The position numbers and the translations under genes were made by a program. Shown piece by piece: positions 1 through 64,000 of a stretch of DNA of 64,000 nucleotides (positions are counted from its first letter, which is position 1; each line of letters opens with the position of its first letter). The notes under the pieces were generated by a model. It had not been told where the DNA came from, did not search any database, and was given only the letters and a program-made list of their open reading frames with translations. Source of the stretch: Clostridiales bacterium (GTDB lineage: Bacteria > Bacillota > Clostridia > Christensenellales > CAG-314); the NCBI GenBank assembly GCA_022508375.1, contig JAFLVJ010000002.1:104323-168322 (forward strand). The letters run 5' to 3'.

Positions 1-399
1 ATCATTCGTCAGGCAGTGTTGGAAATAGACAACGTAGGACACGGCAAAAACGGCACGTGGAACGGATTGATGATACTTCCCGTCATGTCGGTAGGTCTGA
101 GCTTCCTGTCCATGTTTATTTCGCAACGCATGGAACGCAAAAACCGCAAGGGTGAGGTTGTACAGCAAAACGCGCAACAGGCTACAACCAACAAGATGAT
201 GATGTTTATGATGCCTTTGATGATGGCATTTTTCGGATTTATGTACACGGGCGCATTTGCCATATACATGGTGGTAAACTACTCGCTGTCCATACTGTCC
301 ACCATTGCTTTGCGCAGACCTGTGGAAAAGATTGTAAATCGCAACCTTAACAAAGCCGAGCATAAAAATAAGTCTGATAAGGCAAGTTACATGAGATAG
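1..399 (+). CDS. yidC: Membrane protein insertase YidC/Oxa1 family, C-terminal part (5' end lies outside the window)
   Basis: Frame 1 is open from base 1 to the stop at 397-399. It shows YidC-type C-terminal TM helices (MMMFMMPLMMAFFGFMYTGAFAIYMVVNYSLSIL) and a basic tail, and jag follows as in the conserved yidC-jag pair. Confidence 0.85.
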   Translation: MIRQAVLEIDNVGHGKNGTWNGLMILPVMSVGLSFLSMFISQRMERKNRKGEVVQQNAQQATTNKMMMFMMPLMMAFFGFMYTGAFAIYMVVNYSLSILSTIALRRPVEKIVNRNLNKAEHKNKSDKASYMR

Positions 400-460
400 T
401 TTGAAAGCACATCGCGACTGCACTTTCAAATATGCTTCGCGATAAGGAGATCGTATAGAT

Positions 461-1075
461 ATGAGAAAAAAGAAAAACGAAACCGCTGTAGGACAGTTGG
501 TTACCGAACCGACTGAACAAGCGGTAGTAACAAATGCGGACGAATCAACCGAACCGCAAAAAATACAGGAATTTTTACAAACGGTACTAAACAAAATGGG
601 ACTCAGCTGTGCTGTAGAATCGTCAGCAAGTGATGACGCCGTAGTTTTGGTTATATCGGGCGATGACGCGTCCGTAGCTATCGGTTACCGTGGCGAAACG
701 TTGGATGCATTGCAATATCTTTGCAGCTTGCAGTTAAACAGTAAAAACAGCAATTTCAAGCGCGTAACGTTGGATGCGGAAGGCTACAGAGAAAAACGCG
801 AAAAGACCTTGCAACGCTTGGCAACAAACCTAGAACAGAAGGTAAAGCGCACGGGTCGCGAAGCAAAGCTCGAACCAATGAACCCGTACGAAAGACGTGT
901 TATTCACACCACTTTGCAAAACAGTAAATACGTCACCACTCAAAGCGAAGGACAGGGTTCCGGCCGTCACGTTGTAATCAGTCCGATACAGCAAAACGAC
1001 ATTTTGAACAGCCCCAACGCTCCGCGTAAAACGCTCAACTTCGTATATCGTAGCGAAAAGAAACGCAGAAGATAA
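461..1075 (+). CDS. jag: Jag/KhpB RNA-binding protein (Jag_N, KH and R3H domains)
   Basis: R3H motif region 'LEPMNPYERRVIHTTLQNSKYVTTQSEGQGSGRHVVISP'. AAGGAG RBS about 12 nt upstream of the ATG. Position directly after yidC. Confidence 0.9.
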   Translation: MRKKKNETAVGQLVTEPTEQAVVTNADESTEPQKIQEFLQTVLNKMGLSCAVESSASDDAVVLVISGDDASVAIGYRGETLDALQYLCSLQLNSKNSNFKRVTLDAEGYREKREKTLQRLATNLEQKVKRTGREAKLEPMNPYERRVIHTTLQNSKYVTTQSEGQGSGRHVVISPIQQNDILNSPNAPRKTLNFVYRSEKKRRR

Positions 1076-1103
1076 ATTGTTAATACGTTGCAAATAAATA
1101 CAG

Positions 1104-1140
1104 CAAAAAACCCTCGCGTCAAGCAAGGGTTTTTATTTTT
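1104..1140. terminator. Bidirectional rho-independent terminator between convergent jag and ftsH
   Basis: Hairpin aaaaaaccct(1105-1114)/agggttttt(1126-1134) with an A-run on the left and a T-run on the right. Confidence 0.7.
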
Positions 1141-1156
1141 GTGTAAAATTGAAGTT

Positions 1157-3130
1157 TTATTCGCCGTCTTTTTTATCGTCCTTTTTCTCTGTTTCGGCGT
1201 CGGACTCTTGTTTAGCAGGAGTTTCTTCGATTGGCTCAACTGTTGTTTTCGAAGTAGAGTTGGATTCGTTTTCACGCGCTTCCATGTACGCAACAACATC
1301 TTCGACCGATTTACCGTTCATGAGCATATCTACTTCTTCGGTGTGGATTGTTTCCTTTTCCACAAGTACTCTTGCCATGTTGTGTAACACGTCGAGCTTG
1401 CTTGTGAGAATTTCCGTTGCACGTTTGTGACAGCTTTCTACAATTTCGCGAATTTCTTCGTCGATGATGTTTGCAATTTCGTCGGAATAGCTCTTTTCCG
1501 TTTGGTAGTTTTTACCTACGAAAACTTCCCCTTCACTGCCGTAGAACAGGGGACCTATGCGCTCACTCATACCCCATTCGGTAACCATGCTGTGTGCAAT
1601 GTTGGTCAACTGTTTGATATCGCCGCTTGCGCCACTGCTGATGTTTTTGATTATCAATTCTTCAGCAACGCGTCCGCCTAGCGTCATGGTGATTTCGTCC
1701 AACAACTGCTGTTTTGTTACGTGGTTATTGTCGTTTTCGGGACGGGTCATGGTATAGCCTGCCGCCATACCGCGTGGAATTATTGTAACTTCGTGTACGG
1801 GATCGCAGTATTTCAAGCTGCAAGCCAGTATTGCGTGTCCGGATTCGTGGTAAGCAGTTATGCGCTTGTCCGGTTCTGTAACAAGGCGGGATTTCTTTTG
1901 CGGTCCCATGATGACCTTGTTGATACCTTCGTTGACGTCCGCCATGGTGATGACTTTACGTCCTTCACGTACTGCCAGTATTGCCGCTTCGTTTAATAGA
2001 TTTTCCAAGTCCGCTCCCGTAAAGCCTGCCGTGATGCGGGCAACCGTGCGGAAGTTTACGTCGGGACCAATGGGCTTTTTGCGAGCGTGAACCTTAAGTA
2101 TTGCTTCACGTCCGCGAACGTCGGGACGGTTAACATATATTTGTCTGTCGAAACGACCTGGACGGAGCAACGCGGGATCCAATATATCCGCGCGGTTGGT
2201 CGCCGCCATTACGATAATGTTTGTGCTGGTTTCAAAGCCGTCCATTTCGACGAGCAATTGGTTCAACGTCTGTTCTCTTTCGTCATGTCCGCCACCGAGA
2301 CCTGCTCCGCGTTGACGGCCTACAGCGTCAATTTCGTCGATGAAGATGATACAGGGCATGTTGCGTTTTGCCTGATCGAACAAATCTCTGACTCTGCTTG
2401 CGCCTACGCCGACAAACATTTCTACGAAGTCGGAACCGCTCATGGAGAAGAATGGAACACCCGCTTCCCCTGCGACAGCTTTTGCAAATAACGTTTTACC
2501 TGTTCCCGGAGGACCTACAAGCAACACGCCCTTGGGTATGCGCGCGCCCATTTCGTTAAATTTGCGCGGATCCTTCAAGAAATCGATAATTTCCTGTAAT
2601 TCTTCCTTTTCTTCTTCGGCGCCTGCAACGTCGGTAAAACGTACCTTTATGTTTTGTACCACGCGCGCCTTTGTGCGTCCGAAGTCAATGTTTTGATTGT
2701 TTTGACGTGCTATTTGACGGAACATGATTATGCCCATCAATATGATGAGTCCAATCCACAGCACGGGAACAATGTAGTCCGTCCAGCTTGTGGCGTTGGG
2801 GTCGGCAACGTAATAGTTGTTACCTTTTGCCAGTTCCGAATCGGGGTTGGCAGTTAGATACTCCTGAACGGCGATGTCAAACAAATCTCTGCTGACAATC
2901 GTGCAGGTATCGGTTACTTTCTTACCGTTCTCGTCCAATCTGACGCCCACAACCTTATATATGTTGAGGGATACTTCAATGTATTTACCCTCGGTCAAGT
3001 TCTGTCTGAACTGTGTTTCGTTGATCTCGTTGGCATTGTTGCCTATTACTGTCCATAGCACGACAAACAGAACAACTGCAACTGCAAGAGCAATCAACGA
3101 AAAAATGATTCTTCTGCGTTTTTGATCCAA
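1157..3130 (-). CDS. ftsH: ATP-dependent zinc metalloprotease FtsH
   Basis: Walker A 'GPPGTGKT', AAA second region of homology, zinc motif 'HESGHA', and an N-terminal TM. I place the start at TTG 3130-3128 because AAGGAG (3142-3137) lies 6 nt upstream. The longer ORF reaching 3220 has no RBS. Confidence 0.93.
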
Positions 3131-3424
3131 AATAATCTCCTTTAGTCGTAGCCACGCTACGCAAGTTTTTGTGAGTATTGCTACTAAGACGTAAATTTTT
3201 ACAAATACATTATACCACAATATGTGAACACTGTCAACGAGCCACTTGTGACTTGAATATGCAGTCGGAGCGGGTAGAAAGTCACTTGCATATCAGTCCA
3301 TTTTGAAATGTTTTTCTACTAAATGACTGCTCGAAAAGACATCTTACCACATAAGTTGCCGTATATATATTATTATATATACAATTATACAATGTATCCT
3401 TAATAGCACCTAAAAAACTATAAT

Positions 3425-3946
3425 TCAGGAAACGTATTTGGTCGCTTCGAAGATGGAGTCCACAATAAACTGCGCAATTTGCCCAACCAGCTTGTCTTTA
3501 GAGCTGTTTAGGGTGTAGAAGTCAACCATGCTCTTATCCGCCACTATTCCCACTATGCTTATATCACCCACCGAGGGAAGATTTTTGTTTGTGGCTGCGC
3601 CGGGCGTAATACCGCCGTCGCTTATTTGGATCTTGCCGATTTGTTCGGGAGAGCCTACTGCGGCGTCAATAACCACGATTTTACTTTCGGGGTGCATTGA
3701 TTTGATGAAGTTGTAGCAGTAAAGCAAATTTTCCGCCGTTATGTTTTGTTCGCTCATTCCGTAAACAAATGCGGGTGATACCATGTTCGCGTTGAGCAAA
3801 GTACCTACTCGCGGTCCAAGGCTATCGGAAAATACTTTTTCCGTGCCAATGCACATAAATACGGATTGGCAGTCCAGCGCTTTACTTTTGAGCGCGTCTG
3901 CCAAGCGTTGCTTATCCTGCAAATTGTAACTACTGAATTCTAACAT
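3425..3946 (-). CDS. yyaC: Sporulation protein YyaC (GPR-like endopeptidase family)
   Basis: 'CIGTEKVFSDSLGPRVG' and 'VVIDAAVG...GGITPGAA...LPSVGDISIVGIV' match my recollection of B. subtilis YyaC (CIGTDRSTGDSLGPLVG ... ). AAGGAG RBS present. An origin-region neighbour of parB, as in Bacillus. Confidence 0.75.
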   Translation of the reverse strand: MLEFSSYNLQDKQRLADALKSKALDCQSVFMCIGTEKVFSDSLGPRVGTLLNANMVSPAFVYGMSEQNITAENLLYCYNFIKSMHPESKIVVIDAAVGSPEQIGKIQISDGGITPGAATNKNLPSVGDISIVGIVADKSMVDFYTLNSSKDKLVGQIAQFIVDSIFEATKYVS

Positions 3947-4343
3947 TGATATTCTCCTTTTTTCATATGGCTATTGTTTTATAAAGTTTTGCCAACAAGC
4001 ACCGGTTTTATTAAATTTTAATTTTATAGTTTTCGCCGATTTTGTTTAACGCTGTCGAAAACCGTGAAAACACTGTAAGTACGCATTTAGAGCAACCGTG
4101 CAATTAGTGTTTTCAATATTTATAAGGTACTACAGGTGCTAGTTAATAATGGCAAATATCCCGTAATCATATACGTAATCAAAAATTTCAAAAGAAAAAT
4201 AGAAAAATTTACAATAAACAAGCAAATTTTAGAAAATACTTTATTTTTGATTTAATATATGATATTATATAATACATAAAAGTGTCGTTTATCGTTTTAG
4301 ATAACGTTCAATAATGAACATTGTTCATTTTTAAGGAGGAGTT

Positions 4344-5081
4344 ATGGTTGGCGTATTAATTAACATAGGCATAAGCCTAATTATAGTTATTGCCGCTATC
4401 GTCGGCTTAGCTACTGGCTTTTGCAGACAGTTTTCCAAGCCGCTGGTTGGCATAATTGCTATAATAAGCGCAGTCATCTTGACAATGATACTGTATCCGC
4501 TGATATTTAGCACAGGTATCTTTGACGGCTTTGTAGCTAAAGCCTGTGGTTGGTTTAAACCGGAGTTCTACCAACGACCTGTAACCGACGTCGAGAGCTT
4601 CCAAGCTGCAATATCCGACAACTACCTACGTGTTCTGTCCGGAGCGTCAGGATGGGTATTCTCTCAAATGTCCCGTGTGCTTACGGGCAGCGAGTTAGAT
4701 TGGACAATAGGTAACTTCTTTGGTAGAGCCATCGTTAACATAATCCTCGAGTTCGCACTATGGTTGATTTTCTACCTCATCATCAAATACTTCCTGTACG
4801 GCGTAAAATACTTGATTGGCAAGATCACGAAAGTTGTAGTATTTAAGACAATTGACAGAATATTCGGTTTTGTTTGGTCCATGCTCTGCACATATGTAAT
4901 CGTTGTGGGAATTGTTCTTACAGCTAGCGAAATGATAGTAATGCAATTCATGCCCAATTTCGAAGCTACTGTTGCAGGTTGGATAAACGGTTCTGTTCTA
5001 CTTAGATTCTTCCACGATACGAACGTGCTTGGATCGTTTATAGCGAACGTAATGTCTGTTCCACTGATTACTATTGCGTAA
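4344..5081 (+). CDS. Multi-pass membrane protein, CvpA-family-like
   Basis: 245 aa with 4-5 predicted TM helices and a CvpA-like N-terminus (LIIVIAAIVGLATGFCRQFSKPLVGIIAIISAVIL). AAGGAGG RBS at 4333-4339. Confidence 0.55.
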   Translation: MVGVLINIGISLIIVIAAIVGLATGFCRQFSKPLVGIIAIISAVILTMILYPLIFSTGIFDGFVAKACGWFKPEFYQRPVTDVESFQAAISDNYLRVLSGASGWVFSQMSRVLTGSELDWTIGNFFGRAIVNIILEFALWLIFYLIIKYFLYGVKYLIGKITKVVVFKTIDRIFGFVWSMLCTYVIVVGIVLTASEMIVMQFMPNFEATVAGWINGSVLLRFFHDTNVLGSFIANVMSVPLITIA

Positions 5082-5135
5082 TAGCCATCGATTATTAAAG
5101 CCGGCAATCAAACATTTAAATATTATTTAGATATT

Positions 5136-5166
5136 AAATACCCTGCGATAACGCAGGGTATTTTTC
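5136..5166 (+). terminator. Rho-independent terminator after the CvpA-like gene
   Basis: Stem taccctgcg(5139-5147)/cgcagggta(5152-5160), loop ATAA, then TTTTT. Confidence 0.8.
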
Positions 5167-5268
5167 TTGTATATTCCACTGAATAGCATTAAATTACCTC
5201 GTAAATTGTCCCAAAAAGGCATGCACCACACCATTTTTGCTCAAATATTGAACTTTTTACACCCAAAA

Positions 5269-5284
5269 TGTTTCATGTGAAACA
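5269..5284. promoter_or_regulatory. parS: parS site 1 (ParB/Spo0J binding site), one central mismatch
   Basis: TGTTTCATGTGAAACA versus consensus TGTTNCACGTGAAACA (15/16). Confidence 0.7.
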
Positions 5285-5366
5285 ATACTCATTCTTTGTT
5301 TATTGCCATATATACGGTGTAATTTGTTAATACAACTGATATTATTTTGGAATAGTATAAGTTCTT

Positions 5367-5382
5367 TGTTTCACGTGAAACA
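5367..5382. promoter_or_regulatory. parS: parS site 2, perfect 16-bp palindrome
   Basis: TGTTTCACGTGAAACA. Confidence 0.9.
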
Positions 5383-5548
5383 ATATGTCTCGATAACAAT
5401 ACAGTTCAGATAATCAATATTGATGTTAAAAGCAAATATACAGATACTTTTCCATGTTGGTATTAGAAATAGCTCATTTGACAGATTATATCAAAAATGG
5501 CTAGTTAATTAAATACTGCTTTATTGGCAGCGTCAAATATCTATTATT

Positions 5549-5564
5549 TGTTTCACGTGGAACA
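5549..5564. promoter_or_regulatory. parS: parS site 3, exact match to the B. subtilis-type consensus (reverse complement)
   Basis: TGTTTCACGTGGAACA is the reverse complement of TGTTCCACGTGAAACA. Confidence 0.9.
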
Positions 5565-6218
5565 ATTTTTATCAAAATGTGGACTATTTTACTAAATAAT
5601 TAAGTAGCGCATGCGATTTTTGCATAAAAAATAATAATTTAAGGAATAAAAATCAATTAACATACTATAAAAAGACTATTTTGTACTGTATTTAAAGCGG
5701 TATTTCTAAGTAACATAGTTGTGTATCACAATATTTTAACTGTGTATCTAAATAATATACTGCGTATTTTATATCTATATTTAAGTGTTTTTTAGCATCT
5801 TCCAACTAATCCGTACAAAAAAATGTCCGTATAGTGGTCAATCAACCAAAATATTTCCATATTTTATGCCTAAAAGCCACTAAAAACACATTAGTTCGGT
5901 GTGGTTGCCGAGCATCTTATCGAAACAGCCAATCCATTACCCAGTATTCAGTTGTAATTTTTTTTCAATTTCAATTGTTCTTGGAATATATTTTTATATA
6001 ATTGCCTCGATTTTTTTTAAAAAATTGTAGCTTTTTTGTCTTCATTTAAAAATGAACAATTTATGTGAATTTGTTGCCAATAAAGCTCAGAATGGACCTA
6101 AAAAGGGTCGAAAATTTTTGGAAAATAATTAAATTTTTCTGTTAGAATGGCTATTTTAACCAGCTTTTATAACATAATTATTCGCGATTTTGTGTGATTT
6201 TTCAAGCAAAAAAACAAT

Positions 6219-6234
6219 TGTTTCATATGAAACA
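6219..6234. promoter_or_regulatory. parS: parS site 4, palindromic variant with a central TA
   Basis: TGTTTCATATGAAACA (14/16). Both changes fall in the central CG pair and keep the dyad symmetry. Confidence 0.6.
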
Positions 6235-6843
6235 TTGCCATTTGTAACATCAGGTTTTTCACAAAAACATGGTTCGAAATCTAGTTATAGTATCCGAATG
6301 TTTTGTTTACGAAAAAAATTTGAACGTACAAATATATGTAATCGCACACTTTGCACAAATAAATGTGGTACTTTTCCATTTCTTAGCTTTAAATAAGCCA
6401 TGCCATAGCATTTAATTGTGTATAATTGTAAGCTTTTTGAGTATGATTGAGTAAATACCAAGCGTTGCATATCATAAATTAGTATTTAATATCATTTTTA
6501 GATTGAAGTAGTGTACAATTGATGCACGTATGGTACAGAATATAATTATTCATATATAATATATCGTTTCTATTATTCGGCACTGTAAATCTCTTTCTTT
6601 TAGGTTTAGATGTGTTATGATAGTATTTTTTTACAATATCTTGCTATACCCAGATATCGTACAATTTTTGATTAAATCCCCAATCATCTATTCGCACTCA
6701 TATATACATATTTTAACTACAATTCTTTGCGCCGTATATGTAATTTCATTAAAATATTAGCGCTATATTCTAAATATATAATTTAAATGAATGGCGCGAA
6801 GTAAAAATGAACATATATATAATGCATTTCGCTTAAATTAAAT

Positions 6844-6875
6844 GTAAAAAATAAGCTTGCATAACGCAAGCTTGA
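6844..6875 (-). terminator. Rho-independent terminator of the parAB operon
   Basis: Stem aagcttgc(6853-6860)/gcaagctt(6866-6873). On the minus strand it is followed by a T-run (complement of 6845-6852). Confidence 0.75.
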
Positions 6876-6900
6876 TTTAAAAGTATAAATTATTTTTGAC

Positions 6901-7830
6901 CTATTCGTCGTCGTTTTTCAAAAACTTTTCGCTCATCCAACCTTCGACAAGAGAGCATATGCGGTCAAGATCGTCAGATGTAAAGTAGTCTATATAAATA
7001 CGTCCTTTTCTGCCGTTTCCGATTGCCGATACTTTTGTTGCAAAAGCGCGTTGCATATTGGAAATAAGGCTTACAAGTTCCTTGCTATCCGCAACGGAGG
7101 ATTTTTCTTTCTCAGGTTTGGGATTGAGGAACTCGCGTACCATTTTTTCCATTTCTCTGACGGTCAGCTGATTGTCGCAGCCTTTTAATGCCAGTTTGTA
7201 TTGGTGTTCACTGGGGACAACAACTAATGTTCTTGCGTGACCTGCAGATAAACGTCCTTTTTCAATAAGTGCGATAACGTCGTCGTTAAGGGTTAACAAA
7301 CGCAAAGTATTGGCAATTGCCGAGCGGCTTTTGCCGATACGATCGGCGGCAACCTCTTGCGTCATGTTAAATTCCGTCATTAAGGTTTTGATTGCGCGTG
7401 CAGCTTCGATAGGGGACAGATCCTCACGCTGCAAATTTTCAATCAGGCTGATTTCCTTAATTTGTTGCGGAGTATAGTTGCGTACGATTGCAGGAATTTC
7501 CGTTTTTCCGGCAAGTTTGCTTGCGCGAAAACGTCTTTCACCGGCAATAATCATGAAACGCTTACCAATAGGAGTAACAACAATAGGTTGAATTACTCCG
7601 TGTACGCGAATACTGTCAGCCAATTCCTTTAATGCGTCTTCATCGAAATTTTTGCGTGGCTGTTCGTAGTTAGGATCAATGTCCAACAGCGAAATAAGCA
7701 TAACGTTGTCGCTTTCTTCACGTGACACCGAAACTTCACTCGATTGTTTGGGCTGTGGTGTAGCAATGTTGTCTATATCGTTTAGCCCCATCAAGGAGGA
7801 CAATCCTCTACCTAATCCTTTGTTTGCCAT
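6901..7830 (-). CDS. parB: Chromosome partitioning protein ParB/Spo0J
   Basis: N-terminal 'GLGRGLSSLMG', ParB box 'IIAGERRFRASKLAG', and an HTH region 'TQEEVAADRIGKSRSAIANTLRLL'. Confidence 0.95.
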   Translation of the reverse strand: MANKGLGRGLSSLMGLNDIDNIATPQPKQSSEVSVSREESDNVMLISLLDIDPNYEQPRKNFDEDALKELADSIRVHGVIQPIVVTPIGKRFMIIAGERRFRASKLAGKTEIPAIVRNYTPQQIKEISLIENLQREDLSPIEAARAIKTLMTEFNMTQEVAADRIGKSRSAIANTLRLLTLNDDVIALIEKGRLSAGHARTLVVVPSEHQYKLALKGCDNQLTVREMEKMVREFLNPKPEKEKSSVADSKELVSLISNMQRAFATKVSAIGNGRKGRIYIDYFTSDDLDRICSLVEGWMSEKFLKNDDE

Positions 7831-7833
7831 AAG

Positions 7834-8601
7834 TTAACGTTCCTCTCTTTCTATAAATTGTCTGGCCAGTGCCTGATATGCTAATGCTCCACTCGAATGA
7901 GGAGCATGAAGCACAACCGGCACCCCAAAGCTAGGCGACTCAACCAACTTGATATTGCGCGGAACAGGCGTAGTGTAAATTTTGTCGTTGAAGTACTTTT
8001 TGATTTCCGCGGTCACCTGCTTGGAAAGAGTAGTGCGCATGTCGCACATGGTAAGCACAACGCCGTTGATACTAATTTGCGGATTGAGTCTTTGTTTGAC
8101 GAGTTTGAACGTGTTTAACAGCTGTGCAACACCTTCCAATGCGAAAAACTCACTTTGAATGGGAATGATAACGCTGTCGCTTGCCACCAATGCGTTTAGG
8201 GTCAACAACCCAAGGCTGGGAGGGCAATCGATGAAAATATAATCGTAGTCATCTTTAATAGGCTCAAGAGCATGCTTTAGCACTCTTTCGCGTGAAGGAA
8301 CAGAAACAAGATCGACTTCAGCTCCGGCAAGATCACTGTTACTGGGCAATATCCAAAGGTTATCTATCATAGTGGGTAGGATAACTTCCTTGGCTTGATT
8401 GTCACCCATCAACACGTCGTAGCAGGTTTGTTCCAAATTATTTTTCTCCACGCCGAAGCCGCTCGTTGCGTTGCCTTGCGGATCGAAATCTACTATAAGT
8501 ACCTTTCTTTTCCACATTGCAACGTACGCCGCAAGGTTTATTACGGTGGTGGTTTTACCTACTCCACCTTTTTGATTTGAAAAAGCAATTATTTTTCCCA
8601 T
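7834..8601 (-). CDS. parA: Chromosome partitioning ATPase ParA/Soj
   Basis: Deviant Walker A 'NQKGGVGKTTT'. 255 aa. GGAG RBS. Lies 3 nt upstream of parB. Confidence 0.95.
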   Translation of the reverse strand: MGKIIAFSNQKGGVGKTTTVINLAAYVAMWKRKVLIVDFDPQGNATSGFGVEKNNLEQTCYDVLMGDNQAKEVILPTMIDNLWILPSNSDLAGAEVDLVSVPSRERVLKHALEPIKDDYDYIFIDCPPSLGLLTLNALVASDSVIIPIQSEFFALEGVAQLLNTFKLVKQRLNPQISINGVVLTMCDMRTTLSKQVTAEIKKYFNDKIYTTPVPRNIKLVESPSFGVPVVLHAPHSSGALAYQALARQFIEREER

Positions 8602-8670
8602 GGCTTTCTCCGTAGTAAATGTAATACGCAGTCATTATACCACAAAACGTAAACTATTTCAACAATTCAG

Positions 8671-8688
8671 TGAAACATTATGAAACAT
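8671..8688. promoter_or_regulatory. Tandem direct repeat of the parS half-site upstream of parA
   Basis: TGAAACAT-TA-TGAAACAT (8671-8678 and 8681-8688). The first copy is preceded by G, giving GTGAAACA, which is the right half of parS. It lies 70-87 bp upstream of the parA start. Confidence 0.4.
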
Positions 8689-8866
8689 CGTGTATTACGC
8701 ACGTAACGGTTTCGCTTCGCGCGTGCACTTATTAAGTGAGGGTAAAAATACGCTTTTGCGCGTGTATTCATTGCGGGTCAATTTGTAGCGTAATGCATTC
8801 ACCTTTGTGTTACCGTTATTCAAATTAACTTAGGTATGTAATTTAACGAAATTGTGGGGCTGGTTG

Positions 8867-8895
8867 TTGCGAGTATTTCTCGAATGTGGTAGAAT
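8867..8895 (+). promoter_or_regulatory. Sigma-A type promoter of mnmE; ATG at predicted +1 (leaderless)
   Basis: TTGCGA(8867-8872)-17 bp-TGG TAGAAT(8887-8895). The ATG at 8902 lies 6 nt after the -10, with no SD between them. Confidence 0.55.
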
Positions 8896-8901
8896 ACAGG
8901 T

Positions 8902-10200
8902 ATGAGTAATACGATAGTGGCGTTATCTACCGCCAGGGGACGTGCGGCAATTGCAGTAGTGAGGATGAGCGGTGATGACGCAATAAAAATTGCAAAAAAG
9001 TTTTTTGCTCCATTTCCGAAAAAGCCCAATATGCTAAAAGTCGGAACGCTTAAAACACAGCACTTTGACGAGCATGCAATGTGCGTGTATTTTGCTACGC
9101 CCCACTCCTATACAGGGGAAAACACAGTAGAATTTCATTGTCACGGCGGTACTGCAGTATCTCAAGCCGTTATTGAGCAGTGTATTCATTACGGTGCGGT
9201 AATGGCACAAAACGGAGAATTCAGCAAACGTGCGTTTATCAATGGCAAGCAAAACCTGACAAATGCCGAAGGCATAATCGAAATGATTGACGCGGAAACG
9301 GCTTCTGCTGCCAAAGCGGGCGCAAATCTGTTGGAAAATAAGCTCGGAAAGCGTGTTGTTGAACTGCAAAATGAGCTTTTGGATATCATTTCCGCGTGTG
9401 AAGTGGCGCTTGACTATCCGGAAGAAGATCTTGAGTTGCCCACGGTAGATACGGCAGAACAACAGCTGAAGCACGTTGCAACACAGTTAGACGTGCTTAT
9501 TGCAACATCAACCTTGGGAAAAGTAGCGAAGTACGGTATAGACGTGGCAATAGTTGGCAAGCCCAACGTGGGCAAATCCAGTCTGCTCAACGCTTTGCTG
9601 GGAACGGACCGTGCAATAGTGTCGGACATACAGGGAACCACGCGGGATACACTCACCGAAAGCGTAAACTACAAGGATATAAAGTTTAACTTTGTGGATA
9701 CAGCCGGTCTGCGCGACACCTCGGATACTATCGAACAGGAAGGTGTAAAACGCGCCAAAAAAGCTGCCGATAGCGCCGACGTAGTGCTGCACGTAACTGA
9801 CGACCCAAGTGACCGTTCCGTCTATCCTACCGTACGCCCGCAGGTGCGTATTTACAACAAGTGTGATTTGTTTGAAAACGAACCTTGTTGCGTGGATAGC
9901 CTTGTGGTATCGGCAAAGAGCGGAAACGTGGAAGTTATAAAGGAAACACTTTATGAGATGTTCAGTGCTGGGGATATAGAAAACTCCGACTTGCTCATTA
10001 CAAACGAACGGCATTTATCGTGTTTGAAATTGGCAAAACAACAGGTAAATCAAGCAATGTCCGACTGCAAAGCGACAACTTTGGATATCGTTGCGGGAAG
10101 TATCCGACAAGCATGGGAAACGCTCGGTGAGATTACTGGTACAAGCGCACACGAAGATATTATTAACAGGATTTACAGCAAGTTCTGTTTGGGCAAGTAA
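8902..10200 (+). CDS. mnmE: tRNA modification GTPase MnmE (TrmE)
   Basis: N-terminal 'TIVALSTARGRAAIAVVRMSG', G1 motif 'GKPNVGKSSL', 'DTAG', and the C-terminal 'CLGK' motif. Confidence 0.95.
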   Translation: MSNTIVALSTARGRAAIAVVRMSGDDAIKIAKKFFAPFPKKPNMLKVGTLKTQHFDEHAMCVYFATPHSYTGENTVEFHCHGGTAVSQAVIEQCIHYGAVMAQNGEFSKRAFINGKQNLTNAEGIIEMIDAETASAAKAGANLLENKLGKRVVELQNELLDIISACEVALDYPEEDLELPTVDTAEQQLKHVATQLDVLIATSTLGKVAKYGIDVAIVGKPNVGKSSLLNALLGTDRAIVSDIQGTTRDTLTESVNYKDIKFNFVDTAGLRDTSDTIEQEGVKRAKKAADSADVVLHVTDDPSDRSVYPTVRPQVRIYNKCDLFENEPCCVDSLVVSAKSGNVEVIKETLYEMFSAGDIENSDLLITNERHLSCLKLAKQQVNQAMSDCKATTLDIVAGSIRQAWETLGEITGTSAHEDIINRIYSKFCLGK

Positions 10201-10296
10201 AAATTAAAATATTTACAACGTAAAAAAGTTGCACTTTTAAATGAACGCAAAGTAAAGCTATTAAAACGTACAACTAAACAAGTTAAAGTGTTTATT

Positions 10297-12141
10297 ATGA
10301 AAGAATATGACGTAATTGTAATAGGCGCGGGACATGCGGGATGCGAAGCGGCGTTAGCTTCCGCAAGACTGGGATGCTCCACATTGGTATTGGCTACCAA
10401 CCTTGATACGGTTGGTTTTTTGGCGTGCAATCCCAGTATTGGCGGGACAGCCAAGGGGCAGATTGTAAAGGAAATTGACGCGCTTGGCGGACAAATGGCA
10501 ATAAACGCCGATAGGAGTTTATTGCAAATGCGTATGCTCAACCGCGGCAAAGGTTCTGCCGTTTATTCACCGCGGGCGCAAGTTGACAAAAACGTCTATC
10601 ACGCCCAAATGAAGCGCACGTTGGAAAGTACTGCAAACTTACATTTGCGTCAAGGCGAAGCCGTATCCATTGAGCAAATATCTGACGGTTTTGTTGTGAA
10701 AACAGCCGTGGACTTGGTTTATACGTGTAAAGCTGTAGTGCTGTGTTGCGGAGTATATCTCAATTCCAAGACCTTGGTAGGGCAGTGTATAAGGGAATCC
10801 GGTCCAAACGGATTTGCTAATGCGCGCTATCTAACTCAAAGTCTGATAGATCTTGGATTTACAATCAGTCGTTTTAAGACGGGAACACCTGCAAGAGTTC
10901 GTTTGCAATCGATGGACTTATCCAAAACAGTAGAACAATGCGGTGAGGAGGACGTTCGTCCGTTTTCGTATATTACCGATAGCATTCCCGCAACAAAGCG
11001 TAGCTGTTATCTGACGTACTCCACAGAGGAAACAAAACGTATAATATTGGAAAATAAACACCTTGCACCGATATACAATGGTACAATTAACGGCGTTGGA
11101 CCGCGTTACTGTCCCAGTATAGAGGATAAAGTTGTACGTTTTGCGGACAAAGAGCGCCATCAAATTTTTTTGGAGCCGGAGTCGGAGGACACCTGCGAAT
11201 ATTACGTTCAAGGCGCGTCGTCTTCTATGCCTGCAAGCGTGCAGGAGGAAATTTACCACAGTATCGAAGGGCTGGAAAACGTTGAAATCATGCGAGACGC
11301 TTACGCAATAGAGTACGACTGCATTGACGCAACACAGCTTGACGCAACCCTGATGGCGAAGCATATTCCCGGGATGTTTTTCGCGGGGCAAATCAACGGC
11401 ACAAGCGGTTACGAGGAAGCGGCAGGACAGGGTATTGTTGCCGGAATCAATGCCGAACGGTACGTGCATAACAAGCCCAAGTTTACCTTGCGTCGCGACA
11501 ACAGTTACATTGGCGTATTGATTGACGATATCACCACAAAGGAAAACGTTGAACCTTACCGTATGATGACCAGTCGTGCCGAGCACAGACTTGTTTTGCG
11601 TCAAGATAACGCCGATATGCGCCTTACGGAGCTTGGCAAGGAAATAGGACTGGTAACGGATGAGCGCTATGCAAAGTTTTTGCACAAAAAGGAGCAAATA
11701 GAAAGCGCACAAAAGCAACTTAAAACGGTGGTTTCCCCCAAGGTGTACGGTCCACTGTTTGCTAAAAAAGACGAACCTGTTACGGGCGCGGGATTGACTG
11801 TAGATGAAATGCTTCGCCGAACCAATATCACGACGAAAGACATGCAAGAGTTGGGATTTTTCGCCGATATCGATGAGGACGCATTGTATGAGATTGAAAT
11901 CGAGTGCAAATATCGCGGATATATCGAAAAGGAAAAAGAGGCTATAGCACAAGCCAATAAGCTGGAAAATAAGCCGTTACCCGCCGATATCGATTACCTC
12001 GCTATTGACGGTTTACGGTTGGAGGCAAGGCAGAAACTTGACAAGATCCGTCCTGCAAATCTTGGACAGGCAGGGCGAATACTGGGCGTATCACCTGCGG
12101 ATATTCAAATATTGATAGTGTATCTTGCCACACACCGTTAA
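10297..12141 (+). CDS. mnmG: tRNA uridine 5-carboxymethylaminomethyl modification enzyme MnmG (GidA)
   Basis: FAD motif 'YDVIVIGAGHAGCEAA' and a full-length GidA-like sequence. The start is at ATG 10297; the GTG at 10288 is an alternative. Confidence 0.93.
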   Translation: MKEYDVIVIGAGHAGCEAALASARLGCSTLVLATNLDTVGFLACNPSIGGTAKGQIVKEIDALGGQMAINADRSLLQMRMLNRGKGSAVYSPRAQVDKNVYHAQMKRTLESTANLHLRQGEAVSIEQISDGFVVKTAVDLVYTCKAVVLCCGVYLNSKTLVGQCIRESGPNGFANARYLTQSLIDLGFTISRFKTGTPARVRLQSMDLSKTVEQCGEEDVRPFSYITDSIPATKRSCYLTYSTEETKRIILENKHLAPIYNGTINGVGPRYCPSIEDKVVRFADKERHQIFLEPESEDTCEYYVQGASSSMPASVQEEIYHSIEGLENVEIMRDAYAIEYDCIDATQLDATLMAKHIPGMFFAGQINGTSGYEEAAGQGIVAGINAERYVHNKPKFTLRRDNSYIGVLIDDITTKENVEPYRMMTSRAEHRLVLRQDNADMRLTELGKEIGLVTDERYAKFLHKKEQIESAQKQLKTVVSPKVYGPLFAKKDEPVTGAGLTVDEMLRRTNITTKDMQELGFFADIDEDALYEIEIECKYRGYIEKEKEAIAQANKLENKPLPADIDYLAIDGLRLEARQKLDKIRPANLGQAGRILGVSPADIQILIVYLATHR

Positions 12142-12168
12142 TTGTTCGACTGCGTGGCAAATCAAATA

Positions 12169-12849
12169 ATGATGAAAGAATATTTACAGCAACAAGTTAA
12201 TATTATTCTTGACGATAAAATGCGGGAAAAATTGAATTTTTACTGCAAGTTTTTGTTGGAAGAAAATGAAAAATACAACCTTACCGCGATTATCGACGTC
12301 AACGAGGTGTGGAATAAGCACTTCGCGGACAGTATTCTCGGAAGTGTTGCGATACCCAGTAACGCCACCGTATGCGACGTAGGAAGTGGCGCGGGGTTTC
12401 CGTCCATTCCGCTAAAAATCGCGCGTGATGACATTGATATTACCCTTGTGGATAGTCTCAACAAGCGCATAGCTTTTACGCAAACACTGTGTAATCAATT
12501 GGGTATATCGGCAAACTTTTACCATGATCGCGCCGAGGATTTTGCCCGACTTCACTCGGAACAATTTGACGTGGCAACGGCTAGGGCTGTCGCTCCGTTA
12601 AATATCCTGTTGGAATACACTGCGCAAATTGTCAAGATAGGCGGTCTTGTCGTTGCTTATAAGACGGATCTTGCGGAAGTTGACGTAGCAAAACACGCTG
12701 CAACGCTACTGGGATTGCAATTTGAAAAACACTACGATTTTACCCTTCCCGACGGTAGCAAACGCGCAATACTGGTATATAAAAAAGTAAAACCGACGCC
12801 CAAAGCCTATCCGCGCGGACAAAATAAACCGCGTAAACAACCGTTGTAG
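12169..12849 (+). CDS. rsmG: 16S rRNA (guanine527-N7)-methyltransferase RsmG (GidB)
   Basis: 'YNLTAI...VWNKHFADS' and the SAM motif 'VCDVGSGAGFPSIPLKI'. The start is ambiguous: ATG 12169 is preferred, and the ORF is open from TTG 12142. Confidence 0.88.
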   Translation: MMKEYLQQQVNIILDDKMREKLNFYCKFLLEENEKYNLTAIIDVNEVWNKHFADSILGSVAIPSNATVCDVGSGAGFPSIPLKIARDDIDITLVDSLNKRIAFTQTLCNQLGISANFYHDRAEDFARLHSEQFDVATARAVAPLNILLEYTAQIVKIGGLVVAYKTDLAEVDVAKHAATLLGLQFEKHYDFTLPDGSKRAILVYKKVKPTPKAYPRGQNKPRKQPL

Positions 12850-12938
12850 TTTTAACATTTTTGTGGAATACCCGAGCTTGATGTTGACAATCATATAAAC
12901 AAAGTATAAAATTTTCATCATTTATTTGCGGAGGAAAT

Positions 12939-13649
12939 ATGCGACGAAATTTATCTGTAATATTGGTAATTGTTCTTGTAGTTGCAACCACGTTGCTACT
13001 CGTTGCGTGCGGTGGCGACGTCAAAACAGAGCAAGAGTGGAATGCCGCAATGGAACGTCTAAAAAATGGCGATACATTAACAATCAGCTACAAACAAGAA
13101 AAGTCATCTAATGCGCGTACTACGAAAACATATGATACGTGGACGGTAACATATGATACAACTAAGGGAGTATTGTACGCCGAGCAAGATGTTAAAAGCT
13201 ACAATCTTTTCGGTGTTTTGATTGAACAAATAAACCATTATCAATACGTTGAATTGGAAGACGTAGAGTTAAAAAACTACACTAAACACGTCGTCGAAAA
13301 CCGCAACGTAAACTGGGAAGCAACCTCACGCAGTTACGCCAGTGAAGATGAGGCTGTAGCGCGGTTAAAGGAAGAATTTGCGTCATATCTCAAATTGTTC
13401 AATTTGGACAACTTAAATTACAATGATTTTGCTCTAAAAAAGGGCAAATATCAAAAGTCCGAAGTCGTCAATGAAAAAAATACATTGTGGCAGCTTACCT
13501 TTGCCGACGGACAATTAAACACTGTTCACTTTGAAAGCAAACACAAAAAAGGCTCCAGCGACATAGATTACACAAAAATCGACATTACCATACAATACAG
13601 CGCCGAGATTACGACTCCGACTGATTTGGAAAATGCATTTTGGAAATAG
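12939..13649 (+). CDS. Hypothetical lipoprotein
   Basis: Signal peptide with lipobox 'LLLVAC|GG'. GGAGG RBS. A terminator follows. Confidence 0.7.
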   Translation: MRRNLSVILVIVLVVATTLLLVACGGDVKTEQEWNAAMERLKNGDTLTISYKQEKSSNARTTKTYDTWTVTYDTTKGVLYAEQDVKSYNLFGVLIEQINHYQYVELEDVELKNYTKHVVENRNVNWEATSRSYASEDEAVARLKEEFASYLKLFNLDNLNYNDFALKKGKYQKSEVVNEKNTLWQLTFADGQLNTVHFESKHKKGSSDIDYTKIDITIQYSAEITTPTDLENAFWK

Positions 13650-13660
13650 CATTTGAAATA

Positions 13661-13692
13661 AAAAAAGTACCGATATGACGTCGGTACTTTTT
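13661..13692. terminator. Bidirectional terminator between convergent lipoprotein genes
   Basis: Stem gtaccga(13667-13673)/tcggtac(13681-13687), flanked by an A-run and a T-run. Confidence 0.75.
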
Positions 13693-13783
13693 CAATTATG
13701 AAGTATTTTACAGTGATTAAATGTTAATTCAATCTTTGATTTGTAAAAAAATCATACATGCAGAATTTGTTATCGTAGATAAT

Positions 13784-14935
13784 TTAAGCCTTTTCTTCGG
13801 CGGGAGTGGCAAGTGCCGTCCAAATCTCGCTCCAGTTTGTGGTGTTGGTAGTTGTATCGCTGTAGTCGATTTCGTAAGCAAGGTAGCCAACGCGGAAGCG
13901 CACCGTTGTAAACTTGGATTCGTTTCCGCTCAGTGTGGAAAATACATCAAGGTTCTTTTTCGCAAGACCTTCTGGAAGATTTTCCTGCATTATGAAGGGA
14001 TTGTTGCCAATAGCTGCAGATACTACATTGATGTTTGTCGCTAGCGTTTTGTCTTGGGCGGTATCGGTAAGCAACACGTCGTATTCGTAGGACATACCGA
14101 AACTTGCCACTTGCAAAGTTTGAGTGTATGGGTTAAATACGTTCTTGGACGGATTGTCCTGAAAACTTGTGGAAGATTTGTCCAGACTTCTCATATAAAT
14201 GAGAATTTGATTGCTGTCGATAAATGTTCCTGCCGAGTTTCTGGCGAATTTGTATTCCGTTGTGTTTTCGCCGTCGGCTGTTTTCATGATTGTTTTTGCG
14301 ACGGGACGTTTGCCGGAATAGTCGTATTCTGTGCTTATTTCGTACTTTGTAAGCTTTTGAGCGGCTTTACCTGTGTAAAAACCGTCCACTTTAACCGAAG
14401 ATGACAAAGGTTTTTGCGAGGATGTGTTTTCAAAACGGACCGCCGTTTCCGTAGCGGAGTAAAGTATCACGACATTACTATCGAAGGTGTCGGTCATCTT
14501 ACATTTATCCATTTGCTCCTGCGTTGCTTTCGCGGCTAGCAGTTCGCTGTTGTCGTGGATATCCGCTTCTTTGTATGCAACGCACATTTCCTGCTTTGTT
14601 GTAACGTCGCAATATGCAGTTCCGTCCGATGAGGGGACGACATCAATGGTGTAAGTTCCACTGACTGCTAAGGGTCTTATCTCGTCCCAATTTTTAAATT
14701 CGCTTGCAAAGGCAATATCTTTTTGGTATTTACCGCCTTCAACGGCAACGCCTTCGGATGTGTAATATTTGAAATTGTTACTATCCCCGGCAAAGTCGGC
14801 AAGAGAAATGTTGAAAACGTGTGTTTCTGTTTTCCATCTGATCAATACTTTCGTAGCCGCCGTCTGATTGCATGCGGTAAGCGCCAAACACAGGATTAAA
14901 ATCACAAATACAAGTAGTGCAATTTTTCTTTTCAT
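13784..14935 (-). CDS. Hypothetical lipoprotein (383 aa)
   Basis: Signal peptide with lipobox 'LALTAC|NQ'. GGAG RBS. I recognise no family motif. Confidence 0.7.
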   Translation of the reverse strand: MKRKIALLVFVILILCLALTACNQTAATKVLIRWKTETHVFNISLADFAGDSNNFKYYTSEGVAVEGGKYQKDIAFASEFKNWDEIRPLAVSGTYTIDVVPSSDGTAYCDVTTKQEMCVAYKEADIHDNSELLAAKATQEQMDKCKMTDTFDSNVVILYSATETAVRFENTSSQKPLSSSVKVDGFYTGKAAQKLTKYEISTEYDYSGKRPVAKTIMKTADGENTTEYKFARNSAGTFIDSNQILIYMRSLDKSSTSFQDNPSKNVFNPYTQTLQVASFGMSYEYDVLLTDTAQDKTLATNINVVSAAIGNNPFIMQENLPEGLAKKNLDVFSTLSGNESKFTTVRFRVGYLAYEIDYSDTTTNTTNWSEIWTALATPAEEKA

Positions 14936-15062
14936 ATAAACTCCGTTAAGTTGTCAATGATTGTATTATTGATTATATCATACTTTAATAGATATTGCCA
15001 ACTATTATTTTTGTCATTCAATCGCCGAGTTCAAATTGCCCCACCCCCGACGCGGAGAGCGG

Positions 15063-15091
15063 TTGCAAACAAACACTCGGTGTGGTATAAT
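15063..15091 (+). promoter_or_regulatory. Sigma-A type promoter of addBA; ATG at predicted +1 (leaderless)
   Basis: TTGCAA(15063-15068)-17 bp-TGG TATAAT(15083-15091). The ATG at 15098 lies 6 nt after the -10. Confidence 0.55.
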
Positions 15092-15097
15092 TTTACT

Positions 15098-18000
15098 ATG
15101 ATTACAATTTACAAGACAAACACTATGGCGGATGCGTCTCAATACGTTATTGACGTTTTAAAAAGGGTAGATAAGAGCAACCTCGACGTCATGCACACGG
15201 TAATTGTGCCCGATCGCGCGTCTCTCGAGGCGGAAAGGGCGTTGCTCAAAGCCTTGGGTGGCAGCTTTAATGCACAAGTAAGGACGTTTAGGCGCTTAGC
15301 TGCGGATATTTTGCCTAAGTACGACTACCTATCTAAGCAAGCAGGCATAATGGCGCTATCCGGTATAATCAAGGATCACAAGGACGAATTGACATGTTAC
15401 GTCAAGGGCATTGACACTGTCGGCTTTGTGGAAAACATGTACGATACCATCAGCATGATGAAGTACTGCAAGATATCGCCCAAACAACTGTTAACGGATC
15501 TTCCCAAGAGCGTAAAGGGCAAGGCGCAGGATATAGCTTTGCTGTATCAGGCGTATCTTGATTATACTTCCGACCGATTTATCGACTCGGCAGACAAGCT
15601 GGATTTGCTTAGCGAAAGCATTGCGCAATCGGATATTGCTGCAAACGGTTACTTTTATTTGTACGACTTCGACAACTTTTCCACGCAGGAACTGGCAATT
15701 GTTGAGCAACTTATGCTCAAAAGTCGCGGTGTTACGGTGGCATGTTGCGTGGGTGACGGCTACCGTGACAGGCATCTGTATCTGGACGATATTTATAGCG
15801 GTGTTGTTGAGCTGTGCAAGCGAAACGACATCCAACCGCAAATAATTCAAGGCAAAAACTTCGTTAACCGTTACGCTGAGCAAATAGGCACACATCTATT
15901 TCGTTACGACAGCTGCACTCCCATGGAGGCGACAAACTATGCGAGTATATACGAAGGAACGACTCGCGTCAACGAAGTGTATGCCTTGGCGTGCGAAGTG
16001 CAAAAGTACGTGCGCAACGGAGGCCGTTTTAGGGATATATACGTTGTAACAAGCGATATTGCCAAGTATTCCAACGCTATTTCCACGATTTTCGATCAAT
16101 TTGAAATACCGTATTTTTGTGACAGACAGTTTGTTTTGTCCGATCACCCGTACGCGCGTTTCGTTATAGACTACCTTACGCTGCACAAAAACAACGGAAA
16201 GCTTAGCAGCGTGCTTCCTTTTGTCAAAAATTATCTGTTTTGTGGCGATTTCGACGGTAATCTGAGCCAAAACGACGACGTATTTCTATTTGAAAACTAT
16301 TGCCTGAAGTACAACGTTTCCTATCGGTACGACAGCTTTTCGTTAGGACGCGAGGAAGAGTATTTTGCGCAAGCGGATAACTTCCGTGACAAGTTTAACA
16401 AGCTTTACAGTGAGATAAAGGTCCCTGAAAGCGCGCAGGTATCAACGTACGTTGCTATTATTCGCAAACTTATCGAAGTATCCAACCTTGTTGAGCGCAA
16501 CAGCCGCTTTGCCGAACAACAGCAAGGCGAAGGGCTGTCATTTGAGGCAAAGGTCACCAAGCAAGCGCAGGAAAAGTTCGAAACTGTATTGATGCAAGCG
16601 GAGCAAGTGCTAGGCGAACGGTACGTCAAACTGGACGAATTTATCAAGACCTTGTCGGCAGGCGTTGCTTCGGTAAAAATATCCGTTATTCCCGTTTACA
16701 ACGATTGCGTCATATTTGCCAACATGGCAAAGGCGCGCAAGCACGATATCAAGTTTTTGGCTTTGCTTGGCGCAAACTACGGTGCGATGCCCATTGTCAA
16801 GAGTGACAGCAAGCTGTTATCGGACAGAAATATCGTGGATTTGGTAAATGCGGGCGTAAACGTTGAACCTCAGATATTTACCGAAAACAGGCGTGAGCGT
16901 TTCAGTCTGTTTCAGTTGCTGATGGAACCTACTAATAAACTGTACGTATCCTACACGTTGACGGACGGCGCGGATAGTCTTATTCCGTCGCCATTTGTAA
17001 ACGAGCTTGGACTGTTGTTTACGGCAGGCGGTCAAGCGTTGGCTCCAACACACCTTGTGGACGAGGATATATATACCGAAGGTCAGGCGATTGCCAAGGT
17101 TGTACTAAACAACAGACGTCTAAAAGACTGTCAAATAGTGCAAGTGCCGTCATTTAACGCGCTTAGTGTGCTGTTCGCAGACAGGATTGCGCACTACGAA
17201 TTTACTAAAGACGGTAGGTCTGTCACGGTAGATAGGGGCGGAGAGCTTTACCTCAAAAACTCCGCTACAAGCGTAAGCCAATTGACGGATTTTTTCAAGT
17301 GTCCGTTCCGTTTTTATATAGAGTACGGTCTGAACGTTAAGCCACGTTCCGTAGCCGAGTTGGATTCGGCGGAACTGGGTAACGTACTGCACGCCGTACT
17401 GGAGGAGTACGTCAGGAATATGGACTTGACGGAAAGTGACGAAATTACGCGGGAAAAAGCGCAAAAGTGGTTCGATTACGCCATGCGCGACGACTTTTAC
17501 AAGGGAATGAGGAATGATCCCAAGATGGTGGGAGTTCTTGAGCAACTCAAATCGGAAAGTTGCCGTATGTGTAGGGTAGTCAAGTCACAGTTGTGCAACT
17601 CCAATTTTACCAATCTTGCAACGGAGCTTGCGTTTGGAGGAAGTAGCGAGTTACCTCCCGTTGTGGTGGAGTTTTCGGGCGGTAAGTTCTCCCTCGTGGG
17701 AAAAATCGACCGAGTTGACGTAAAAGACGGACGTTTTATCGTCATCGATTACAAAAGCGGTTCGGCTGCGGCGTCTTATCACGAGAAGGACTTATATATA
17801 GGACACAAGATGCAACTGCCCGTGTACGTCAGGGCGGTAGAGCAAATTTACGGTATGCGTCCTGCGGGATTTTACTACTTCAACATGCACGATAACTTTA
17901 CCGACCTCAACTCCGAAAAGGTTTATACCTACAACGGCAGGACGTTGGACGACGTACAAGTTGCAAAGGACATTGATACAAAGCTTGACGCGGGCAAGAG

Positions 18001-18292
18001 CGAAAAATTGGGTCTTAAACTGAAATCGGACGGAACTCTAAGTCGCGTTGGCAGCAAATTGCTTAGCGACGAACAATTCGACAATCAAACGGAGTACGCT
18101 TTTCGTCTTATCAAGAGGGCCGGTGAACTTATGAAACAGGGCTACGCTGCAGTCAATCCCTACGTGGGCGCATGTGACTACTGCGATTACATAGATATTT
18201 GCGACTTCAACGACGTGTATTCGCACAACGCGCGCGAAGTGAAGGACAAAATATCCATAGATACTATTGATAAAGTAATACGGAGGTCATAG
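15098..18292 (+). CDS. addB: Helicase-nuclease complex AddAB, subunit B (AddB/RexB)
   Basis: The C-terminal RecB-type nuclease carries Fe-S cysteines ('FFKCPFRFY' ... 'GACDYCDYIDIC') and 'IDRVD...VIDYKSG'. It pairs with addA downstream. The start is set at ATG 15098 because the upstream part of the long ORF (14951-15097) overlaps the promoter and looks non-coding. Confidence 0.9.
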   Translation: MITIYKTNTMADASQYVIDVLKRVDKSNLDVMHTVIVPDRASLEAERALLKALGGSFNAQVRTFRRLAADILPKYDYLSKQAGIMALSGIIKDHKDELTCYVKGIDTVGFVENMYDTISMMKYCKISPKQLLTDLPKSVKGKAQDIALLYQAYLDYTSDRFIDSADKLDLLSESIAQSDIAANGYFYLYDFDNFSTQELAIVEQLMLKSRGVTVACCVGDGYRDRHLYLDDIYSGVVELCKRNDIQPQIIQGKNFVNRYAEQIGTHLFRYDSCTPMEATNYASIYEGTTRVNEVYALACEVQKYVRNGGRFRDIYVVTSDIAKYSNAISTIFDQFEIPYFCDRQFVLSDHPYARFVIDYLTLHKNNGKLSSVLPFVKNYLFCGDFDGNLSQNDDVFLFENYCLKYNVSYRYDSFSLGREEEYFAQADNFRDKFNKLYSEIKVPESAQVSTYVAIIRKLIEVSNLVERNSRFAEQQQGEGLSFEAKVTKQAQEKFETVLMQAEQVLGERYVKLDEFIKTLSAGVASVKISVIPVYNDCVIFANMAKARKHDIKFLALLGANYGAMPIVKSDSKLLSDRNIVDLVNAGVNVEPQIFTENRRERFSLFQLLMEPTNKLYVSYTLTDGADSLIPSPFVNELGLLFTAGGQALAPTHLVDEDIYTEGQAIAKVVLNNRRLKDCQIVQVPSFNALSVLFADRIAHYEFTKDGRSVTVDRGGELYLKNSATSVSQLTDFFKCPFRFYIEYGLNVKPRSVAELDSAELGNVLHAVLEEYVRNMDLTESDEITREKAQKWFDYAMRDDFYKGMRNDPKMVGVLEQLKSESCRMCRVVKSQLCNSNFTNLATELAFGGSSELPPVVVEFSGGKFSLVGKIDRVDVKDGRFIVIDYKSGSAAASYHEKDLYIGHKMQLPVYVRAVEQIYGMRPAGFYYFNMHDNFTDLNSEKVYTYNGRTLDDVQVAKDIDTKLDAGKSEKLGLKLKSDGTLSRVGSKLLSDEQFDNQTEYAFRLIKRAGELMKQGYAAVNPYVGACDYCDYIDICDFNDVYSHNAREVKDKISIDTIDKVIRRS

Positions 18293-18300
18293 CCATATAA

Positions 18301-21300
18301 ATGAGCAGTAAACAAGTATTTACTTCATCACAGCAAAACGTAATAGATTTTCGCGGGAAAAACATGTTGGTATCGGCGTCGGCAGGCACCGGTAAAACGA
18401 CCGTAATGATAGAGCGAATCGTGTCCTTGATTGAGCAAGGCGCAGACGTATCGCAAATTGTGGTGGTAACCTTCACCAACCTTGCCGCATCGGAAATGAA
18501 GGCAAGGCTTGCCGCAAAACTGTCGGAAAAGCGTAACAATCCGCGTATTCTCGAGCAGATAGAAAAGCTTGACAGCGCAAGCATTTGCACGTTGCACTCG
18601 TTTTGCAGCGAACTTCTCAAAAACTATTTCTACGTTGTGGATATCGATCCCGCATTTACGATATTGGATAGCGTAACGGTTGCAACCTTGCGCAAAAACA
18701 CGCTTGACGACGTATTTGCCGAGTATTTTTCCGATAAAGACGACATTTTTCGGCGTGTTTACAAAATTTTCGCCACGCACAGGCGGGAGGAAAATTTCAA
18801 AAACACGCTGTTAACGCTGTATGACTTTTCTCGTTGTTTGGAGGATTTTTCCGCTTGGTACGAGCAAAAACGCAACAATTTCTTGCAATACAGCGACGAC
18901 AACCCAATTGTCAAGACTCTATTGAGTGATGTTGTGCAATCGGTACAGTACTACAAGCGCAATATGCATAATATTGTCGAGCGTAGTAGGGAAATGGATT
19001 TGACCTATACCGACCTGTTTGAGTACAACCTTGAGCTTTTGCATGGAATAAGGTTGGACACGTTGGAGCACGCGCTATTTGATTTGTCGAAGGTCTCACT
19101 GCAATCACTGCCGCGAAAGGCGAAAAATGTTGTTTTCGATGACATAGAGGAAAATATCCGTCAGAACTTCAAGGATTTGAAGGGTGATTTCGAAAAGTTT
19201 GCCGGTAAGTACGCTACGTTATGCCGTGGCGAAAATATGCAGACGTTGTGGGAAGAAACAAAGCAATCTACCGTCTATACCGACAAACTGGTGGAAATTG
19301 TCGAAAAATTTGACCAAATGTTTTTCCAAGCGAAAAAACAGCGTGGAGGTGTAGATTTCAACGACTTGGAGCATCTCACCCTGCAACTGTTGAACGACGA
19401 CGAAACGCTTGCGGAAATTCGCAGCCGATACAAGTTGGTATTTGTGGACGAATATCAGGACACAAACCCCGTGCAGGAGGCTATCATATCGCGACTTGCC
19501 TCACCTGACAATCTGTTTATGGTTGGCGACGTTAAACAGTCGATTTACGGCTTCCGCGGTTGCGAACCGTCAATATTCGTAGATAAATACACGCGGTATT
19601 TGCAAACGAGCGAAGGGCGCGTTGAGGAGCTCAACGACAACTTCCGCAGTAACAGTGATATTTTGGAATTCGTCAACGTTTTATTTGACGAAATAATGAC
19701 AATGAGCTTCGGTAAGGTGGATTACAGCAATACCGCGCAACTTCAAGGTGCAACATCGCCTACGTTGCAAACGCCCTCCACCCGCGTTGACCTCATACTT
19801 AAAGAGGAACGCGAAAGCGTAGAAATAGACAGTCTGTACGATATTACTGCGGATGCCGAAAACTACGACGGGGTCAAGCAGGGCGAACACATAGCCAAGC
19901 GCATTAAGGAGTACGTCGGTATGGCGTACCGTGACAAGGATGGAAATGCGCGCCGCATCAACTACGGTGATATCGTGATTCTCATGCGCGGATTGACGGG
20001 CAAAGCGATAGATATATACAACACGCTTGTTGCTCACAATATACCCGTATCGGCAGCCTTCAAGGTGGACGGTTTTTCCGGTAAAGAAGTACGTGACCTT
20101 GTAACACTGTTCCGTGTTATCGACAATCCGTACAACGATGTGTACCTGATCGGTGCATGTCTTAGTTCTTTCGGCGGCTTTACCGAGCGTGAACTTGGCT
20201 ATATCCGCTTGGATACAGAGGGGCGGATACCCTTTTACGAAAGATTGCAAAGTTACACAGTAAGCGGGTTAAACGCCGAAATCGTGACAAAAATAAAGGC
20301 TTTCTTGGAGTTTTTGCGTAAGCTTCGTTTTTACTCACGTAGCGCCAAGGTGGACGAGCTGGCACTGTATGTTATGAACGAGACCAACTATCACCTGTAC
20401 GTGCAAAGTTTGCCCAACGGTGGAATGCGCCTCAATAAGCTTTACGCCTTTATCGATAGCGTCAAGGACGCGTCGTATGCGCAAACGGTAGATAAGTTCC
20501 TGTCATTTGTAGATGAAACGGATGACAAACGCGCCGAAAGCGGACTTTTCGGCGGTAACACCGTACGTTTGATGACTATGCACGCCAGTAAGGGATTGGA
20601 GTTTCCAGTGGTAATACTTGCCGGCGTGGAGTCGCAGTTCAATTTCGACAACAATACCGTGGAGACTAACACCGACTTGGGATTAGCGGTACGCTATTAC
20701 AACTTCCAAAATATGCGCGTTGCCGATACTTTGGGCGCCACGGCATGCGGATTGTTCAATAAGATAAAACAGCGCGAAGAGGAAATGCGTCTTTTGTACG
20801 TGGCAATGACACGCGCCAAGTTTGCCTTGGACATGGTGGGAACAATCAGTGACAAGCAACTTAAGGCGTTGCCTAAGCTTCCCACGCGTGCAATGAGCCA
20901 CCTCGATTGGTTGATGATAGTCGTTCAACAACAAATGAAACAGTCTAAGTTGGCAAACGGTTTGGAAATAAACGTCATAGATAGCTTGCCGAACAATGAA
21001 GATGAAGCGGATAATGCAGGGTATCTGTGCGAACAGACGGTAAGTATCGAAGATGTTGAACGTAAGCTCAGTTACAGGTATCAATATGCCGATCAGACGC
21101 TTATGCCATCCAAGGTGGTGAGTTCGGCGCTGGATAAGGAATATCTGGATTTAACCGACGAACCGCAAGCGGAGCATACGTTAAACGTTAATAACGAGCG
21201 CAACTTTATCGGTACGGCGTATCACAAGGTATATCAGTATGTTGACTATAATGCGGACGAAAGTGAAATTCGCGCTCTCATTGACAGCCTTGTGCGGGAC

Positions 21301-21687
21301 GGCAAGATCGAACGTAAATTTGCCGATAATCTGGATGTCAAGTTGATACACAGCACCCTCAACAACCCTGACTTGCGTAGGTTACTTTGCGGTGGTAAGG
21401 TGTATCACGAAGTACCCTTCATGCTGTACGTACCTTACAACCAAGTGGCTAAGGATCAACGTTTCAGTGACGATGTAATACTGCAAGGCGTAATAGATTT
21501 GCTCGTCATCAATAAAGACAAGGCAACGGTAATCGACTTTAAATATACGTCGCGCAGTGACAAGGTGCAGGACAACTACACCGCACAACTCAACAGTTAC
21601 AAGTTGGCGGTGCAACGTATTTGCGGGATAAATGACGTTAGCGCATTCGTTATGTCCATCGAAGATAACAAACTTATATCAATGTAA
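18301..21687 (+). CDS. addA: Helicase-nuclease complex AddAB, subunit A (AddA, UvrD-type helicase plus nuclease)
   Basis: Walker A 'ASAGTGKTTV', 'VDEYQDTN', 'MTMHASKGLEFPVV', and a C-terminal nuclease 'GVIDLL...VIDFKYT'. Confidence 0.95.
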   Translation: MSSKQVFTSSQQNVIDFRGKNMLVSASAGTGKTTVMIERIVSLIEQGADVSQIVVVTFTNLAASEMKARLAAKLSEKRNNPRILEQIEKLDSASICTLHSFCSELLKNYFYVVDIDPAFTILDSVTVATLRKNTLDDVFAEYFSDKDDIFRRVYKIFATHRREENFKNTLLTLYDFSRCLEDFSAWYEQKRNNFLQYSDDNPIVKTLLSDVVQSVQYYKRNMHNIVERSREMDLTYTDLFEYNLELLHGIRLDTLEHALFDLSKVSLQSLPRKAKNVVFDDIEENIRQNFKDLKGDFEKFAGKYATLCRGENMQTLWEETKQSTVYTDKLVEIVEKFDQMFFQAKKQRGGVDFNDLEHLTLQLLNDDETLAEIRSRYKLVFVDEYQDTNPVQEAIISRLASPDNLFMVGDVKQSIYGFRGCEPSIFVDKYTRYLQTSEGRVEELNDNFRSNSDILEFVNVLFDEIMTMSFGKVDYSNTAQLQGATSPTLQTPSTRVDLILKEERESVEIDSLYDITADAENYDGVKQGEHIAKRIKEYVGMAYRDKDGNARRINYGDIVILMRGLTGKAIDIYNTLVAHNIPVSAAFKVDGFSGKEVRDLVTLFRVIDNPYNDVYLIGACLSSFGGFTERELGYIRLDTEGRIPFYERLQSYTVSGLNAEIVTKIKAFLEFLRKLRFYSRSAKVDELALYVMNETNYHLYVQSLPNGGMRLNKLYAFIDSVKDASYAQTVDKFLSFVDETDDKRAESGLFGGNTVRLMTMHASKGLEFPVVILAGVESQFNFDNNTVETNTDLGLAVRYYNFQNMRVADTLGATACGLFNKIKQREEEMRLLYVAMTRAKFALDMVGTISDKQLKALPKLPTRAMSHLDWLMIVVQQQMKQSKLANGLEINVIDSLPNNEDEADNAGYLCEQTVSIEDVERKLSYRYQYADQTLMPSKVVSSALDKEYLDLTDEPQAEHTLNVNNERNFIGTAYHKVYQYVDYNADESEIRALIDSLVRDGKIERKFADNLDVKLIHSTLNNPDLRRLLCGGKVYHEVPFMLYVPYNQVAKDQRFSDDVILQGVIDLLVINKDKATVIDFKYTSRSDKVQDNYTAQLNSYKLAVQRICGINDVSAFVMSIEDNKLISM

Positions 21688-21698
21688 AAGGTTAGCAT

Positions 21699-22676
21699 AT
21701 GACGAAAGAAAAAATTCTGTGGTTAAGTTGCGGCTCATCGGTAGGAGCAATAGCACTGTTTATCATCATACTGACTATCATATCGCGTAAGGTTTACCAC
21801 CGTTCCTTAATGGCAACCTTTATCGTGCTGTTTTTTCGGTTGACCGTTCACCACAAAAGTGACAGCGAGGTTATTGCAGACGCCAATTATTTACCGCTCA
21901 AAAACGACTGCCCATATGTTATTCCCCGATCTGTCCGTACGCGTAAGCAACAAAAATATGTTTTCGAAGGTATGACGGTATTTGGCGTAAACATGAATAA
22001 CAATACCGACCGAGTTGTGGTGTATCTGCACGGCGGTGGATACGTTCGTCAACCGCGATTGTATCACTGGAAGTATATCAACAAGCTTGCGGCAAAGGTG
22101 GGTAACGTCGTTGTGCCCATCTATCCCAAGGCGCCACGTCACCATCCCAAGGAAGTTGTGGATATATTGACCAAAATGTACATTGAACTGTGTAAAATGT
22201 TTGACAAAGTCGTTCTAATGGGCGATTCGTCAGGTGGCGGATTGGCACTGGCACTGTGTCAGCATTGGGATAAATTGGGATTTCAACAACCGCGCAAGAC
22301 GATATTGTTTTCCCCTTGGACAGATTTGACGTTGAGCAATCCCGAAATTGACAGATATCAAAAGCTCGACCCTCTCATTTGCGCGTCATCCGAGCGTATC
22401 TGGGCAAAGCTTTGGGCGGGGGATATAGACTTGCGTAACGCTCTTATCAGTCCGATGTTCGGCGATATGAGTAAACTGGGCAAAATCTTGCTGTTTACGG
22501 GTGATAGAGAAATATTGTATCCCGATTTGGTAAAGTTAAACGACATAATGATAGAACAGGGCGCCGACGTCCGTTTTACCGTAGGACACGGAATGAATCA
22601 CGTTTATCAAGTTTATCCAATACCCGAAGCACGCAAGGCGCTAAATGAAATCGTTGAAGAAATAAAGCAGGTATAA
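21699..22676 (+). CDS. Alpha/beta hydrolase, hormone-sensitive-lipase-like esterase with an N-terminal TM anchor
   Basis: Oxyanion 'HGGGY' and nucleophile elbow 'GDSSGG' motifs, with a C-terminal catalytic His region. Confidence 0.85.
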   Translation: MTKEKILWLSCGSSVGAIALFIIILTIISRKVYHRSLMATFIVLFFRLTVHHKSDSEVIADANYLPLKNDCPYVIPRSVRTRKQQKYVFEGMTVFGVNMNNNTDRVVVYLHGGGYVRQPRLYHWKYINKLAAKVGNVVVPIYPKAPRHHPKEVVDILTKMYIELCKMFDKVVLMGDSSGGGLALALCQHWDKLGFQQPRKTILFSPWTDLTLSNPEIDRYQKLDPLICASSERIWAKLWAGDIDLRNALISPMFGDMSKLGKILLFTGDREILYPDLVKLNDIMIEQGADVRFTVGHGMNHVYQVYPIPEARKALNEIVEEIKQV

Positions 22677-22759
22677 AATTATATCAGATAGTCTTTTTAT
22701 GCCGGCTATGTTTGAACCGTGTTGAATCAGTCAATACTTAACCCAAAACGGAGGTTAGT

Positions 22760-23488
22760 ATGGATTACATCAACACGGTTCTCAATTTTCTCAACGATTA
22801 CAGCGCAATCATCATGCCTGTTTTGTTCGCGACGGTTATTATGTACGGAGTTATCAACTGGATGGTAAACCCCTATCGCAAGCAGAACAAAAGGCTTTCG
22901 GCATGTTACAGGGGCGTTTGCGCCTATCCCGATAAGGTGGTAAAATACGCCGAAAAACTGCCTCAAGACTACCGTCGTCAATGGCGAGCTTGTATCAACT
23001 GCGGAGCAAAACCGTCCTTGGTATTTGAATTTGTTCCCAAGCGCAAACGCTTGCATTTGCTGTGGCTTTACATTATAGCTGCGTCAATAAGCGCTAACTA
23101 TGTAGTTGTGTTTTTCGCAACGGCGCGAAACTATACCTATTTGGTATTTCAAGCGGTACTTTGGCTGGCGTTCGGACTTGTAACGGTTGCAAATAGGGCA
23201 GTCAACCGTTGTCAACAAGCTCGCGCGCGAAAGATATTTGCCAAGCTTATCACGCAGTTCAATAGGTGCGCGCCCTTCAAAAGCAGCGTGGTGGAAGATA
23301 CCGTCAAGCAACTGCAACAACTCAACCGTCACACTGTCAACGACGCTGTCATTGGCAAGGCGTCGGAACTGTTGCGTAACAAGGGTTTGGAAACAAATCG
23401 CACTGTGGAAGAACAGCGAAAAATCAACAGTGCGCTGAACAGTTTGCTTCAAGCGTATTCGCGAAACTCGTTGCATAAAAAAGCATAA
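22760..23488 (+). CDS. Hypothetical membrane protein
   Basis: 242 aa with 3 predicted TM helices. GGAGG RBS. A terminator follows. Confidence 0.6.
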   Translation: MDYINTVLNFLNDYSAIIMPVLFATVIMYGVINWMVNPYRKQNKRLSACYRGVCAYPDKVVKYAEKLPQDYRRQWRACINCGAKPSLVFEFVPKRKRLHLLWLYIIAASISANYVVVFFATARNYTYLVFQAVLWLAFGLVTVANRAVNRCQQARARKIFAKLITQFNRCAPFKSSVVEDTVKQLQQLNRHTVNDAVIGKASELLRNKGLETNRTVEEQRKINSALNSLLQAYSRNSLHKKA

Positions 23489-23493
23489 TAAAT

Positions 23494-23521
23494 AAAAGCC
23501 GACTTGCCGTCGGCTTTTATT
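23494..23521 (+). terminator. Rho-independent terminator
   Basis: Stem agccgac(23497-23503)/gtcggct(23509-23515) followed by TTTT. Confidence 0.75.
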
Positions 23522-23532
23522 TGTGTTAAAAT
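23504..23532 (+). promoter_or_regulatory. Sigma-A type promoter of uvrC; ATG at predicted +1 (leaderless)
   Basis: TTGCCG(23504-23509)-17 bp-TGT TAAAAT(23524-23532). The ATG at 23539 lies 6 nt after the -10. Confidence 0.5.
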
Positions 23533-23538
23533 ATTAGC

Positions 23539-25362
23539 ATGATAACTAACGTCGATATACAAACAAAACTTAAAAATTTACCCGATGAGCCGGGCGTCTA
23601 TATCATGTACGACGCCGACGGCAATATTTTGTATGTCGGCAAGGCTAAAGTACTGAAAAATCGCGTTCGGCAGTACTTTCACGCATCCACCAACAAGACG
23701 GAAAAAGTATTGGCAATGCTCAGTCACGTTGCCGATTTCCGCTACATCATCACCGCAAGCGAAACGGACGCGCTTAGCCTCGAAAATACGCTGATAAAAA
23801 AACACACTCCTCCTTACAATATTTTGCTTAAAGATGATAAGCAATATCCTTACATCAAGGTGGATTTGTCGGCGGATTTTCCTAAGTTCGTGTCAACTCG
23901 CAAGCTTCAAAAGGACAAATACAAGTATTTCGGTCCCATTACTCAAGGCGGAGCCAAGTCATTCCTTGAAATTCTCGGTAGTGTTTTTCCCACCGTTCAG
24001 TGCAACAACAACTTTGCTAAACTTCCCAAAAACTTCCGTCCTTGCCTCAATTACCACATTGGCAAGTGTCCGGCGCCCTGTATCGGTAAGATATCGAAAG
24101 AGGACTATCGCAAGATCGTCAACCGCGCGGTTGCCTTTTTGTCGGGTGATGACAGTGAAGTGCGCGAAGTATTGCAAGCCAAGATGATGCAGTCATCGGA
24201 AAAAATGCAGTACGAGCAAGCGCTGACTTACAAGCGATATTTGCAACTAATTGACAAAATTTCGCAACAACGCATCGTCGTACTCAACAAATTTGTCGAT
24301 TACGATATGTTTGCAGTTGCAAGTAACGGCAAAAACTGCGTTGTAAACCACACAATGATACGCGGTGGTAAGGTTATATTTTCCGACAATAACGCTGTAT
24401 CCGACGCGGGATTGGATGAAGCGCAAACGCTATCCAGTTTCCTTGCAGAGTACTGCGAAATGGTCAAGCTGTGCGGTGAAATCTACGTCAACGTCGAACT
24501 GCAGGACAGTGACGAGTTGTCGCAACTTATCAAGGATAAGACTGGCGTAAAAACACAGATTTACTGTCCTAAACTTCAAGATAAAAAGCGCTTGGTGGAT
24601 ATGTCCTACCGCAACGCAGTGGAATATCTTACCAAGAGTCAAACTGACATTGACAAAAAATACAACACTACGCACGGCGCCGTATTGCAACTTAAAGAGT
24701 TGTTGCACTTAAAGAAATTACCCACGCGAGTGGAGTGTTACGATATAAGTAACGTTCAGGGAGTGGATAAGGTTGCCAGTATGGTAGTATTTACCAACGG
24801 ACAAAAGGACGCGTCGCAATACCGTCGGTTCCGCATCAAGACGGTCGAGGGTGCCAACGACTTTGCAAGCATGAAGGAAGTGTTGACAAGGCGATTCGAA
24901 CGAATGAAGGAGGACGACGGCGTATTTGGCAAGACTCCCGACCTTATTGTTGTAGATGGAGGCTTGGGACAACTGGACTACGCTAAGCAGGCAATGGAGG
25001 AAAGCGGTGTTGAAGTTCAGCTCGTTTCCCTTGCCAAGCGGGAGGAACTGGTATATACGCTCGGCACAAACGAACCGACGTTTTTACCGCGCAACAGCTA
25101 CGCGTTAAATTTGCTTATCAACATTCGTGACGAAAGTCACCGCTTTGCAATAACCTACTTCCGCAAGCTACACAATCGCAACAGCATCAAGTCGGTATTG
25201 CAGGACGTCGAAGGCATAGGCGAAAAACGGCGAATCGAACTTCACCGCAAATACAAGTCCATGGACGCGTTGCGCGAGGCGTCTATTGAGGATATAGCGG
25301 AAACCAAGGGCATGACCCGACCGATAGCTGAGAAGCTGTACAAGTTTTTACATCAAGATTGA
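23539..25362 (+). CDS. uvrC: Excinuclease ABC subunit C
   Basis: GIY-YIG N-terminus 'PGVYIMYDADGNILYVGKA', a UVR domain, an RNase H-like endonuclease domain and a C-terminal (HhH)2. Confidence 0.95.
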   Translation: MITNVDIQTKLKNLPDEPGVYIMYDADGNILYVGKAKVLKNRVRQYFHASTNKTEKVLAMLSHVADFRYIITASETDALSLENTLIKKHTPPYNILLKDDKQYPYIKVDLSADFPKFVSTRKLQKDKYKYFGPITQGGAKSFLEILGSVFPTVQCNNNFAKLPKNFRPCLNYHIGKCPAPCIGKISKEDYRKIVNRAVAFLSGDDSEVREVLQAKMMQSSEKMQYEQALTYKRYLQLIDKISQQRIVVLNKFVDYDMFAVASNGKNCVVNHTMIRGGKVIFSDNNAVSDAGLDEAQTLSSFLAEYCEMVKLCGEIYVNVELQDSDELSQLIKDKTGVKTQIYCPKLQDKKRLVDMSYRNAVEYLTKSQTDIDKKYNTTHGAVLQLKELLHLKKLPTRVECYDISNVQGVDKVASMVVFTNGQKDASQYRRFRIKTVEGANDFASMKEVLTRRFERMKEDDGVFGKTPDLIVVDGGLGQLDYAKQAMEESGVEVQLVSLAKREELVYTLGTNEPTFLPRNSYALNLLINIRDESHRFAITYFRKLHNRNSIKSVLQDVEGIGEKRRIELHRKYKSMDALREASIEDIAETKGMTRPIAEKLYKFLHQD

Positions 25363-25419
25363 GACGGTTGTAAACTTTGCAATACTTTGTTGTTAAAACA
25401 ATTATTTTTAAAATAAACA

Positions 25420-25456
25420 AAAAAGTCCCTCGCTTTGTTTCATAGGGACTTTTTTC
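25420..25456. terminator. Bidirectional terminator between convergent uvrC and dut
   Basis: Stem aagtccct(25423-25430)/agggactt(25444-25451), flanked by an A-run and a T-run. Confidence 0.75.
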
Positions 25457-25483
25457 ATTGATAAAATCTAGTATATACCGTCC

Positions 25484-25954
25484 TCAATCCGTTGAACCTA
25501 AGCCGCCGTTGCGGGAGGCAGTGGTATCGTCGTCTTCGGTAAGCAGATATTTCATAAATATCCCTTGCGCGAAAGCGGAGCCTTGAGGTATTTCCAGCAA
25601 TTTGTCGCTTTCGTTTGTCATGCGAATAAATATGTGTCCCTCGTTGTCGCTGTCGCTGTAATCGGCGTCGATTATTCCGACAGTGTTGTTTAAACGCAAT
25701 TTGTACTTGAAACCCAGTCCGCTGCGCGGATATATCATCAAGCACCAATCGTCGGGCATTAACGCGCGCACGCCTGTCGCAACGGTAACCGTCTCAAGCG
25801 GGGCAATGGTTATTGTGGTTGGCGCGTAAAAGTCGTAACCTGCGCTTTTGACCGTTGCGCGCTTGGGTAACTTTATATTGTCGTACGTTTCTTGCGAACC
25901 GTTTGCGCTAAATGTTGCAAAAGTGACTTTTTCAAATTTTGCCTTTGTCCTCAT
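25484..25954 (-). CDS. dut: dUTP diphosphatase (trimeric dUTPase)
   Basis: Motifs 'SAGYDFYAP', 'PRSGLG', 'GIIDADY' and the C-terminal 'RNGGLGSTD'. AAGGAG RBS. Confidence 0.9.
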   Translation of the reverse strand: MRTKAKFEKVTFATFSANGSQETYDNIKLPKRATVKSAGYDFYAPTTITIAPLETVTVATGVRALMPDDWCLMIYPRSGLGFKYKLRLNNTVGIIDADYSDSDNEGHIFIRMTNESDKLLEIPQGSAFAQGIFMKYLLTEDDDTTASRNGGLGSTD

Positions 25955-26201
25955 TGTGCTTGTCTCCTTTTGTCGAAGTGAAATTGTCTTCGTTTACATT
26001 TTATCACAAATATTGTAATTTCTCAACATTTAGGTTAACAAAAGCGAGCAAACTTGCTTGCAAGGGTTTGTGAGCTTGTCGGCAGACCATAAAATGGTGC
26101 TTGCGAAAGCAAGTCTGGCAACGGTGAGCGCTCAAGAAAAATATTGATTTTTATGGCCTTTTTATGGTATAATTATATCATTACAAAGGAGAGTGTCACT
26201 T

Positions 26202-27992
26202 ATGTCGCTTCGTAAACTAAAGACAGTGTGGGGTAAGGCGATCACCGACAAACCGTTGCAGGAGTACCCACGTCCGCAATTTGTTCGTAAAAGTTACGTC
26301 AATCTCAACGGATATTGGGATTACGCAATTACCCGTACGGATGTTATTCCTGCGCGTTACGACGGCAAGATCCTCGTACCGTTTTCGCCTGAAAGTATTT
26401 TGTCGGGTGTAAATCGTCAACTCAAGCCTAACGAATACCTGTATTATCGCACATATTTCGTTTTGCCCAAGGGGTTCATGCGGGATATTGTTTTGCTCAA
26501 CTTCGGTGCGGTAGATCAAGTTTGCGATATTTTCGTCAATGGTGTACATATTGACTGTCACGACGGTGGCTACAACGCATTTAGCGTGGATATCACCTCC
26601 GCGCTGAAGCTGGAGGAGGAAAACGAGCTGATATTGCGTGTTCGCGACTTCACCGACACGACGTATCGCACTTGCGGCAAGCAATCTTCACGCCGTGGCG
26701 GAATGTGGTACACTCCGCAAAGCGGAATATGGCAAACGGTGTGGATGGAAAGCGTTCCCGCGCAATACATATCAAACATACGTATCACGCCGGATATTGA
26801 CAAAGGTCAAGTTACCGTTGAGGCAGACTACAACTTTGACGATCCTATTACCGTCAAAATATTGGACGGGGATGTGGAAATCGCGCAAAATGACGGCAAG
26901 GGTTCGGTAACCGTAGCTTTTCCCGATGGCAAGTTTAACCTGTGGACGCCGGAAGATCCATATTTATACAATCTCAAGATTATTGCGCGCAGGGACTGGG
27001 TGGAAAGCTACTTCGGCATGAGAAAGTTCAGCTGTGAAAAGGTAGGTTCATATTACCGCCTTATGCTCAACAATAAGCCTTATTTCCACAACGGATTATT
27101 GGATCAGGGTTATTTTAGCGACGGATTATATACCGCGCCCAGTGATGAAGCGATGATTTTCGACATTTCCACGGCGAAAAATCTCGGTTTCAACATGTTG
27201 CGCAAGCACATCAAGGTGGAGCCGATGCGTTGGTATTATCACTGTGACAGGCTAGGTATGCTTGTTTGGCAGGATATGCCAAGCGGCGGAACCCGTCAGC
27301 ACAAGATGACAACGCTGTATTTACCACATGCATTCAACGTGCGAAAAATTAAAGACAGCAACTACAGGCGTAACTCGCGCGCCAGTGAAATAAGTCGCAA
27401 CACCTACATTGAAGAATATACTGAAATGATAAATCAGCTGTACAACAGCGTGTCTATTGCAATGTGGGTGCCATTCAACGAGGGTTGGGGACAGTTCGAC
27501 GCCAAGCAAATTGCTCAGTTAACCAAGGATTTGGACGACACGCGCACAGTGGATCACGCCAGCGGTTGGCACGATCAAGGTGGCGGGGATATTAAGAGCA
27601 TGCACGTCTATTTCAAAAAGGTGCGCATGCCTAGGGACAAAAACCGCGCCGTGTGCTTGACGGAATTCGGCGGGTACAGCTTTAAGGTGGATAAGCATAG
27701 CGTCAATCCCGACAAAACTTATGGTTATACCAATTACCCAACGCTAAAGTCTCTTAATCGAGGCATTAAACAACTGTACGAAAGGGACGTAATAGCCAAT
27801 ATAAGCAAAGGGCTGTGCGCAAGCGTTTACACGCAACTGACGGACGTTGAAGATGAAGTAAACGGCCTACTAACGTACGACCGCAAGGGTCTCAAGGTTG
27901 ATGCAAGTGTGCTTAAGGCAATCAACAGTAAGATAAGACAGAGCGCAATGATTGAGATTGCCGAAACAACGCAACGCGCTGAGGATAAGTAA
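26202..27992 (+). CDS. Glycoside hydrolase family 2 protein (specificity not assignable)
   Basis: GH2 sugar-binding region ('LNFGAVDQVCDIFVNGVHIDCHDGGYNAFSVDIT') and a TIM barrel with 'NMLRKHIKVEP' and the acid/base region 'WVPFNEGWGQ'. ATG 26202 lies 10 nt after AGGAG (26187-26191). Confidence 0.85.
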   Translation: MSLRKLKTVWGKAITDKPLQEYPRPQFVRKSYVNLNGYWDYAITRTDVIPARYDGKILVPFSPESILSGVNRQLKPNEYLYYRTYFVLPKGFMRDIVLLNFGAVDQVCDIFVNGVHIDCHDGGYNAFSVDITSALKLEEENELILRVRDFTDTTYRTCGKQSSRRGGMWYTPQSGIWQTVWMESVPAQYISNIRITPDIDKGQVTVEADYNFDDPITVKILDGDVEIAQNDGKGSVTVAFPDGKFNLWTPEDPYLYNLKIIARRDWVESYFGMRKFSCEKVGSYYRLMLNNKPYFHNGLLDQGYFSDGLYTAPSDEAMIFDISTAKNLGFNMLRKHIKVEPMRWYYHCDRLGMLVWQDMPSGGTRQHKMTTLYLPHAFNVRKIKDSNYRRNSRASEISRNTYIEEYTEMINQLYNSVSIAMWVPFNEGWGQFDAKQIAQLTKDLDDTRTVDHASGWHDQGGGDIKSMHVYFKKVRMPRDKNRAVCLTEFGGYSFKVDKHSVNPDKTYGYTNYPTLKSLNRGIKQLYERDVIANISKGLCASVYTQLTDVEDEVNGLLTYDRKGLKVDASVLKAINSKIRQSAMIEIAETTQRAEDK

Positions 27993-28435
27993 TGAATCAC
28001 GAGTATTATATGGGGTTGGCGTTGAAACAGGCGCAAGTTTCCCGAAGAAATGACGAAGTGCCCATTGGCGCAGTGGTGGTAAAGGACGGAGCAGTTATTG
28101 CTCGCGCTCATAACACGCGTAACGCCTCGAAAAACGCCGTTGAGCACGCCGAACTTGTTGCAATACAGCGCGCATGCAAAGCACTGGGCGACTGGCGACT
28201 TACCGGCTGTGACTTATACGTCACGTTGGAGCCGTGCGTAATGTGTTTGGGTGCATGCTACAACGCGCGTATAAGTAACGTGTATTTCGGCGCGTACGAC
28301 CTTAGCGGAAAGGGATGCGTACAACTTTCCGAGATGATAGGTCGCACGTTAAATCACGAACTGATTTTATGCGGTGGCATATTGGAAAAAGAATGTTCGG
28401 AACTGCTGACCGGATACTTCAAGTCGAAAAGATAA
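27992..28435 (+). CDS. tadA: tRNA-specific adenosine deaminase TadA
   Basis: Zinc motifs 'HAE' and 'PCVMCLGA'. 147 aa. The start overlaps the GH2 stop (TAATG). Confidence 0.9.
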   Translation: MNHEYYMGLALKQAQVSRRNDEVPIGAVVVKDGAVIARAHNTRNASKNAVEHAELVAIQRACKALGDWRLTGCDLYVTLEPCVMCLGACYNARISNVYFGAYDLSGKGCVQLSEMIGRTLNHELILCGGILEKECSELLTGYFKSKR

Positions 28436-28466
28436 GTTTAACTGTACAAGCAAAGCAATTAAACAA

Positions 28467-28494
28467 GCGTAGAGTGCAATTACTCTACGCTTTT
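28467..28494 (+). terminator. Rho-independent terminator after tadA
   Basis: Stem gcgtagagt(28467-28475)/actctacgc(28482-28490) followed by TTTT. Confidence 0.75.
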
Positions 28495-28511
28495 AGTATG
28501 TTTTAACTGTT

Positions 28512-29291
28512 TTATTCTACGTCTTCATCTACACGCTCGTCCAGCGATGACTGTTCACTGTCAAAGGTAGCGTTTTGTCCGTTTTCATGCAGCTGTTCGC
28601 GAATACTGTCCACAACTTCGATATCACTTGTTTCGGCGTTGCTATTCATATTATCGTCAGCCTTTTTGCAGGCTTCGCAGTTATCCTGAAAGGGTTGTTC
28701 GTATATGTCGGCAGATAGCTCCCGTTGTTGTGTAAGGGTTTTCGCCAGCTTTTCCGCCTTTTCCACGTCGGGCTTGTAGCTGCTTTTCAGTCTGCGAATA
28801 ACAAAGTTGATGGAGTTGAATGTCAATCCGAGAGTGTTTTTGAATGCGTCGGCAATAAGACAGCGAAGTTTATCTACCGATTCGGAAACTTTGTGGGTGT
28901 TGGCGTCCAGTTTTATAGTTATGCCGAAGCCTTGTTTTTCGTCCAAGCGCATTTTTGTCTTGCGAACGCGTATTCCTTTTACCTTTTTGGCGCAACTACG
29001 CACGATATTGCGTATCACCTTGACGTTGGCGTGTGTTGCGCTTTCGCTATCGCAAAACAGCAGTATTTGTCTAAGATATTCGCTTTCCGAAAAATTAACG
29101 TATATTATATACGCCGATAGCAAGCCGTAAATTGTTGCCAATAGCACAAGCAAGGTTACAAATACGCCGTTATCCCTTAGTCCTTCGTTGTAGGGGATTA
29201 AACCCATGATGTACAGTATCGTGGTTACAACAAATATCAGCGTAATACACACCTGCGCAATAATTGCAATTTTTTCCGTAATTTTTCTCAT
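28512..29291 (-). CDS. Membrane protein with two N-terminal TM helices, an Asp23/AmaP-like middle region and an acidic tail (function uncertain)
   Basis: 259 aa. GGAGAGG RBS. TM helices within residues 10-75. The assignment to the AmaP/Asp23-like group is from general resemblance only. Confidence 0.6.
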   Translation of the reverse strand: MRKITEKIAIIAQVCITLIFVVTTILYIMGLIPYNEGLRDNGVFVTLLVLLATIYGLLSAYIIYVNFSESEYLRQILLFCDSESATHANVKVIRNIVRSCAKKVKGIRVRKTKMRLDEKQGFGITIKLDANTHKVSESVDKLRCLIADAFKNTLGLTFNSINFVIRRLKSSYKPDVEKAEKLAKTLTQQRELSADIYEQPFQDNCEACKKADDNMNSNAETSDIEVVDSIREQLHENGQNATFDSEQSSLDERVDEDVE

Positions 29292-29431
29292 ACCTGACCT
29301 CTCCGTGTCGCTAGTATGAGCAATATAGCAAAAATTACTTATTATCTGGCTTTAATATTCGAAAAAAACAAGCGTATTTTTGTGAACGAATTTAGTTGTC
29401 AAAACAGTTTTTACTAAATTGTATTAAGCAG

Positions 29432-29460
29432 TTGCATTTTTTTACAAATTGATGTATTAT
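29432..29460 (+). promoter_or_regulatory. Candidate distal promoter upstream of the tRNA-Pro locus
   Basis: TTGCAT(29432-29437)-17 bp-TATTAT(29455-29460). Confidence 0.4.
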
Positions 29461-29499
29461 ATATAAGCACTTGCGTGTAGAACAAAAGATTTAATACAG

Positions 29500-29521
29500 T
29501 ATCTGGGTGTAGCGCAGTTGG
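29500..29521 (+). repeat. 22-bp direct repeat, copy 1: a duplicated 5' end of tRNA-Pro (acceptor 5' strand through the D-loop) with no remainder of a tRNA
   Basis: TATCTGGGTGTAGCGCAGTTGG is identical to 29659-29680. The sequence after 29521 diverges completely from the tRNA. Confidence 0.9.
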
Positions 29522-29616
29522 GACGACGCGTTAAGCGAACAACACAGTGCGTTGTTCGTAGCCAAAGTCGGCAAGAGCTATGCTCGAAGCCCGGAAGCGC
29601 CTTGGGCGCTATCAAC

Positions 29617-29625
29617 TGCTATAAT
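29617..29625 (+). promoter_or_regulatory. Extended -10 promoter element proximal to tRNA-Pro, located inside the 137-nt insert
   Basis: TGC TATAAT (29617-29625), 36 nt upstream of the mature tRNA 5' end. Confidence 0.45.
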
Positions 29626-29661
29626 TGCAGCTGGTAAAAACAAAATTTAATAGTTATATAT

Positions 29662-29737
29662 CTGGGTGTAGCGCAGTTGGTAGCGCACAAGACTGGGGGT
29701 CTTGGGGTCGCTGGTTCAAGTCCAGTCACTCAGACCA
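29662..29737 (+). tRNA. tRNA-Pro (anticodon GGG), CCA encoded
   Basis: Manual cloverleaf: acceptor CTGGGTG/CACTCAG (C1-G72 and A73 as expected for bacterial tRNA-Pro); D arm GCGC-AGTTGGTA-GCGC; anticodon arm CAAGA-CTGGGGG-TCTTG; T arm GCTGG-TTCAAGT-CCAGT; 76 nt. Confidence 0.9.
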
Positions 29738-29746
29738 AATAAATAA

Positions 29747-29774
29747 AGAGGATACAGTCGTGTCCTCTTTTTTT
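29747..29774 (+). terminator. Rho-independent terminator after tRNA-Pro
   Basis: Stem gaggata/tgtcctc (29748-29767) followed by TTTTTTT. Confidence 0.75.
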
Positions 29775-29831
29775 GTTTAGTATGCTTTCGATATTCGAGT
29801 GGCTATTGTAATATAAATTTACTATAGCGCA

Positions 29832-29860
29832 TTGCAATAATGTGTAAATTGTAGTACAAT
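29832..29860 (+). promoter_or_regulatory. Sigma-A type promoter of the 5'-nucleotidase gene; ATG at predicted +1 (leaderless)
   Basis: TTGCAA(29832-29837)-17 bp-TACAAT(29855-29860). The ATG at 29867 lies 6 nt after the -10. Confidence 0.5.
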
Positions 29861-29866
29861 TACCGT

Positions 29867-31516
29867 ATGAAAAAGAGATATTTTGTTTTAACGTTAATTA
29901 TTGTAGCTATTTTTGCATTGTCGGCATTTGGTTTTGTCGGAATGTACACAGGTGACATGGCGTACGCTGAGTCGCAGACCGTGGATATTTACGCAATCAA
30001 CGACTTCCACGGTGCGGTGGACAAGATGCCGCAAATTGCCGGATATTTGGCTGCACGCAAAAGCGAAGGTGCGGTTATCGTCAACGCGGGGGATATGTTC
30101 CAAGGTTCGATGGAGTCTAACTCTAACTACGGCAGGTTGCTTTCGGAGTGTATGGATATTGCGGGATTCGACTCCTTTACCTACGGCAATCACGAGTTCG
30201 ACTGGGGATTGGACAACTTGCGAACGCTTGCGCAAAACAGTACAACGCCTTTCCTCGGTGCCAACATATACAACTGGAACGCTAACACACGCGAGTGGGG
30301 CGAATTTGCAAGCGATCTTGCCGAACCATATACTATTGTAGATAGTAACGGTATCAAGGTGGGTATCATCGGCATAATCGGCAAGGATCAAATTACGTCC
30401 ATTTCGTCACAGTTGGTGCAAACTATCGGCTTTAAAGACCCGAGCGAAGTGGTGCCGAGCTTATCCGATAAGCTGCGCAACGAAGAAAACTGCGATATAG
30501 TTATCGTCAGCGCTCACACAGGGCAGGACACATTTTTGGAAGATAGAAGCTGGGATATATCTCAATACGCCAATGCAGTACTTTGCGCCCACACCCACCA
30601 AAGGGAAATGGAATACAGAGGCGAAGTTCCCTTTATTCAGGCGGGATCGTACGGCAATTACATTTCGCACATACAGCTGTACATCAACATCAACAACGAG
30701 GTCAAGTGCGGATATCGCGAATATATTACCTACAACAGTATCGGCGATAACGAAATTGACCGCGACGTTTACAACACCGTAAAGACCAAGATTGACAACT
30801 CCAACGCCGGTATTGCCGACGAGGCAAATCAAGTGTTGGCAACGCTCTCGGGCGGATTGGAAAGTAAGCACGCAGTTCCCCGTTTGGTGTGTCACGCAAT
30901 AGCCGAATACGCCGAAAAGCAAGGACATCACATTGACCTTGTAATGGTGAACAACGCGCGTAACTCGCTATCCAAGGGTGAAGTTACCTACACTGAGCTG
31001 TACGAAGCAATACCGTTTGACAACGTCGTTTACGTGGCAAAGGTATCCGGTAAGGACATTATCAACGAGGCAAGATACGACAGCAACAGTATTTGGCGCG
31101 TAAGCGGTAACGCAATTGTAAACAATAGCGCCCAGTATTACACAATTGCGGTAATTGACTACCTGTTGTATCATCAAAACTCCAACCGCATTTACAACTA
31201 CTTCCCGTCGGCATTCAAGAGTGGATTTACTCCCGTTGCTCTTACCAAACAGGGTGTAGAAATGTACAATTACCGTCATATTACCAGAGATTTCCTATTG
31301 AGTAATCCCACTATCGATTCGTCGGTATATACCTCGGACAACATTCACACGGACGCAAGCAAGCTGCAAAGTAGCGTAGATTTGCCAATTTACGTCGAGC
31401 CCGTCTTGCCCGACTACGCAATTGCGTTGATAGTTGTCGGCGGTGTGATTGTGGTGGCGGTTGTTGTCGCGATAGTGATTATATTGCTTCGCAAACGCGC
31501 GAAAGCCAACAATTAA
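29867..31516 (+). CDS. Secreted 5'-nucleotidase / calcineurin-like metallophosphoesterase with a C-terminal TM anchor
   Basis: Signal/TM N-terminus. Metallophosphatase motifs 'INDFHG', 'NAGDMFQGS', 'GNHEFDWG', 'SAHTG' and 'CAHTHQ'. A 5'-nucleotidase C-terminal domain, then a hydrophobic tail 'ALIVVGGVIVVAVVVAIVIILL' followed by 'RKRAK'. Confidence 0.85.
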   Translation: MKKRYFVLTLIIVAIFALSAFGFVGMYTGDMAYAESQTVDIYAINDFHGAVDKMPQIAGYLAARKSEGAVIVNAGDMFQGSMESNSNYGRLLSECMDIAGFDSFTYGNHEFDWGLDNLRTLAQNSTTPFLGANIYNWNANTREWGEFASDLAEPYTIVDSNGIKVGIIGIIGKDQITSISSQLVQTIGFKDPSEVVPSLSDKLRNEENCDIVIVSAHTGQDTFLEDRSWDISQYANAVLCAHTHQREMEYRGEVPFIQAGSYGNYISHIQLYININNEVKCGYREYITYNSIGDNEIDRDVYNTVKTKIDNSNAGIADEANQVLATLSGGLESKHAVPRLVCHAIAEYAEKQGHHIDLVMVNNARNSLSKGEVTYTELYEAIPFDNVVYVAKVSGKDIINEARYDSNSIWRVSGNAIVNNSAQYYTIAVIDYLLYHQNSNRIYNYFPSAFKSGFTPVALTKQGVEMYNYRHITRDFLLSNPTIDSSVYTSDNIHTDASKLQSSVDLPIYVEPVLPDYAIALIVVGGVIVVAVVVAIVIILLRKRAKANN

Positions 31517-31649
31517 TAATTGTATTAAATGTACAGTTTAAATTGCTTAAACCTTCTATAGTTGCATATTAAATTTGTTTGCAGTTACAATTTGAAGTAG
31601 TTCAAGTGTATTTACAGCCGATAGGCTTAAAAATATTTGAGGAGACAAG

Positions 31650-33332
31650 ATGAAGAAAAGGTTGATTTGTTGTTTGATAATCTTGGCGATGTGCGCGTCC
31701 ATATTTGCGGGATGCGCAGCGACATTCGACAACGATACGCTCGACGTAGTGATATCCAATATAAAAAAGGATATGTCGCTTGTGCAAATCATGTACGGTT
31801 CGTACGAACTGCCCAACATGGTGGAAAGCTACGACCTGAAGGGTAACAGCGCAACAATTTATATAGAGTGGAAAGTTAACGGCGATATTCTCGTTGTGGC
31901 GAAGAACAACGGCGATACGACCACAATCTACATTCCCACCGACAGATTGGAAGAACTGCACTATACCCTCACGGCAACGTTAATTAGCGCAATGGGCAAG
32001 CAATACCGTGATAGCAACGGAAACCCCTACATGGCATCCGTTGATTGTACCGCACCCATTCCCGCGACCGGCGGAACAGGAGGTAACGGCGGAACGGGTG
32101 ACAACGGTGGTAACACGGGAGGCAATACCGGTAATACAGGTGGCAATACAGGCGACAACACAGGAGGAAACACCGGAGGTAATACAGGCGGTGACAATAC
32201 CGGTGGTAATACCGGAGGCAACACCGGTGGAGATACGGGGAATTCCGGCAGTGGTGATAACACGGGAGGCAACACCGGCGGTAACACAGGTGGCAATACG
32301 GGTAGCGACACACCGTCAACATCCGCAAAGCTGGATTTGAACACCGGTACAACCGTACCCTCACCCTGGACGGCAGATCAGCTGGTACAATCAGGGAACG
32401 ATATAACCGTAACTAACAATAAGGATAACAGTTCGGTAGATTGCAATGCAAATTCGTACTCGAACTCCGTTCGTTGGTATGCAGGTAGCACGATAACGGT
32501 GAAATACACTTCGCCGATGACGCGCATTGTAATAACCCTCGACGACTATTCCAACGGAAAGTATTTGACAGGCTTTGACGGAATGTCCGTTTCGGGCGCG
32601 ACAATCACCCGTGACGGAAGCGTAGTAACGATTGTGCTTGCTACGCCTGCGGATACATTCAAATCGGGCGAATTTACAAGTCAATGCCGTGCAAAGTCAA
32701 TTGAGGTTTTCGCTGATAGTTCGACAAGTGGCGGTACAGGCGATAACACCGGTGGCAATACAGGTGACAACGCGGGCGGAAATACAGGTGGTGATAATAC
32801 CGGCGGAAACACAAGCGGTCAAGCCGGAACTTATTCGTTTAACTTTGCACCCAATTTCGGAACTTACTCAAATAGTTGGGACAATCAGTACACTACAAGA
32901 ACAATAACCGCTGCGGATTTAGGCGTGACGGACGTAAACGTTAATTTTGTACTGTCCAACGGCGCTAAACAGGATAACATGCCCACAATGCCTACTCTCG
33001 CTTGCAAAAACACCGAGCAGTATCTGACGGTAACGGCAGTGGGAAGGACAATAACGGCAGTAACCTTTAACCTTCAGGAGTGGATAACACAGGGCGGTGG
33101 CGCAGCAAAAGTATTTACTACGCTAACGATAGAGTACTCCACCGACGGCAACACCTGGAACCAAACTAACGTAGGTTTTACCAACTCAGCGGCAACGCAA
33201 ATTACCGATTACCAAACTCTCACTTATTCGGGGCTGCCCGCGGGAGTAACTTCCGTCAGACTTGTGATATGTTCCAACAAGACCGGCAATCAACAGATTG
33301 GTATATCCGCTTGTTCGTTGGTATTGGCGTAA
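31650..33332 (+). CDS. Hypothetical lipoprotein with two G/N/T-rich low-complexity linkers
   Basis: Lipobox 'IFAGC|AA'. GAGGAG RBS. Two GGNTG-type linkers separate three globular segments. Confidence 0.8.
   Translation: MKKRLICCLIILAMCASIFAGCAATFDNDTLDVVISNIKKDMSLVQIMYGSYELPNMVESYDLKGNSATIYIEWKVNGDILVVAKNNGDTTTIYIPTDRLEELHYTLTATLISAMGKQYRDSNGNPYMASVDCTAPIPATGGTGGNGGTGDNGGNTGGNTGNTGGNTGDNTGGNTGGNTGGDNTGGNTGGNTGGDTGNSGSGDNTGGNTGGNTGGNTGSDTPSTSAKLDLNTGTTVPSPWTADQLVQSGNDITVTNNKDNSSVDCNANSYSNSVRWYAGSTITVKYTSPMTRIVITLDDYSNGKYLTGFDGMSVSGATITRDGSVVTIVLATPADTFKSGEFTSQCRAKSIEVFADSSTSGGTGDNTGGNTGDNAGGNTGGDNTGGNTSGQAGTYSFNFAPNFGTYSNSWDNQYTTRTITAADLGVTDVNVNFVLSNGAKQDNMPTMPTLACKNTEQYLTVTAVGRTITAVTFNLQEWITQGGGAAKVFTTLTIEYSTDGNTWNQTNVGFTNSAATQITDYQTLTYSGLPAGVTSVRLVICSNKTGNQQIGISACSLVLA
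32067..32308 (+). repeat. Coding low-complexity tandem repeat (GGNTG/GDNTG units, about 80 aa)
   Basis: Iterated ggtggYaaYacMgg-type 15-nt units, encoding 'GGTGGNGGTGDNGGNTGGNTGNTGGNTGDNTGGNTGGNTGGDNTGGNTGGNTGGDTG...'. Confidence 0.9.
32730..32817 (+). repeat. Second, shorter copy of the GGNTG coding repeat
   Basis: Encodes 'GGTGDNTGGNTGDNAGGNTGGDNTGGNTSG'. Confidence 0.85.
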
Positions 33333-33350
33333 TAAAGTAAAAAAATATAT

Positions 33351-33381
33351 AAAAAAGAAGGGCGATTGCCCTTCTTTTTTT
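33351..33381. terminator. Bidirectional terminator between the lipoprotein gene and surE
   Basis: Stem aagaagggc(33355-33363)/gcccttctt(33368-33376), loop GATT, flanked by an A-run and a T-run. Confidence 0.8.
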
Positions 33382-33417
33382 GCAATATTGATAATTTGTC
33401 ACAAAGCGTACAACAAT

Positions 33418-34143
33418 TTAACAAAGTTTTTTCTTCAATTTGTCAAATACGGCAACGCTGTCGCGGCGGGTGGACATGGGGGTTACGGAAATGTAGCCGT
33501 TCATTACCGCGTCGGTATCCAGTGTGTAGTCGTTATTCAATTGGTAAATAGAGTAGCCTTCCTGATGGTAGTGAACGTCGTCTATCTTGACAAATTGGTC
33601 GTTGAAGTACGCTCCGCCCTGCTTAGTCCACTTGATTCCCTTGGAGTTTAACGGAATATTTACGTTGTATATATCGTTGTGACTGAGCAAGTCGTGCTTT
33701 ACAAAGTAGTCGTATATTTCGTCCAAGCGACGTTCCGCCTCGGAAAAGCTTGACGGGTCGGTACTGAAGGCAATGCCCTTGTGTCCTCTTAACGACGCTT
33801 CGAACACACATCCCATAGTTCCGCTGTACAGTATGTCTTCGCCAATGTTAAAACCCTTGTTTACGCCTGATAGTATCAAGTCGTAGTCGTTGTTTTCCAA
33901 TCCGAGCAGTGCAAACCGAACGCTGTCAACGGGTGTGGAATCCACAACGTAGGCGGTAACGCCCTCTATATAGGGGACTTGGTGTACTTCGATATGGTCG
34001 TGGAAGTTTATTGCGTGACTTTTGGCGCTTTGTTGCATTTTCGGTGCGGAAACGGTAACTTCGCCCAGTTTTCGTGCCCAACTTGCAAGGATTTTGATAC
34101 CTTCTGCGTTGATTCCGTCGTCATTTGTTACAAGTATTTTCAT
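33418..34143 (-). CDS. surE: 5'/3'-nucleotidase SurE
   Basis: N-terminus 'MKILVTNDDGINAEGIKIL', 'SGVNKGFNIGEDILYSGTMG'. The start overlaps the upstream stop (ATGA). Confidence 0.9.
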   Translation of the reverse strand: MKILVTNDDGINAEGIKILASWARKLGEVTVSAPKMQQSAKSHAINFHDHIEVHQVPYIEGVTAYVVDSTPVDSVRFALLGLENNDYDLILSGVNKGFNIGEDILYSGTMGCVFEASLRGHKGIAFSTDPSSFSEAERRLDEIYDYFVKHDLLSHNDIYNVNIPLNSKGIKWTKQGGAYFNDQFVKIDDVHYHQEGYSIYQLNNDYTLDTDAVMNGYISVTPMSTRRDSVAVFDKLKKKLC

Positions 34144-35126
34144 AGCCAGCCCTCATGTGTTTGTTTGTAATCGGCAACCATAGCATCTGCATCGGCAAGC
34201 ATCTTGGCTATATCCGACTTTTTGTAAAGCGTGGCGCCACATGTGCATTGATGTCCGCCACCGTTGTATTTTTCCGCAAGCGTATTGATATACATAAATC
34301 TACTACGCAGTCTTACGCGAATGGTGCCGTCCGGCATGTCGATAAACGCCAACTGAACAATACAGCGCTTGATGTACTTGAGATAGGATATTGCCTCGCT
34401 TGCCTGTTCCGACGTAAGGTTGAACTTGGCTTGCATTTTCGCGTCAACGTGCAGATATACCACGCCGTGTTCGGTTATTTTCATGTGCTCAAGCACGTAC
34501 GCTTGAAACTTGAGTTGTGAGTATTCTTCCAAATACAGGTGAGCGTACAGAGTTTCGGTATCTACGCCAAGGTCAATGAGCATACCGCCTATACGCAACG
34601 TATCACCCGTTGTCGCCTCGTAGCGGAACCGTCCGCTGTCCGTAACCAAGCCTGTAAAGATGTAGGTTGCCGCCTCTTTGTCCAGTTTAAGTTCGCTCTT
34701 AAACGTTTCGTAAAAGTAAGCAATCATTTCGCAGGTGGATGAGCGCCAGTCCTCGACCCAAGCGATAGCGCCGTACGGACTGATGTTGATGTGGTGGTCA
34801 ATCTTGATGATTTCTTTTGCCAGTTCGTAGCGCTTGTTGGAAATTCGTTCGGGCGTTGCCGTATCGGTAACTATGAGCAACGCGTCGGCGTATTCGCTGT
34901 CGGGTAGCGGTTCGTCGTCCGGTCCGAGAAAGGAAAGATAGTCGGAGCTGTCTTCCGTTTGCACGTAAATTTTTTTGTCGGGAAAGCTAAGACGTAGCAT
35001 TGAGGCAAGTCCGCGCGATGAACCGATAGCGTCGCCGTCGGGACGAACGTGTCGCGTGATAATTATCTTGTCGTAGCTTTTTATTTTGTCAAGAATTTGC
35101 GTCATTACTTGCAGTTGTTGCGTCAT
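34140..35126 (-). CDS. DHH/DHHA1 phosphoesterase, NrnA-like (paralog 1)
   Basis: Motifs 'RHVRPDGDAIGS', 'VTDTA', 'IDHH' and DHHA1 'GGGH'. AAGGAGAG RBS lies inside the upstream gene. Confidence 0.85.
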   Translation of the reverse strand: MTQQLQVMTQILDKIKSYDKIIITRHVRPDGDAIGSSRGLASMLRLSFPDKKIYVQTEDSSDYLSFLGPDDEPLPDSEYADALLIVTDTATPERISNKRYELAKEIIKIDHHINISPYGAIAWVEDWRSSTCEMIAYFYETFKSELKLDKEAATYIFTGLVTDSGRFRYEATTGDTLRIGGMLIDLGVDTETLYAHLYLEEYSQLKFQAYVLEHMKITEHGVVYLHVDAKMQAKFNLTSEQASEAISYLKYIKRCIVQLAFIDMPDGTIRVRLRSRFMYINTLAEKYNGGGHQCTCGATLYKKSDIAKMLADADAMVADYKQTHEGWL

Positions 35127-35127
35127 A

Positions 35128-36087
35128 CTACTCTCCTTTAGACTGTCTATGTAGGGCCTTTAAGTCCTCTACCATGTTCATTGCCGTTGCAATGTCGGGT
35201 ATTGTTGCTCCGCTTGCTTTGGCGTGTCCGCCTCCGCCGTATTTTACCGCTATGGGGTTTATGTTGTATTTTTTCGAACGTAACTCACACAAAACGCCCT
35301 CGGCAGTTTCGGTAAAGTTGACCCAGCTGTCAATACCGCGAATGTCCGACATCGTGCCTACCATTCCGCGGGAGATTCCAAACGTATCGGCACCGCGTTC
35401 GGTAATTAACTTGTTAAGTTCGTCCTTGGTGGTGATTATGTAAGCAACACCGTCGCCTGCCGTCTGTATCTTGAGTGTGAATTCGGCGCGCAGTCGTACA
35501 TTAGATAGGTCGTCTGCATACAGCTCACTGTATATTTCGTTGGGGTCGAAGCTTTGCTCGGTAAGTATTGAAGCCAGTCGGAATGTGCGTGAATTCGCCG
35601 AGTCGTAGCGGAAACGGCCGCTATCTGTTACCATTCCCGTAAATAGTGACTTAGCCGCAAGTCTGTTAAAACGCAACTTGCAATCGACGGCAAACTGGGT
35701 GATCAGTCCGCAACAGCTTTCATAAGTGTTGTCGATTATATCCAACCCGCATATATCTTCGCAGTAAATGTGGTGGTCGAACCTAAGCGTAGCAGCTGCC
35801 GTGGTGTAACGCGTGTCGCTTATCATAAATTTAGCCGACGTATCCAAAACAATAGCAAGCGCTCCGTTATACGTATTATCGGGGATTTCGTCCGGCTCCC
35901 ATCCTTCAATGAAGGCGTAACGTTTTGTTCTGTCGCCTACCATATAGACAGTCTTATTAGGATAGTTTTCGCGGATAAGTTCGCGCAGTCCTATTTGACT
36001 GCCTAGCGCGTCCCCGTCGGGATTGCTGTGTCTGTGAATGATTATCACGTCGTATTTTTCAATTAGTTTCAATGCTTTTTTGAACAT
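35128..36087 (-). CDS. DHH/DHHA1 phosphoesterase, NrnA-like (paralog 2)
   Basis: Motifs 'HRHSNPDGDALGS', 'VLDTS', 'FDHH' and DHHA1 'GGGGHAKASG'. GAGGT RBS. Confidence 0.85.
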   Translation of the reverse strand: MFKKALKLIEKYDVIIIHRHSNPDGDALGSQIGLRELIRENYPNKTVYMVGDRTKRYAFIEGWEPDEIPDNTYNGALAIVLDTSAKFMISDTRYTTAAATLRFDHHIYCEDICGLDIIDNTYESCCGLITQFAVDCKLRFNRLAAKSLFTGMVTDSGRFRYDSANSRTFRLASILTEQSFDPNEIYSELYADDLSNVRLRAEFTLKIQTAGDGVAYIITTKDELNKLITERGADTFGISRGMVGTMSDIRGIDSWVNFTETAEGVLCELRSKKYNINPIAVKYGGGGHAKASGATIPDIATAMNMVEDLKALHRQSKGE

Positions 36088-36293
36088 TTTTACCTCGATA
36101 CAAGTCGTTGTGAAATTTTAATTATTTGTTGTACGTTGAACCCTAAATCAACGTGATTTAGGTAGTAGTTTAGTTAGTCGCTTGCACGAAAACGCGCAAA
36201 CAATATATCTAATCTAGGATATATTATTATATCACATCGGCAGCGCTTTCGTCAAGGCGGTGTATTGCGCATGACGAGTGTTTGGGATTTGAC

Positions 36294-36333
36294 AAAAAAC
36301 AGGAATACGCGATGCGTACTCCTGTTTCTTTTT
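36294..36333. terminator. Bidirectional terminator downstream of the giant surface-protein gene
   Basis: Stem aacaggaatacgc/gcgtactcctgtt (36298-36326), flanked by A-runs and T-runs. Confidence 0.75.
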
Positions 36334-36396
36334 GTTTTGTTTGACAACAAATACCGTTAGGGTCAATTTGTTGTGTTGATAAAAGCGTTTGATTGA

Positions 36397-39300
36397 TTAT
36401 TCGGTAACTTCCGTCTTTTCAAGGTCGCGAGTCTTGCCGCTACTGGATAATACCTTCAAGATATAAGTTTTCGTTTCGGCGTCTGCGTTTGCCTTTACTT
36501 TTACAGTCAGGGTACCGTCGGCATTGGCTGTGTAACCTTCAATGATGTAGGTAACGGAATTGTAAGTGAAGTTTTCAATTCCGATAATTTTGTCGTTCAA
36601 ATCGACTATAACGTAAGCCGCGCCTGCGCCGTTATCCAATCTTCCGTAAATAACGCTACCGATGTATTCAACAGTAACGGTTTCGGCTGTCTCGCCTTGT
36701 TGAGGAACGTACGTCACATAGTACAGATAGGGAGTGTACTTTGTTGAAACGTTGTACGGATCGCCCAGTTCAGCACGGAACTTGTATTGGCTAACCTTAG
36801 TGATATTGAAGATGGTTGCAGTTTCCCAACCGTCAGTGTCTTTCCACTCGATATTTTCAATCTCTACGTTGTCTTTGTTGTCAACCAGGAAGGTAACGCG
36901 CCATTCGTTATCCGATTCGAGGGTGGGCATTCTGCCAAGTTCGGATACTGTGCAGGTAGTGCTGGAAGTGATTGCAATTTGAATTACTATGTTGTTGGAG
37001 TCGGTGAAACGAATCGTATGTGACTTTGCATCGAATTGAGCGTCGAGCGTCTCGTCACCGTAGTTGAGACTAACTTCGTAACTGTAGTACAGACCGTTGT
37101 AATCGAATACGAGATTGATTACAACCGTCTTGCTGTCATCGGCTGTCAACTGAACGTCTCTACCCAAGGCAACGTACACTTCATTGTTAACAGTAAAGCC
37201 GTTAAGCGTACCGGATTCGCTACCTTCGGTGTTGTAAGCCGTACCTTCTTCATTGAGCAGATAAACGGTAACCTTGTCACCATCTACCTTGTACAGACCG
37301 AGTGTTTTGCCCGGTTCAAGCTCCCACCAGCCTTCAACCAAGTTTTTAACAAGACCGCCGGATAGTTCTACAAATCCGCCACTTGTAAAGTTGTAGTAGC
37401 GTTCGTTTTCCTCACCGCTCTTGAAACCGATGTTGTCTTTAACGGAAGCAAGTCCTTCGTCGGTGTACAGCGCATTAACCGCGTTGATATCTGTAACCAC
37501 AATACGTACACTGATGGTGTTGCCGGGGTTGAGTGATGCGCCTTCGCTGCAGGTAAATACGTCTTTACCCCAGGAAATTGCGGTAGCGTTTGCTACTCCC
37601 GTAAGGTCAATGACCATTACGCCAACCTGACGAACGTGTGAGAACGCTCTGTCGCCAATCGACTCTATTGCACCGAGCGTCATACTTGTTACGCGACTAC
37701 CGAAGAACGCTTCTTCGCCGATTGTAACAACGCCGGGCAGGTTAACTGTTGTAAGGTTGTATATTTGGGCAAAAGCTCTTGCGCCAACGTAAGTGATCTT
37801 GTCGGAAATAACTTCAGTCAGATCTGAGTAATAGAAAGCTCCGTCGTCAATACGTGTAACGTTGTTGAAGTTTACCTTTGTCACGCGTGAAGCGGCGAAT
37901 GCGTTCTTGGCGATGCGAGTAACGCTTGCGGGAATGGTGATTTCCGTATCGTCACTGACGTAAGCGTACAGCACTCCGTCGCGTATGATAAAGCCGTTGT
38001 CCGCTTGCGCAACGCGGAAAGTGTTGTCATCAAGTAATTCAAAGTACAGCGTATCCGTTTGATTGTCGGGATACAGTGCTACCAGCCAATCGGTGATATA
38101 ACCGTATGAACCGACAGTAAGTGCGCCGTACTTATCTACGTATATTGCGCTCATGTAGCCGTCCAGTAGCAGGTAAGCCCATTCCTGTGAGATGAACTCG
38201 CCTTCGTTTTCGGCAACGTAAACTGCGTATTCGTAAATATATCCGTCCGTTCCACCCATGTTTGCAGTCATATAAATTGCAAACAGGAAGACTGTTTCGT
38301 TGTCATCACCGATGTAACGGTAAGCGTAGTCGTCAATTTCCGTTGCCATTTGGTAGGTACCGTTGCCACAAACAGCTCCGCTTGCGTCATACAGCGTTGC
38401 GTTTCCGTGACCGTCAAGGTATATCTTGGCGTTTGTAGCTCTGCCATCTTCAACCAGACGGAACGCGCCCGATTGATAAGTACGCATTTGCGCTACAGTC
38501 TTGTTGCTTGCTGTAACAAGGTCGAATATCAGCTGTTGATAACTGCCGTCGGAAAGTATTGTAAATACCAATACCTTGCGCATATCGTCAGTGGTGGCGT
38601 GACTAAACAGTCGTGTATCGTACTCGCTGTCGTCGTACTCACCTATTTCCAATATGCCTTGGTAAGTTATGCCGTCTGCGTCCGTGTAGGATGCAAGGGA
38701 GATATATCCCAATCCTTCGTAGTAGCCGTAGCCGTCACCGCTAAGATGTCCGCCACCTTCCACGTCGTAATCGGCCTCCTGAGCCACGTCTTTGACAAAG
38801 TAAATTTCGTCAGTGGCAAACAGAATAATATTGAAGCTGAGCGTATCGCTGTAACCGTACTGTACAGTGACAGCGTATTCGTCGTATTTTTTGTTTTCCA
38901 CCTTTACGTATTCACCGACGTACACTTCGGTGCTGTAACCGGTTGTCTCAACGTAATATATTGTTCCGTCGCCGTCCAATACAATGTAGTAATAGTAGCG
39001 TGCGGTGCCATATATAAATTGATATTGCGAAGCAAGGTCGTCATAGTAACCAGCTTCGGGTCCGACAAACTTGAAGGTGTTTTCTTCTTCGTCCACCTTG
39101 ATAAGCCAGTAACTGCCGTCTTTTACCAAAGCGTACAGGACGATATTTTCCTCGTAATACTCGACATAACTGTAGTAAACCAAATATTGGTAATTTGTTA
39201 TTTCGCCGTTGACGGTTGTAAGCGTAGCGTTGCCAAATCCGTCAAATACGAGCTTGCTGCCCTCCTCGTTTTCCAGTTCCATTGTGTTCGCCAGTATGGT

Positions 39301-42057
39301 AAACACGCCGTCTTCAACTGAATAATAAAAGTTGAACAAGTATTTGGGGATATTTACAGACTTGTCGTAGCTGTTGGCGTTGGAATATTCGAAGCTGAAA
39401 ATACCGTCATCTTCATCGTACACGTTACCTTCAAGCGCGTAGTAGTAACTGCCGTTGGTATAGAAACCGATTGCGGCGCTCCACATAAAGCCGTAATATT
39501 CATCGTAAATGACCATGCGCACGGGAGAATCCGTTTGTGTATCGGTCAAATCTATCACTTCGGCCTCAATTACGGACATATTACCGTAATCGTTAAAGTA
39601 TGCAAATACGTATTGTGTGCCGTCAAGATCGAAGATGTAAAGCGCGTACAGAGTGTAGCCGTAGCCTTGTTCTTTGACGTATTGTACCGTGTGAGCGACG
39701 CCGTCTTTCGGGGTGTAGGTTGCAACGCCCTCCTCGTCGATAACCAGTTTTCCGTTTGCATCATCAAAGAAAGTGATTTCAACCTGTTTTTCCGGTTCAA
39801 GCTCGGCGTAGCCGTTGGAGTTGATTATAAAGCGTGTTCCGTATTCGGATAACTCGTAAACGCCGTTAGTTGCTTTAAGGGGCAAACCTTCATTGTAGTC
39901 ATATACAATCCACAGCGGATATTCGCCGTAATCGCCTATCTGAATAAGCAGAACAGCACAATTTTGTATTTTGGCTGCTTCACTGTATCCTGCGAATACG
40001 TAAATGAGCGCGTTTAACGTTTCGCCGTCAATGTCGAAACCGTTTTCGAATTCGTAAATGCCGAACAGTTCCGCATCAATCCAGTCGTAGTCGTAGTCCT
40101 CGTAGTTATCCAACGAGCGGGGACGAATCTTATATTCCTTCGATTCACCTACAACGCGGAAGCTTACCCAGTAGTCGTACAGCATGGACACGCTTTCGCT
40201 ATCCATGTCATAAAGGAAAAATACTTGCGAATGTGATTCGTATGTGATTGTTTTACCGCCATACGTGCCGCCACCGAAACCGTCAAGGTACAGTATTTCG
40301 CCATCGGGGGTAACATATTCGCCACGGTTGGGGTGATATACGCCCGTAAATCCGTCGCCACGAAGCATCGAACCCTTAGTCTGCTGACCGTTTACTACCT
40401 TCGAACCTTCGGCAAGACGGAAGTCAAACATGTGAGCGTAGGAATCCTCTACAACCGAGTACAGCGAATAGGTAACAAAGTTGTCGCCTTCGTCAATCGA
40501 GTAGTAGATGAGGGGTAGCTCGGTGTAGTAAGCGTCGTAATATTCGTCGTAGTAGGGATTGGTCTTGCTGTAAATTTCCCAACCTTCGCCAAATCCGTTA
40601 AGGTAGTACAGTACAACGCCATCATTGCTTTCATTTGTAGCGGGAATGTAGTAGCCTGCCTCTTCACTCTGAATACGGAATTGAACCACGCCGCGGTAAG
40701 AACCGTCATTTACCAGTTCGAGACGGTACACGAAGTTGACTGTGTCCGATTGGAACAGGTAAAAACCTTCATCGTTGACGTCGTATGTGCCGATTGTTTT
40801 AGCGTTGTTTTTGTCAATATAGACAGCAACACCGCCTGCTTTCATTTCCAACGTTGCGCTACTTCCGTCGTAACTGGTGTACACCTTTTCGACGGAATCT
40901 CTGTAATAGTAGAAGGCATTGCCCACAACCTTACCGCTAAGCATTTCGGTGCCGTCCTCTTCGAACGAGAATGCATTTGTGGTCTTGTCGAAGGTACCGT
41001 ATTTTTCCTCGATACCGATTCGGTCCAGTATAGCCAGTCCATCTTCGAGGTGAGGAATAAACAGATAGTCGGTGCCACCGAACAGGTCGTAGTAAGCTAC
41101 GTCCCATTGCGCGTACATGTAGTAATCCATGTCAACAAGCAGCTTATCACCCTCGAAGTAATAAACGCCGTTTGCGTCCGATTCCTCAACCGTTTGCGTC
41201 CAAGCTGCAAAACGCAGTCCGTCGCCACTAAATATTGCGCCTACGATTTCGACGGTGTTACCGTACAATACTTCCTCGTAGTCGAAATCTTGTGAGTTAG
41301 CGGGGTTGAAGTAGTAAACCGAATATTTGTCGCGAGCAAGGTAGGCGGTAAAAGTTTCGCCTTTACCGAGACTGTTGCTGCTCAGTTTATTGTTTTGCGT
41401 ACTGTCAACGTGGAAGTGCGCCTTGTTGGATGTGTAGGTAAATTGTTCGCCGTAAAACGCCTTTTCCGTCACCGTTTGCGCAGTAGCGGGGTAGTTTCCG
41501 TCAACGTCCTGCTCGTAAAGGTTGAGCGTGTAGTTAACGTAGTACTTCGCCTTGAGCGTGAGATTTCTGTTCGGCATCGTATCCGATTCGGATACGGCAT
41601 TGTCACCGTTATACCAACCGGCAAATTCCAAACCGGATTGAACTGTGGGAACAATGTCTTTGAGGAAGTTGCTCAAGTTCGTTCCCGGAGTAACAGCGTA
41701 ACTGCTATTGGCAAGAGTACCGCCCGTTGATGCGTCCAATGTGAGCGTCACTTGGGAGTTTGGAGTCGTCCACTTAGCGTAGTAAGTTACGTTCTTTTCG
41801 GGCATTTTGGAGGGAATTTCCTGCCTTACTCCACTGAAATCCTTTTCTAAATACCAACCTGCAAAGGTGTAGCCTTCACGCGTGGGGTCGGCTGGTGGAG
41901 TGATATCCTCTCCGGCTTTTGCTTTTATTGCCTTAATTTCCGTACCGCCGTTAGTCACAAACTTCATCGTGACCTTGCCCGTGCATGCCGAAAGACTCAA
42001 TGCAAGCACGAAAATAACGGCAAGAAGCAGCAATAAACTTTTTTGCGGTTTTTTCAT
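36397..42057 (-). CDS. Giant (1886 aa) surface lipoprotein: N-terminal Listeria-Bacteroides-type repeats, a long Tyr/Asp/Gly-rich repeated region of unknown family, and a C-terminal BspA-type leucine-rich repeat region
   Basis: Lipobox 'LSLSAC|TG'. AAGGAG RBS. 'REGYTFAGWYLEKDFSG...YYAKW' and 'GLEFAGWYNGDN...LKAKY' are flg_new/List-Bact repeats. 'ITIPASVTRIAKNAFAASRVTKVNFNNVTRIDDGAFYYSDLTEVISDKITYVGARAFAQ...LPGVVTIGEEAFFGSRVTSMTLGAIESIGDRAFS' is an LRR_5/BspA-like region. Confidence 0.85.
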   Translation of the reverse strand: MKKPQKSLLLLLAVIFVLALSLSACTGKVTMKFVTNGGTEIKAIKAKAGEDITPPADPTREGYTFAGWYLEKDFSGVRQEIPSKMPEKNVTYYAKWTTPNSQVTLTLDASTGGTLANSSYAVTPGTNLSNFLKDIVPTVQSGLEFAGWYNGDNAVSESDTMPNRNLTLKAKYYVNYTLNLYEQDVDGNYPATAQTVTEKAFYGEQFTYTSNKAHFHVDSTQNNKLSSNSLGKGETFTAYLARDKYSVYYFNPANSQDFDYEEVLYGNTVEIVGAIFSGDGLRFAAWTQTVEESDANGVYYFEGDKLLVDMDYYMYAQWDVAYYDLFGGTDYLFIPHLEDGLAILDRIGIEEKYGTFDKTTNAFSFEEDGTEMLSGKVVGNAFYYYRDSVEKVYTSYDGSSATLEMKAGGVAVYIDKNNAKTIGTYDVNDEGFYLFQSDTVNFVYRLELVNDGSYRGVVQFRIQSEEAGYYIPATNESNDGVVLYYLNGFGEGWEIYSKTNPYYDEYYDAYYTELPLIYYSIDEGDNFVTYSLYSVVEDSYAHMFDFRLAEGSKVVNGQQTKGSMLRGDGFTGVYHPNRGEYVTPDGEILYLDGFGGGTYGGKTITYESHSQVFFLYDMDSESVSMLYDYWVSFRVVGESKEYKIRPRSLDNYEDYDYDWIDAELFGIYEFENGFDIDGETLNALIYVFAGYSEAAKIQNCAVLLIQIGDYGEYPLWIVYDYNEGLPLKATNGVYELSEYGTRFIINSNGYAELEPEKQVEITFFDDANGKLVIDEEGVATYTPKDGVAHTVQYVKEQGYGYTLYALYIFDLDGTQYVFAYFNDYGNMSVIEAEVIDLTDTQTDSPVRMVIYDEYYGFMWSAAIGFYTNGSYYYALEGNVYDEDDGIFSFEYSNANSYDKSVNIPKYLFNFYYSVEDGVFTILANTMELENEEGSKLVFDGFGNATLTTVNGEITNYQYLVYYSYVEYYEENIVLYALVKDGSYWLIKVDEEENTFKFVGPEAGYYDDLASQYQFIYGTARYYYYIVLDGDGTIYYVETTGYSTEVYVGEYVKVENKKYDEYAVTVQYGYSDTLSFNIILFATDEIYFVKDVAQEADYDVEGGGHLSGDGYGYYEGLGYISLASYTDADGITYQGILEIGEYDDSEYDTRLFSHATTDDMRKVLVFTILSDGSYQQLIFDLVTASNKTVAQMRTYQSGAFRLVEDGRATNAKIYLDGHGNATLYDASGAVCGNGTYQMATEIDDYAYRYIGDDNETVFLFAIYMTANMGGTDGYIYEYAVYVAENEGEFISQEWAYLLLDGYMSAIYVDKYGALTVGSYGYITDWLVALYPDNQTDTLYFELLDDNTFRVAQADNGFIIRDGVLYAYVSDDTEITIPASVTRIAKNAFAASRVTKVNFNNVTRIDDGAFYYSDLTEVISDKITYVGARAFAQIYNLTTVNLPGVVTIGEEAFFGSRVTSMTLGAIESIGDRAFSHVRQVGVMVIDLTGVANATAISWGKDVFTCSEGASLNPGNTISVRIVVTDINAVNALYTDEGLASVKDNIGFKSGEENERYYNFTSGGFVELSGGLVKNLVEGWWELEPGKTLGLYKVDGDKVTVYLLNEEGTAYNTEGSESGTLNGFTVNNEVYVALGRDVQLTADDSKTVVINLVFDYNGLYYSYEVSLNYGDETLDAQFDAKSHTIRFTDSNNIVIQIAITSSTTCTVSELGRMPTLESDNEWRVTFLVDNKDNVEIENIEWKDTDGWETATIFNITKVSQYKFRAELGDPYNVSTKYTPYLYYVTYVPQQGETAETVTVEYIGSVIYGRLDNGAGAAYVIVDLNDKIIGIENFTYNSVTYIIEGYTANADGTLTVKVKANADAETKTYILKVLSSSGKTRDLEKTEVTE

Positions 42058-42202
42058 GGTATATTCTCCTTTTCAAATTGATAATTGTACAAGTATATCA
42101 TTACGATGTGTTTTTTGTCAACGTGCGCACGCAATATAATATATATTAACTAAAATTTAATAACGTATATATAGCATTGATATATAATTTCGCGGGTATG
42201 TA

Positions 42203-42232
42203 TTGACTTTATATTTATTTTAATACTATAAT
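42203..42232 (+). promoter_or_regulatory. Candidate promoter of the GH16 gene
   Basis: TTGACT(42203-42208)-18 bp-TATAAT(42227-42232). Confidence 0.45.
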
Positions 42233-42265
42233 TGTATGGTTATGGAACAAATGGAAAATTTCGCT

Positions 42266-43687
42266 ATGAAAAAAACAGGCTTTACAAGAGTTTTATCTTG
42301 CATTTTGGTGATACTGACGGTATTGCTTTTCGGCGGTTGCGAACTGTTGGGTGCTACCTCGAATAACGGCAATCCCGCTGTTTACATTTACCAAAGTGTA
42401 ATCGAACTTGAGGTTGGACAAACGGTTCAATTGCAGGTTATTTCCACCGACGACTCGGAAATCACGTGGGTATCCGGTGACGAGAGCGTTGCAACGGTAG
42501 TGAAAGGTCTTGTAATGGCTGTAGGCGTGGGCGAAAGCGTCATTACCGCGCTTGGGGACAGCGCAATGAGCTCCTGCACGGTAAAGGTCAAGCCCAAGCA
42601 ACAGCAATCCGCGCCTCCCGTTGATTCGGACACTCCCGACGTTTCGGGCAGTGGTGAAGTGTTCGTGCTTGTTATCAATGCGTTTACATTGGGTGTTGGC
42701 GAGAGCGTAACGCTACAAGCCACATCTACTTCAAACGATACAATATCATGGTCATCCTCCGTTCCCACTGTTGCAACTGTGAATAATGGCGTTGTTACAG
42801 CGCTCAGCGTAGGCGAAACGGTCATCACCGCCCAAACGAGCAAGGCTTCGGCGCAATGCACGATTACGGTAACCTTTTCCAGTTCGGATGACGCGGCAAA
42901 GCCCGGTTACAGACTCGCATGGCGCGACGAATTTAACGGAACAGCTCTTGATACCGACAAGTGGGGCTATCAACTGGGGATTCAGGACCATTACGGCACC
43001 TCGACAGGTCCCGTATTTTGGGGGAACGAGGAGCTTCAGTACTACACGCAGCAGGCGGTAACCGTATCGGACGGTTCGCTCAGGATAACCGCCACAAGGC
43101 AGGATATGCCCGATGGCAGAAGGTACTCCTCTGCGCGGATTCTTACACGTGACAAGGCAAGCTGGACCTACGGCTACTTCGAAGCGCGCATGAAGACGCC
43201 TACGGGGCAAGGAATGTGGCCGGCGTTTTGGATGCTACCTCAACCTTCCACAACTTCAAATAGCAACAACATTTACGGCAGTTGGCCCGCCAGTGGCGAA
43301 ATAGACATAATGGAAGCAAGGGGTAGGCTGCTCAACAGGGTAGATACAACCCTTCACTTTGGAGGCGCTTGGAACGAGCACGACTACGCTGGAACGTCAA
43401 CCATATTGGTTTCCAATACCGACGAGTGGCACACATACGCCTTGGAATGGACGGACAGCGACCTTACCTGGTATATCGACGGAAGGCAGGTGTTTACCGT
43501 CAATAAATCGCGGTGGTGGAGTCAGGACAAAAGTAACAAAGGTCAGTCCATGCCGTTTGATCAACCGTTTTACATTTTGCTCAATCTCGCCGTCGGTGGC
43601 AACTACGACAGCAAGGTGGAGCCGGACGAAACATTCACTTCCGCAACAATGTATGTTGATTACGTGCGCGTATATGAAAAAATTTAA
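42266..43687 (+). CDS. Glycoside hydrolase family 16 endo-beta-1,3(4)-glucanase (laminarinase-like) lipoprotein with two Big_2 domains
   Basis: Lipobox 'LLFGGC|EL'. Two Big_2-like modules ('LQVISTDDSEITWVSGDESVATV...' and 'LQATSTSNDTISWSSSVPTVATV...'). GH16 signature 'GEIDIMEARG' (ExDxxE) with 'WPAFWMLP'. The start is uncertain: the ORF is open from ATG 42236, and ATG 42266 gives a canonical MKK signal peptide. Confidence 0.88.
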   Translation: MKKTGFTRVLSCILVILTVLLFGGCELLGATSNNGNPAVYIYQSVIELEVGQTVQLQVISTDDSEITWVSGDESVATVVKGLVMAVGVGESVITALGDSAMSSCTVKVKPKQQQSAPPVDSDTPDVSGSGEVFVLVINAFTLGVGESVTLQATSTSNDTISWSSSVPTVATVNNGVVTALSVGETVITAQTSKASAQCTITVTFSSSDDAAKPGYRLAWRDEFNGTALDTDKWGYQLGIQDHYGTSTGPVFWGNEELQYYTQQAVTVSDGSLRITATRQDMPDGRRYSSARILTRDKASWTYGYFEARMKTPTGQGMWPAFWMLPQPSTTSNSNNIYGSWPASGEIDIMEARGRLLNRVDTTLHFGGAWNEHDYAGTSTILVSNTDEWHTYALEWTDSDLTWYIDGRQVFTVNKSRWWSQDKSNKGQSMPFDQPFYILLNLAVGGNYDSKVEPDETFTSATMYVDYVRVYEKI

Positions 43688-43796
43688 CTCGGGTATTGCG
43701 AAAAAGATTCCCCGTTTCAAATGTGATTTAACTCGGCTTATATATTTGCTTGCCGAATTAGATAGATAAATGTAAATTATTTTTTGGAGGTATAAA

Positions 43797-46700
43797 ATGA
43801 GAAAAACCAAGCTTTTATCATTGCTCGCTTTGCTGGTAATGGTATGCGTTGTTGTTACTGTCGCATTTGCAGCATGTAAAAACAACGGTTCCGGCGAAAT
43901 CAAACTTTCGCAAACGGAATTGAACCTTGTAGAAGGCGGTAACGCTCAACTTACCGCAACGGTAACAGGCTCGGACGAGGCAATCAGTTGGTCGGTTGAA
44001 CCTGCAGATGTAGTAAGTCTTACTCGCGTAACGGACAAGATTTACACAGTAAAGGCGTTAAAGGTTGGTACTGCAACTATAACGGTTAAATCAGGCGACC
44101 TCAGCGCAACCTGCGCCGTAACGGTTAGCGAAAAGGAAGTAGTAACCATCACATTGAACGGTCAGGCTGTAACAACTGCCAGCGTGGATATGGGCAATAC
44201 AATTACTCTTGCCGCATCATCTAACAAGGGCAACGCTATCACCGCTTGGACCAGCTCCAACGAAAATATCGCAACGGTTGCAAACGGCGTCGTATCAGGT
44301 TTGAAGCCCGGTAAGGTTACAATCAGCGCGCAAGTAACTGCTTCTATTAAGGCTGACATCGAAGTTACAGTTAACTCCGTAGGCGGATATGAATACTACG
44401 AAATCAGCGTTGTAAAACCTCCCGAAGCATTATCAAATACTCCCGGGGTTTGGGAATGCTGGACTGAGTGGGGACAATTTGCCGCGCTTAACTACGACAA
44501 CGGTACCGTAAACATTGACTTTACCGAAAACGGTGGCGCGTGGTACAACATTCAGTTGTTCCATATCGACACAGCAATAGATGCAGGTAAATTTTACAAA
44601 CTTACTTTCGATATCGACAGTTCCGAAGCAGGTCACATTACAGTCAACGGTAACGTTGTAGAGTTGCTTAAGGGCAAACATTCCTACGAAGTTTATTTCA
44701 CCAACGGCAACGGATTTAGTATTCAATTCGGTGTTGACGGCGTAGGTATTGATATCTTGGAAGCAAAAGTTGCAATTTCCAACATTCAATACACGGAAGA
44801 TACCAGCCGCGTAACGCTCAATGCTCCTTCCTTCACCTACAACAGCGATACTGGTGTTATTACAATTAACGATAGTAACTCGGCAGGTGTTAAGAATTAC
44901 GTTCTCAATCTGTACCAAAACGGTAAATACGTTACAGGTGTAACTATCGCTAAGAGCGGTGACGTAGTTGACTGGTCATTGGTTATCAGTGGAACTTATC
45001 AAGCTAAACTCAAGGCAATAGCTACAAACTCTCACTACATCGACTCTGAGGAATCTGCTGCTGTTGAAATCGTAGTTGTCAATGAGGGCGGTATTCACTA
45101 CACATTCCACAACGAACCGCCGATTGGTTCTGAAGGAAACACTGAAATGGACGCCGGTGGCGCAACCGCTAAGCAAACTCCCGGTATCTGGACTTACTGG
45201 TCTTCTTGGTGGGTAACCATTGACGGCGAATTCAAGAACGACAAACTTACCGTAACCTTCAGTAACAACACAGGTAACTGGACCGATACGCAATTGTTCT
45301 ACAAGCATCCCGGTCTTGAAAGTGGTAAGATTTACAAAATGCAACTGGAAATCGACTCCAACGCAGGCGGTAGAGTAACGCTCAACGGTGCCGAATTTAC
45401 AATAAAAGAAGGTAAACACGTTTACGATATCGTTTTCACGGAAAATGGTGGAACGTCCATTGCATTGGTATTCGGTCTTAACGGACAGGACACCGCTCAG
45501 GAAATACCTGCAGCTACGATGGTATTTGAAATCAAGGGCGTAACGGAAGTTGTAGCAAGCAAGCTTGCGGCTCCTTCCTTCACTTTGGAAGCGGATAACG
45601 TTATCAAGATTACCGACACCAACACGACAGGCGTAGGAAGATACGAGCTTGGTTTCTTCCAAGGCGGCGAATTGAAAACTACCGTTGTGGTAGTAAACAA
45701 CGAGTCGGTTGACCTCAGCAAGGTTGCTGCAGGCACCTACCAAGTTAAACTTAGAGCGATTGCTGCAAATGCGGCATATATTGACTCCGATTGGTCAACT
45801 GTTGCAGATCAAATCACTTCCGCAACGGAAAACACTCCCATAGCAAACGGTGAAGAAACCGACGCCTACACCCACCCCGGTAATTGGTACGAATGGCACG
45901 ACCAAAACTGGAACGGTTCTACGGTAAACGTATCCAAGGCGTATATCGATAAAGACGGCGCAATTAACTACAGTTTCAATATTGTTGCAGGCGCCAACAC
46001 CTACGATCAAGCGGCTCACCTGTATTATCATTACTCCGACAAGGTTGTAGGCTCAGCTTACACTTTGACGTTGAAAGTTAAATCCAGCGTTGCATGCACC
46101 GTTGATTTCTGCGGTGTGAAGAAGGCGTTGACGGTTGGCGATAACGATATTTCCGTTACCTTCAATCAACCCGCTCAAGGTAGTTCCTGGAACGGCAAGC
46201 CCATTGGCGCAACTATCCGCATTTACTTCAACAACAGCGGAGAATTCGTTCTTTCCAACATCAACGTTTCAAGCGCTACGCAAACGAAGCTTAACGCGCC
46301 TTCCTTTACAGTTGACAGCAGTTCGAAAGTTATCACCATTACGGACAGTAACGCAAGCGGAAGCGTAGGCAGATACGAACTCGGTTTCTTCCAAGGCGAA
46401 ACGCTCAAGACTACCGTAACTGTTACAAACGGACAGGCAGTAGCTCTCGGTACAGTTCCCTCCGGCACTTACACCGTTAAACTTAAGGCTATTGCCGCAA
46501 ATGCGGAATACATCGATTCCGATTGGTCCACAACTACGGCAACTATTGTTTCCGCAACGGAAAAAGTTGAAATAGGTTACCACGAAGAGCAAGACGCATT
46601 TACAGGTTGGGCTTACTGGGATTCCAAGGTATCGGCAGACTGGAACCAATGGACCAAAGCAACCTGTTCCAAGTGCGAGATGGACGTCAACGGCAAGGTT

Positions 46701-46982
46701 ACAATGTCCTACACCGTTGAGGGTACGGGCGCAGCTTGGGCAATGCAGATGTTCTACAAATCCAACGTAAGCGCTAACGCGTACAACTCCTCTTTGAAGA
46801 TAACGGCAAGCGTTAATACCACAATTAAAGTATGCGGTCAATCCGTTGAGTTGAAAGCAAATGAAGCTAAGGTAGTAACGGTTACAGGTTACAAGTCCGA
46901 AAAAGGCAGTGCTATTGACATTCAATTCGGTTTTACAGGCGGTACTTTTACAATTGAAGACGTAAACGTGACTGCAGCGTAA
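43797..46982 (+). CDS. 1061-aa surface lipoprotein: three Big_2 domains plus four CBM-like modules alternating with three roughly 88-aa repeats (putative glycan-binding protein)
   Basis: Lipobox 'VAFAAC|KN'. GGAGG RBS. Big_2-like 'LTATVTGSDEAISWSVEPADVVSL'. The internal repeat structure is read directly from the translation. Confidence 0.85.
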   Translation: MRKTKLLSLLALLVMVCVVVTVAFAACKNNGSGEIKLSQTELNLVEGGNAQLTATVTGSDEAISWSVEPADVVSLTRVTDKIYTVKALKVGTATITVKSGDLSATCAVTVSEKEVVTITLNGQAVTTASVDMGNTITLAASSNKGNAITAWTSSNENIATVANGVVSGLKPGKVTISAQVTASIKADIEVTVNSVGGYEYYEISVVKPPEALSNTPGVWECWTEWGQFAALNYDNGTVNIDFTENGGAWYNIQLFHIDTAIDAGKFYKLTFDIDSSEAGHITVNGNVVELLKGKHSYEVYFTNGNGFSIQFGVDGVGIDILEAKVAISNIQYTEDTSRVTLNAPSFTYNSDTGVITINDSNSAGVKNYVLNLYQNGKYVTGVTIAKSGDVVDWSLVISGTYQAKLKAIATNSHYIDSEESAAVEIVVVNEGGIHYTFHNEPPIGSEGNTEMDAGGATAKQTPGIWTYWSSWWVTIDGEFKNDKLTVTFSNNTGNWTDTQLFYKHPGLESGKIYKMQLEIDSNAGGRVTLNGAEFTIKEGKHVYDIVFTENGGTSIALVFGLNGQDTAQEIPAATMVFEIKGVTEVVASKLAAPSFTLEADNVIKITDTNTTGVGRYELGFFQGGELKTTVVVVNNESVDLSKVAAGTYQVKLRAIAANAAYIDSDWSTVADQITSATENTPIANGEETDAYTHPGNWYEWHDQNWNGSTVNVSKAYIDKDGAINYSFNIVAGANTYDQAAHLYYHYSDKVVGSAYTLTLKVKSSVACTVDFCGVKKALTVGDNDISVTFNQPAQGSSWNGKPIGATIRIYFNNSGEFVLSNINVSSATQTKLNAPSFTVDSSSKVITITDSNASGSVGRYELGFFQGETLKTTVTVTNGQAVALGTVPSGTYTVKLKAIAANAEYIDSDWSTTTATIVSATEKVEIGYHEEQDAFTGWAYWDSKVSADWNQWTKATCSKCEMDVNGKVTMSYTVEGTGAAWAMQMFYKSNVSANAYNSSLKITASVNTTIKVCGQSVELKANEAKVVTVTGYKSEKGSAIDIQFGFTGGTFTIEDVNVTAA
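44817..45080 (+). repeat. Intragenic repeat module 1 ('LNAPSFTYNSDTGVITINDSN...YQAKLKAIATNSHYIDSE')
   Basis: Homologous to the modules at 45564-45828 and 46289-46560. Confidence 0.8.
45564..45828 (+). repeat. Intragenic repeat module 2 ('LAAPSFTLEADNVIKITDTN...YQVKLRAIAANAAYIDSDWS')
   Basis: Roughly 80% nucleotide identity by eye to module 3 over the segment 'attgcYgcaaatgcggMatayatYgaYtccgattggtc'. Confidence 0.8.
46289..46560 (+). repeat. Intragenic repeat module 3 ('LNAPSFTVDSSSKVITITDSN...YTVKLKAIAANAEYIDSDWS')
   Basis: See modules 1 and 2. Confidence 0.8.
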
Positions 46983-47012
46983 AGCATTTTTATACAAATA
47001 AGCAATTCAAAG

Positions 47013-47033
47013 GGCGGCGGTATTATCGCCGCC
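47013..47033 (+). terminator. GC hairpin after the 1061-aa gene (weak terminator, no U-tract)
   Basis: ggcggcg(47013-47019)/cgccgcc(47027-47033) with a 7-nt loop. No T-run follows. Confidence 0.35.
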
Positions 47034-47058
47034 GTCCGAATTTAAAAATGGAGAATAT

Positions 47059-50028
47059 ATGACAAAAAAGAGATTAGTGCGATTGATAGCGCTACCCATT
47101 GTGGCGGTAATTTTGATTGCTATCATGATAGTTGTCAATTACTTCCTCAATTACTATGCGCTGATAATTCACCGTTTCCTTGCGGGCGATACTACCAACG
47201 CCTCCGGTGAAGAAACGTTAGGTGCGCTAGCCGCCGCCGACGAAGTGGTACAGGACGCCGCTGCGGAAAGTATCGTTTTGTTGGAAAACAAAGACGGTTT
47301 TCTTCCGCTGAACAACCTTGAAAAGGTCAATCTTTTCGGTTGGGGCGCAACGGATGCAGGTTTTTTGCTTACGGGTGGCGGTAGCGGCGGTACAACCATT
47401 ACCGACAGTCTCGAGGACGGCACTCCGCGCATCAAGATAGACTTGACGGACGCGTTTAAACAAGCGGGTATCGAATACAACGTTGAACTTACCCGCGCTT
47501 ACGAAAGTTTCAGCAGCTTCGACGCAGATTACCGTTCGGGCGGTTCAACGGGTGCAAACGCAACGCAAAGTTTGCTAAACCCCGACGCAAGTTTTTACTC
47601 TGCGTCACTAATGGACCAAGCTTATTCATATTCCAAGACGGCGGTAGCCGTTATAAGCCGTTGGGGTTGTGAAAACGGCGGCGAAAACGAATTGAAGAGT
47701 ATCGGTTCGTATCAAAACGGCGATTTCCTTCGCCTTACCGCGCAGGAAAAAGCAATGTTTGATAAACTGCAGGACAAGGGCTTTGACGTAATAGTTTTGC
47801 TCAACGTCTGCAACAATATCGAACTTGGGTTTGTTGAGGAATACAGCTGTATCAAGGCGTGTCTGCACGTGGGAATCCCCGGTCAATCGGGAACAATGGC
47901 AATCCCCAAGATTATCACGGGCGAAATCAACCCCTCCGGCAGAACAAGCGATACGCTTGCCTACGACTACTCTACAAATAATCCCGTATATGTTAACGCA
48001 GTCAAGAACGGCAACGACTTAACCTATCAGGAAGGTATTTACTTCGGTTATAAGTGGTACGAAACGGCGGCAGCGGAAGGATTATTCAACTACGACGAGG
48101 TAGTGCAATATCCCTTCGGTTACGGGTTGTCCTACACGACGTTTAGCTGGAGAGTGCAATGGTTCGGCGAGACCGCGCTCACCAAGGACGGACAATACAC
48201 TGTTAAGGTTACCGTAACTAACACGGGTGACGTTGCAGGTAAGGACGTAGTTCAGTTGTACGGTCATGCGCCTTACATAAATGGCGGTATCGAAAAAGCC
48301 GAGCGCATACTGCTCGACTTCGCCAAGACTCCCTTGATTGATCCGGGCAAGTCGGAAACTGTCGAACTGACATTTAAGACGTACGAGTTGGCGTCCTACG
48401 ACGACTACGACAGGAACAGCAACGGCTTCAAGGGTTACGAACTTGACGCAAGTACGGCGGACAACAAGTACGAAATAGCCCTGATGTCGGACTCTCACAC
48501 CAAGCTGGACAGTCGCGAAATGAATGTTACGAGCAACATACAGTACGCAAAAGACCCCGTTACGGGCGAGAAAGTAGGCAATCTGTTCACGGGCAGCGAC
48601 GCGTATGCAAATATGCCAATTGACGGTAGCGCGGCATTTAATACGGCAATCAACTATCTTTCGAGAAAGGATAAATTTGCCAATATGCCCAAGCAATCCG
48701 CAGGCACTAGCAACAACGGCAAGGTTAACGCCGCTATAAACTTCAGATATGCAGGCTACAACGACAAGGACGTTTCATTCATCAGTTACGGTAATGACGT
48801 CGGTCTGTTCCTTGTTGGCGTACAGGGCGAAAACGATACCGTTACCAAGGCAAGCGCAATAGAGATGTTAAACGGCGCTGATACGTCGGTAAACCTTGTT
48901 TACAACAAGGAAATAATTGAACTTTTTGTCAATTACGACAACGAAGATAACCCCGAACTATGGGATTTGCTGCTCAATCAGTTGACGCAAGACGATGTTA
49001 AAAACCTCATCGGTCTTGGCGGATTCCAAACGACGGAACTGTTGAGTATCGGCAAACCTCGCGCCAAGGACATGGACGGTCCCGCAGGCTTCAATAACAA
49101 CGTAAGCAGCCCCGGCAAGTCCAGCCCTTATACACTGTTCCCCAGTGAATCGTTACTTGGTTGCAGTTGGAGCAAGGAAGTTGCCTACAGTGTCGGCGAA
49201 GCTCAGGCAAAGATAGCCTCAAGTATGGGCGTAAACGGGTGGTACGGACCGGGCGTAAACCTCCACCGTTCGGTGTACAACTCGCGTAACTATGAGTATT
49301 TCAGCGAGGACGCAGTATTGAGCGGCAAGCTTGCAACCGAGATGATTGTAGGCGCCAAGGAAAATAACCTGTACTGTTACCTCAAGCACTTTGCAGTGAG
49401 CGAAGCGGGACAAAACCCCAAAAACCTTAACACTTGGCTTACTGAACAAAATCTTCGTGAAAACTACCTCAAGGCGTTTGAAATCGCAGTTAAAGGCGCT
49501 AAGGCAAACGCAATGATGAGCGCGTTCAACCGCGTAGGCGCAACGTTGTGCGGTTACAACCACGCATTGCTTACCGACGTTTTGCGTACCGAATGGGGAT
49601 TCCGCGGTAGTGTAATCACCGACTGGTACGAGGGAAGCGGTTACATGAGCAACCACGAACTGGGTATTCTTGCAGGCAACGATTTGTGGCTGTGCGGCAC
49701 GACGCAACAACCCGCCGATCTCGATTTGAGCAAGCCGGAAGTTGCTTATGCGGCTCGTCAATCGGTAAAAAATATTTTGTACACGTACATTAGCACCAAC
49801 GCAACGTCAAGCGGAATCAAGGTCAATCCGGAGGCTCACTCCAACCTGTTTGATGCGTTGTGGATAATCATCAATATTGTTCTCAGTTTGGGAATTGCGG
49901 CATGCGTAATATTTGCGGTTTTGCCCTTTGTACTGGATTATATCAACAAACGCAAGGCTCTCAAACAGACTTCAGGTCATGATTCTTCGCAAGCCGATAC
50001 CCCGCATAGCGACAAAAGGAACGAATAA
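47059..50028 (+). CDS. Glycoside hydrolase family 3 beta-glucosidase with permuted domain order and N- and C-terminal TM anchors
   Basis: N-terminal TM 'LIALPIVAVILIAIMIVVNYF'. 'VLLENKDGFLPL' and 'YPFGYGLSYTTFSW' (GH3 C-domain and Fn3-like) precede 'KDMDGPAGF', 'KHFAVSEAGQN', 'SAFNRVG' and 'GSVITDWY' (GH3 catalytic N-domain). C-terminal TM 'WIIINIVLSLGIAACVIFAVLPFVL'. GGAG RBS. Confidence 0.9.
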   Translation: MTKKRLVRLIALPIVAVILIAIMIVVNYFLNYYALIIHRFLAGDTTNASGEETLGALAAADEVVQDAAAESIVLLENKDGFLPLNNLEKVNLFGWGATDAGFLLTGGGSGGTTITDSLEDGTPRIKIDLTDAFKQAGIEYNVELTRAYESFSSFDADYRSGGSTGANATQSLLNPDASFYSASLMDQAYSYSKTAVAVISRWGCENGGENELKSIGSYQNGDFLRLTAQEKAMFDKLQDKGFDVIVLLNVCNNIELGFVEEYSCIKACLHVGIPGQSGTMAIPKIITGEINPSGRTSDTLAYDYSTNNPVYVNAVKNGNDLTYQEGIYFGYKWYETAAAEGLFNYDEVVQYPFGYGLSYTTFSWRVQWFGETALTKDGQYTVKVTVTNTGDVAGKDVVQLYGHAPYINGGIEKAERILLDFAKTPLIDPGKSETVELTFKTYELASYDDYDRNSNGFKGYELDASTADNKYEIALMSDSHTKLDSREMNVTSNIQYAKDPVTGEKVGNLFTGSDAYANMPIDGSAAFNTAINYLSRKDKFANMPKQSAGTSNNGKVNAAINFRYAGYNDKDVSFISYGNDVGLFLVGVQGENDTVTKASAIEMLNGADTSVNLVYNKEIIELFVNYDNEDNPELWDLLLNQLTQDDVKNLIGLGGFQTTELLSIGKPRAKDMDGPAGFNNNVSSPGKSSPYTLFPSESLLGCSWSKEVAYSVGEAQAKIASSMGVNGWYGPGVNLHRSVYNSRNYEYFSEDAVLSGKLATEMIVGAKENNLYCYLKHFAVSEAGQNPKNLNTWLTEQNLRENYLKAFEIAVKGAKANAMMSAFNRVGATLCGYNHALLTDVLRTEWGFRGSVITDWYEGSGYMSNHELGILAGNDLWLCGTTQQPADLDLSKPEVAYAARQSVKNILYTYISTNATSSGIKVNPEAHSNLFDALWIIINIVLSLGIAACVIFAVLPFVLDYINKRKALKQTSGHDSSQADTPHSDKRNE

Positions 50029-50041
50029 TTAGGGTGGTAAA

Positions 50042-52441
50042 ATGGATAAAAAAAGTATTATTGAACAAATGACTCTACGACAAAAAGCGGACTTTCTTAC
50101 GGGCAAAAACTTTTGGGAGACTAAGGATTATCCCGAGTACGGTATTCCCAGCCTGTTTTTGTCCGACGGTCCTCACGGACTACGCAGACAAGCCGCCAAG
50201 GCGGACCACTTAGGACTTAACAAAAGTATCCCCGCAACCTGTTTTCCCACGGCTGCAACAATGGCTAATTCATGGAACGAACAGCTTGGCGAGGAAATGG
50301 GCAAAGCGTTAGGTGAAGAAGCGGCAGCGCAAAACGTCAACGTTCTTTTGGGCCCGGGTACGTGTATGAAGCGTAACCCACGTTGCGGCAGAAACTTCGA
50401 GTATTTCTCGGAGGACCCCTATCTTGCAGGTAAAATGGCAGCCAGTTACATAAGGGGAATACAGTCCAACGGTACGTCGGCGTGCGTAAAGCACTATGCA
50501 GCCAACAACCAGGAAGAAAGACGTATGGTAACTGACTCCGTCATGGACGAAAGAACCCTGCGTGAAATTTATCTTACGGCATTTGAAATTGCAGTCAAAG
50601 AGGGCAAAACGCACGCGGTCATGTCCTCATACAACATGATTAACGGTCAATTTGCCGACGAAAACATCCACACACTGCGCGAAATTTTGCGTGGCGAGTG
50701 GGGGTATGACGGAGTGGTCATGTCCGACTGGGCAGGTACCAACAACAAGGTTATGTCCACTATTGCGGGAAGCGACCTCGAAATGCCCGGTTGCCGTTAC
50801 GGCGCGGACGACGTTGTCAAGGCAGTTGAAAGCGGCGAACTGGATATAAGTTACGTTGACGAGTGTGTCGAACGTATCCTGACGTTGATTGAAAGAACCA
50901 CCGAAGGCGAAAAGGGCAAGCCGTTTGATGTAGAAGCTCACCACGAGCTAGCGCGTAAATGCGCCGAGGAAAGCATCGTGCTGTTGCAAAACAACGGCGT
51001 ACTTCCGTTAAAGAAAGAGGCCAGCGTAGCAATTATAGGCGACTTCGCCAAGACTCCGCGCTATCAGGGCGCAGGCTCGTCGGTGGTTAACCCCACCAAG
51101 CTGGAAACACCCTTAGGCAGCCTTGGCAAACTCAACTGTATCGCCTATCAAAAAGGTTTCGACCGCTACGGCAAGACCAGCAAAGGACTTATCAATAAGG
51201 CGGTTAAACTGGCTAAGCAAGCAGACGTTGTTTTGCTGTACCTCGGTTTGGACGAAATAAGCGAAGCCGAGGGCTTGGACAGGGAACACATCAAGATTCC
51301 AAGCAATCAAATAGCACTGTACAAGGCTGTAAGAGCGGCAAGCAAGCAAGTTGTTGTGGTGCTGAGCTGCGGTAGCTCGGTTGAGCTGGATTGGTGCGCC
51401 GACGCCGACGCCTTAGTATATGGCTGTCTGTCCGGTCAAGCGGGAGCGTCTGCCGTGATGAACGTTATCACAGGCAAGGTCAATCCGTCCGGTAAACTTG
51501 CGGAAACATTCCCCGTTCGTTACGAGGATTGTTCTTCGGCAAGTCACTTCCCCGGCAAGCAAATGACGGTGGAGTATCGCGAAGGACTGTACGTCGGCTA
51601 CAGATATTACGACACTGTAAATATGCCTGTAACCTATCCGTTTGGATACGGACTGTCCTATACAACGTTTGAGTATTCCGATATTGTTGTAGATGATAAC
51701 GGTGTTCAATTTACCGTAACCAACACGGGCGAACGTGACGGCGCCGAGATTGCTCAGCTGTACGTTGGTATGAAGGACGGACAGGTATTCCGTCCGACTA
51801 AGGAGCTTAAAGGCTTTAAGAAGGTATATTTAGCCAAGGGAGAAAGCAAATCCGTTCGTATTGACTTCGACGATAAGACTTTCCGTTACTTCAACGTTAA
51901 CACCAATAACTGGGAAGTAGAGGGTGGCGTTTATCAACTTTACATAGGTGCTAGCATAGCCGATATTCGTCTTGAAGGTAGCGTCGAGCGTGCTGCAACC
52001 ACACAGGATATCCCCTATGACAAATCGCAACTGCCCTCTTACTACAGCGGAAACGTTGCTAACGTTAGTGACGAGGAGTTTACAACTTTGCTAGGCCGAG
52101 AGATACCGCCTTCGGGATACAATTTCTACAAAAAGAACCGTATGGTTATCCACGAAAACTGCACGGTGGCAGACCTGCGTTACTCCAAGCGTTGGATAGG
52201 CAGGTTCTTCGCGGGGCTGATTCGCTTTGCAATAGGCGTACTCCGTATAACCGGTGGCAGAACCAACGCAAATACTCTTGTAATGGGCGTGTTGCATCAA
52301 CCCGTACGCGGACTTGCCAAGTTCGGTAATATGAGCCGTAGGCAAATGGAAGCGTTGCTGTTGATGTTTAACGGACATTTCTTCAAGGGTGTAGGAATGT
52401 TTTTCAGCAAAGAGAAAAAAACTAAAGGAGAACAGAAATAA
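50042..52441 (+). CDS. Glycoside hydrolase family 3 beta-glucosidase (canonical domain order, no signal peptide)
   Basis: 'LSDGPHGLR', 'KHYAANNQE', 'SSYNMINGQ' and 'VVMSDWAG', then 'IVLLQNNGVLPL' and 'YPFGYGLSYTTFEY'. Confidence 0.92.
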   Translation: MDKKSIIEQMTLRQKADFLTGKNFWETKDYPEYGIPSLFLSDGPHGLRRQAAKADHLGLNKSIPATCFPTAATMANSWNEQLGEEMGKALGEEAAAQNVNVLLGPGTCMKRNPRCGRNFEYFSEDPYLAGKMAASYIRGIQSNGTSACVKHYAANNQEERRMVTDSVMDERTLREIYLTAFEIAVKEGKTHAVMSSYNMINGQFADENIHTLREILRGEWGYDGVVMSDWAGTNNKVMSTIAGSDLEMPGCRYGADDVVKAVESGELDISYVDECVERILTLIERTTEGEKGKPFDVEAHHELARKCAEESIVLLQNNGVLPLKKEASVAIIGDFAKTPRYQGAGSSVVNPTKLETPLGSLGKLNCIAYQKGFDRYGKTSKGLINKAVKLAKQADVVLLYLGLDEISEAEGLDREHIKIPSNQIALYKAVRAASKQVVVVLSCGSSVELDWCADADALVYGCLSGQAGASAVMNVITGKVNPSGKLAETFPVRYEDCSSASHFPGKQMTVEYREGLYVGYRYYDTVNMPVTYPFGYGLSYTTFEYSDIVVDDNGVQFTVTNTGERDGAEIAQLYVGMKDGQVFRPTKELKGFKKVYLAKGESKSVRIDFDDKTFRYFNVNTNNWEVEGGVYQLYIGASIADIRLEGSVERAATTQDIPYDKSQLPSYYSGNVANVSDEEFTTLLGREIPPSGYNFYKKNRMVIHENCTVADLRYSKRWIGRFFAGLIRFAIGVLRITGGRTNANTLVMGVLHQPVRGLAKFGNMSRRQMEALLLMFNGHFFKGVGMFFSKEKKTKGEQK

Positions 52442-54324
52442 TGGCAAAGAAAAGCATATTTGAAACACCGCTTTTATCTACTAAAATCAAGTCTGCCAAG
52501 GCCAAAATCTTTCCCGAGGGTGCGCTAGGCTACTTCTTGGGTCCGACGCTGGCGCTCATTGCCAATTCGGTCATGTCGAATTACTTCAACATGTACCTAT
52601 CCAACGTGCTCGGCATTTCGGACTGGTCGGCATTCGGTAAGGCTTTCTTCACCTGGTTACCTGTTATTTCCGTTATCATGGTTGTTGCGGGTAACATTCT
52701 CGTAGGTCGCCTGATGGATCGCAGCAAGACCAAGGCAGGCAAGGCAAGACCGCTCATTCTTCTTGCAATTCCGTTGTCGGTGCTTGCATTGCTGGTGTTA
52801 TTTGTGTTTTCGCCTTTTGCAAATGCCGAAAGTGCTGCGAGCAAGCAAGTAACGGCGTTTATCCTACTTGCAATCGGTTATAACCTATGGTTTGCCATTG
52901 CTTATCCTATTTACTATACTTCACACGCCGCGCTCGTCAATCTTTCCACGCGTAACAGCAAGGACCGTTCGTTGCTTGCAACTATATCCAACGCGACAAC
53001 TCTTGCCGCAATGGGTCTGTGCACAATGATATTGCCATTCTTCCTCAACTTGCTATTTGTGTATCAACTTGACGCTACTAAGCTTCCCGAGGGCGCTTTC
53101 GCCGTCATGGACGCAGCCGGTAAACTTCAGTATTACACGCTTGGCGAGGGTGGCGCAGTCATTTACGACCAGGTAGCGTCATATAACCACTGGAAGATTT
53201 TTGTTATCGCCCTCATGGTGACGACGGCGCTCGGCGCGCTGATTGAATTTTTCTTTACAAGAGAACGTATCACGGAAGAATCTTTCAATCTTAACATTAC
53301 CGAGGAAAAGAAAACTATATCCATCAAGCAACAAGCAAAGGTTTGCTTTAAGGATAAGTTCTGGATTATAATGATTGTGTTCTTCTTCCTGTATCAATTG
53401 GGCGGTATGATGAAGAACGTATCACAACTGTATTACTGCCAATCTATGTTTAAGGACGAATTCGGCAACTATACGACGGCTAACGGCGGTTTCTGGTCCG
53501 GTCAGATCGCTATCTACGGCGCAATTCCCACAGCTCTCGGTATGGTTATCGCTTGGCCTCTTTCCAACAAGATAGGTAAGGGTAAAGCAATTCTGTTTGG
53601 TGCAATACTTTCTACAATCGGTGGCGCAATCGGCTTTATTGCTCCGTCTAATCCGTGGGTTGTTGTTGCTTCCTTCGTTATTAAGGCGCTTGGTTCCACG
53701 CCGGCAATGTATTTGTCGCTCGCGCTTTTGGCAGACATTCTCGACCATCAAGAGGCTCGAAACGGTGTGCGTACCGACGGTCTCACTATGACTATCTACG
53801 GCGCAATTATGGCGGGCATGACAGGTATAGCAACCGGTATCATGAACGGTGTCCTTGTCGCTACCGGATACGATCCGACCAACGGCTACGTCTCCACCGA
53901 AGCGCTCCGTACGGCATTACCTTGGATATTCATCGGCGCTGAAACGCTGTGCTATGTAGCAATAGCAATCATCTTCATCTTCATGAGAGTGGAAAAATAC
54001 AGCAAGGAAGACCATGAGATAATCCTCGAACATCAAAAAGCTGCCGCGCTTGCCGCAGGCGAGGAATGGATTGAGCCGGAAGAAAGACTTCGTAGAGAGG
54101 AGGAAGAATCCAACCGCTTGGCGGAAGAAGCAAGGATAGCCGAACTCAAGGCTAAGTGCGACAAGAAAGGCTTGAACTTCGAGGAGGAAGAAGCCAAGTA
54201 TCAGGCAAAGCTTGAGGCTAAGCGCAAAGCCGCCGAGGAAAAGAAAGCCGCAAAAGAAGCGAAAAAGGCTAAAAAGGTTGAACAAACTCCCAACACCGAA
54301 GAAGATAAATCTAATCAAGAATAA
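52441..54324 (+). CDS. Glycoside-pentoside-hexuronide (GPH/MFS_2) cation symporter with a roughly 110-aa charged C-terminal tail
   Basis: 12-TM MelB/GPH-like body ('VGRLMDRSKTKAGKARP' loop motif). The start overlaps the GH3 stop (TAATG). The tail is rich in E, K and A. Confidence 0.85.
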   Translation: MAKKSIFETPLLSTKIKSAKAKIFPEGALGYFLGPTLALIANSVMSNYFNMYLSNVLGISDWSAFGKAFFTWLPVISVIMVVAGNILVGRLMDRSKTKAGKARPLILLAIPLSVLALLVLFVFSPFANAESAASKQVTAFILLAIGYNLWFAIAYPIYYTSHAALVNLSTRNSKDRSLLATISNATTLAAMGLCTMILPFFLNLLFVYQLDATKLPEGAFAVMDAAGKLQYYTLGEGGAVIYDQVASYNHWKIFVIALMVTTALGALIEFFFTRERITEESFNLNITEEKKTISIKQQAKVCFKDKFWIIMIVFFFLYQLGGMMKNVSQLYYCQSMFKDEFGNYTTANGGFWSGQIAIYGAIPTALGMVIAWPLSNKIGKGKAILFGAILSTIGGAIGFIAPSNPWVVVASFVIKALGSTPAMYLSLALLADILDHQEARNGVRTDGLTMTIYGAIMAGMTGIATGIMNGVLVATGYDPTNGYVSTEALRTALPWIFIGAETLCYVAIAIIFIFMRVEKYSKEDHEIILEHQKAAALAAGEEWIEPEERLRREEEESNRLAEEARIAELKAKCDKKGLNFEEEEAKYQAKLEAKRKAAEEKKAAKEAKKAKKVEQTPNTEEDKSNQE

Positions 54325-54405
54325 CATCATACAATAGCCACTTGTGATTGAAACGGTGACGTTCCCGATCACAGGTGGCTAGCCACTAATGGCAATCGAG
54401 GAAAA

Positions 54406-55431
54406 ATGAAACTAATAAGTTTTGCGGTACCTTGCTACAATTCGCAGGAGTACATGCGCAAATGTATAGAAAGTATTTTGACTGGTGGAGAGGACGTTGA
54501 AATAATAATAGTCAACGACGGCTCCAAGGATAACACCCTGCAAATAGCGCAGGAATACGTGGAAAAATATCCAACTATCGTCAAGGTTATAGACAAAGAA
54601 AACGGCGGACACGGATCAGGTGTAAACGCCGGCATGCATACTGCAACGGGATTGTATTACAAGGTTGTGGATAGCGACGACTGGGTAGATGAAGACGCAT
54701 TGCGTACGCTTATCGACACAATCAAGCAACATTTGTCAGCCGAGCAATTGCCCGACTTGTACATCACCAACTTTATATACGACCGCGTAGTTACCAATGA
54801 ACAGTACGTATCCGACTATGTAAAAATGATGCCGCAGGGGCAAATTATCGGCTGGGACAAGGTTAAAAAATTTCGACTCAGCCACATGCTTTTGATGCAC
54901 TCACTCATGTACAAACGCGAAAAACTGCTTGCAAGCGGCACCGTGCTACCCGAGCATACCTTTTATGTGGACGAGCTATACGCGTACAAGCCGTTGCCCT
55001 ACATGGAAACAATTTGCTACCTTAACCTGAACCTGTATCATTACTTTATAGGTAGAGCAGACCAATCCGTCACCAAGAGCAATATGCTGGCAAGATACAA
55101 GCAACAGCTTCGCGTAATGCGTGAAATGATTGACTCATACACATGGGACGAAATACGCAAAATGCCCAAGGGACTGCGTCGATATATGTGGCATTCGTTG
55201 GCGGTAATCATGGTACTGGCAACTTTCTATACCTGTGCTGAGTGGTCGGATGAAAGGAAGCAAGCAATCAATGAATTGTGGCAACACCTCAAGGAAAGAG
55301 ATATCAAGCTGTACCGTAGGTTACGCCATAGGTCGTATGTGACGTTCGTCAATTGCATGGGATGGCGTATGCGCAAATTTGTACTCAATAAGGGGTACGA
55401 TATTCTCTGCAAAGAAATAAAATTAGGTTAA
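54406..55431 (+). CDS. Glycosyltransferase family 2
   Basis: 'ISFAVPCYNSQEYMRKCIESIL', 'IIIVNDGSKDNT' and 'VDSDDW' (GT-A DxD). Confidence 0.9.
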   Translation: MKLISFAVPCYNSQEYMRKCIESILTGGEDVEIIIVNDGSKDNTLQIAQEYVEKYPTIVKVIDKENGGHGSGVNAGMHTATGLYYKVVDSDDWVDEDALRTLIDTIKQHLSAEQLPDLYITNFIYDRVVTNEQYVSDYVKMMPQGQIIGWDKVKKFRLSHMLLMHSLMYKREKLLASGTVLPEHTFYVDELYAYKPLPYMETICYLNLNLYHYFIGRADQSVTKSNMLARYKQQLRVMREMIDSYTWDEIRKMPKGLRRYMWHSLAVIMVLATFYTCAEWSDERKQAINELWQHLKERDIKLYRRLRHRSYVTFVNCMGWRMRKFVLNKGYDILCKEIKLG

Positions 55432-55434
55432 AAT

Positions 55435-56532
55435 ATGAAATACGATTTTCTTATTGTCGGCGCAGGACTTTTCGGCGCTGTCTTTGCGCATGAAGCGACT
55501 AAACGTGGCAAAAAATGCCTCGTTATCGACAAGCGCAGCCATATTGGTGGAAATATTTACACCCACGAAGTGGAAGGTATCAACGTCCACGTGTATGGCG
55601 CGCATATTTTTCACACTTCCGATAAAGTAGTGTGGGATTACGTCAATAATTTCGCCGAGTTTAACAATTATGTCAACTCACCCGTTGCCGTATATCATGG
55701 CGAGGTGTACAACTTGCCCTTTAACATGAATACGTTTTCGAAGATGTGGGGTGTGGTGACTCCGCAACAGGCCAAGGCAAAAATTGCCGAACAGGTGAAA
55801 CAGGCGAATATAACCTCACCCAAAAACCTTGAGGAGCAAGCCATAAGTATGGTTGGCGAGGATATATACAAAAAACTCGTCAAGGAATACACCGAAAAGC
55901 AGTGGGGTAGGGATTGCAAGGATTTACCTGCATTTATCATTAAACGTTTGCCTGTACGCTTTATCTACGACAACAATTATTTTAGCGACAAATATCAAGG
56001 CATACCAATTGGCGGTTACACCAAGATGGTGGAAAAATTGCTTAACGGTGTTGAAGTTAAATTAAATTGCGACTTTTTGGCAAATAGAAGCGAGTTGGAA
56101 AAAGTCGCCGATAAGATTGTATATACAGGACCGATAGACGCACTTTTCGATTACCGACTGGGTGAATTGGAGTTTAGGACGCTCAAGTTCAAAACGGAAA
56201 CACTCGATACCGATAACTATCAAGGTAACGCTGTAGTAAATTATACTTCACACGAAGTTGCTTACACTCGAATTGTAGAGCACAAGCATTTCGAATTCGG
56301 TTCTCAACCTAAGACTGTAATAACAAGGGAGTATCCCCAAGCTTGGCAACAAGGCAGTGAGCCGTACTACCCCGTTAACGACGACAGGAACAACAGTTTG
56401 GCAGCTCAATACGTTGCTATGGCGCGTCAAGCGGGATATATTCTCGGTGGCAGACTTGCCGACTACAAGTATTACGACATGGACAAGATTGTCAAAAACG
56501 CGTTGCTACTTGCCGACCAAATTCTATCGTAA
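55435..56532 (+). CDS. glf: UDP-galactopyranose mutase
   Basis: FAD motif 'YDFLIVGAGLFGAVFA', 'VIDKRSHIGGN', and a full-length Glf-like sequence ending '...GRLADYKYYDMD'. Confidence 0.93.
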   Translation: MKYDFLIVGAGLFGAVFAHEATKRGKKCLVIDKRSHIGGNIYTHEVEGINVHVYGAHIFHTSDKVVWDYVNNFAEFNNYVNSPVAVYHGEVYNLPFNMNTFSKMWGVVTPQQAKAKIAEQVKQANITSPKNLEEQAISMVGEDIYKKLVKEYTEKQWGRDCKDLPAFIIKRLPVRFIYDNNYFSDKYQGIPIGGYTKMVEKLLNGVEVKLNCDFLANRSELEKVADKIVYTGPIDALFDYRLGELEFRTLKFKTETLDTDNYQGNAVVNYTSHEVAYTRIVEHKHFEFGSQPKTVITREYPQAWQQGSEPYYPVNDDRNNSLAAQYVAMARQAGYILGGRLADYKYYDMDKIVKNALLLADQILS

Positions 56533-56610
56533 TTACTCGGAATCTGAGAACTGCGAAGCTTAAATCGTAAATGTTGTACACTTTAACTACTTTTACTGCA
56601 AATAAACGGT

Positions 56611-57579
56611 ATGAATAAAACAGTTAAACTATCTGTAATCATCATAGTTGTTGCCTTGCTGTATATGACGGTTGTATTGACAGCGTGTCAAGGTTCAACT
56701 GCAACACAGACGGGCACGATATCGGATATTACCAAGGGATACTTCGCTGGTGTGGAAGGTGCGTCATCCGTTACTATTAACTTAGATGATTACGTCAACG
56801 CAAACGGTACTTCGGTCACCTATTCCGCGCAAAGTGACAACGTTGACATCGCAACTGTATCAGTTGACGGTGCAACGCTTACCGTATCTCTTCAAGGCGC
56901 CGAAGGAAATACTTTTATTACCGTTTTTGTTTATTCCAACGGCAAAAAAAGCTTTTCTTTGTCTTTCGGTCTCACTGCCAAGGTTTACGAACGTGTTGCG
57001 TGTATCGGCGATAGCCTTACTTACGGACACAGTTGGCACAACCAGTCGTACCCCGTGTATTTGCAGGAAATACTCGGTGATGCCGTGGAGGTAAAAAACT
57101 TCGGTGTAAACGGTTCTGCAGTAACCAATCGCAATGAAACTAATTATCGTCTGAAATACGACACTTTGAAGGAGTACGCGGACAGTCTTACTTTTCAACC
57201 GGATATCGTTGTTGTTATGCTCGGTTCAAACGACGGATACAACTGGACGGGTTCTGCACCCACGTTTGAACAGGAATACACTAAACTGCTCAATTCGTAT
57301 TTGGAAAGTGGTGTTGAGCAAATCGTCATGCTCACGTCTCCGCCCACGCTCAAAAATAACGCATTTAATATACCCGATGAAGTGCTCAGCGGACAGATAT
57401 GTCCCCGTCAACGCGCTATCGCTATTCAATTCGGTTTGCCGCTAGTAGATGTGCGTGCGGCTTTTGAGGCTTTGGACAGCTTCGATTCGCTTTACCGTAC
57501 GGGAGACGGAGTGCATTTCTCGGTAGAAGGTGCACAGTTTGTTGCGCAACTCGTTGCCGATAAGTTAATTAAGTTGTAA
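56611..57579 (+). CDS. SGNH/GDSL hydrolase lipoprotein (putative glycan esterase/acyl-esterase) with an N-terminal Ig-like domain
   Basis: Lipobox 'VVLTAC|QG'. SGNH blocks 'ACIGDSLTYG', 'GVNGS', 'MLGSNDG' and 'GDGVHFS'. Confidence 0.85.
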   Translation: MNKTVKLSVIIIVVALLYMTVVLTACQGSTATQTGTISDITKGYFAGVEGASSVTINLDDYVNANGTSVTYSAQSDNVDIATVSVDGATLTVSLQGAEGNTFITVFVYSNGKKSFSLSFGLTAKVYERVACIGDSLTYGHSWHNQSYPVYLQEILGDAVEVKNFGVNGSAVTNRNETNYRLKYDTLKEYADSLTFQPDIVVVMLGSNDGYNWTGSAPTFEQEYTKLLNSYLESGVEQIVMLTSPPTLKNNAFNIPDEVLSGQICPRQRAIAIQFGLPLVDVRAAFEALDSFDSLYRTGDGVHFSVEGAQFVAQLVADKLIKL

Positions 57580-57721
57580 TAACCAATTACTTTGTTATAA
57601 TACATGGCGCCACCGTGTTCCTTTTTTATGCACTCGTTTAAATTAACGGCATGATATTTCCGCAACGTCAGTTTAGCATCAAAACGATAAAAAATATACC
57701 GCAATGACTTTGGGGATAGAA

Positions 57722-57750
57722 TTGACAACCCTCAGTAAAATTGGTATAAT
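57722..57750 (+). promoter_or_regulatory. Consensus sigma-A promoter of tRNA-Arg
   Basis: TTGACA(57722-57727)-17 bp-TGG TATAAT(57742-57750). Confidence 0.8.
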
Positions 57751-57771
57751 TTTTAATACATTTTTACAAAT

Positions 57772-57846
57772 GCTTCCGTAGTTAAATGGATATAACAAGC
57801 CCCTCCTAAGGGCTAGTTATGGGTTCGATTCCCGTCGGGAGTACCA
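57772..57846 (+). tRNA. tRNA-Arg (anticodon CCT), CCA encoded
   Basis: Manual cloverleaf: acceptor GCTTCCG/CGGGAGT (with G-U pairs); D arm GTTA-AATGGATA-TAAC; anticodon arm AGCCC-CTCCTAA-GGGCT; T-loop TTCGATT; 75 nt. Confidence 0.85.
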
Positions 57847-57847
57847 C

Positions 57848-57886
57848 AAAACCGTAAGATTTCTCACAATCTTGCGGTTTTTCTTT
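57848..57886 (+). terminator. Rho-independent terminator after tRNA-Arg
   Basis: Stem aaaaccgtaagat(57848-57860)/atcttgcggtttt(57869-57881) followed by a T-run. Confidence 0.8.
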
Positions 57887-58010
57887 TCTGTAATATTTTA
57901 TATCTATTATTTTTCAGAAATATATTGACATATTCTTTGTTATGTATTATACTACAACGATTTAGTATAACAAATGCTAAATGGAGGCATGGGCGAAAAG
58001 GAGTTTTTAA

Positions 58011-58637
58011 ATGAGTGATTATCGTTATGTAACTAAAGACCAGTATTCTGAGGCTAAGCAAGATTTAATCGAACTAATCAATCTCGTACAAGATGAGGTT
58101 CGCGATTACTTTACTTTTCGCTATGACTTTATTGGTAGCGTATCAAGGAACATGGTCACCATGGACTATGATTCCAATGTAGGTTATGATTTCGATGTCA
58201 ATCTTCGTGTAAATGATGATGAGGAAAATTATTCTGCTGAAGAGATAAAACAGATTTTAAAAAAAGGATTTGACAAATTCGCCCATCTATTTAAATATGA
58301 TTATAGTGAGGATAGTACACGTGTTTTAACCATCAAAGTAAAAGACAGACAACATTCGAGAATATTGCATAGCGCCGACTTTGCTGTTGTTCATGATGGT
58401 AGTAAAGGACAGCAGTATATACATTATAATAAAAATCAACAAACATATGAGTGGCAATATCAGCCGAAATCGTATTACAAATTAGATGAGCGTATTGCTA
58501 TAATTAAAGAAAATAATCTTTGGCAAAAAGTGCGTGATTTGTATTTAAATAAGAAGAATAATAATACTGATGGGAAAAAGTCTCGTTCTCTATTTGCCGA
58601 GACAATAAATGAAATATATATGCAATATTTTGAGTGA
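58011..58637 (+). CDS. Pol-beta superfamily nucleotidyltransferase, family unassigned (orphan)
   Basis: NTase signature 'IGSVSRNMVTMDYDSNVGYDFDVNL' (GS ... DxD) and a later acidic strand 'HSADFAVV'. AAGGAG RBS. The gene is visibly more AT-rich than its neighbours. Confidence 0.75.
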   Translation: MSDYRYVTKDQYSEAKQDLIELINLVQDEVRDYFTFRYDFIGSVSRNMVTMDYDSNVGYDFDVNLRVNDDEENYSAEEIKQILKKGFDKFAHLFKYDYSEDSTRVLTIKVKDRQHSRILHSADFAVVHDGSKGQQYIHYNKNQQTYEWQYQPKSYYKLDERIAIIKENNLWQKVRDLYLNKKNNNTDGKKSRSLFAETINEIYMQYFE

Positions 58638-58763
58638 TAATAAAACTGCCAATATATGAACACTCTGAAAAAATATTGTGGTGTTTTCGCTATAATTATA
58701 TATTATTAAAGCGATAATACAATAATGGGATAATTTGTAAAATACGCGTAATTTATCATTAGT

Positions 58764-58808
58764 AAAAACAACGATGCGGATGTTACTCTGCATCGTTGTT
58801 TTTTTTGT
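58764..58808. terminator. Bidirectional terminator between the NTase gene and the AraC-family gene
   Basis: Stem aacaacgatgc(58767-58777)/gcatcgttgtt(58790-58800), flanked by an A-run and a T-run. Confidence 0.8.
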
Positions 58809-58825
58809 TGGTGAGTTATAAGCGG

Positions 58826-59722
58826 CTATTTGCCCAGTGAAAACCTAAATTGACGCGGGGTCATGCCGTATTGCTTCTTGAATTGGCGGTTGAAGTAGGA
58901 CACGTTGTTGTATCCCACTTGATAGGCAATGGTTGCAACGTCGTCCTGCGTGTCGCGCAATTGACGTCCCGCAACGGTCAGGCGGTAATTGTTGACGTAA
59001 TCTACGACGCTAACGCCTGTCAGCTGCTTAAACAGCTTCATTGTGTAAAATTCGCTGTAGCCGCAGTGTTTGGATAATTTTTCTATTGTTATTTCATTCA
59101 TATATTCCGCACGGATATATTCCAACGCTTTGCGCACTGTATATAAACGTCTATCCTCGGCAAGATTTTGCTTGACGTTCATCAGGCGATTATTGTAAAT
59201 GTGGTAAAACATCCAGTACAGGTTGGCTTTTATGTCCAGCTCGGCGCCCTCCTTGGTGCTGTCGCTCATAAGTATGGATGTCATGCTTTGATCGAACGGA
59301 TGATACCAACTGTCAGTAGGTCTCACAATGCACGGCACGGAGTGCTTTTCGTTCAACAGCGGAGCAAAGTATTTTAGCGTGCATACGTCCGCTCCTCCCG
59401 TCTCCAACAGTCGCAAATTAAACACAATGACGTCTGCAATCATTTCGTTGTTGCCCAGACGGTTGATTGCGTGCATAACAAACGGTCGCAGTATAATAAT
59501 ATCTCCTGCCTCAGCCGTGTACTTTACGCCGTCAACGGAAACTTCGCCAATACCGCTTTGCACCTTGATGATTTCCATTTCCTCATGCCAGTGGATGGGT
59601 TGAAATGGCAACTGCTCGCTTACTTTTGTGTGATACTGCGCAAATGGCAGTAGCGGAGTTCCGTGAGTTACTTTTTCCTTATATTCGTTATAGTTTTTTT
59701 CGTTAATCGAGTGATAATCCAT
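58826..59722 (-). CDS. AraC/XylS family transcriptional regulator (cupin sensor plus HTH_18)
   Basis: The C-terminal double HTH ('LSKHCGYSEFYTMKLFKQLTGVSVVDYVNNYRL' and 'IAYQVGYNNVSYFNRQFKKQYGMTPRQFR') follows an N-terminal cupin ('HWHEEMEIIKVQSG'). The start is placed at Met84 of the long ORF (ATG 59722) because the upstream 83 codons are AT-rich junk. No clear SD. Confidence 0.85.
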   Translation of the reverse strand: MDYHSINEKNYNEYKEKVTHGTPLLPFAQYHTKVSEQLPFQPIHWHEEMEIIKVQSGIGEVSVDGVKYTAEAGDIIILRPFVMHAINRLGNNEMIADVIVFNLRLLETGGADVCTLKYFAPLLNEKHSVPCIVRPTDSWYHPFDQSMTSILMSDSTKEGAELDIKANLYWMFYHIYNNRLMNVKQNLAEDRRLYTVRKALEYIRAEYMNEITIEKLSKHCGYSEFYTMKLFKQLTGVSVVDYVNNYRLTVAGRQLRDTQDDVATIAYQVGYNNVSYFNRQFKKQYGMTPRQFRFSLGK

Positions 59723-59970
59723 AGTATTTACAGTGTTGTTTACAATACCGAACAAGTTTTCTTGTATGGAATTATTTATTTGCTGAATTTCGAATATTTT
59801 GTTACTTTCCTGTTCATTATATAATAGCAATTGAAAAAAGTAAACAAAATAACAGTATTGTGTTAGTTTTTTACAAGATATTGCAATCAATTTTTTATAA
59901 AAAACAATATAATGATGGCGTAAACAGCAATTTAGTTTGCGATTTGACAATAAGTAAGGAGGTAAACGCA

Positions 59971-60093
59971 ATGCTTAGATATGATTACGATTACGAAAGA
60001 GAACACCGAGACCCGTGTGATGTTTTTGAGGAACAGCGCGCATATGTTATTGCATTGGGGCTTACAAATGCTTTTATGCAACTTGGTAAATAG
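59971..60093 (+). CDS. Small hypothetical protein (40 aa)
   Basis: Strong RBS AAGGAGG (59956-59962) 8 nt before ATG 59971. Sequence 'MLRYDYDYEREHRDPCDVFEEQRAYVIALGLTNAFMQLGK'. A weak hairpin plus T-run follows (60108-60155). Divergent from the AraC gene. Confidence 0.5.
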   Translation: MLRYDYDYEREHRDPCDVFEEQRAYVIALGLTNAFMQLGK

Positions 60094-60175
60094 ATATCCT
60101 TTTATGTAAAAATACTCCGCAAGTCTTGTTTGACTAGTGGGGTATTTTTATTTTATATATAAACTTTAGATAGTA

Positions 60176-60204
60176 TTGAAACTTTATTTTCGGTGTGGTA
60201 AAAT
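60176..60204 (+). promoter_or_regulatory. Sigma-A type promoter of the sbcD-like operon; ATG at or near predicted +1 (leaderless)
   Basis: TTGAAA(60176-60181)-17 bp-TGG TAAAAT(60196-60204). The ATG at 60212 lies 7 nt after the -10. Confidence 0.5.
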
Positions 60205-60211
60205 ATAACCT

Positions 60212-61240
60212 ATGAAGATAATTCATTGCGCAGATATACATTTAGATTCGCCGCTAATTGGCGTAAAAGACTCGGGCGCGCGTCGCCACGAGTTACTTGT
60301 TGCGCTAATGAACATGTCCGAATATGCCAATAATAACGGCGTTTCGGCAATTATTGTTGCGGGCGATTTGTTTGACGATAGGTTCGCTACATCCTCTACT
60401 GTGGAAAGCGTAGCGGAAATTGTTCGTGCAAGCAAGGCGGCTTGGTTTGTGTTGCGTGGCAATCATGGCGGACGTGATCCTTACGTCAAGCTACACGAAC
60501 TTTGTTCGCAAATCAACTTCTTTGAGGATTCCTGGACATCGTACAACCTCGGCAACGTTACAATTTGCGGACGCGAACTGGGACATAACGACGTTGAACA
60601 GTGGGGCAGACTCTCTTTGGATGCGTCCCGTTACAACATTGTGGTTTTGCACGGCGATATTGACGACGACAGCTACGGCTTGATAGACAAGCGCGCATTG
60701 GCAAACAGTGGTGCCCGATACGTTGCATTGGGACACAGGCACACCTTCGCGGAGCACAAGCTTGGGGTTGTTCGTGCATGTTACAGTGGCGTATTGGAGT
60801 CGCGCGGATTTGACGAACCGACGTCCGGCTTTGTCGAAATAGATACCGATACGGATAAGATTTGCTTTATCAAGCAGCCCATTCGCTCGGTTGTTACCAC
60901 GCTGATTGACGTAACGGATATCACAAGTGATATTGCATTGCAACGCCTTGTGTCCGATACGGTAGCAGACGTGTCTCCACGCAATTATCTAAACGTCGTA
61001 TTATGCGGAAGCGTCACTGCCGATTTGCACACGTCAGTGGTTAAGCAGCTACTTCAAGATAGGTTTTTCGCGTTGCGGATAAAGGACGAAACGACAACTA
61101 AGATTGACGTTTCCTCTCTGTTAAACGAAGTGTCGTTGCGCGGCGAGTTCGTAAAGCTTGCAATGAACGAAAAAGACGAAAAACTTCGTGACGAAATTAT
61201 AAAGCTTGGATTGTTAGCGCTAAACGGAGGGAACTTATGA
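60212..61240 (+). CDS. Mre11/SbcD-type metallophosphoesterase (YhaO-like DNA repair exonuclease)
   Basis: 'MKIIHCADIHLDS', 'VAGDLFD', 'GNHG', 'VLHGD' and 'LGHRH' phosphoesterase motifs. Confidence 0.88.
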   Translation: MKIIHCADIHLDSPLIGVKDSGARRHELLVALMNMSEYANNNGVSAIIVAGDLFDDRFATSSTVESVAEIVRASKAAWFVLRGNHGGRDPYVKLHELCSQINFFEDSWTSYNLGNVTICGRELGHNDVEQWGRLSLDASRYNIVVLHGDIDDDSYGLIDKRALANSGARYVALGHRHTFAEHKLGVVRACYSGVLESRGFDEPTSGFVEIDTDTDKICFIKQPIRSVVTTLIDVTDITSDIALQRLVSDTVADVSPRNYLNVVLCGSVTADLHTSVVKQLLQDRFFALRIKDETTTKIDVSSLLNEVSLRGEFVKLAMNEKDEKLRDEIIKLGLLALNGGNL

Positions 61241-62853
61241 AGATAATTTCCGTTCACGTGGTGGCGTTTGGCAAACTCAAAAACGTCAATTTGCAGTTTA
61301 ATAGTGGACTAAACGTTTTGCAGGAGGCAAATTCCTTTGGCAAAACTACAATGGCGGGCTTTATCCGCGCAATGCTGTATGGGCTTGCATCCACGCGTTC
61401 GAAGGATATCAATAATTTATCTCACTTCGCGCCATGGGGCAGTACGGATAAGTTTGGCGGAAGCATGGTTGTGGAGCACAACGGCGAAACCTACCGTATC
61501 GAACGCTTTTTCGGTTCAACCGCCCGTCACGAAACGCTCAGGGTTACCAACGAAAAGACGGGAAGTCCTGTCGATTGGGTCAAGCAACCGGGCGAAATGC
61601 TGCTTGGACTGACGGCGGATAGTTACGACCGTTCGGCGTATTTCCCGCAGGAAGCGGTGGAGTTGGCTAACAACGAAAACCTCGACAACCGATTGGCAAA
61701 TTTGGTGGGAGACACCGCTGAGGATTACGAAAAAGTTCAAGAAAGGCTACGCTCTTACAAGAAAAGCCTTCGATACGAGCGCGGTCTCGGCGGTAAAATA
61801 TACGAGTTGGAAACGCAAAAACGTCAGTTGGAAGAGCAACTGAACAACGCGCAACAGGCGGAAAGACGGGCGAGCGAAATTGACAAGCGCCTAGCTCAGA
61901 TTGAACAGGAAAAAAGGGCGTTAGAGCAACGCTACGCGGAGTGTCAGGAGCAGTTGACAAATTTACAGCTGACGACGCAATCAACCTTTCTTGATATAAA
62001 ACATCAGAAAAAACAGCCGATACTAAATAAATTTACGATAGTTGTCGGCATTATACTTATAGTAATTGGAATTGTATTTGCAGTTCTCGGCGCAATTGAA
62101 GTCTTGCCACTGAAAATCAGTCTTGTTATCTCCGTTGGAGCATTTGGTTTGGTTGGCGTAGGATTGATACTGGTGTTAGCGGAGCATATTGTACAAAAAT
62201 ACCGTCCTAGTGGGCTTCCGAATGGCACACAACAGTCAATAACGGAGTCAGCTGGCAATGACAAGTTTACAACTCAATATCTCGAAGACGCTCAAAGGTG
62301 TGTTAAAGCTTTGAGCGAGCTGTCAACGGAGACGGGACGGCTCAGTGAGGAGCGCAAGGGACTTACGTTTAACAGCGTTGAGATAATGGACGAGATCATG
62401 ACCGTGGAGGAACAACGCAAGGACGCCGTGCACCGCTACGAAGTGGCGGATAGAGTAGTCAAACTTTTGGAACAGGCCAAGGACAATTTGTCGTCAAGCT
62501 ACTTGCCACGGTTATGTGCGCGTTGCAGTGAGCTTTTGCAGGAAATTACGCAAAATGAATACAGCGTAGTGGTAGATCGCAACTTTACGGTTAGTCTGCG
62601 AGAAAAGGGACAAACGCAGCAGATTTCCGAATTTTCACGCGGTATTCGTGAAATAACACTGCTGTGTTTCCGTATTGCTTTATCCGAATTGCTTTACGAC
62701 AACGCAATATCATTTGTAATCATTGACGATGCATTTGTCAACTTCGACGAGGACAACTTTGCTCGTGCAACCATGCTGTTGAAAAAGTTGTCAACACACG
62801 CGCAGGTTGTTTACTTTACCTGTCATCAACGTACAGGTAAGCTGCTTAAATAA
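61237..62853 (+). CDS. Rad50/SbcC-like (YhaN-family) ABC-type ATPase with short coiled coils and a central two-helix membrane hairpin
   Basis: N-terminal P-loop 'NSFGKTT'. Coiled-coil 'LETQKRQLEEQLNNAQQAERRASEIDKRLAQIEQEKRALEQRYAECQEQL'. Two hydrophobic helices 'FTIVVGIILIVIGIVFAVLGAI' and 'ISLVISVGAFGLVGVGLILVLA'. C-terminal signature-like 'FSRG', Walker B 'FVIIDDAF' and H-loop 'FTCH'. The start overlaps the sbcD-like stop (ATGA). Confidence 0.85.
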   Translation: MKIISVHVVAFGKLKNVNLQFNSGLNVLQEANSFGKTTMAGFIRAMLYGLASTRSKDINNLSHFAPWGSTDKFGGSMVVEHNGETYRIERFFGSTARHETLRVTNEKTGSPVDWVKQPGEMLLGLTADSYDRSAYFPQEAVELANNENLDNRLANLVGDTAEDYEKVQERLRSYKKSLRYERGLGGKIYELETQKRQLEEQLNNAQQAERRASEIDKRLAQIEQEKRALEQRYAECQEQLTNLQLTTQSTFLDIKHQKKQPILNKFTIVVGIILIVIGIVFAVLGAIEVLPLKISLVISVGAFGLVGVGLILVLAEHIVQKYRPSGLPNGTQQSITESAGNDKFTTQYLEDAQRCVKALSELSTETGRLSEERKGLTFNSVEIMDEIMTVEEQRKDAVHRYEVADRVVKLLEQAKDNLSSSYLPRLCARCSELLQEITQNEYSVVVDRNFTVSLREKGQTQQISEFSRGIREITLLCFRIALSELLYDNAISFVIIDDAFVNFDEDNFARATMLLKKLSTHAQVVYFTCHQRTGKLLK

Positions 62854-62947
62854 GTTAACTGCAACATTTTATGTTACGACTGCTTATTTAATATTCGTAC
62901 GTAATATGTTGCTTACATCACATAAAATTATATTAAGAGGTGAATAT

Positions 62948-63745
62948 ATGGACTTTGTAACATTCAGCAAAGAAATACGTAAAAACACCTTGCGTTGCTT
63001 ACATTCGCAAGGCTCGGGGCACGTCGGCGGAAGTCTGTCGATAGTGGACGTGTTGGCTGTTCTGTACGGAAAGCATATGGACGTTGATCCTGCCAACCCC
63101 AAAAAGGACGATCGCGACCAACTTGTGCTTAGCAAGGGACACGCCGGACCTGCGCTTTACGCAACGCTTGCTCTCAAGGGCTTTTTCCCGGTGGAGTGGT
63201 TGGATACACTCAACAAATTGGGAACACGGCTTCCCAGTCACGCCAATCTCAACCTGACTCCCGGTGTAGATATGACCGCGGGAAGTCTTGGACAAGGATT
63301 ATCTTGCGCGTGCGGTTTGGCGCTCGCCAACAAGGCTAAGGGTATCAACAAATACGTTTACGTCATCAACGGTGACGGGGAACTTCAGGAAGGGCAAAAC
63401 TGGGAAGGCGCTATGTTTGCCGCAAATAAACACCTGGATATCATAGTATTGGTGGATAACAACAAACTGCAAATTGACGGCGCGACGAAAGACGTAATGA
63501 ACGTAGAAGATATTGAAGCCAAGTTTAAGGCGTTTGGCTTTGAAACGCAACGCGTGGACGGACACGACCACAATGCACTGGACAAAGCTATAACTCAGGC
63601 GAAGAAACAAAAAGGCGCACAATGTATCGTTATGGATACAGTCAAGGGTAAGGGCGTAAGCTTTTATGAAGCGATGGGCGCAGGCGTACACAGCACAAAC
63701 GTCACCGATGAACAGTACGCTAAAGCTCTTGAAGAACTAGTTTGA
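62948..63745 (+). CDS. Transketolase, N-terminal (TPP-binding) subunit
   Basis: 'GSGHVGGSLSIVDVLAVLYG', 'LSKGHAGPALYA' and 'GDGELQEGQNWEG'. AAGAGGTG RBS before ATG 62948; the upstream part of the long ORF is ignored. Confidence 0.9.
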   Translation: MDFVTFSKEIRKNTLRCLHSQGSGHVGGSLSIVDVLAVLYGKHMDVDPANPKKDDRDQLVLSKGHAGPALYATLALKGFFPVEWLDTLNKLGTRLPSHANLNLTPGVDMTAGSLGQGLSCACGLALANKAKGINKYVYVINGDGELQEGQNWEGAMFAANKHLDIIVLVDNNKLQIDGATKDVMNVEDIEAKFKAFGFETQRVDGHDHNALDKAITQAKKQKGAQCIVMDTVKGKGVSFYEAMGAGVHSTNVTDEQYAKALEELV

Positions 63746-63820
63746 AAGCACATTTTCGCCACACCTACCGCGCGACTGTGTTTTCAAAAGTTATTTATAA
63801 CAAGGAGATTATCGTAAAAA

Positions 63821-64000
63821 ATGGAATTACGCAAAGAATACGTTGGCGAGCTATCACGCTTGATGAAGCAAAATGACAAAATATTTATTCTTGACGCCGA
63901 CCTTGCAGGCGCAGGCGGCACAACTCCCTTGTACAAGGAATTTCCCAACAGATGTGTAGATGCAGGCATTGCCGAAGCGAACATGACGTGTATTGCCGCA
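63821..64000 (+). CDS. Transketolase, C-terminal (pyrimidine-binding) subunit, 5' part (runs off the window)
   Basis: My own translation from ATG 63821: 'MELRKEYVGELSRLMKQNDKIFILDADLAGAGGTTPLYKEFPNRCVDAGIAEANMTCIAA'. This is a typical start for a split-transketolase C-subunit. AAGGAG at 63802-63807. Confidence 0.85.
   Translation, partial: MELRKEYVGELSRLMKQNDKIFILDADLAGAGGTTPLYKEFPNRCVDAGIAEANMTCIAA

Follow-up and report, generated by a model that had tools for sequence, protein, structure and literature searches.

In E. coli and its phages, the 5'-terminal AUG of a leaderless mRNA is bound directly by the ribosome together with initiator tRNA, and AUG is required as the start codon. The known cases lambda cI and Tn1721 tetR are isolated regulatory genes, whereas the set described below consists of chromosomal housekeeping genes. 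Among the Firmicutes, streptococci carry 8.6-9% leaderless mRNAs by dRNA-seq, strongly conserved between species, and the mnmE transcript of S. pyogenes is primary and leaderless, its UTR being 0 nt long (dRNA-seq; PMC6431027). A prediction across 209 Firmicute genomes assigned leaderless genes to 56 of them, mainly Lactobacillales and Mycoplasma, the share of such genes averaging 4.2% and reaching 16.6% (PMC3160421), and of 1064 Firmicutes classified by GeneMarkS-2, 36 fall into the leaderless group C (PMC6028130). With about 9% in streptococci, a leaderless mnmE in S. pyogenes and these group C assignments, the statement of an earlier note on this DNA that such transcripts are rare in Firmicutes is outdated. 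In C. difficile, 6 leaderless transcripts were counted among 1646 TSS (bioRxiv 2020.08.10.244764); the potentially leaderless genes of C. phytofermentans mostly retain an RBS and a second TSS (PMC5171806); and enterococci have less than 1% leaderless mRNAs. In Actinobacteria and Deinococcus-Thermus, which have a high G+C content, 20-60% of genes are leaderless and the promoter box is a degenerate TANNNT (PMC6028130; PMC3160421), while low-GC Firmicutes show a full TAnAAT box, preceded by a TG extension and -35 element, according to Zheng et al. 2011 (PMC3160421).

The locus analysed here, a 64-kb stretch of an uncultured gut Clostridia genome (hereafter the window), shares several features with the streptococci (S. 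pyogenes, S. agalactiae, S. pneumoniae): these are also SD-dominant Firmicutes with an extended -10 element, TGnTAnAAT, and a leaderless mnmE. On the other hand, the streptococci are Bacilli whose transcripts have been mapped experimentally, whereas the present case concerns uncultured Clostridia and is a prediction. In addition, S. pyogenes dnaA and 5'-nucleotidase have leaders of 27 nt and 32 nt, while both genes are of the leaderless type here. Cultured Clostridia belong to the same class and likewise carry GGAGG-type Shine-Dalgarno (SD) sequences on most genes, but their leaderless share is below 1%, and here five genes have neither an SD nor a second promoter. The difference from Actinobacteria and Deinococcus-Thermus lies in the full TAnAAT box with its TG extension and -35 element, and in a share of approximately 13% of the ORFs in 64 kb.

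The five genes are mnmE, addB, uvrC, a gene for a 5'-nucleotidase and an sbcD-like gene, and the layout at their starts is TTGnnn-17-(TGn)TAnAAT-N6/7-ATG (Table 1). The distance between the -10 hexamer and the start codon is 6 nt in four genes and 7 nt in the sbcD-like gene only, and the TGn extension is present in every promoter except that of the 5'-nucleotidase gene. All five start codons are ATG, as is that of dnaA, which lies just upstream of the window. When both strands of the window were searched with a regular expression, full-consensus matches at the starts of long ORFs were found at these five genes only. The pattern TTG-N20-TANAAT-N6-ATG occurs 4 times in the window against 0.10 expected, and none of 100 dinucleotide-preserving shuffles contained as many as 4; the N7 pattern occurs once against 0.06 expected. 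Each of the five genes heads its own transcription unit, behind a divergent gene (mnmE and addB) or a terminator. The -35 element of uvrC even sits in the 3' arm and loop of the terminator hairpin of the upstream gene. Rfam searches of the window returned two tRNAs only, with no leader or riboswitch elements.

Table 1. Coordinates of the promoter-start modules, genes and neighbouring elements in the window
Feature	Position	Strand	Description
mnmE promoter-start module	8867..8904	+	-35 TTGCGA 8867-8872, 17-nt spacer, TGG TAGAAT, acaggt, ATG 8902
mnmE extended -10	8887-8895	+	TGG, then TAGAAT 8890-8895
mnmE CDS	8902-10200	+	Pfam TrmE_N/MnmE_helical
mnmG, weak candidate	10261..10299	+	TTAAAA-17-TAAAGT-N7-ATG 10297; no SD, -0.5 kcal/mol
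addB promoter-start module	15063..15100	+	TTGCAA-17-TGG TATAAT-tttact-ATG 15098
addB CDS	15098-18292	+	Pfam ADDB_N and PD-(D/E)XK; NCBI 1064 aa
addA	18301	+	next after addB, own SD
14-bp hairpin and T-run	23490..23522	+	terminator of upstream gene, which ends at 23488
uvrC promoter-start module	23504..23541	+	TTGCCG-17-TGT TAAAAT-attagc-ATG 23539
uvrC CDS	23539-25362	+	Pfam GIY-YIG and UvrC RNase H domains
tRNA gene	29662-29734	+	upstream of 5'-nucleotidase promoter
tRNA terminator hairpin	29745-29770	+	between tRNA and 5'-nucleotidase promoter
5'-nucleotidase promoter-start module	29832..29869	+	TTGCAA-17-TACAAT-taccgt-ATG 29867
5'-nucleotidase CDS	29867-31516	+	Metallophos and 5_nucleotid_C; N-terminal signal peptide, secreted
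Conserved 40-aa ORF	59971..60093	+	AGGAGGT SD
Hairpin and T-run	~60112-60150	+	after 40-aa ORF; parts sbcD promoter from upstream transcription
sbcD-like promoter-start module	60176..60214	+	TTGAAA-17-TGG TAAAAT-ataacct-ATG 60212
sbcD-like CDS	60212-61240	+	Metallophos, profile position 1 at residue 1
sbcC-like gene	61237	+	after sbcD-like gene, own SD

The SD signal of every gene was scored as the best duplex energy between the 22 nt upstream of the start and the anti-SD ACCUCCUUU. The five genes gave values of -4.0 to +0.9 kcal/mol and have no usable SD, whereas 27 other genes of the window reached -5.6 kcal/mol or lower. These SD-led genes have the same TGnTAnAAT promoter type, with leaders of approximately 15-70 nt. 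The earlier note had claimed this promoter geometry at five sites, the absence of an SD from all five, and GGAG-type SDs at more than 15 other genes; the sequence reads exactly so at all five sites, and the duplex energies bear out the other two points. Compared with the 27 SD-led genes, the five mRNAs show no lower degree of structure and no higher A content in their first 36 nt (Mann-Whitney p = 0.15 and 0.77), so that an expected hallmark of leaderless mRNAs is missing. Three further genes, namely rsmG (12169), the gene at 56611 and an AraC-like gene (59722), have neither an SD nor the leaderless geometry, and the same is true of the coupled genes at 21699 and 55435. The first three were considered as leaderless candidates and rejected, with no acceptable -10 element at the right distance. 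Initiation without an SD thus does take place in some form in this genome.

Orthologous loci were compared in a set of 80 mnmE-centred genome loci, 16 uvrC-centred metagenome loci, and contigs with homologues of sbcD or the 5'-nucleotidase gene (individual loci are given by L numbers). Closest to this genome are MAGs of uncultured Clostridia, which carry the labels Clostridiales, Christensenellaceae, Oscillospiraceae or Candidatus Fimimonas. The exact N6/7 spacing is kept in orthologues while the spacer sequences diverge. For addB, TTGnnn-17/18-TGnTAnA[AC]T-N6/7-ATG is found with different spacers in 7 of 8 species, the exception (L084-88) having the -10 element followed by a 16-nt AAGGTG leader. 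The uvrC -10-N6/7-ATG arrangement is kept in at least four species (L084-88, L089, L091, L096), and L015 is SD-led. The sbcD geometry is present in 4 of 5 species (L100, L101 and L102 keep it), and L099 has the same promoter with a 49-nt GGAGG leader; that of the 5'-nucleotidase gene is present in 3 of 4 species (L103 and L104 among them), and L105 is SD-led. For mnmE, the leaderless form is confined to a few species, namely the window, its closest relative (L001), L037 and L071, with L008 nearly so; in most relatives, a GAGGT leader of 12-20 nt follows the same aaagTGGTACAAT promoter. In the mnmE alignment (A1), the columns of the -35 TTG, of TG-TA-AAT and of the ATG are invariant around the SD-carrying indel, which indicates that promoter and ATG are both fixed points and that the SD leader is gained or lost between them. 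In general, single orthologues often swap the leaderless-type for the SD-led form. The geometry is also found in relatives at recF, addA, dnaA, rsmG and a Mini-III-like RNase gene. The replication and repair cases are, for this genome, dnaA, addB/addA, uvrC and sbcDC and, for relatives, recF, addA and dnaA.

A family-wide signal was seen in 1.83 Mb of sequence (window plus loci), in which the ATGs of ORFs of at least 100 aa peak 6 and 7 nt past TGnTAnA[AC]T, with 16 and 20 cases respectively against 1-5 at adjacent distances; these counts include orthologous repeats and therefore gauge conservation as much as independent recurrence. Other codons show no comparable peak at 6 and 7 nt (GTG 3 and 1; TTG 1 and 6; CTG 0 and 3). 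The motif precedes 5 of 38 ORF starts in the window and none of 291 internal ATGs. The corresponding figures are 17 of 563 and 5 of 3077 in the loci of close relatives, and 6 of 448 and 3 of 2697 in those of distant relatives, so that it occurs at 1.3-13% of ORF starts versus 0.1-0.2% of internal ATGs. It is far rarer in relatives (1-3% of ORFs in the mnmE- and uvrC-centred loci) than in the window (13%). The proposal that the lineage uses leaderless initiation for a sizeable subset of its genes is supported by the part of this genome that was covered, with 5 of 38 window ORFs plus dnaA, whereas only approximately 1-3% of ORFs carry the motif in the sampled loci of relatives.

Based on the results presented above, leaderless transcription and translation is the best explanation for the five genes, and it is probably correct: the geometry, the absence of an SD, the unit-first position, the start codons and the conservation all agree with the leaderless-type reading that had been put forward from the sequence. 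One way in which it could fail is that a start codon was mis-assigned, so that a real promoter would precede a short leader and a downstream start. This has a slim chance overall, and it is plausible for mnmE alone, where the ENA gene call (ERZ27293309 k141_447414, the same contig, 206 kb) takes the in-frame GTG at codon 6 (427 aa) and an AGGT precedes that GTG by 15 nt; the same set of calls also starts dnaA at a downstream TTG. A spacing of 15 nt between SD and start is, however, too long, profile position 1 of TrmE_N aligns to MnmE residue 4, and many mnmE orthologues have a properly spaced canonical GGAGG before the aligned ATG, which marks ATG 8902 as the start. For the other genes, a later start would damage the protein. 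The GIY-YIG domain of UvrC begins at residue 18, and a start at Met 23, the next one in frame, would truncate it; the next in-frame start of the sbcD-like gene would lose metallophosphatase motif I, and that of the 5'-nucleotidase gene would cost part of the signal peptide. Four of the five ATGs are the earliest possible start after an in-frame stop. The exception is addB, which has an upstream in-frame TTG, yet all orthologues start at MITIYK. The Pfam domains of the five proteins start at residues 1-19, and these positions together with the orthologue N-termini place the true starts at the five ATGs, which are also used in the NCBI annotation of the same MAG (432, 1064 and 607 aa).

Even with the starts accepted, the adjoining promoters may be secondary or silent, the genes being transcribed from upstream promoters or by read-through and the internal AUG being used without an SD, for example via an unstructured A/U-rich region. 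The window genes described above that lack both an SD and the leaderless geometry favour this possibility, which is nevertheless improbable. In the five intergenic regions, the start-adjoining promoter is the sole consensus promoter on the strand of the gene, and three of the five promoters are immediately preceded by a terminator. Moreover, initiation at an internal AUG does not predict a conserved N6/7 spacing amid diverged spacers, and it leaves the ATG-specific peak at 6-7 nt unexplained. The suspicion that AT-rich intergenic DNA merely mimics promoters beside gene starts draws on the fact that promoter scans match often; a scan for the consensus promoter alone gave 41 matches versus 29 expected in 17.8 kb. 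With the ATG included, however, N6 and N7 patterns jointly number 5 against approximately 0.16 expected, and every match coincides with the opening codon of a long ORF. The pattern is also kept by orthologues, and internal ATGs are approximately 10- to 100-fold poorer in the motif, which leaves chance with a negligible probability.

Leaderless expression of the five genes would proceed as follows. The housekeeping sigma-A holoenzyme would transcribe each gene from an extended -10 promoter, TTGnnn-17-TGnTAnAAT. In S. pyogenes dRNA-seq data, TGnTAnAAT promoters have their modal TSS 12-13 nt from the hexamer's first base, a distance that corresponds to N6-N7 here. As the -10 element ends 6 nt (7 nt in sbcD) before the ATG, transcription is predicted to start on the A of ATG, which would be the preferred nucleotide, or 1-2 nt off at most. 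A start at this position would yield an mRNA without a 5' untranslated region and without an SD site, and its 5'-terminal AUG may then be recognised directly by the ribosome with fMet-tRNA. The downstream cistrons addA and sbcC-like have SDs of their own and would be translated by ordinary SD-dependent initiation. The exact 5' ends and the leaderless recruitment of ribosomes that we infer are predictions. In evolution, the leaderless arrangement alternates with a short-leader SD form by way of small indels, while promoter and ATG stay in place. The gene set, which covers replication and repair, tRNA modification and a secreted nucleotidase, is of the low-abundance housekeeping kind and fits weak constitutive initiation.

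The analysis covered 74 kb of source-genome sequence (the 64-kb window plus 10 kb upstream) of a genome of more than 1 Mb. A sixth leaderless-type case is dnaA, with TTGATT-17-TGGTACAAT-N6-ATG. Translation from the promoter-adjoining ATG gives the N-terminus MLKINQIWNNILLEAEAK, a close match to MLKIDQIWKNILLEAEAK of L015 dnaA. The mnmG gene has a poor promoter match, and its orthologues are mostly SD-led, starting with TTG or GTG; it was kept outside the five. Under a selection rule that favoured ATG, the comparison of mnmG start codon with SD presence is only suggestive. Another candidate, at 42236/42242 (TTGACT-18-TATAAT-N3/N9-ATG), was rejected: the L103 orthologue starts at the downstream Met of MKKSGF and has a leader, and the window gene therefore most likely begins at 42266. 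Among transcription units, the leaderless-type share is approximately 5 of approximately 29 unit-first genes in the window, with dnaA in the adjoining 10 kb in addition.

Among the unit-first genes in the 74 kb, 4 of 6 replication and repair genes versus 2 of 24 others are of the leaderless type (Fisher p = 0.007, a post hoc comparison on a small sample). No LexA (Cheo) boxes were found near the repair-gene promoters, and their count in the window is at chance; the gene-free stretch 5082-6900 contains no cluster of DnaA boxes. It is conceivable, although rather unlikely, that leaderless initiation in this family of uncultured gut Clostridia, instead of being scattered at random over a minority of genes, is preferentially tied to DNA replication and repair operons, whose output would then track the state of ribosomes and initiation factors rather than SD strength, with species tuning it through indels of 10-50-nt SD leaders.

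A literature search found no paper tying leaderless mRNAs to Christensenellales-like bacteria, and the mechanism is known elsewhere; what is new is thus the lineage, uncultured Christensenellales-like Clostridia, while the geometry is already modelled by gene finders and the mechanism is ordinary. The current understanding of how leaderless mRNAs work is unchanged by the finding. Lesser new points are an apparent bias towards replication and repair and a frequent switching between leaderless and SD-led forms. For annotation, it is worth noting that automatic callers misplace such starts (the ENA calls place the start 5 codons too far downstream in mnmE and 11 in dnaA, and 47 codons too far upstream in addB), and a leaderless-aware model would therefore help MAG annotation of an abundant gut lineage. 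The cross-species series provides natural matched pairs, with one promoter and one ATG with or without an SD leader, for the interconversion of leaderless and SD-led forms. Finally, appreciable leaderless usage is predicted to extend from the Bacilli (streptococci, lactococci) and Mollicutes to a branch of the Clostridia.

Immediately ahead of dnaA, the leaderless-type module (promoter abutting the start codon) is found again on the source contig, and the deposited dnaA call begins at a TTG codon located 11 codons downstream of the module ATG. Start-codon calls also diverge within the window. The NCBI PGAP starts of MnmE (window 8902; 432 aa) and AddB (window 15098; 1064 aa) are the promoter-abutting ATGs, whereas the ENA calls differ at both: MnmE is called from GTG codon 6 (427 aa), and AddB is extended upstream (1111 aa).

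Coordinates of the features described here (SD energy, duplex of the upstream 22 nt with the anti-SD)
Feature	Location	Strand	Remarks
dnaA module	L098 (source contig) 1420-1465	-	TTGATT-17-TGGTACAAT-N6-ATG; outside the window, about 9 kb upstream
addA module	L081 5922; L082 5960		TTGAAA-17-TGATATAAT-N6-ATG
AT-rich ORF-poor stretch, 1.8 kb	window 5082-6900		adjoins parB; GC about 0.35
rsmG	window 12169		SD energy -1.5 kcal/mol (no SD)
GDSL-lipase-like lipoprotein gene	window 56611		SD energy -2.3 kcal/mol (no SD)
AraC-like regulator gene	window 59722	-	SD energy +0.9 kcal/mol (no SD)
40-aa ORF MLRYDYDYEREHRDPCDVFEEQRAYVIALGLTNAFMQLGK	window 59971-60093	+	between the AraC-like gene and sbcD

Three window genes without an SD (rsmG, the lipoprotein gene and the AraC-like gene) show no acceptable -10 at 5-8 nt before the start, and two of the three have GCAAAT in common, 6-7 nt upstream of the ATG. 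Among the mnmE-centred loci of related genomes (L001-L080), SD-led mnmG orthologues start with TTG or GTG in 22 of 27 cases, whereas 34 of the 39 orthologues without an SD have an ATG on offer, counts obtained with a start-selection rule biased toward ATG; because the rule favoured ATG, the link between start codon and SD presence is only suggestive. In many of the relatives among L002-L017, a conserved aaaatatccacaa motif, which is DnaA-box-like, lies upstream of rsmG, and repeated gtgtacaa elements occur in the mnmG-rsmG interval.

Variant arrangements are found at mnmE and uvrC. In two relatives (L034 1494 and L059 7242), ATG-AGG-TAT-TCT-ATG comes after the mnmE promoter. Its first ATG has the leaderless geometry, with N6 separating it from the -10, and is overlapped by GAGGT, a possible SD for the second ATG. 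These starts may be dual-mode or intermediate forms. In three relatives (L081-L083, about 9930-10000), the uvrC ATG comes after a run of C and a long run of A (ccccccccaaaaaaaaaataaaa), with neither an SD nor a -10; a terminator also lies upstream of uvrC in these loci.

The stretch adjoining parB contains no ORF of at least 70 aa and no DnaA-box cluster, and the GC skew switches sign near it. The palindrome TGTTTCAcGTGAAACA, which fits the parS consensus, occurs there four times, at 5269, 5367, 5549 and 6219. The small ORF ahead of sbcD is preceded by a strong AGGAGGT SD, is followed on its 3' side by a hairpin, and is conserved at equal length in three contigs with sbcD homologues (L099, L100 and L101), with no Pfam match on record.

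Some relatives are titled 'Corallococcus sp.' (L018, L029 and L041), and Candidatus Fimimonas (L034, L036 and L074) is placed in Myxococcaceae by NCBI taxonomy. These labels are probably a naming artefact, because the genes of these loci are close to those of MAGs labelled Clostridia (MnmE identity, 61-78%).

Beyond the window, addA has a leaderless-type module of its own in two relatives (L081 and L082), and such a module is also present at recF in three distant relatives (L054, L056 and L067). The addA and recF modules extend the apparent DNA-repair theme.
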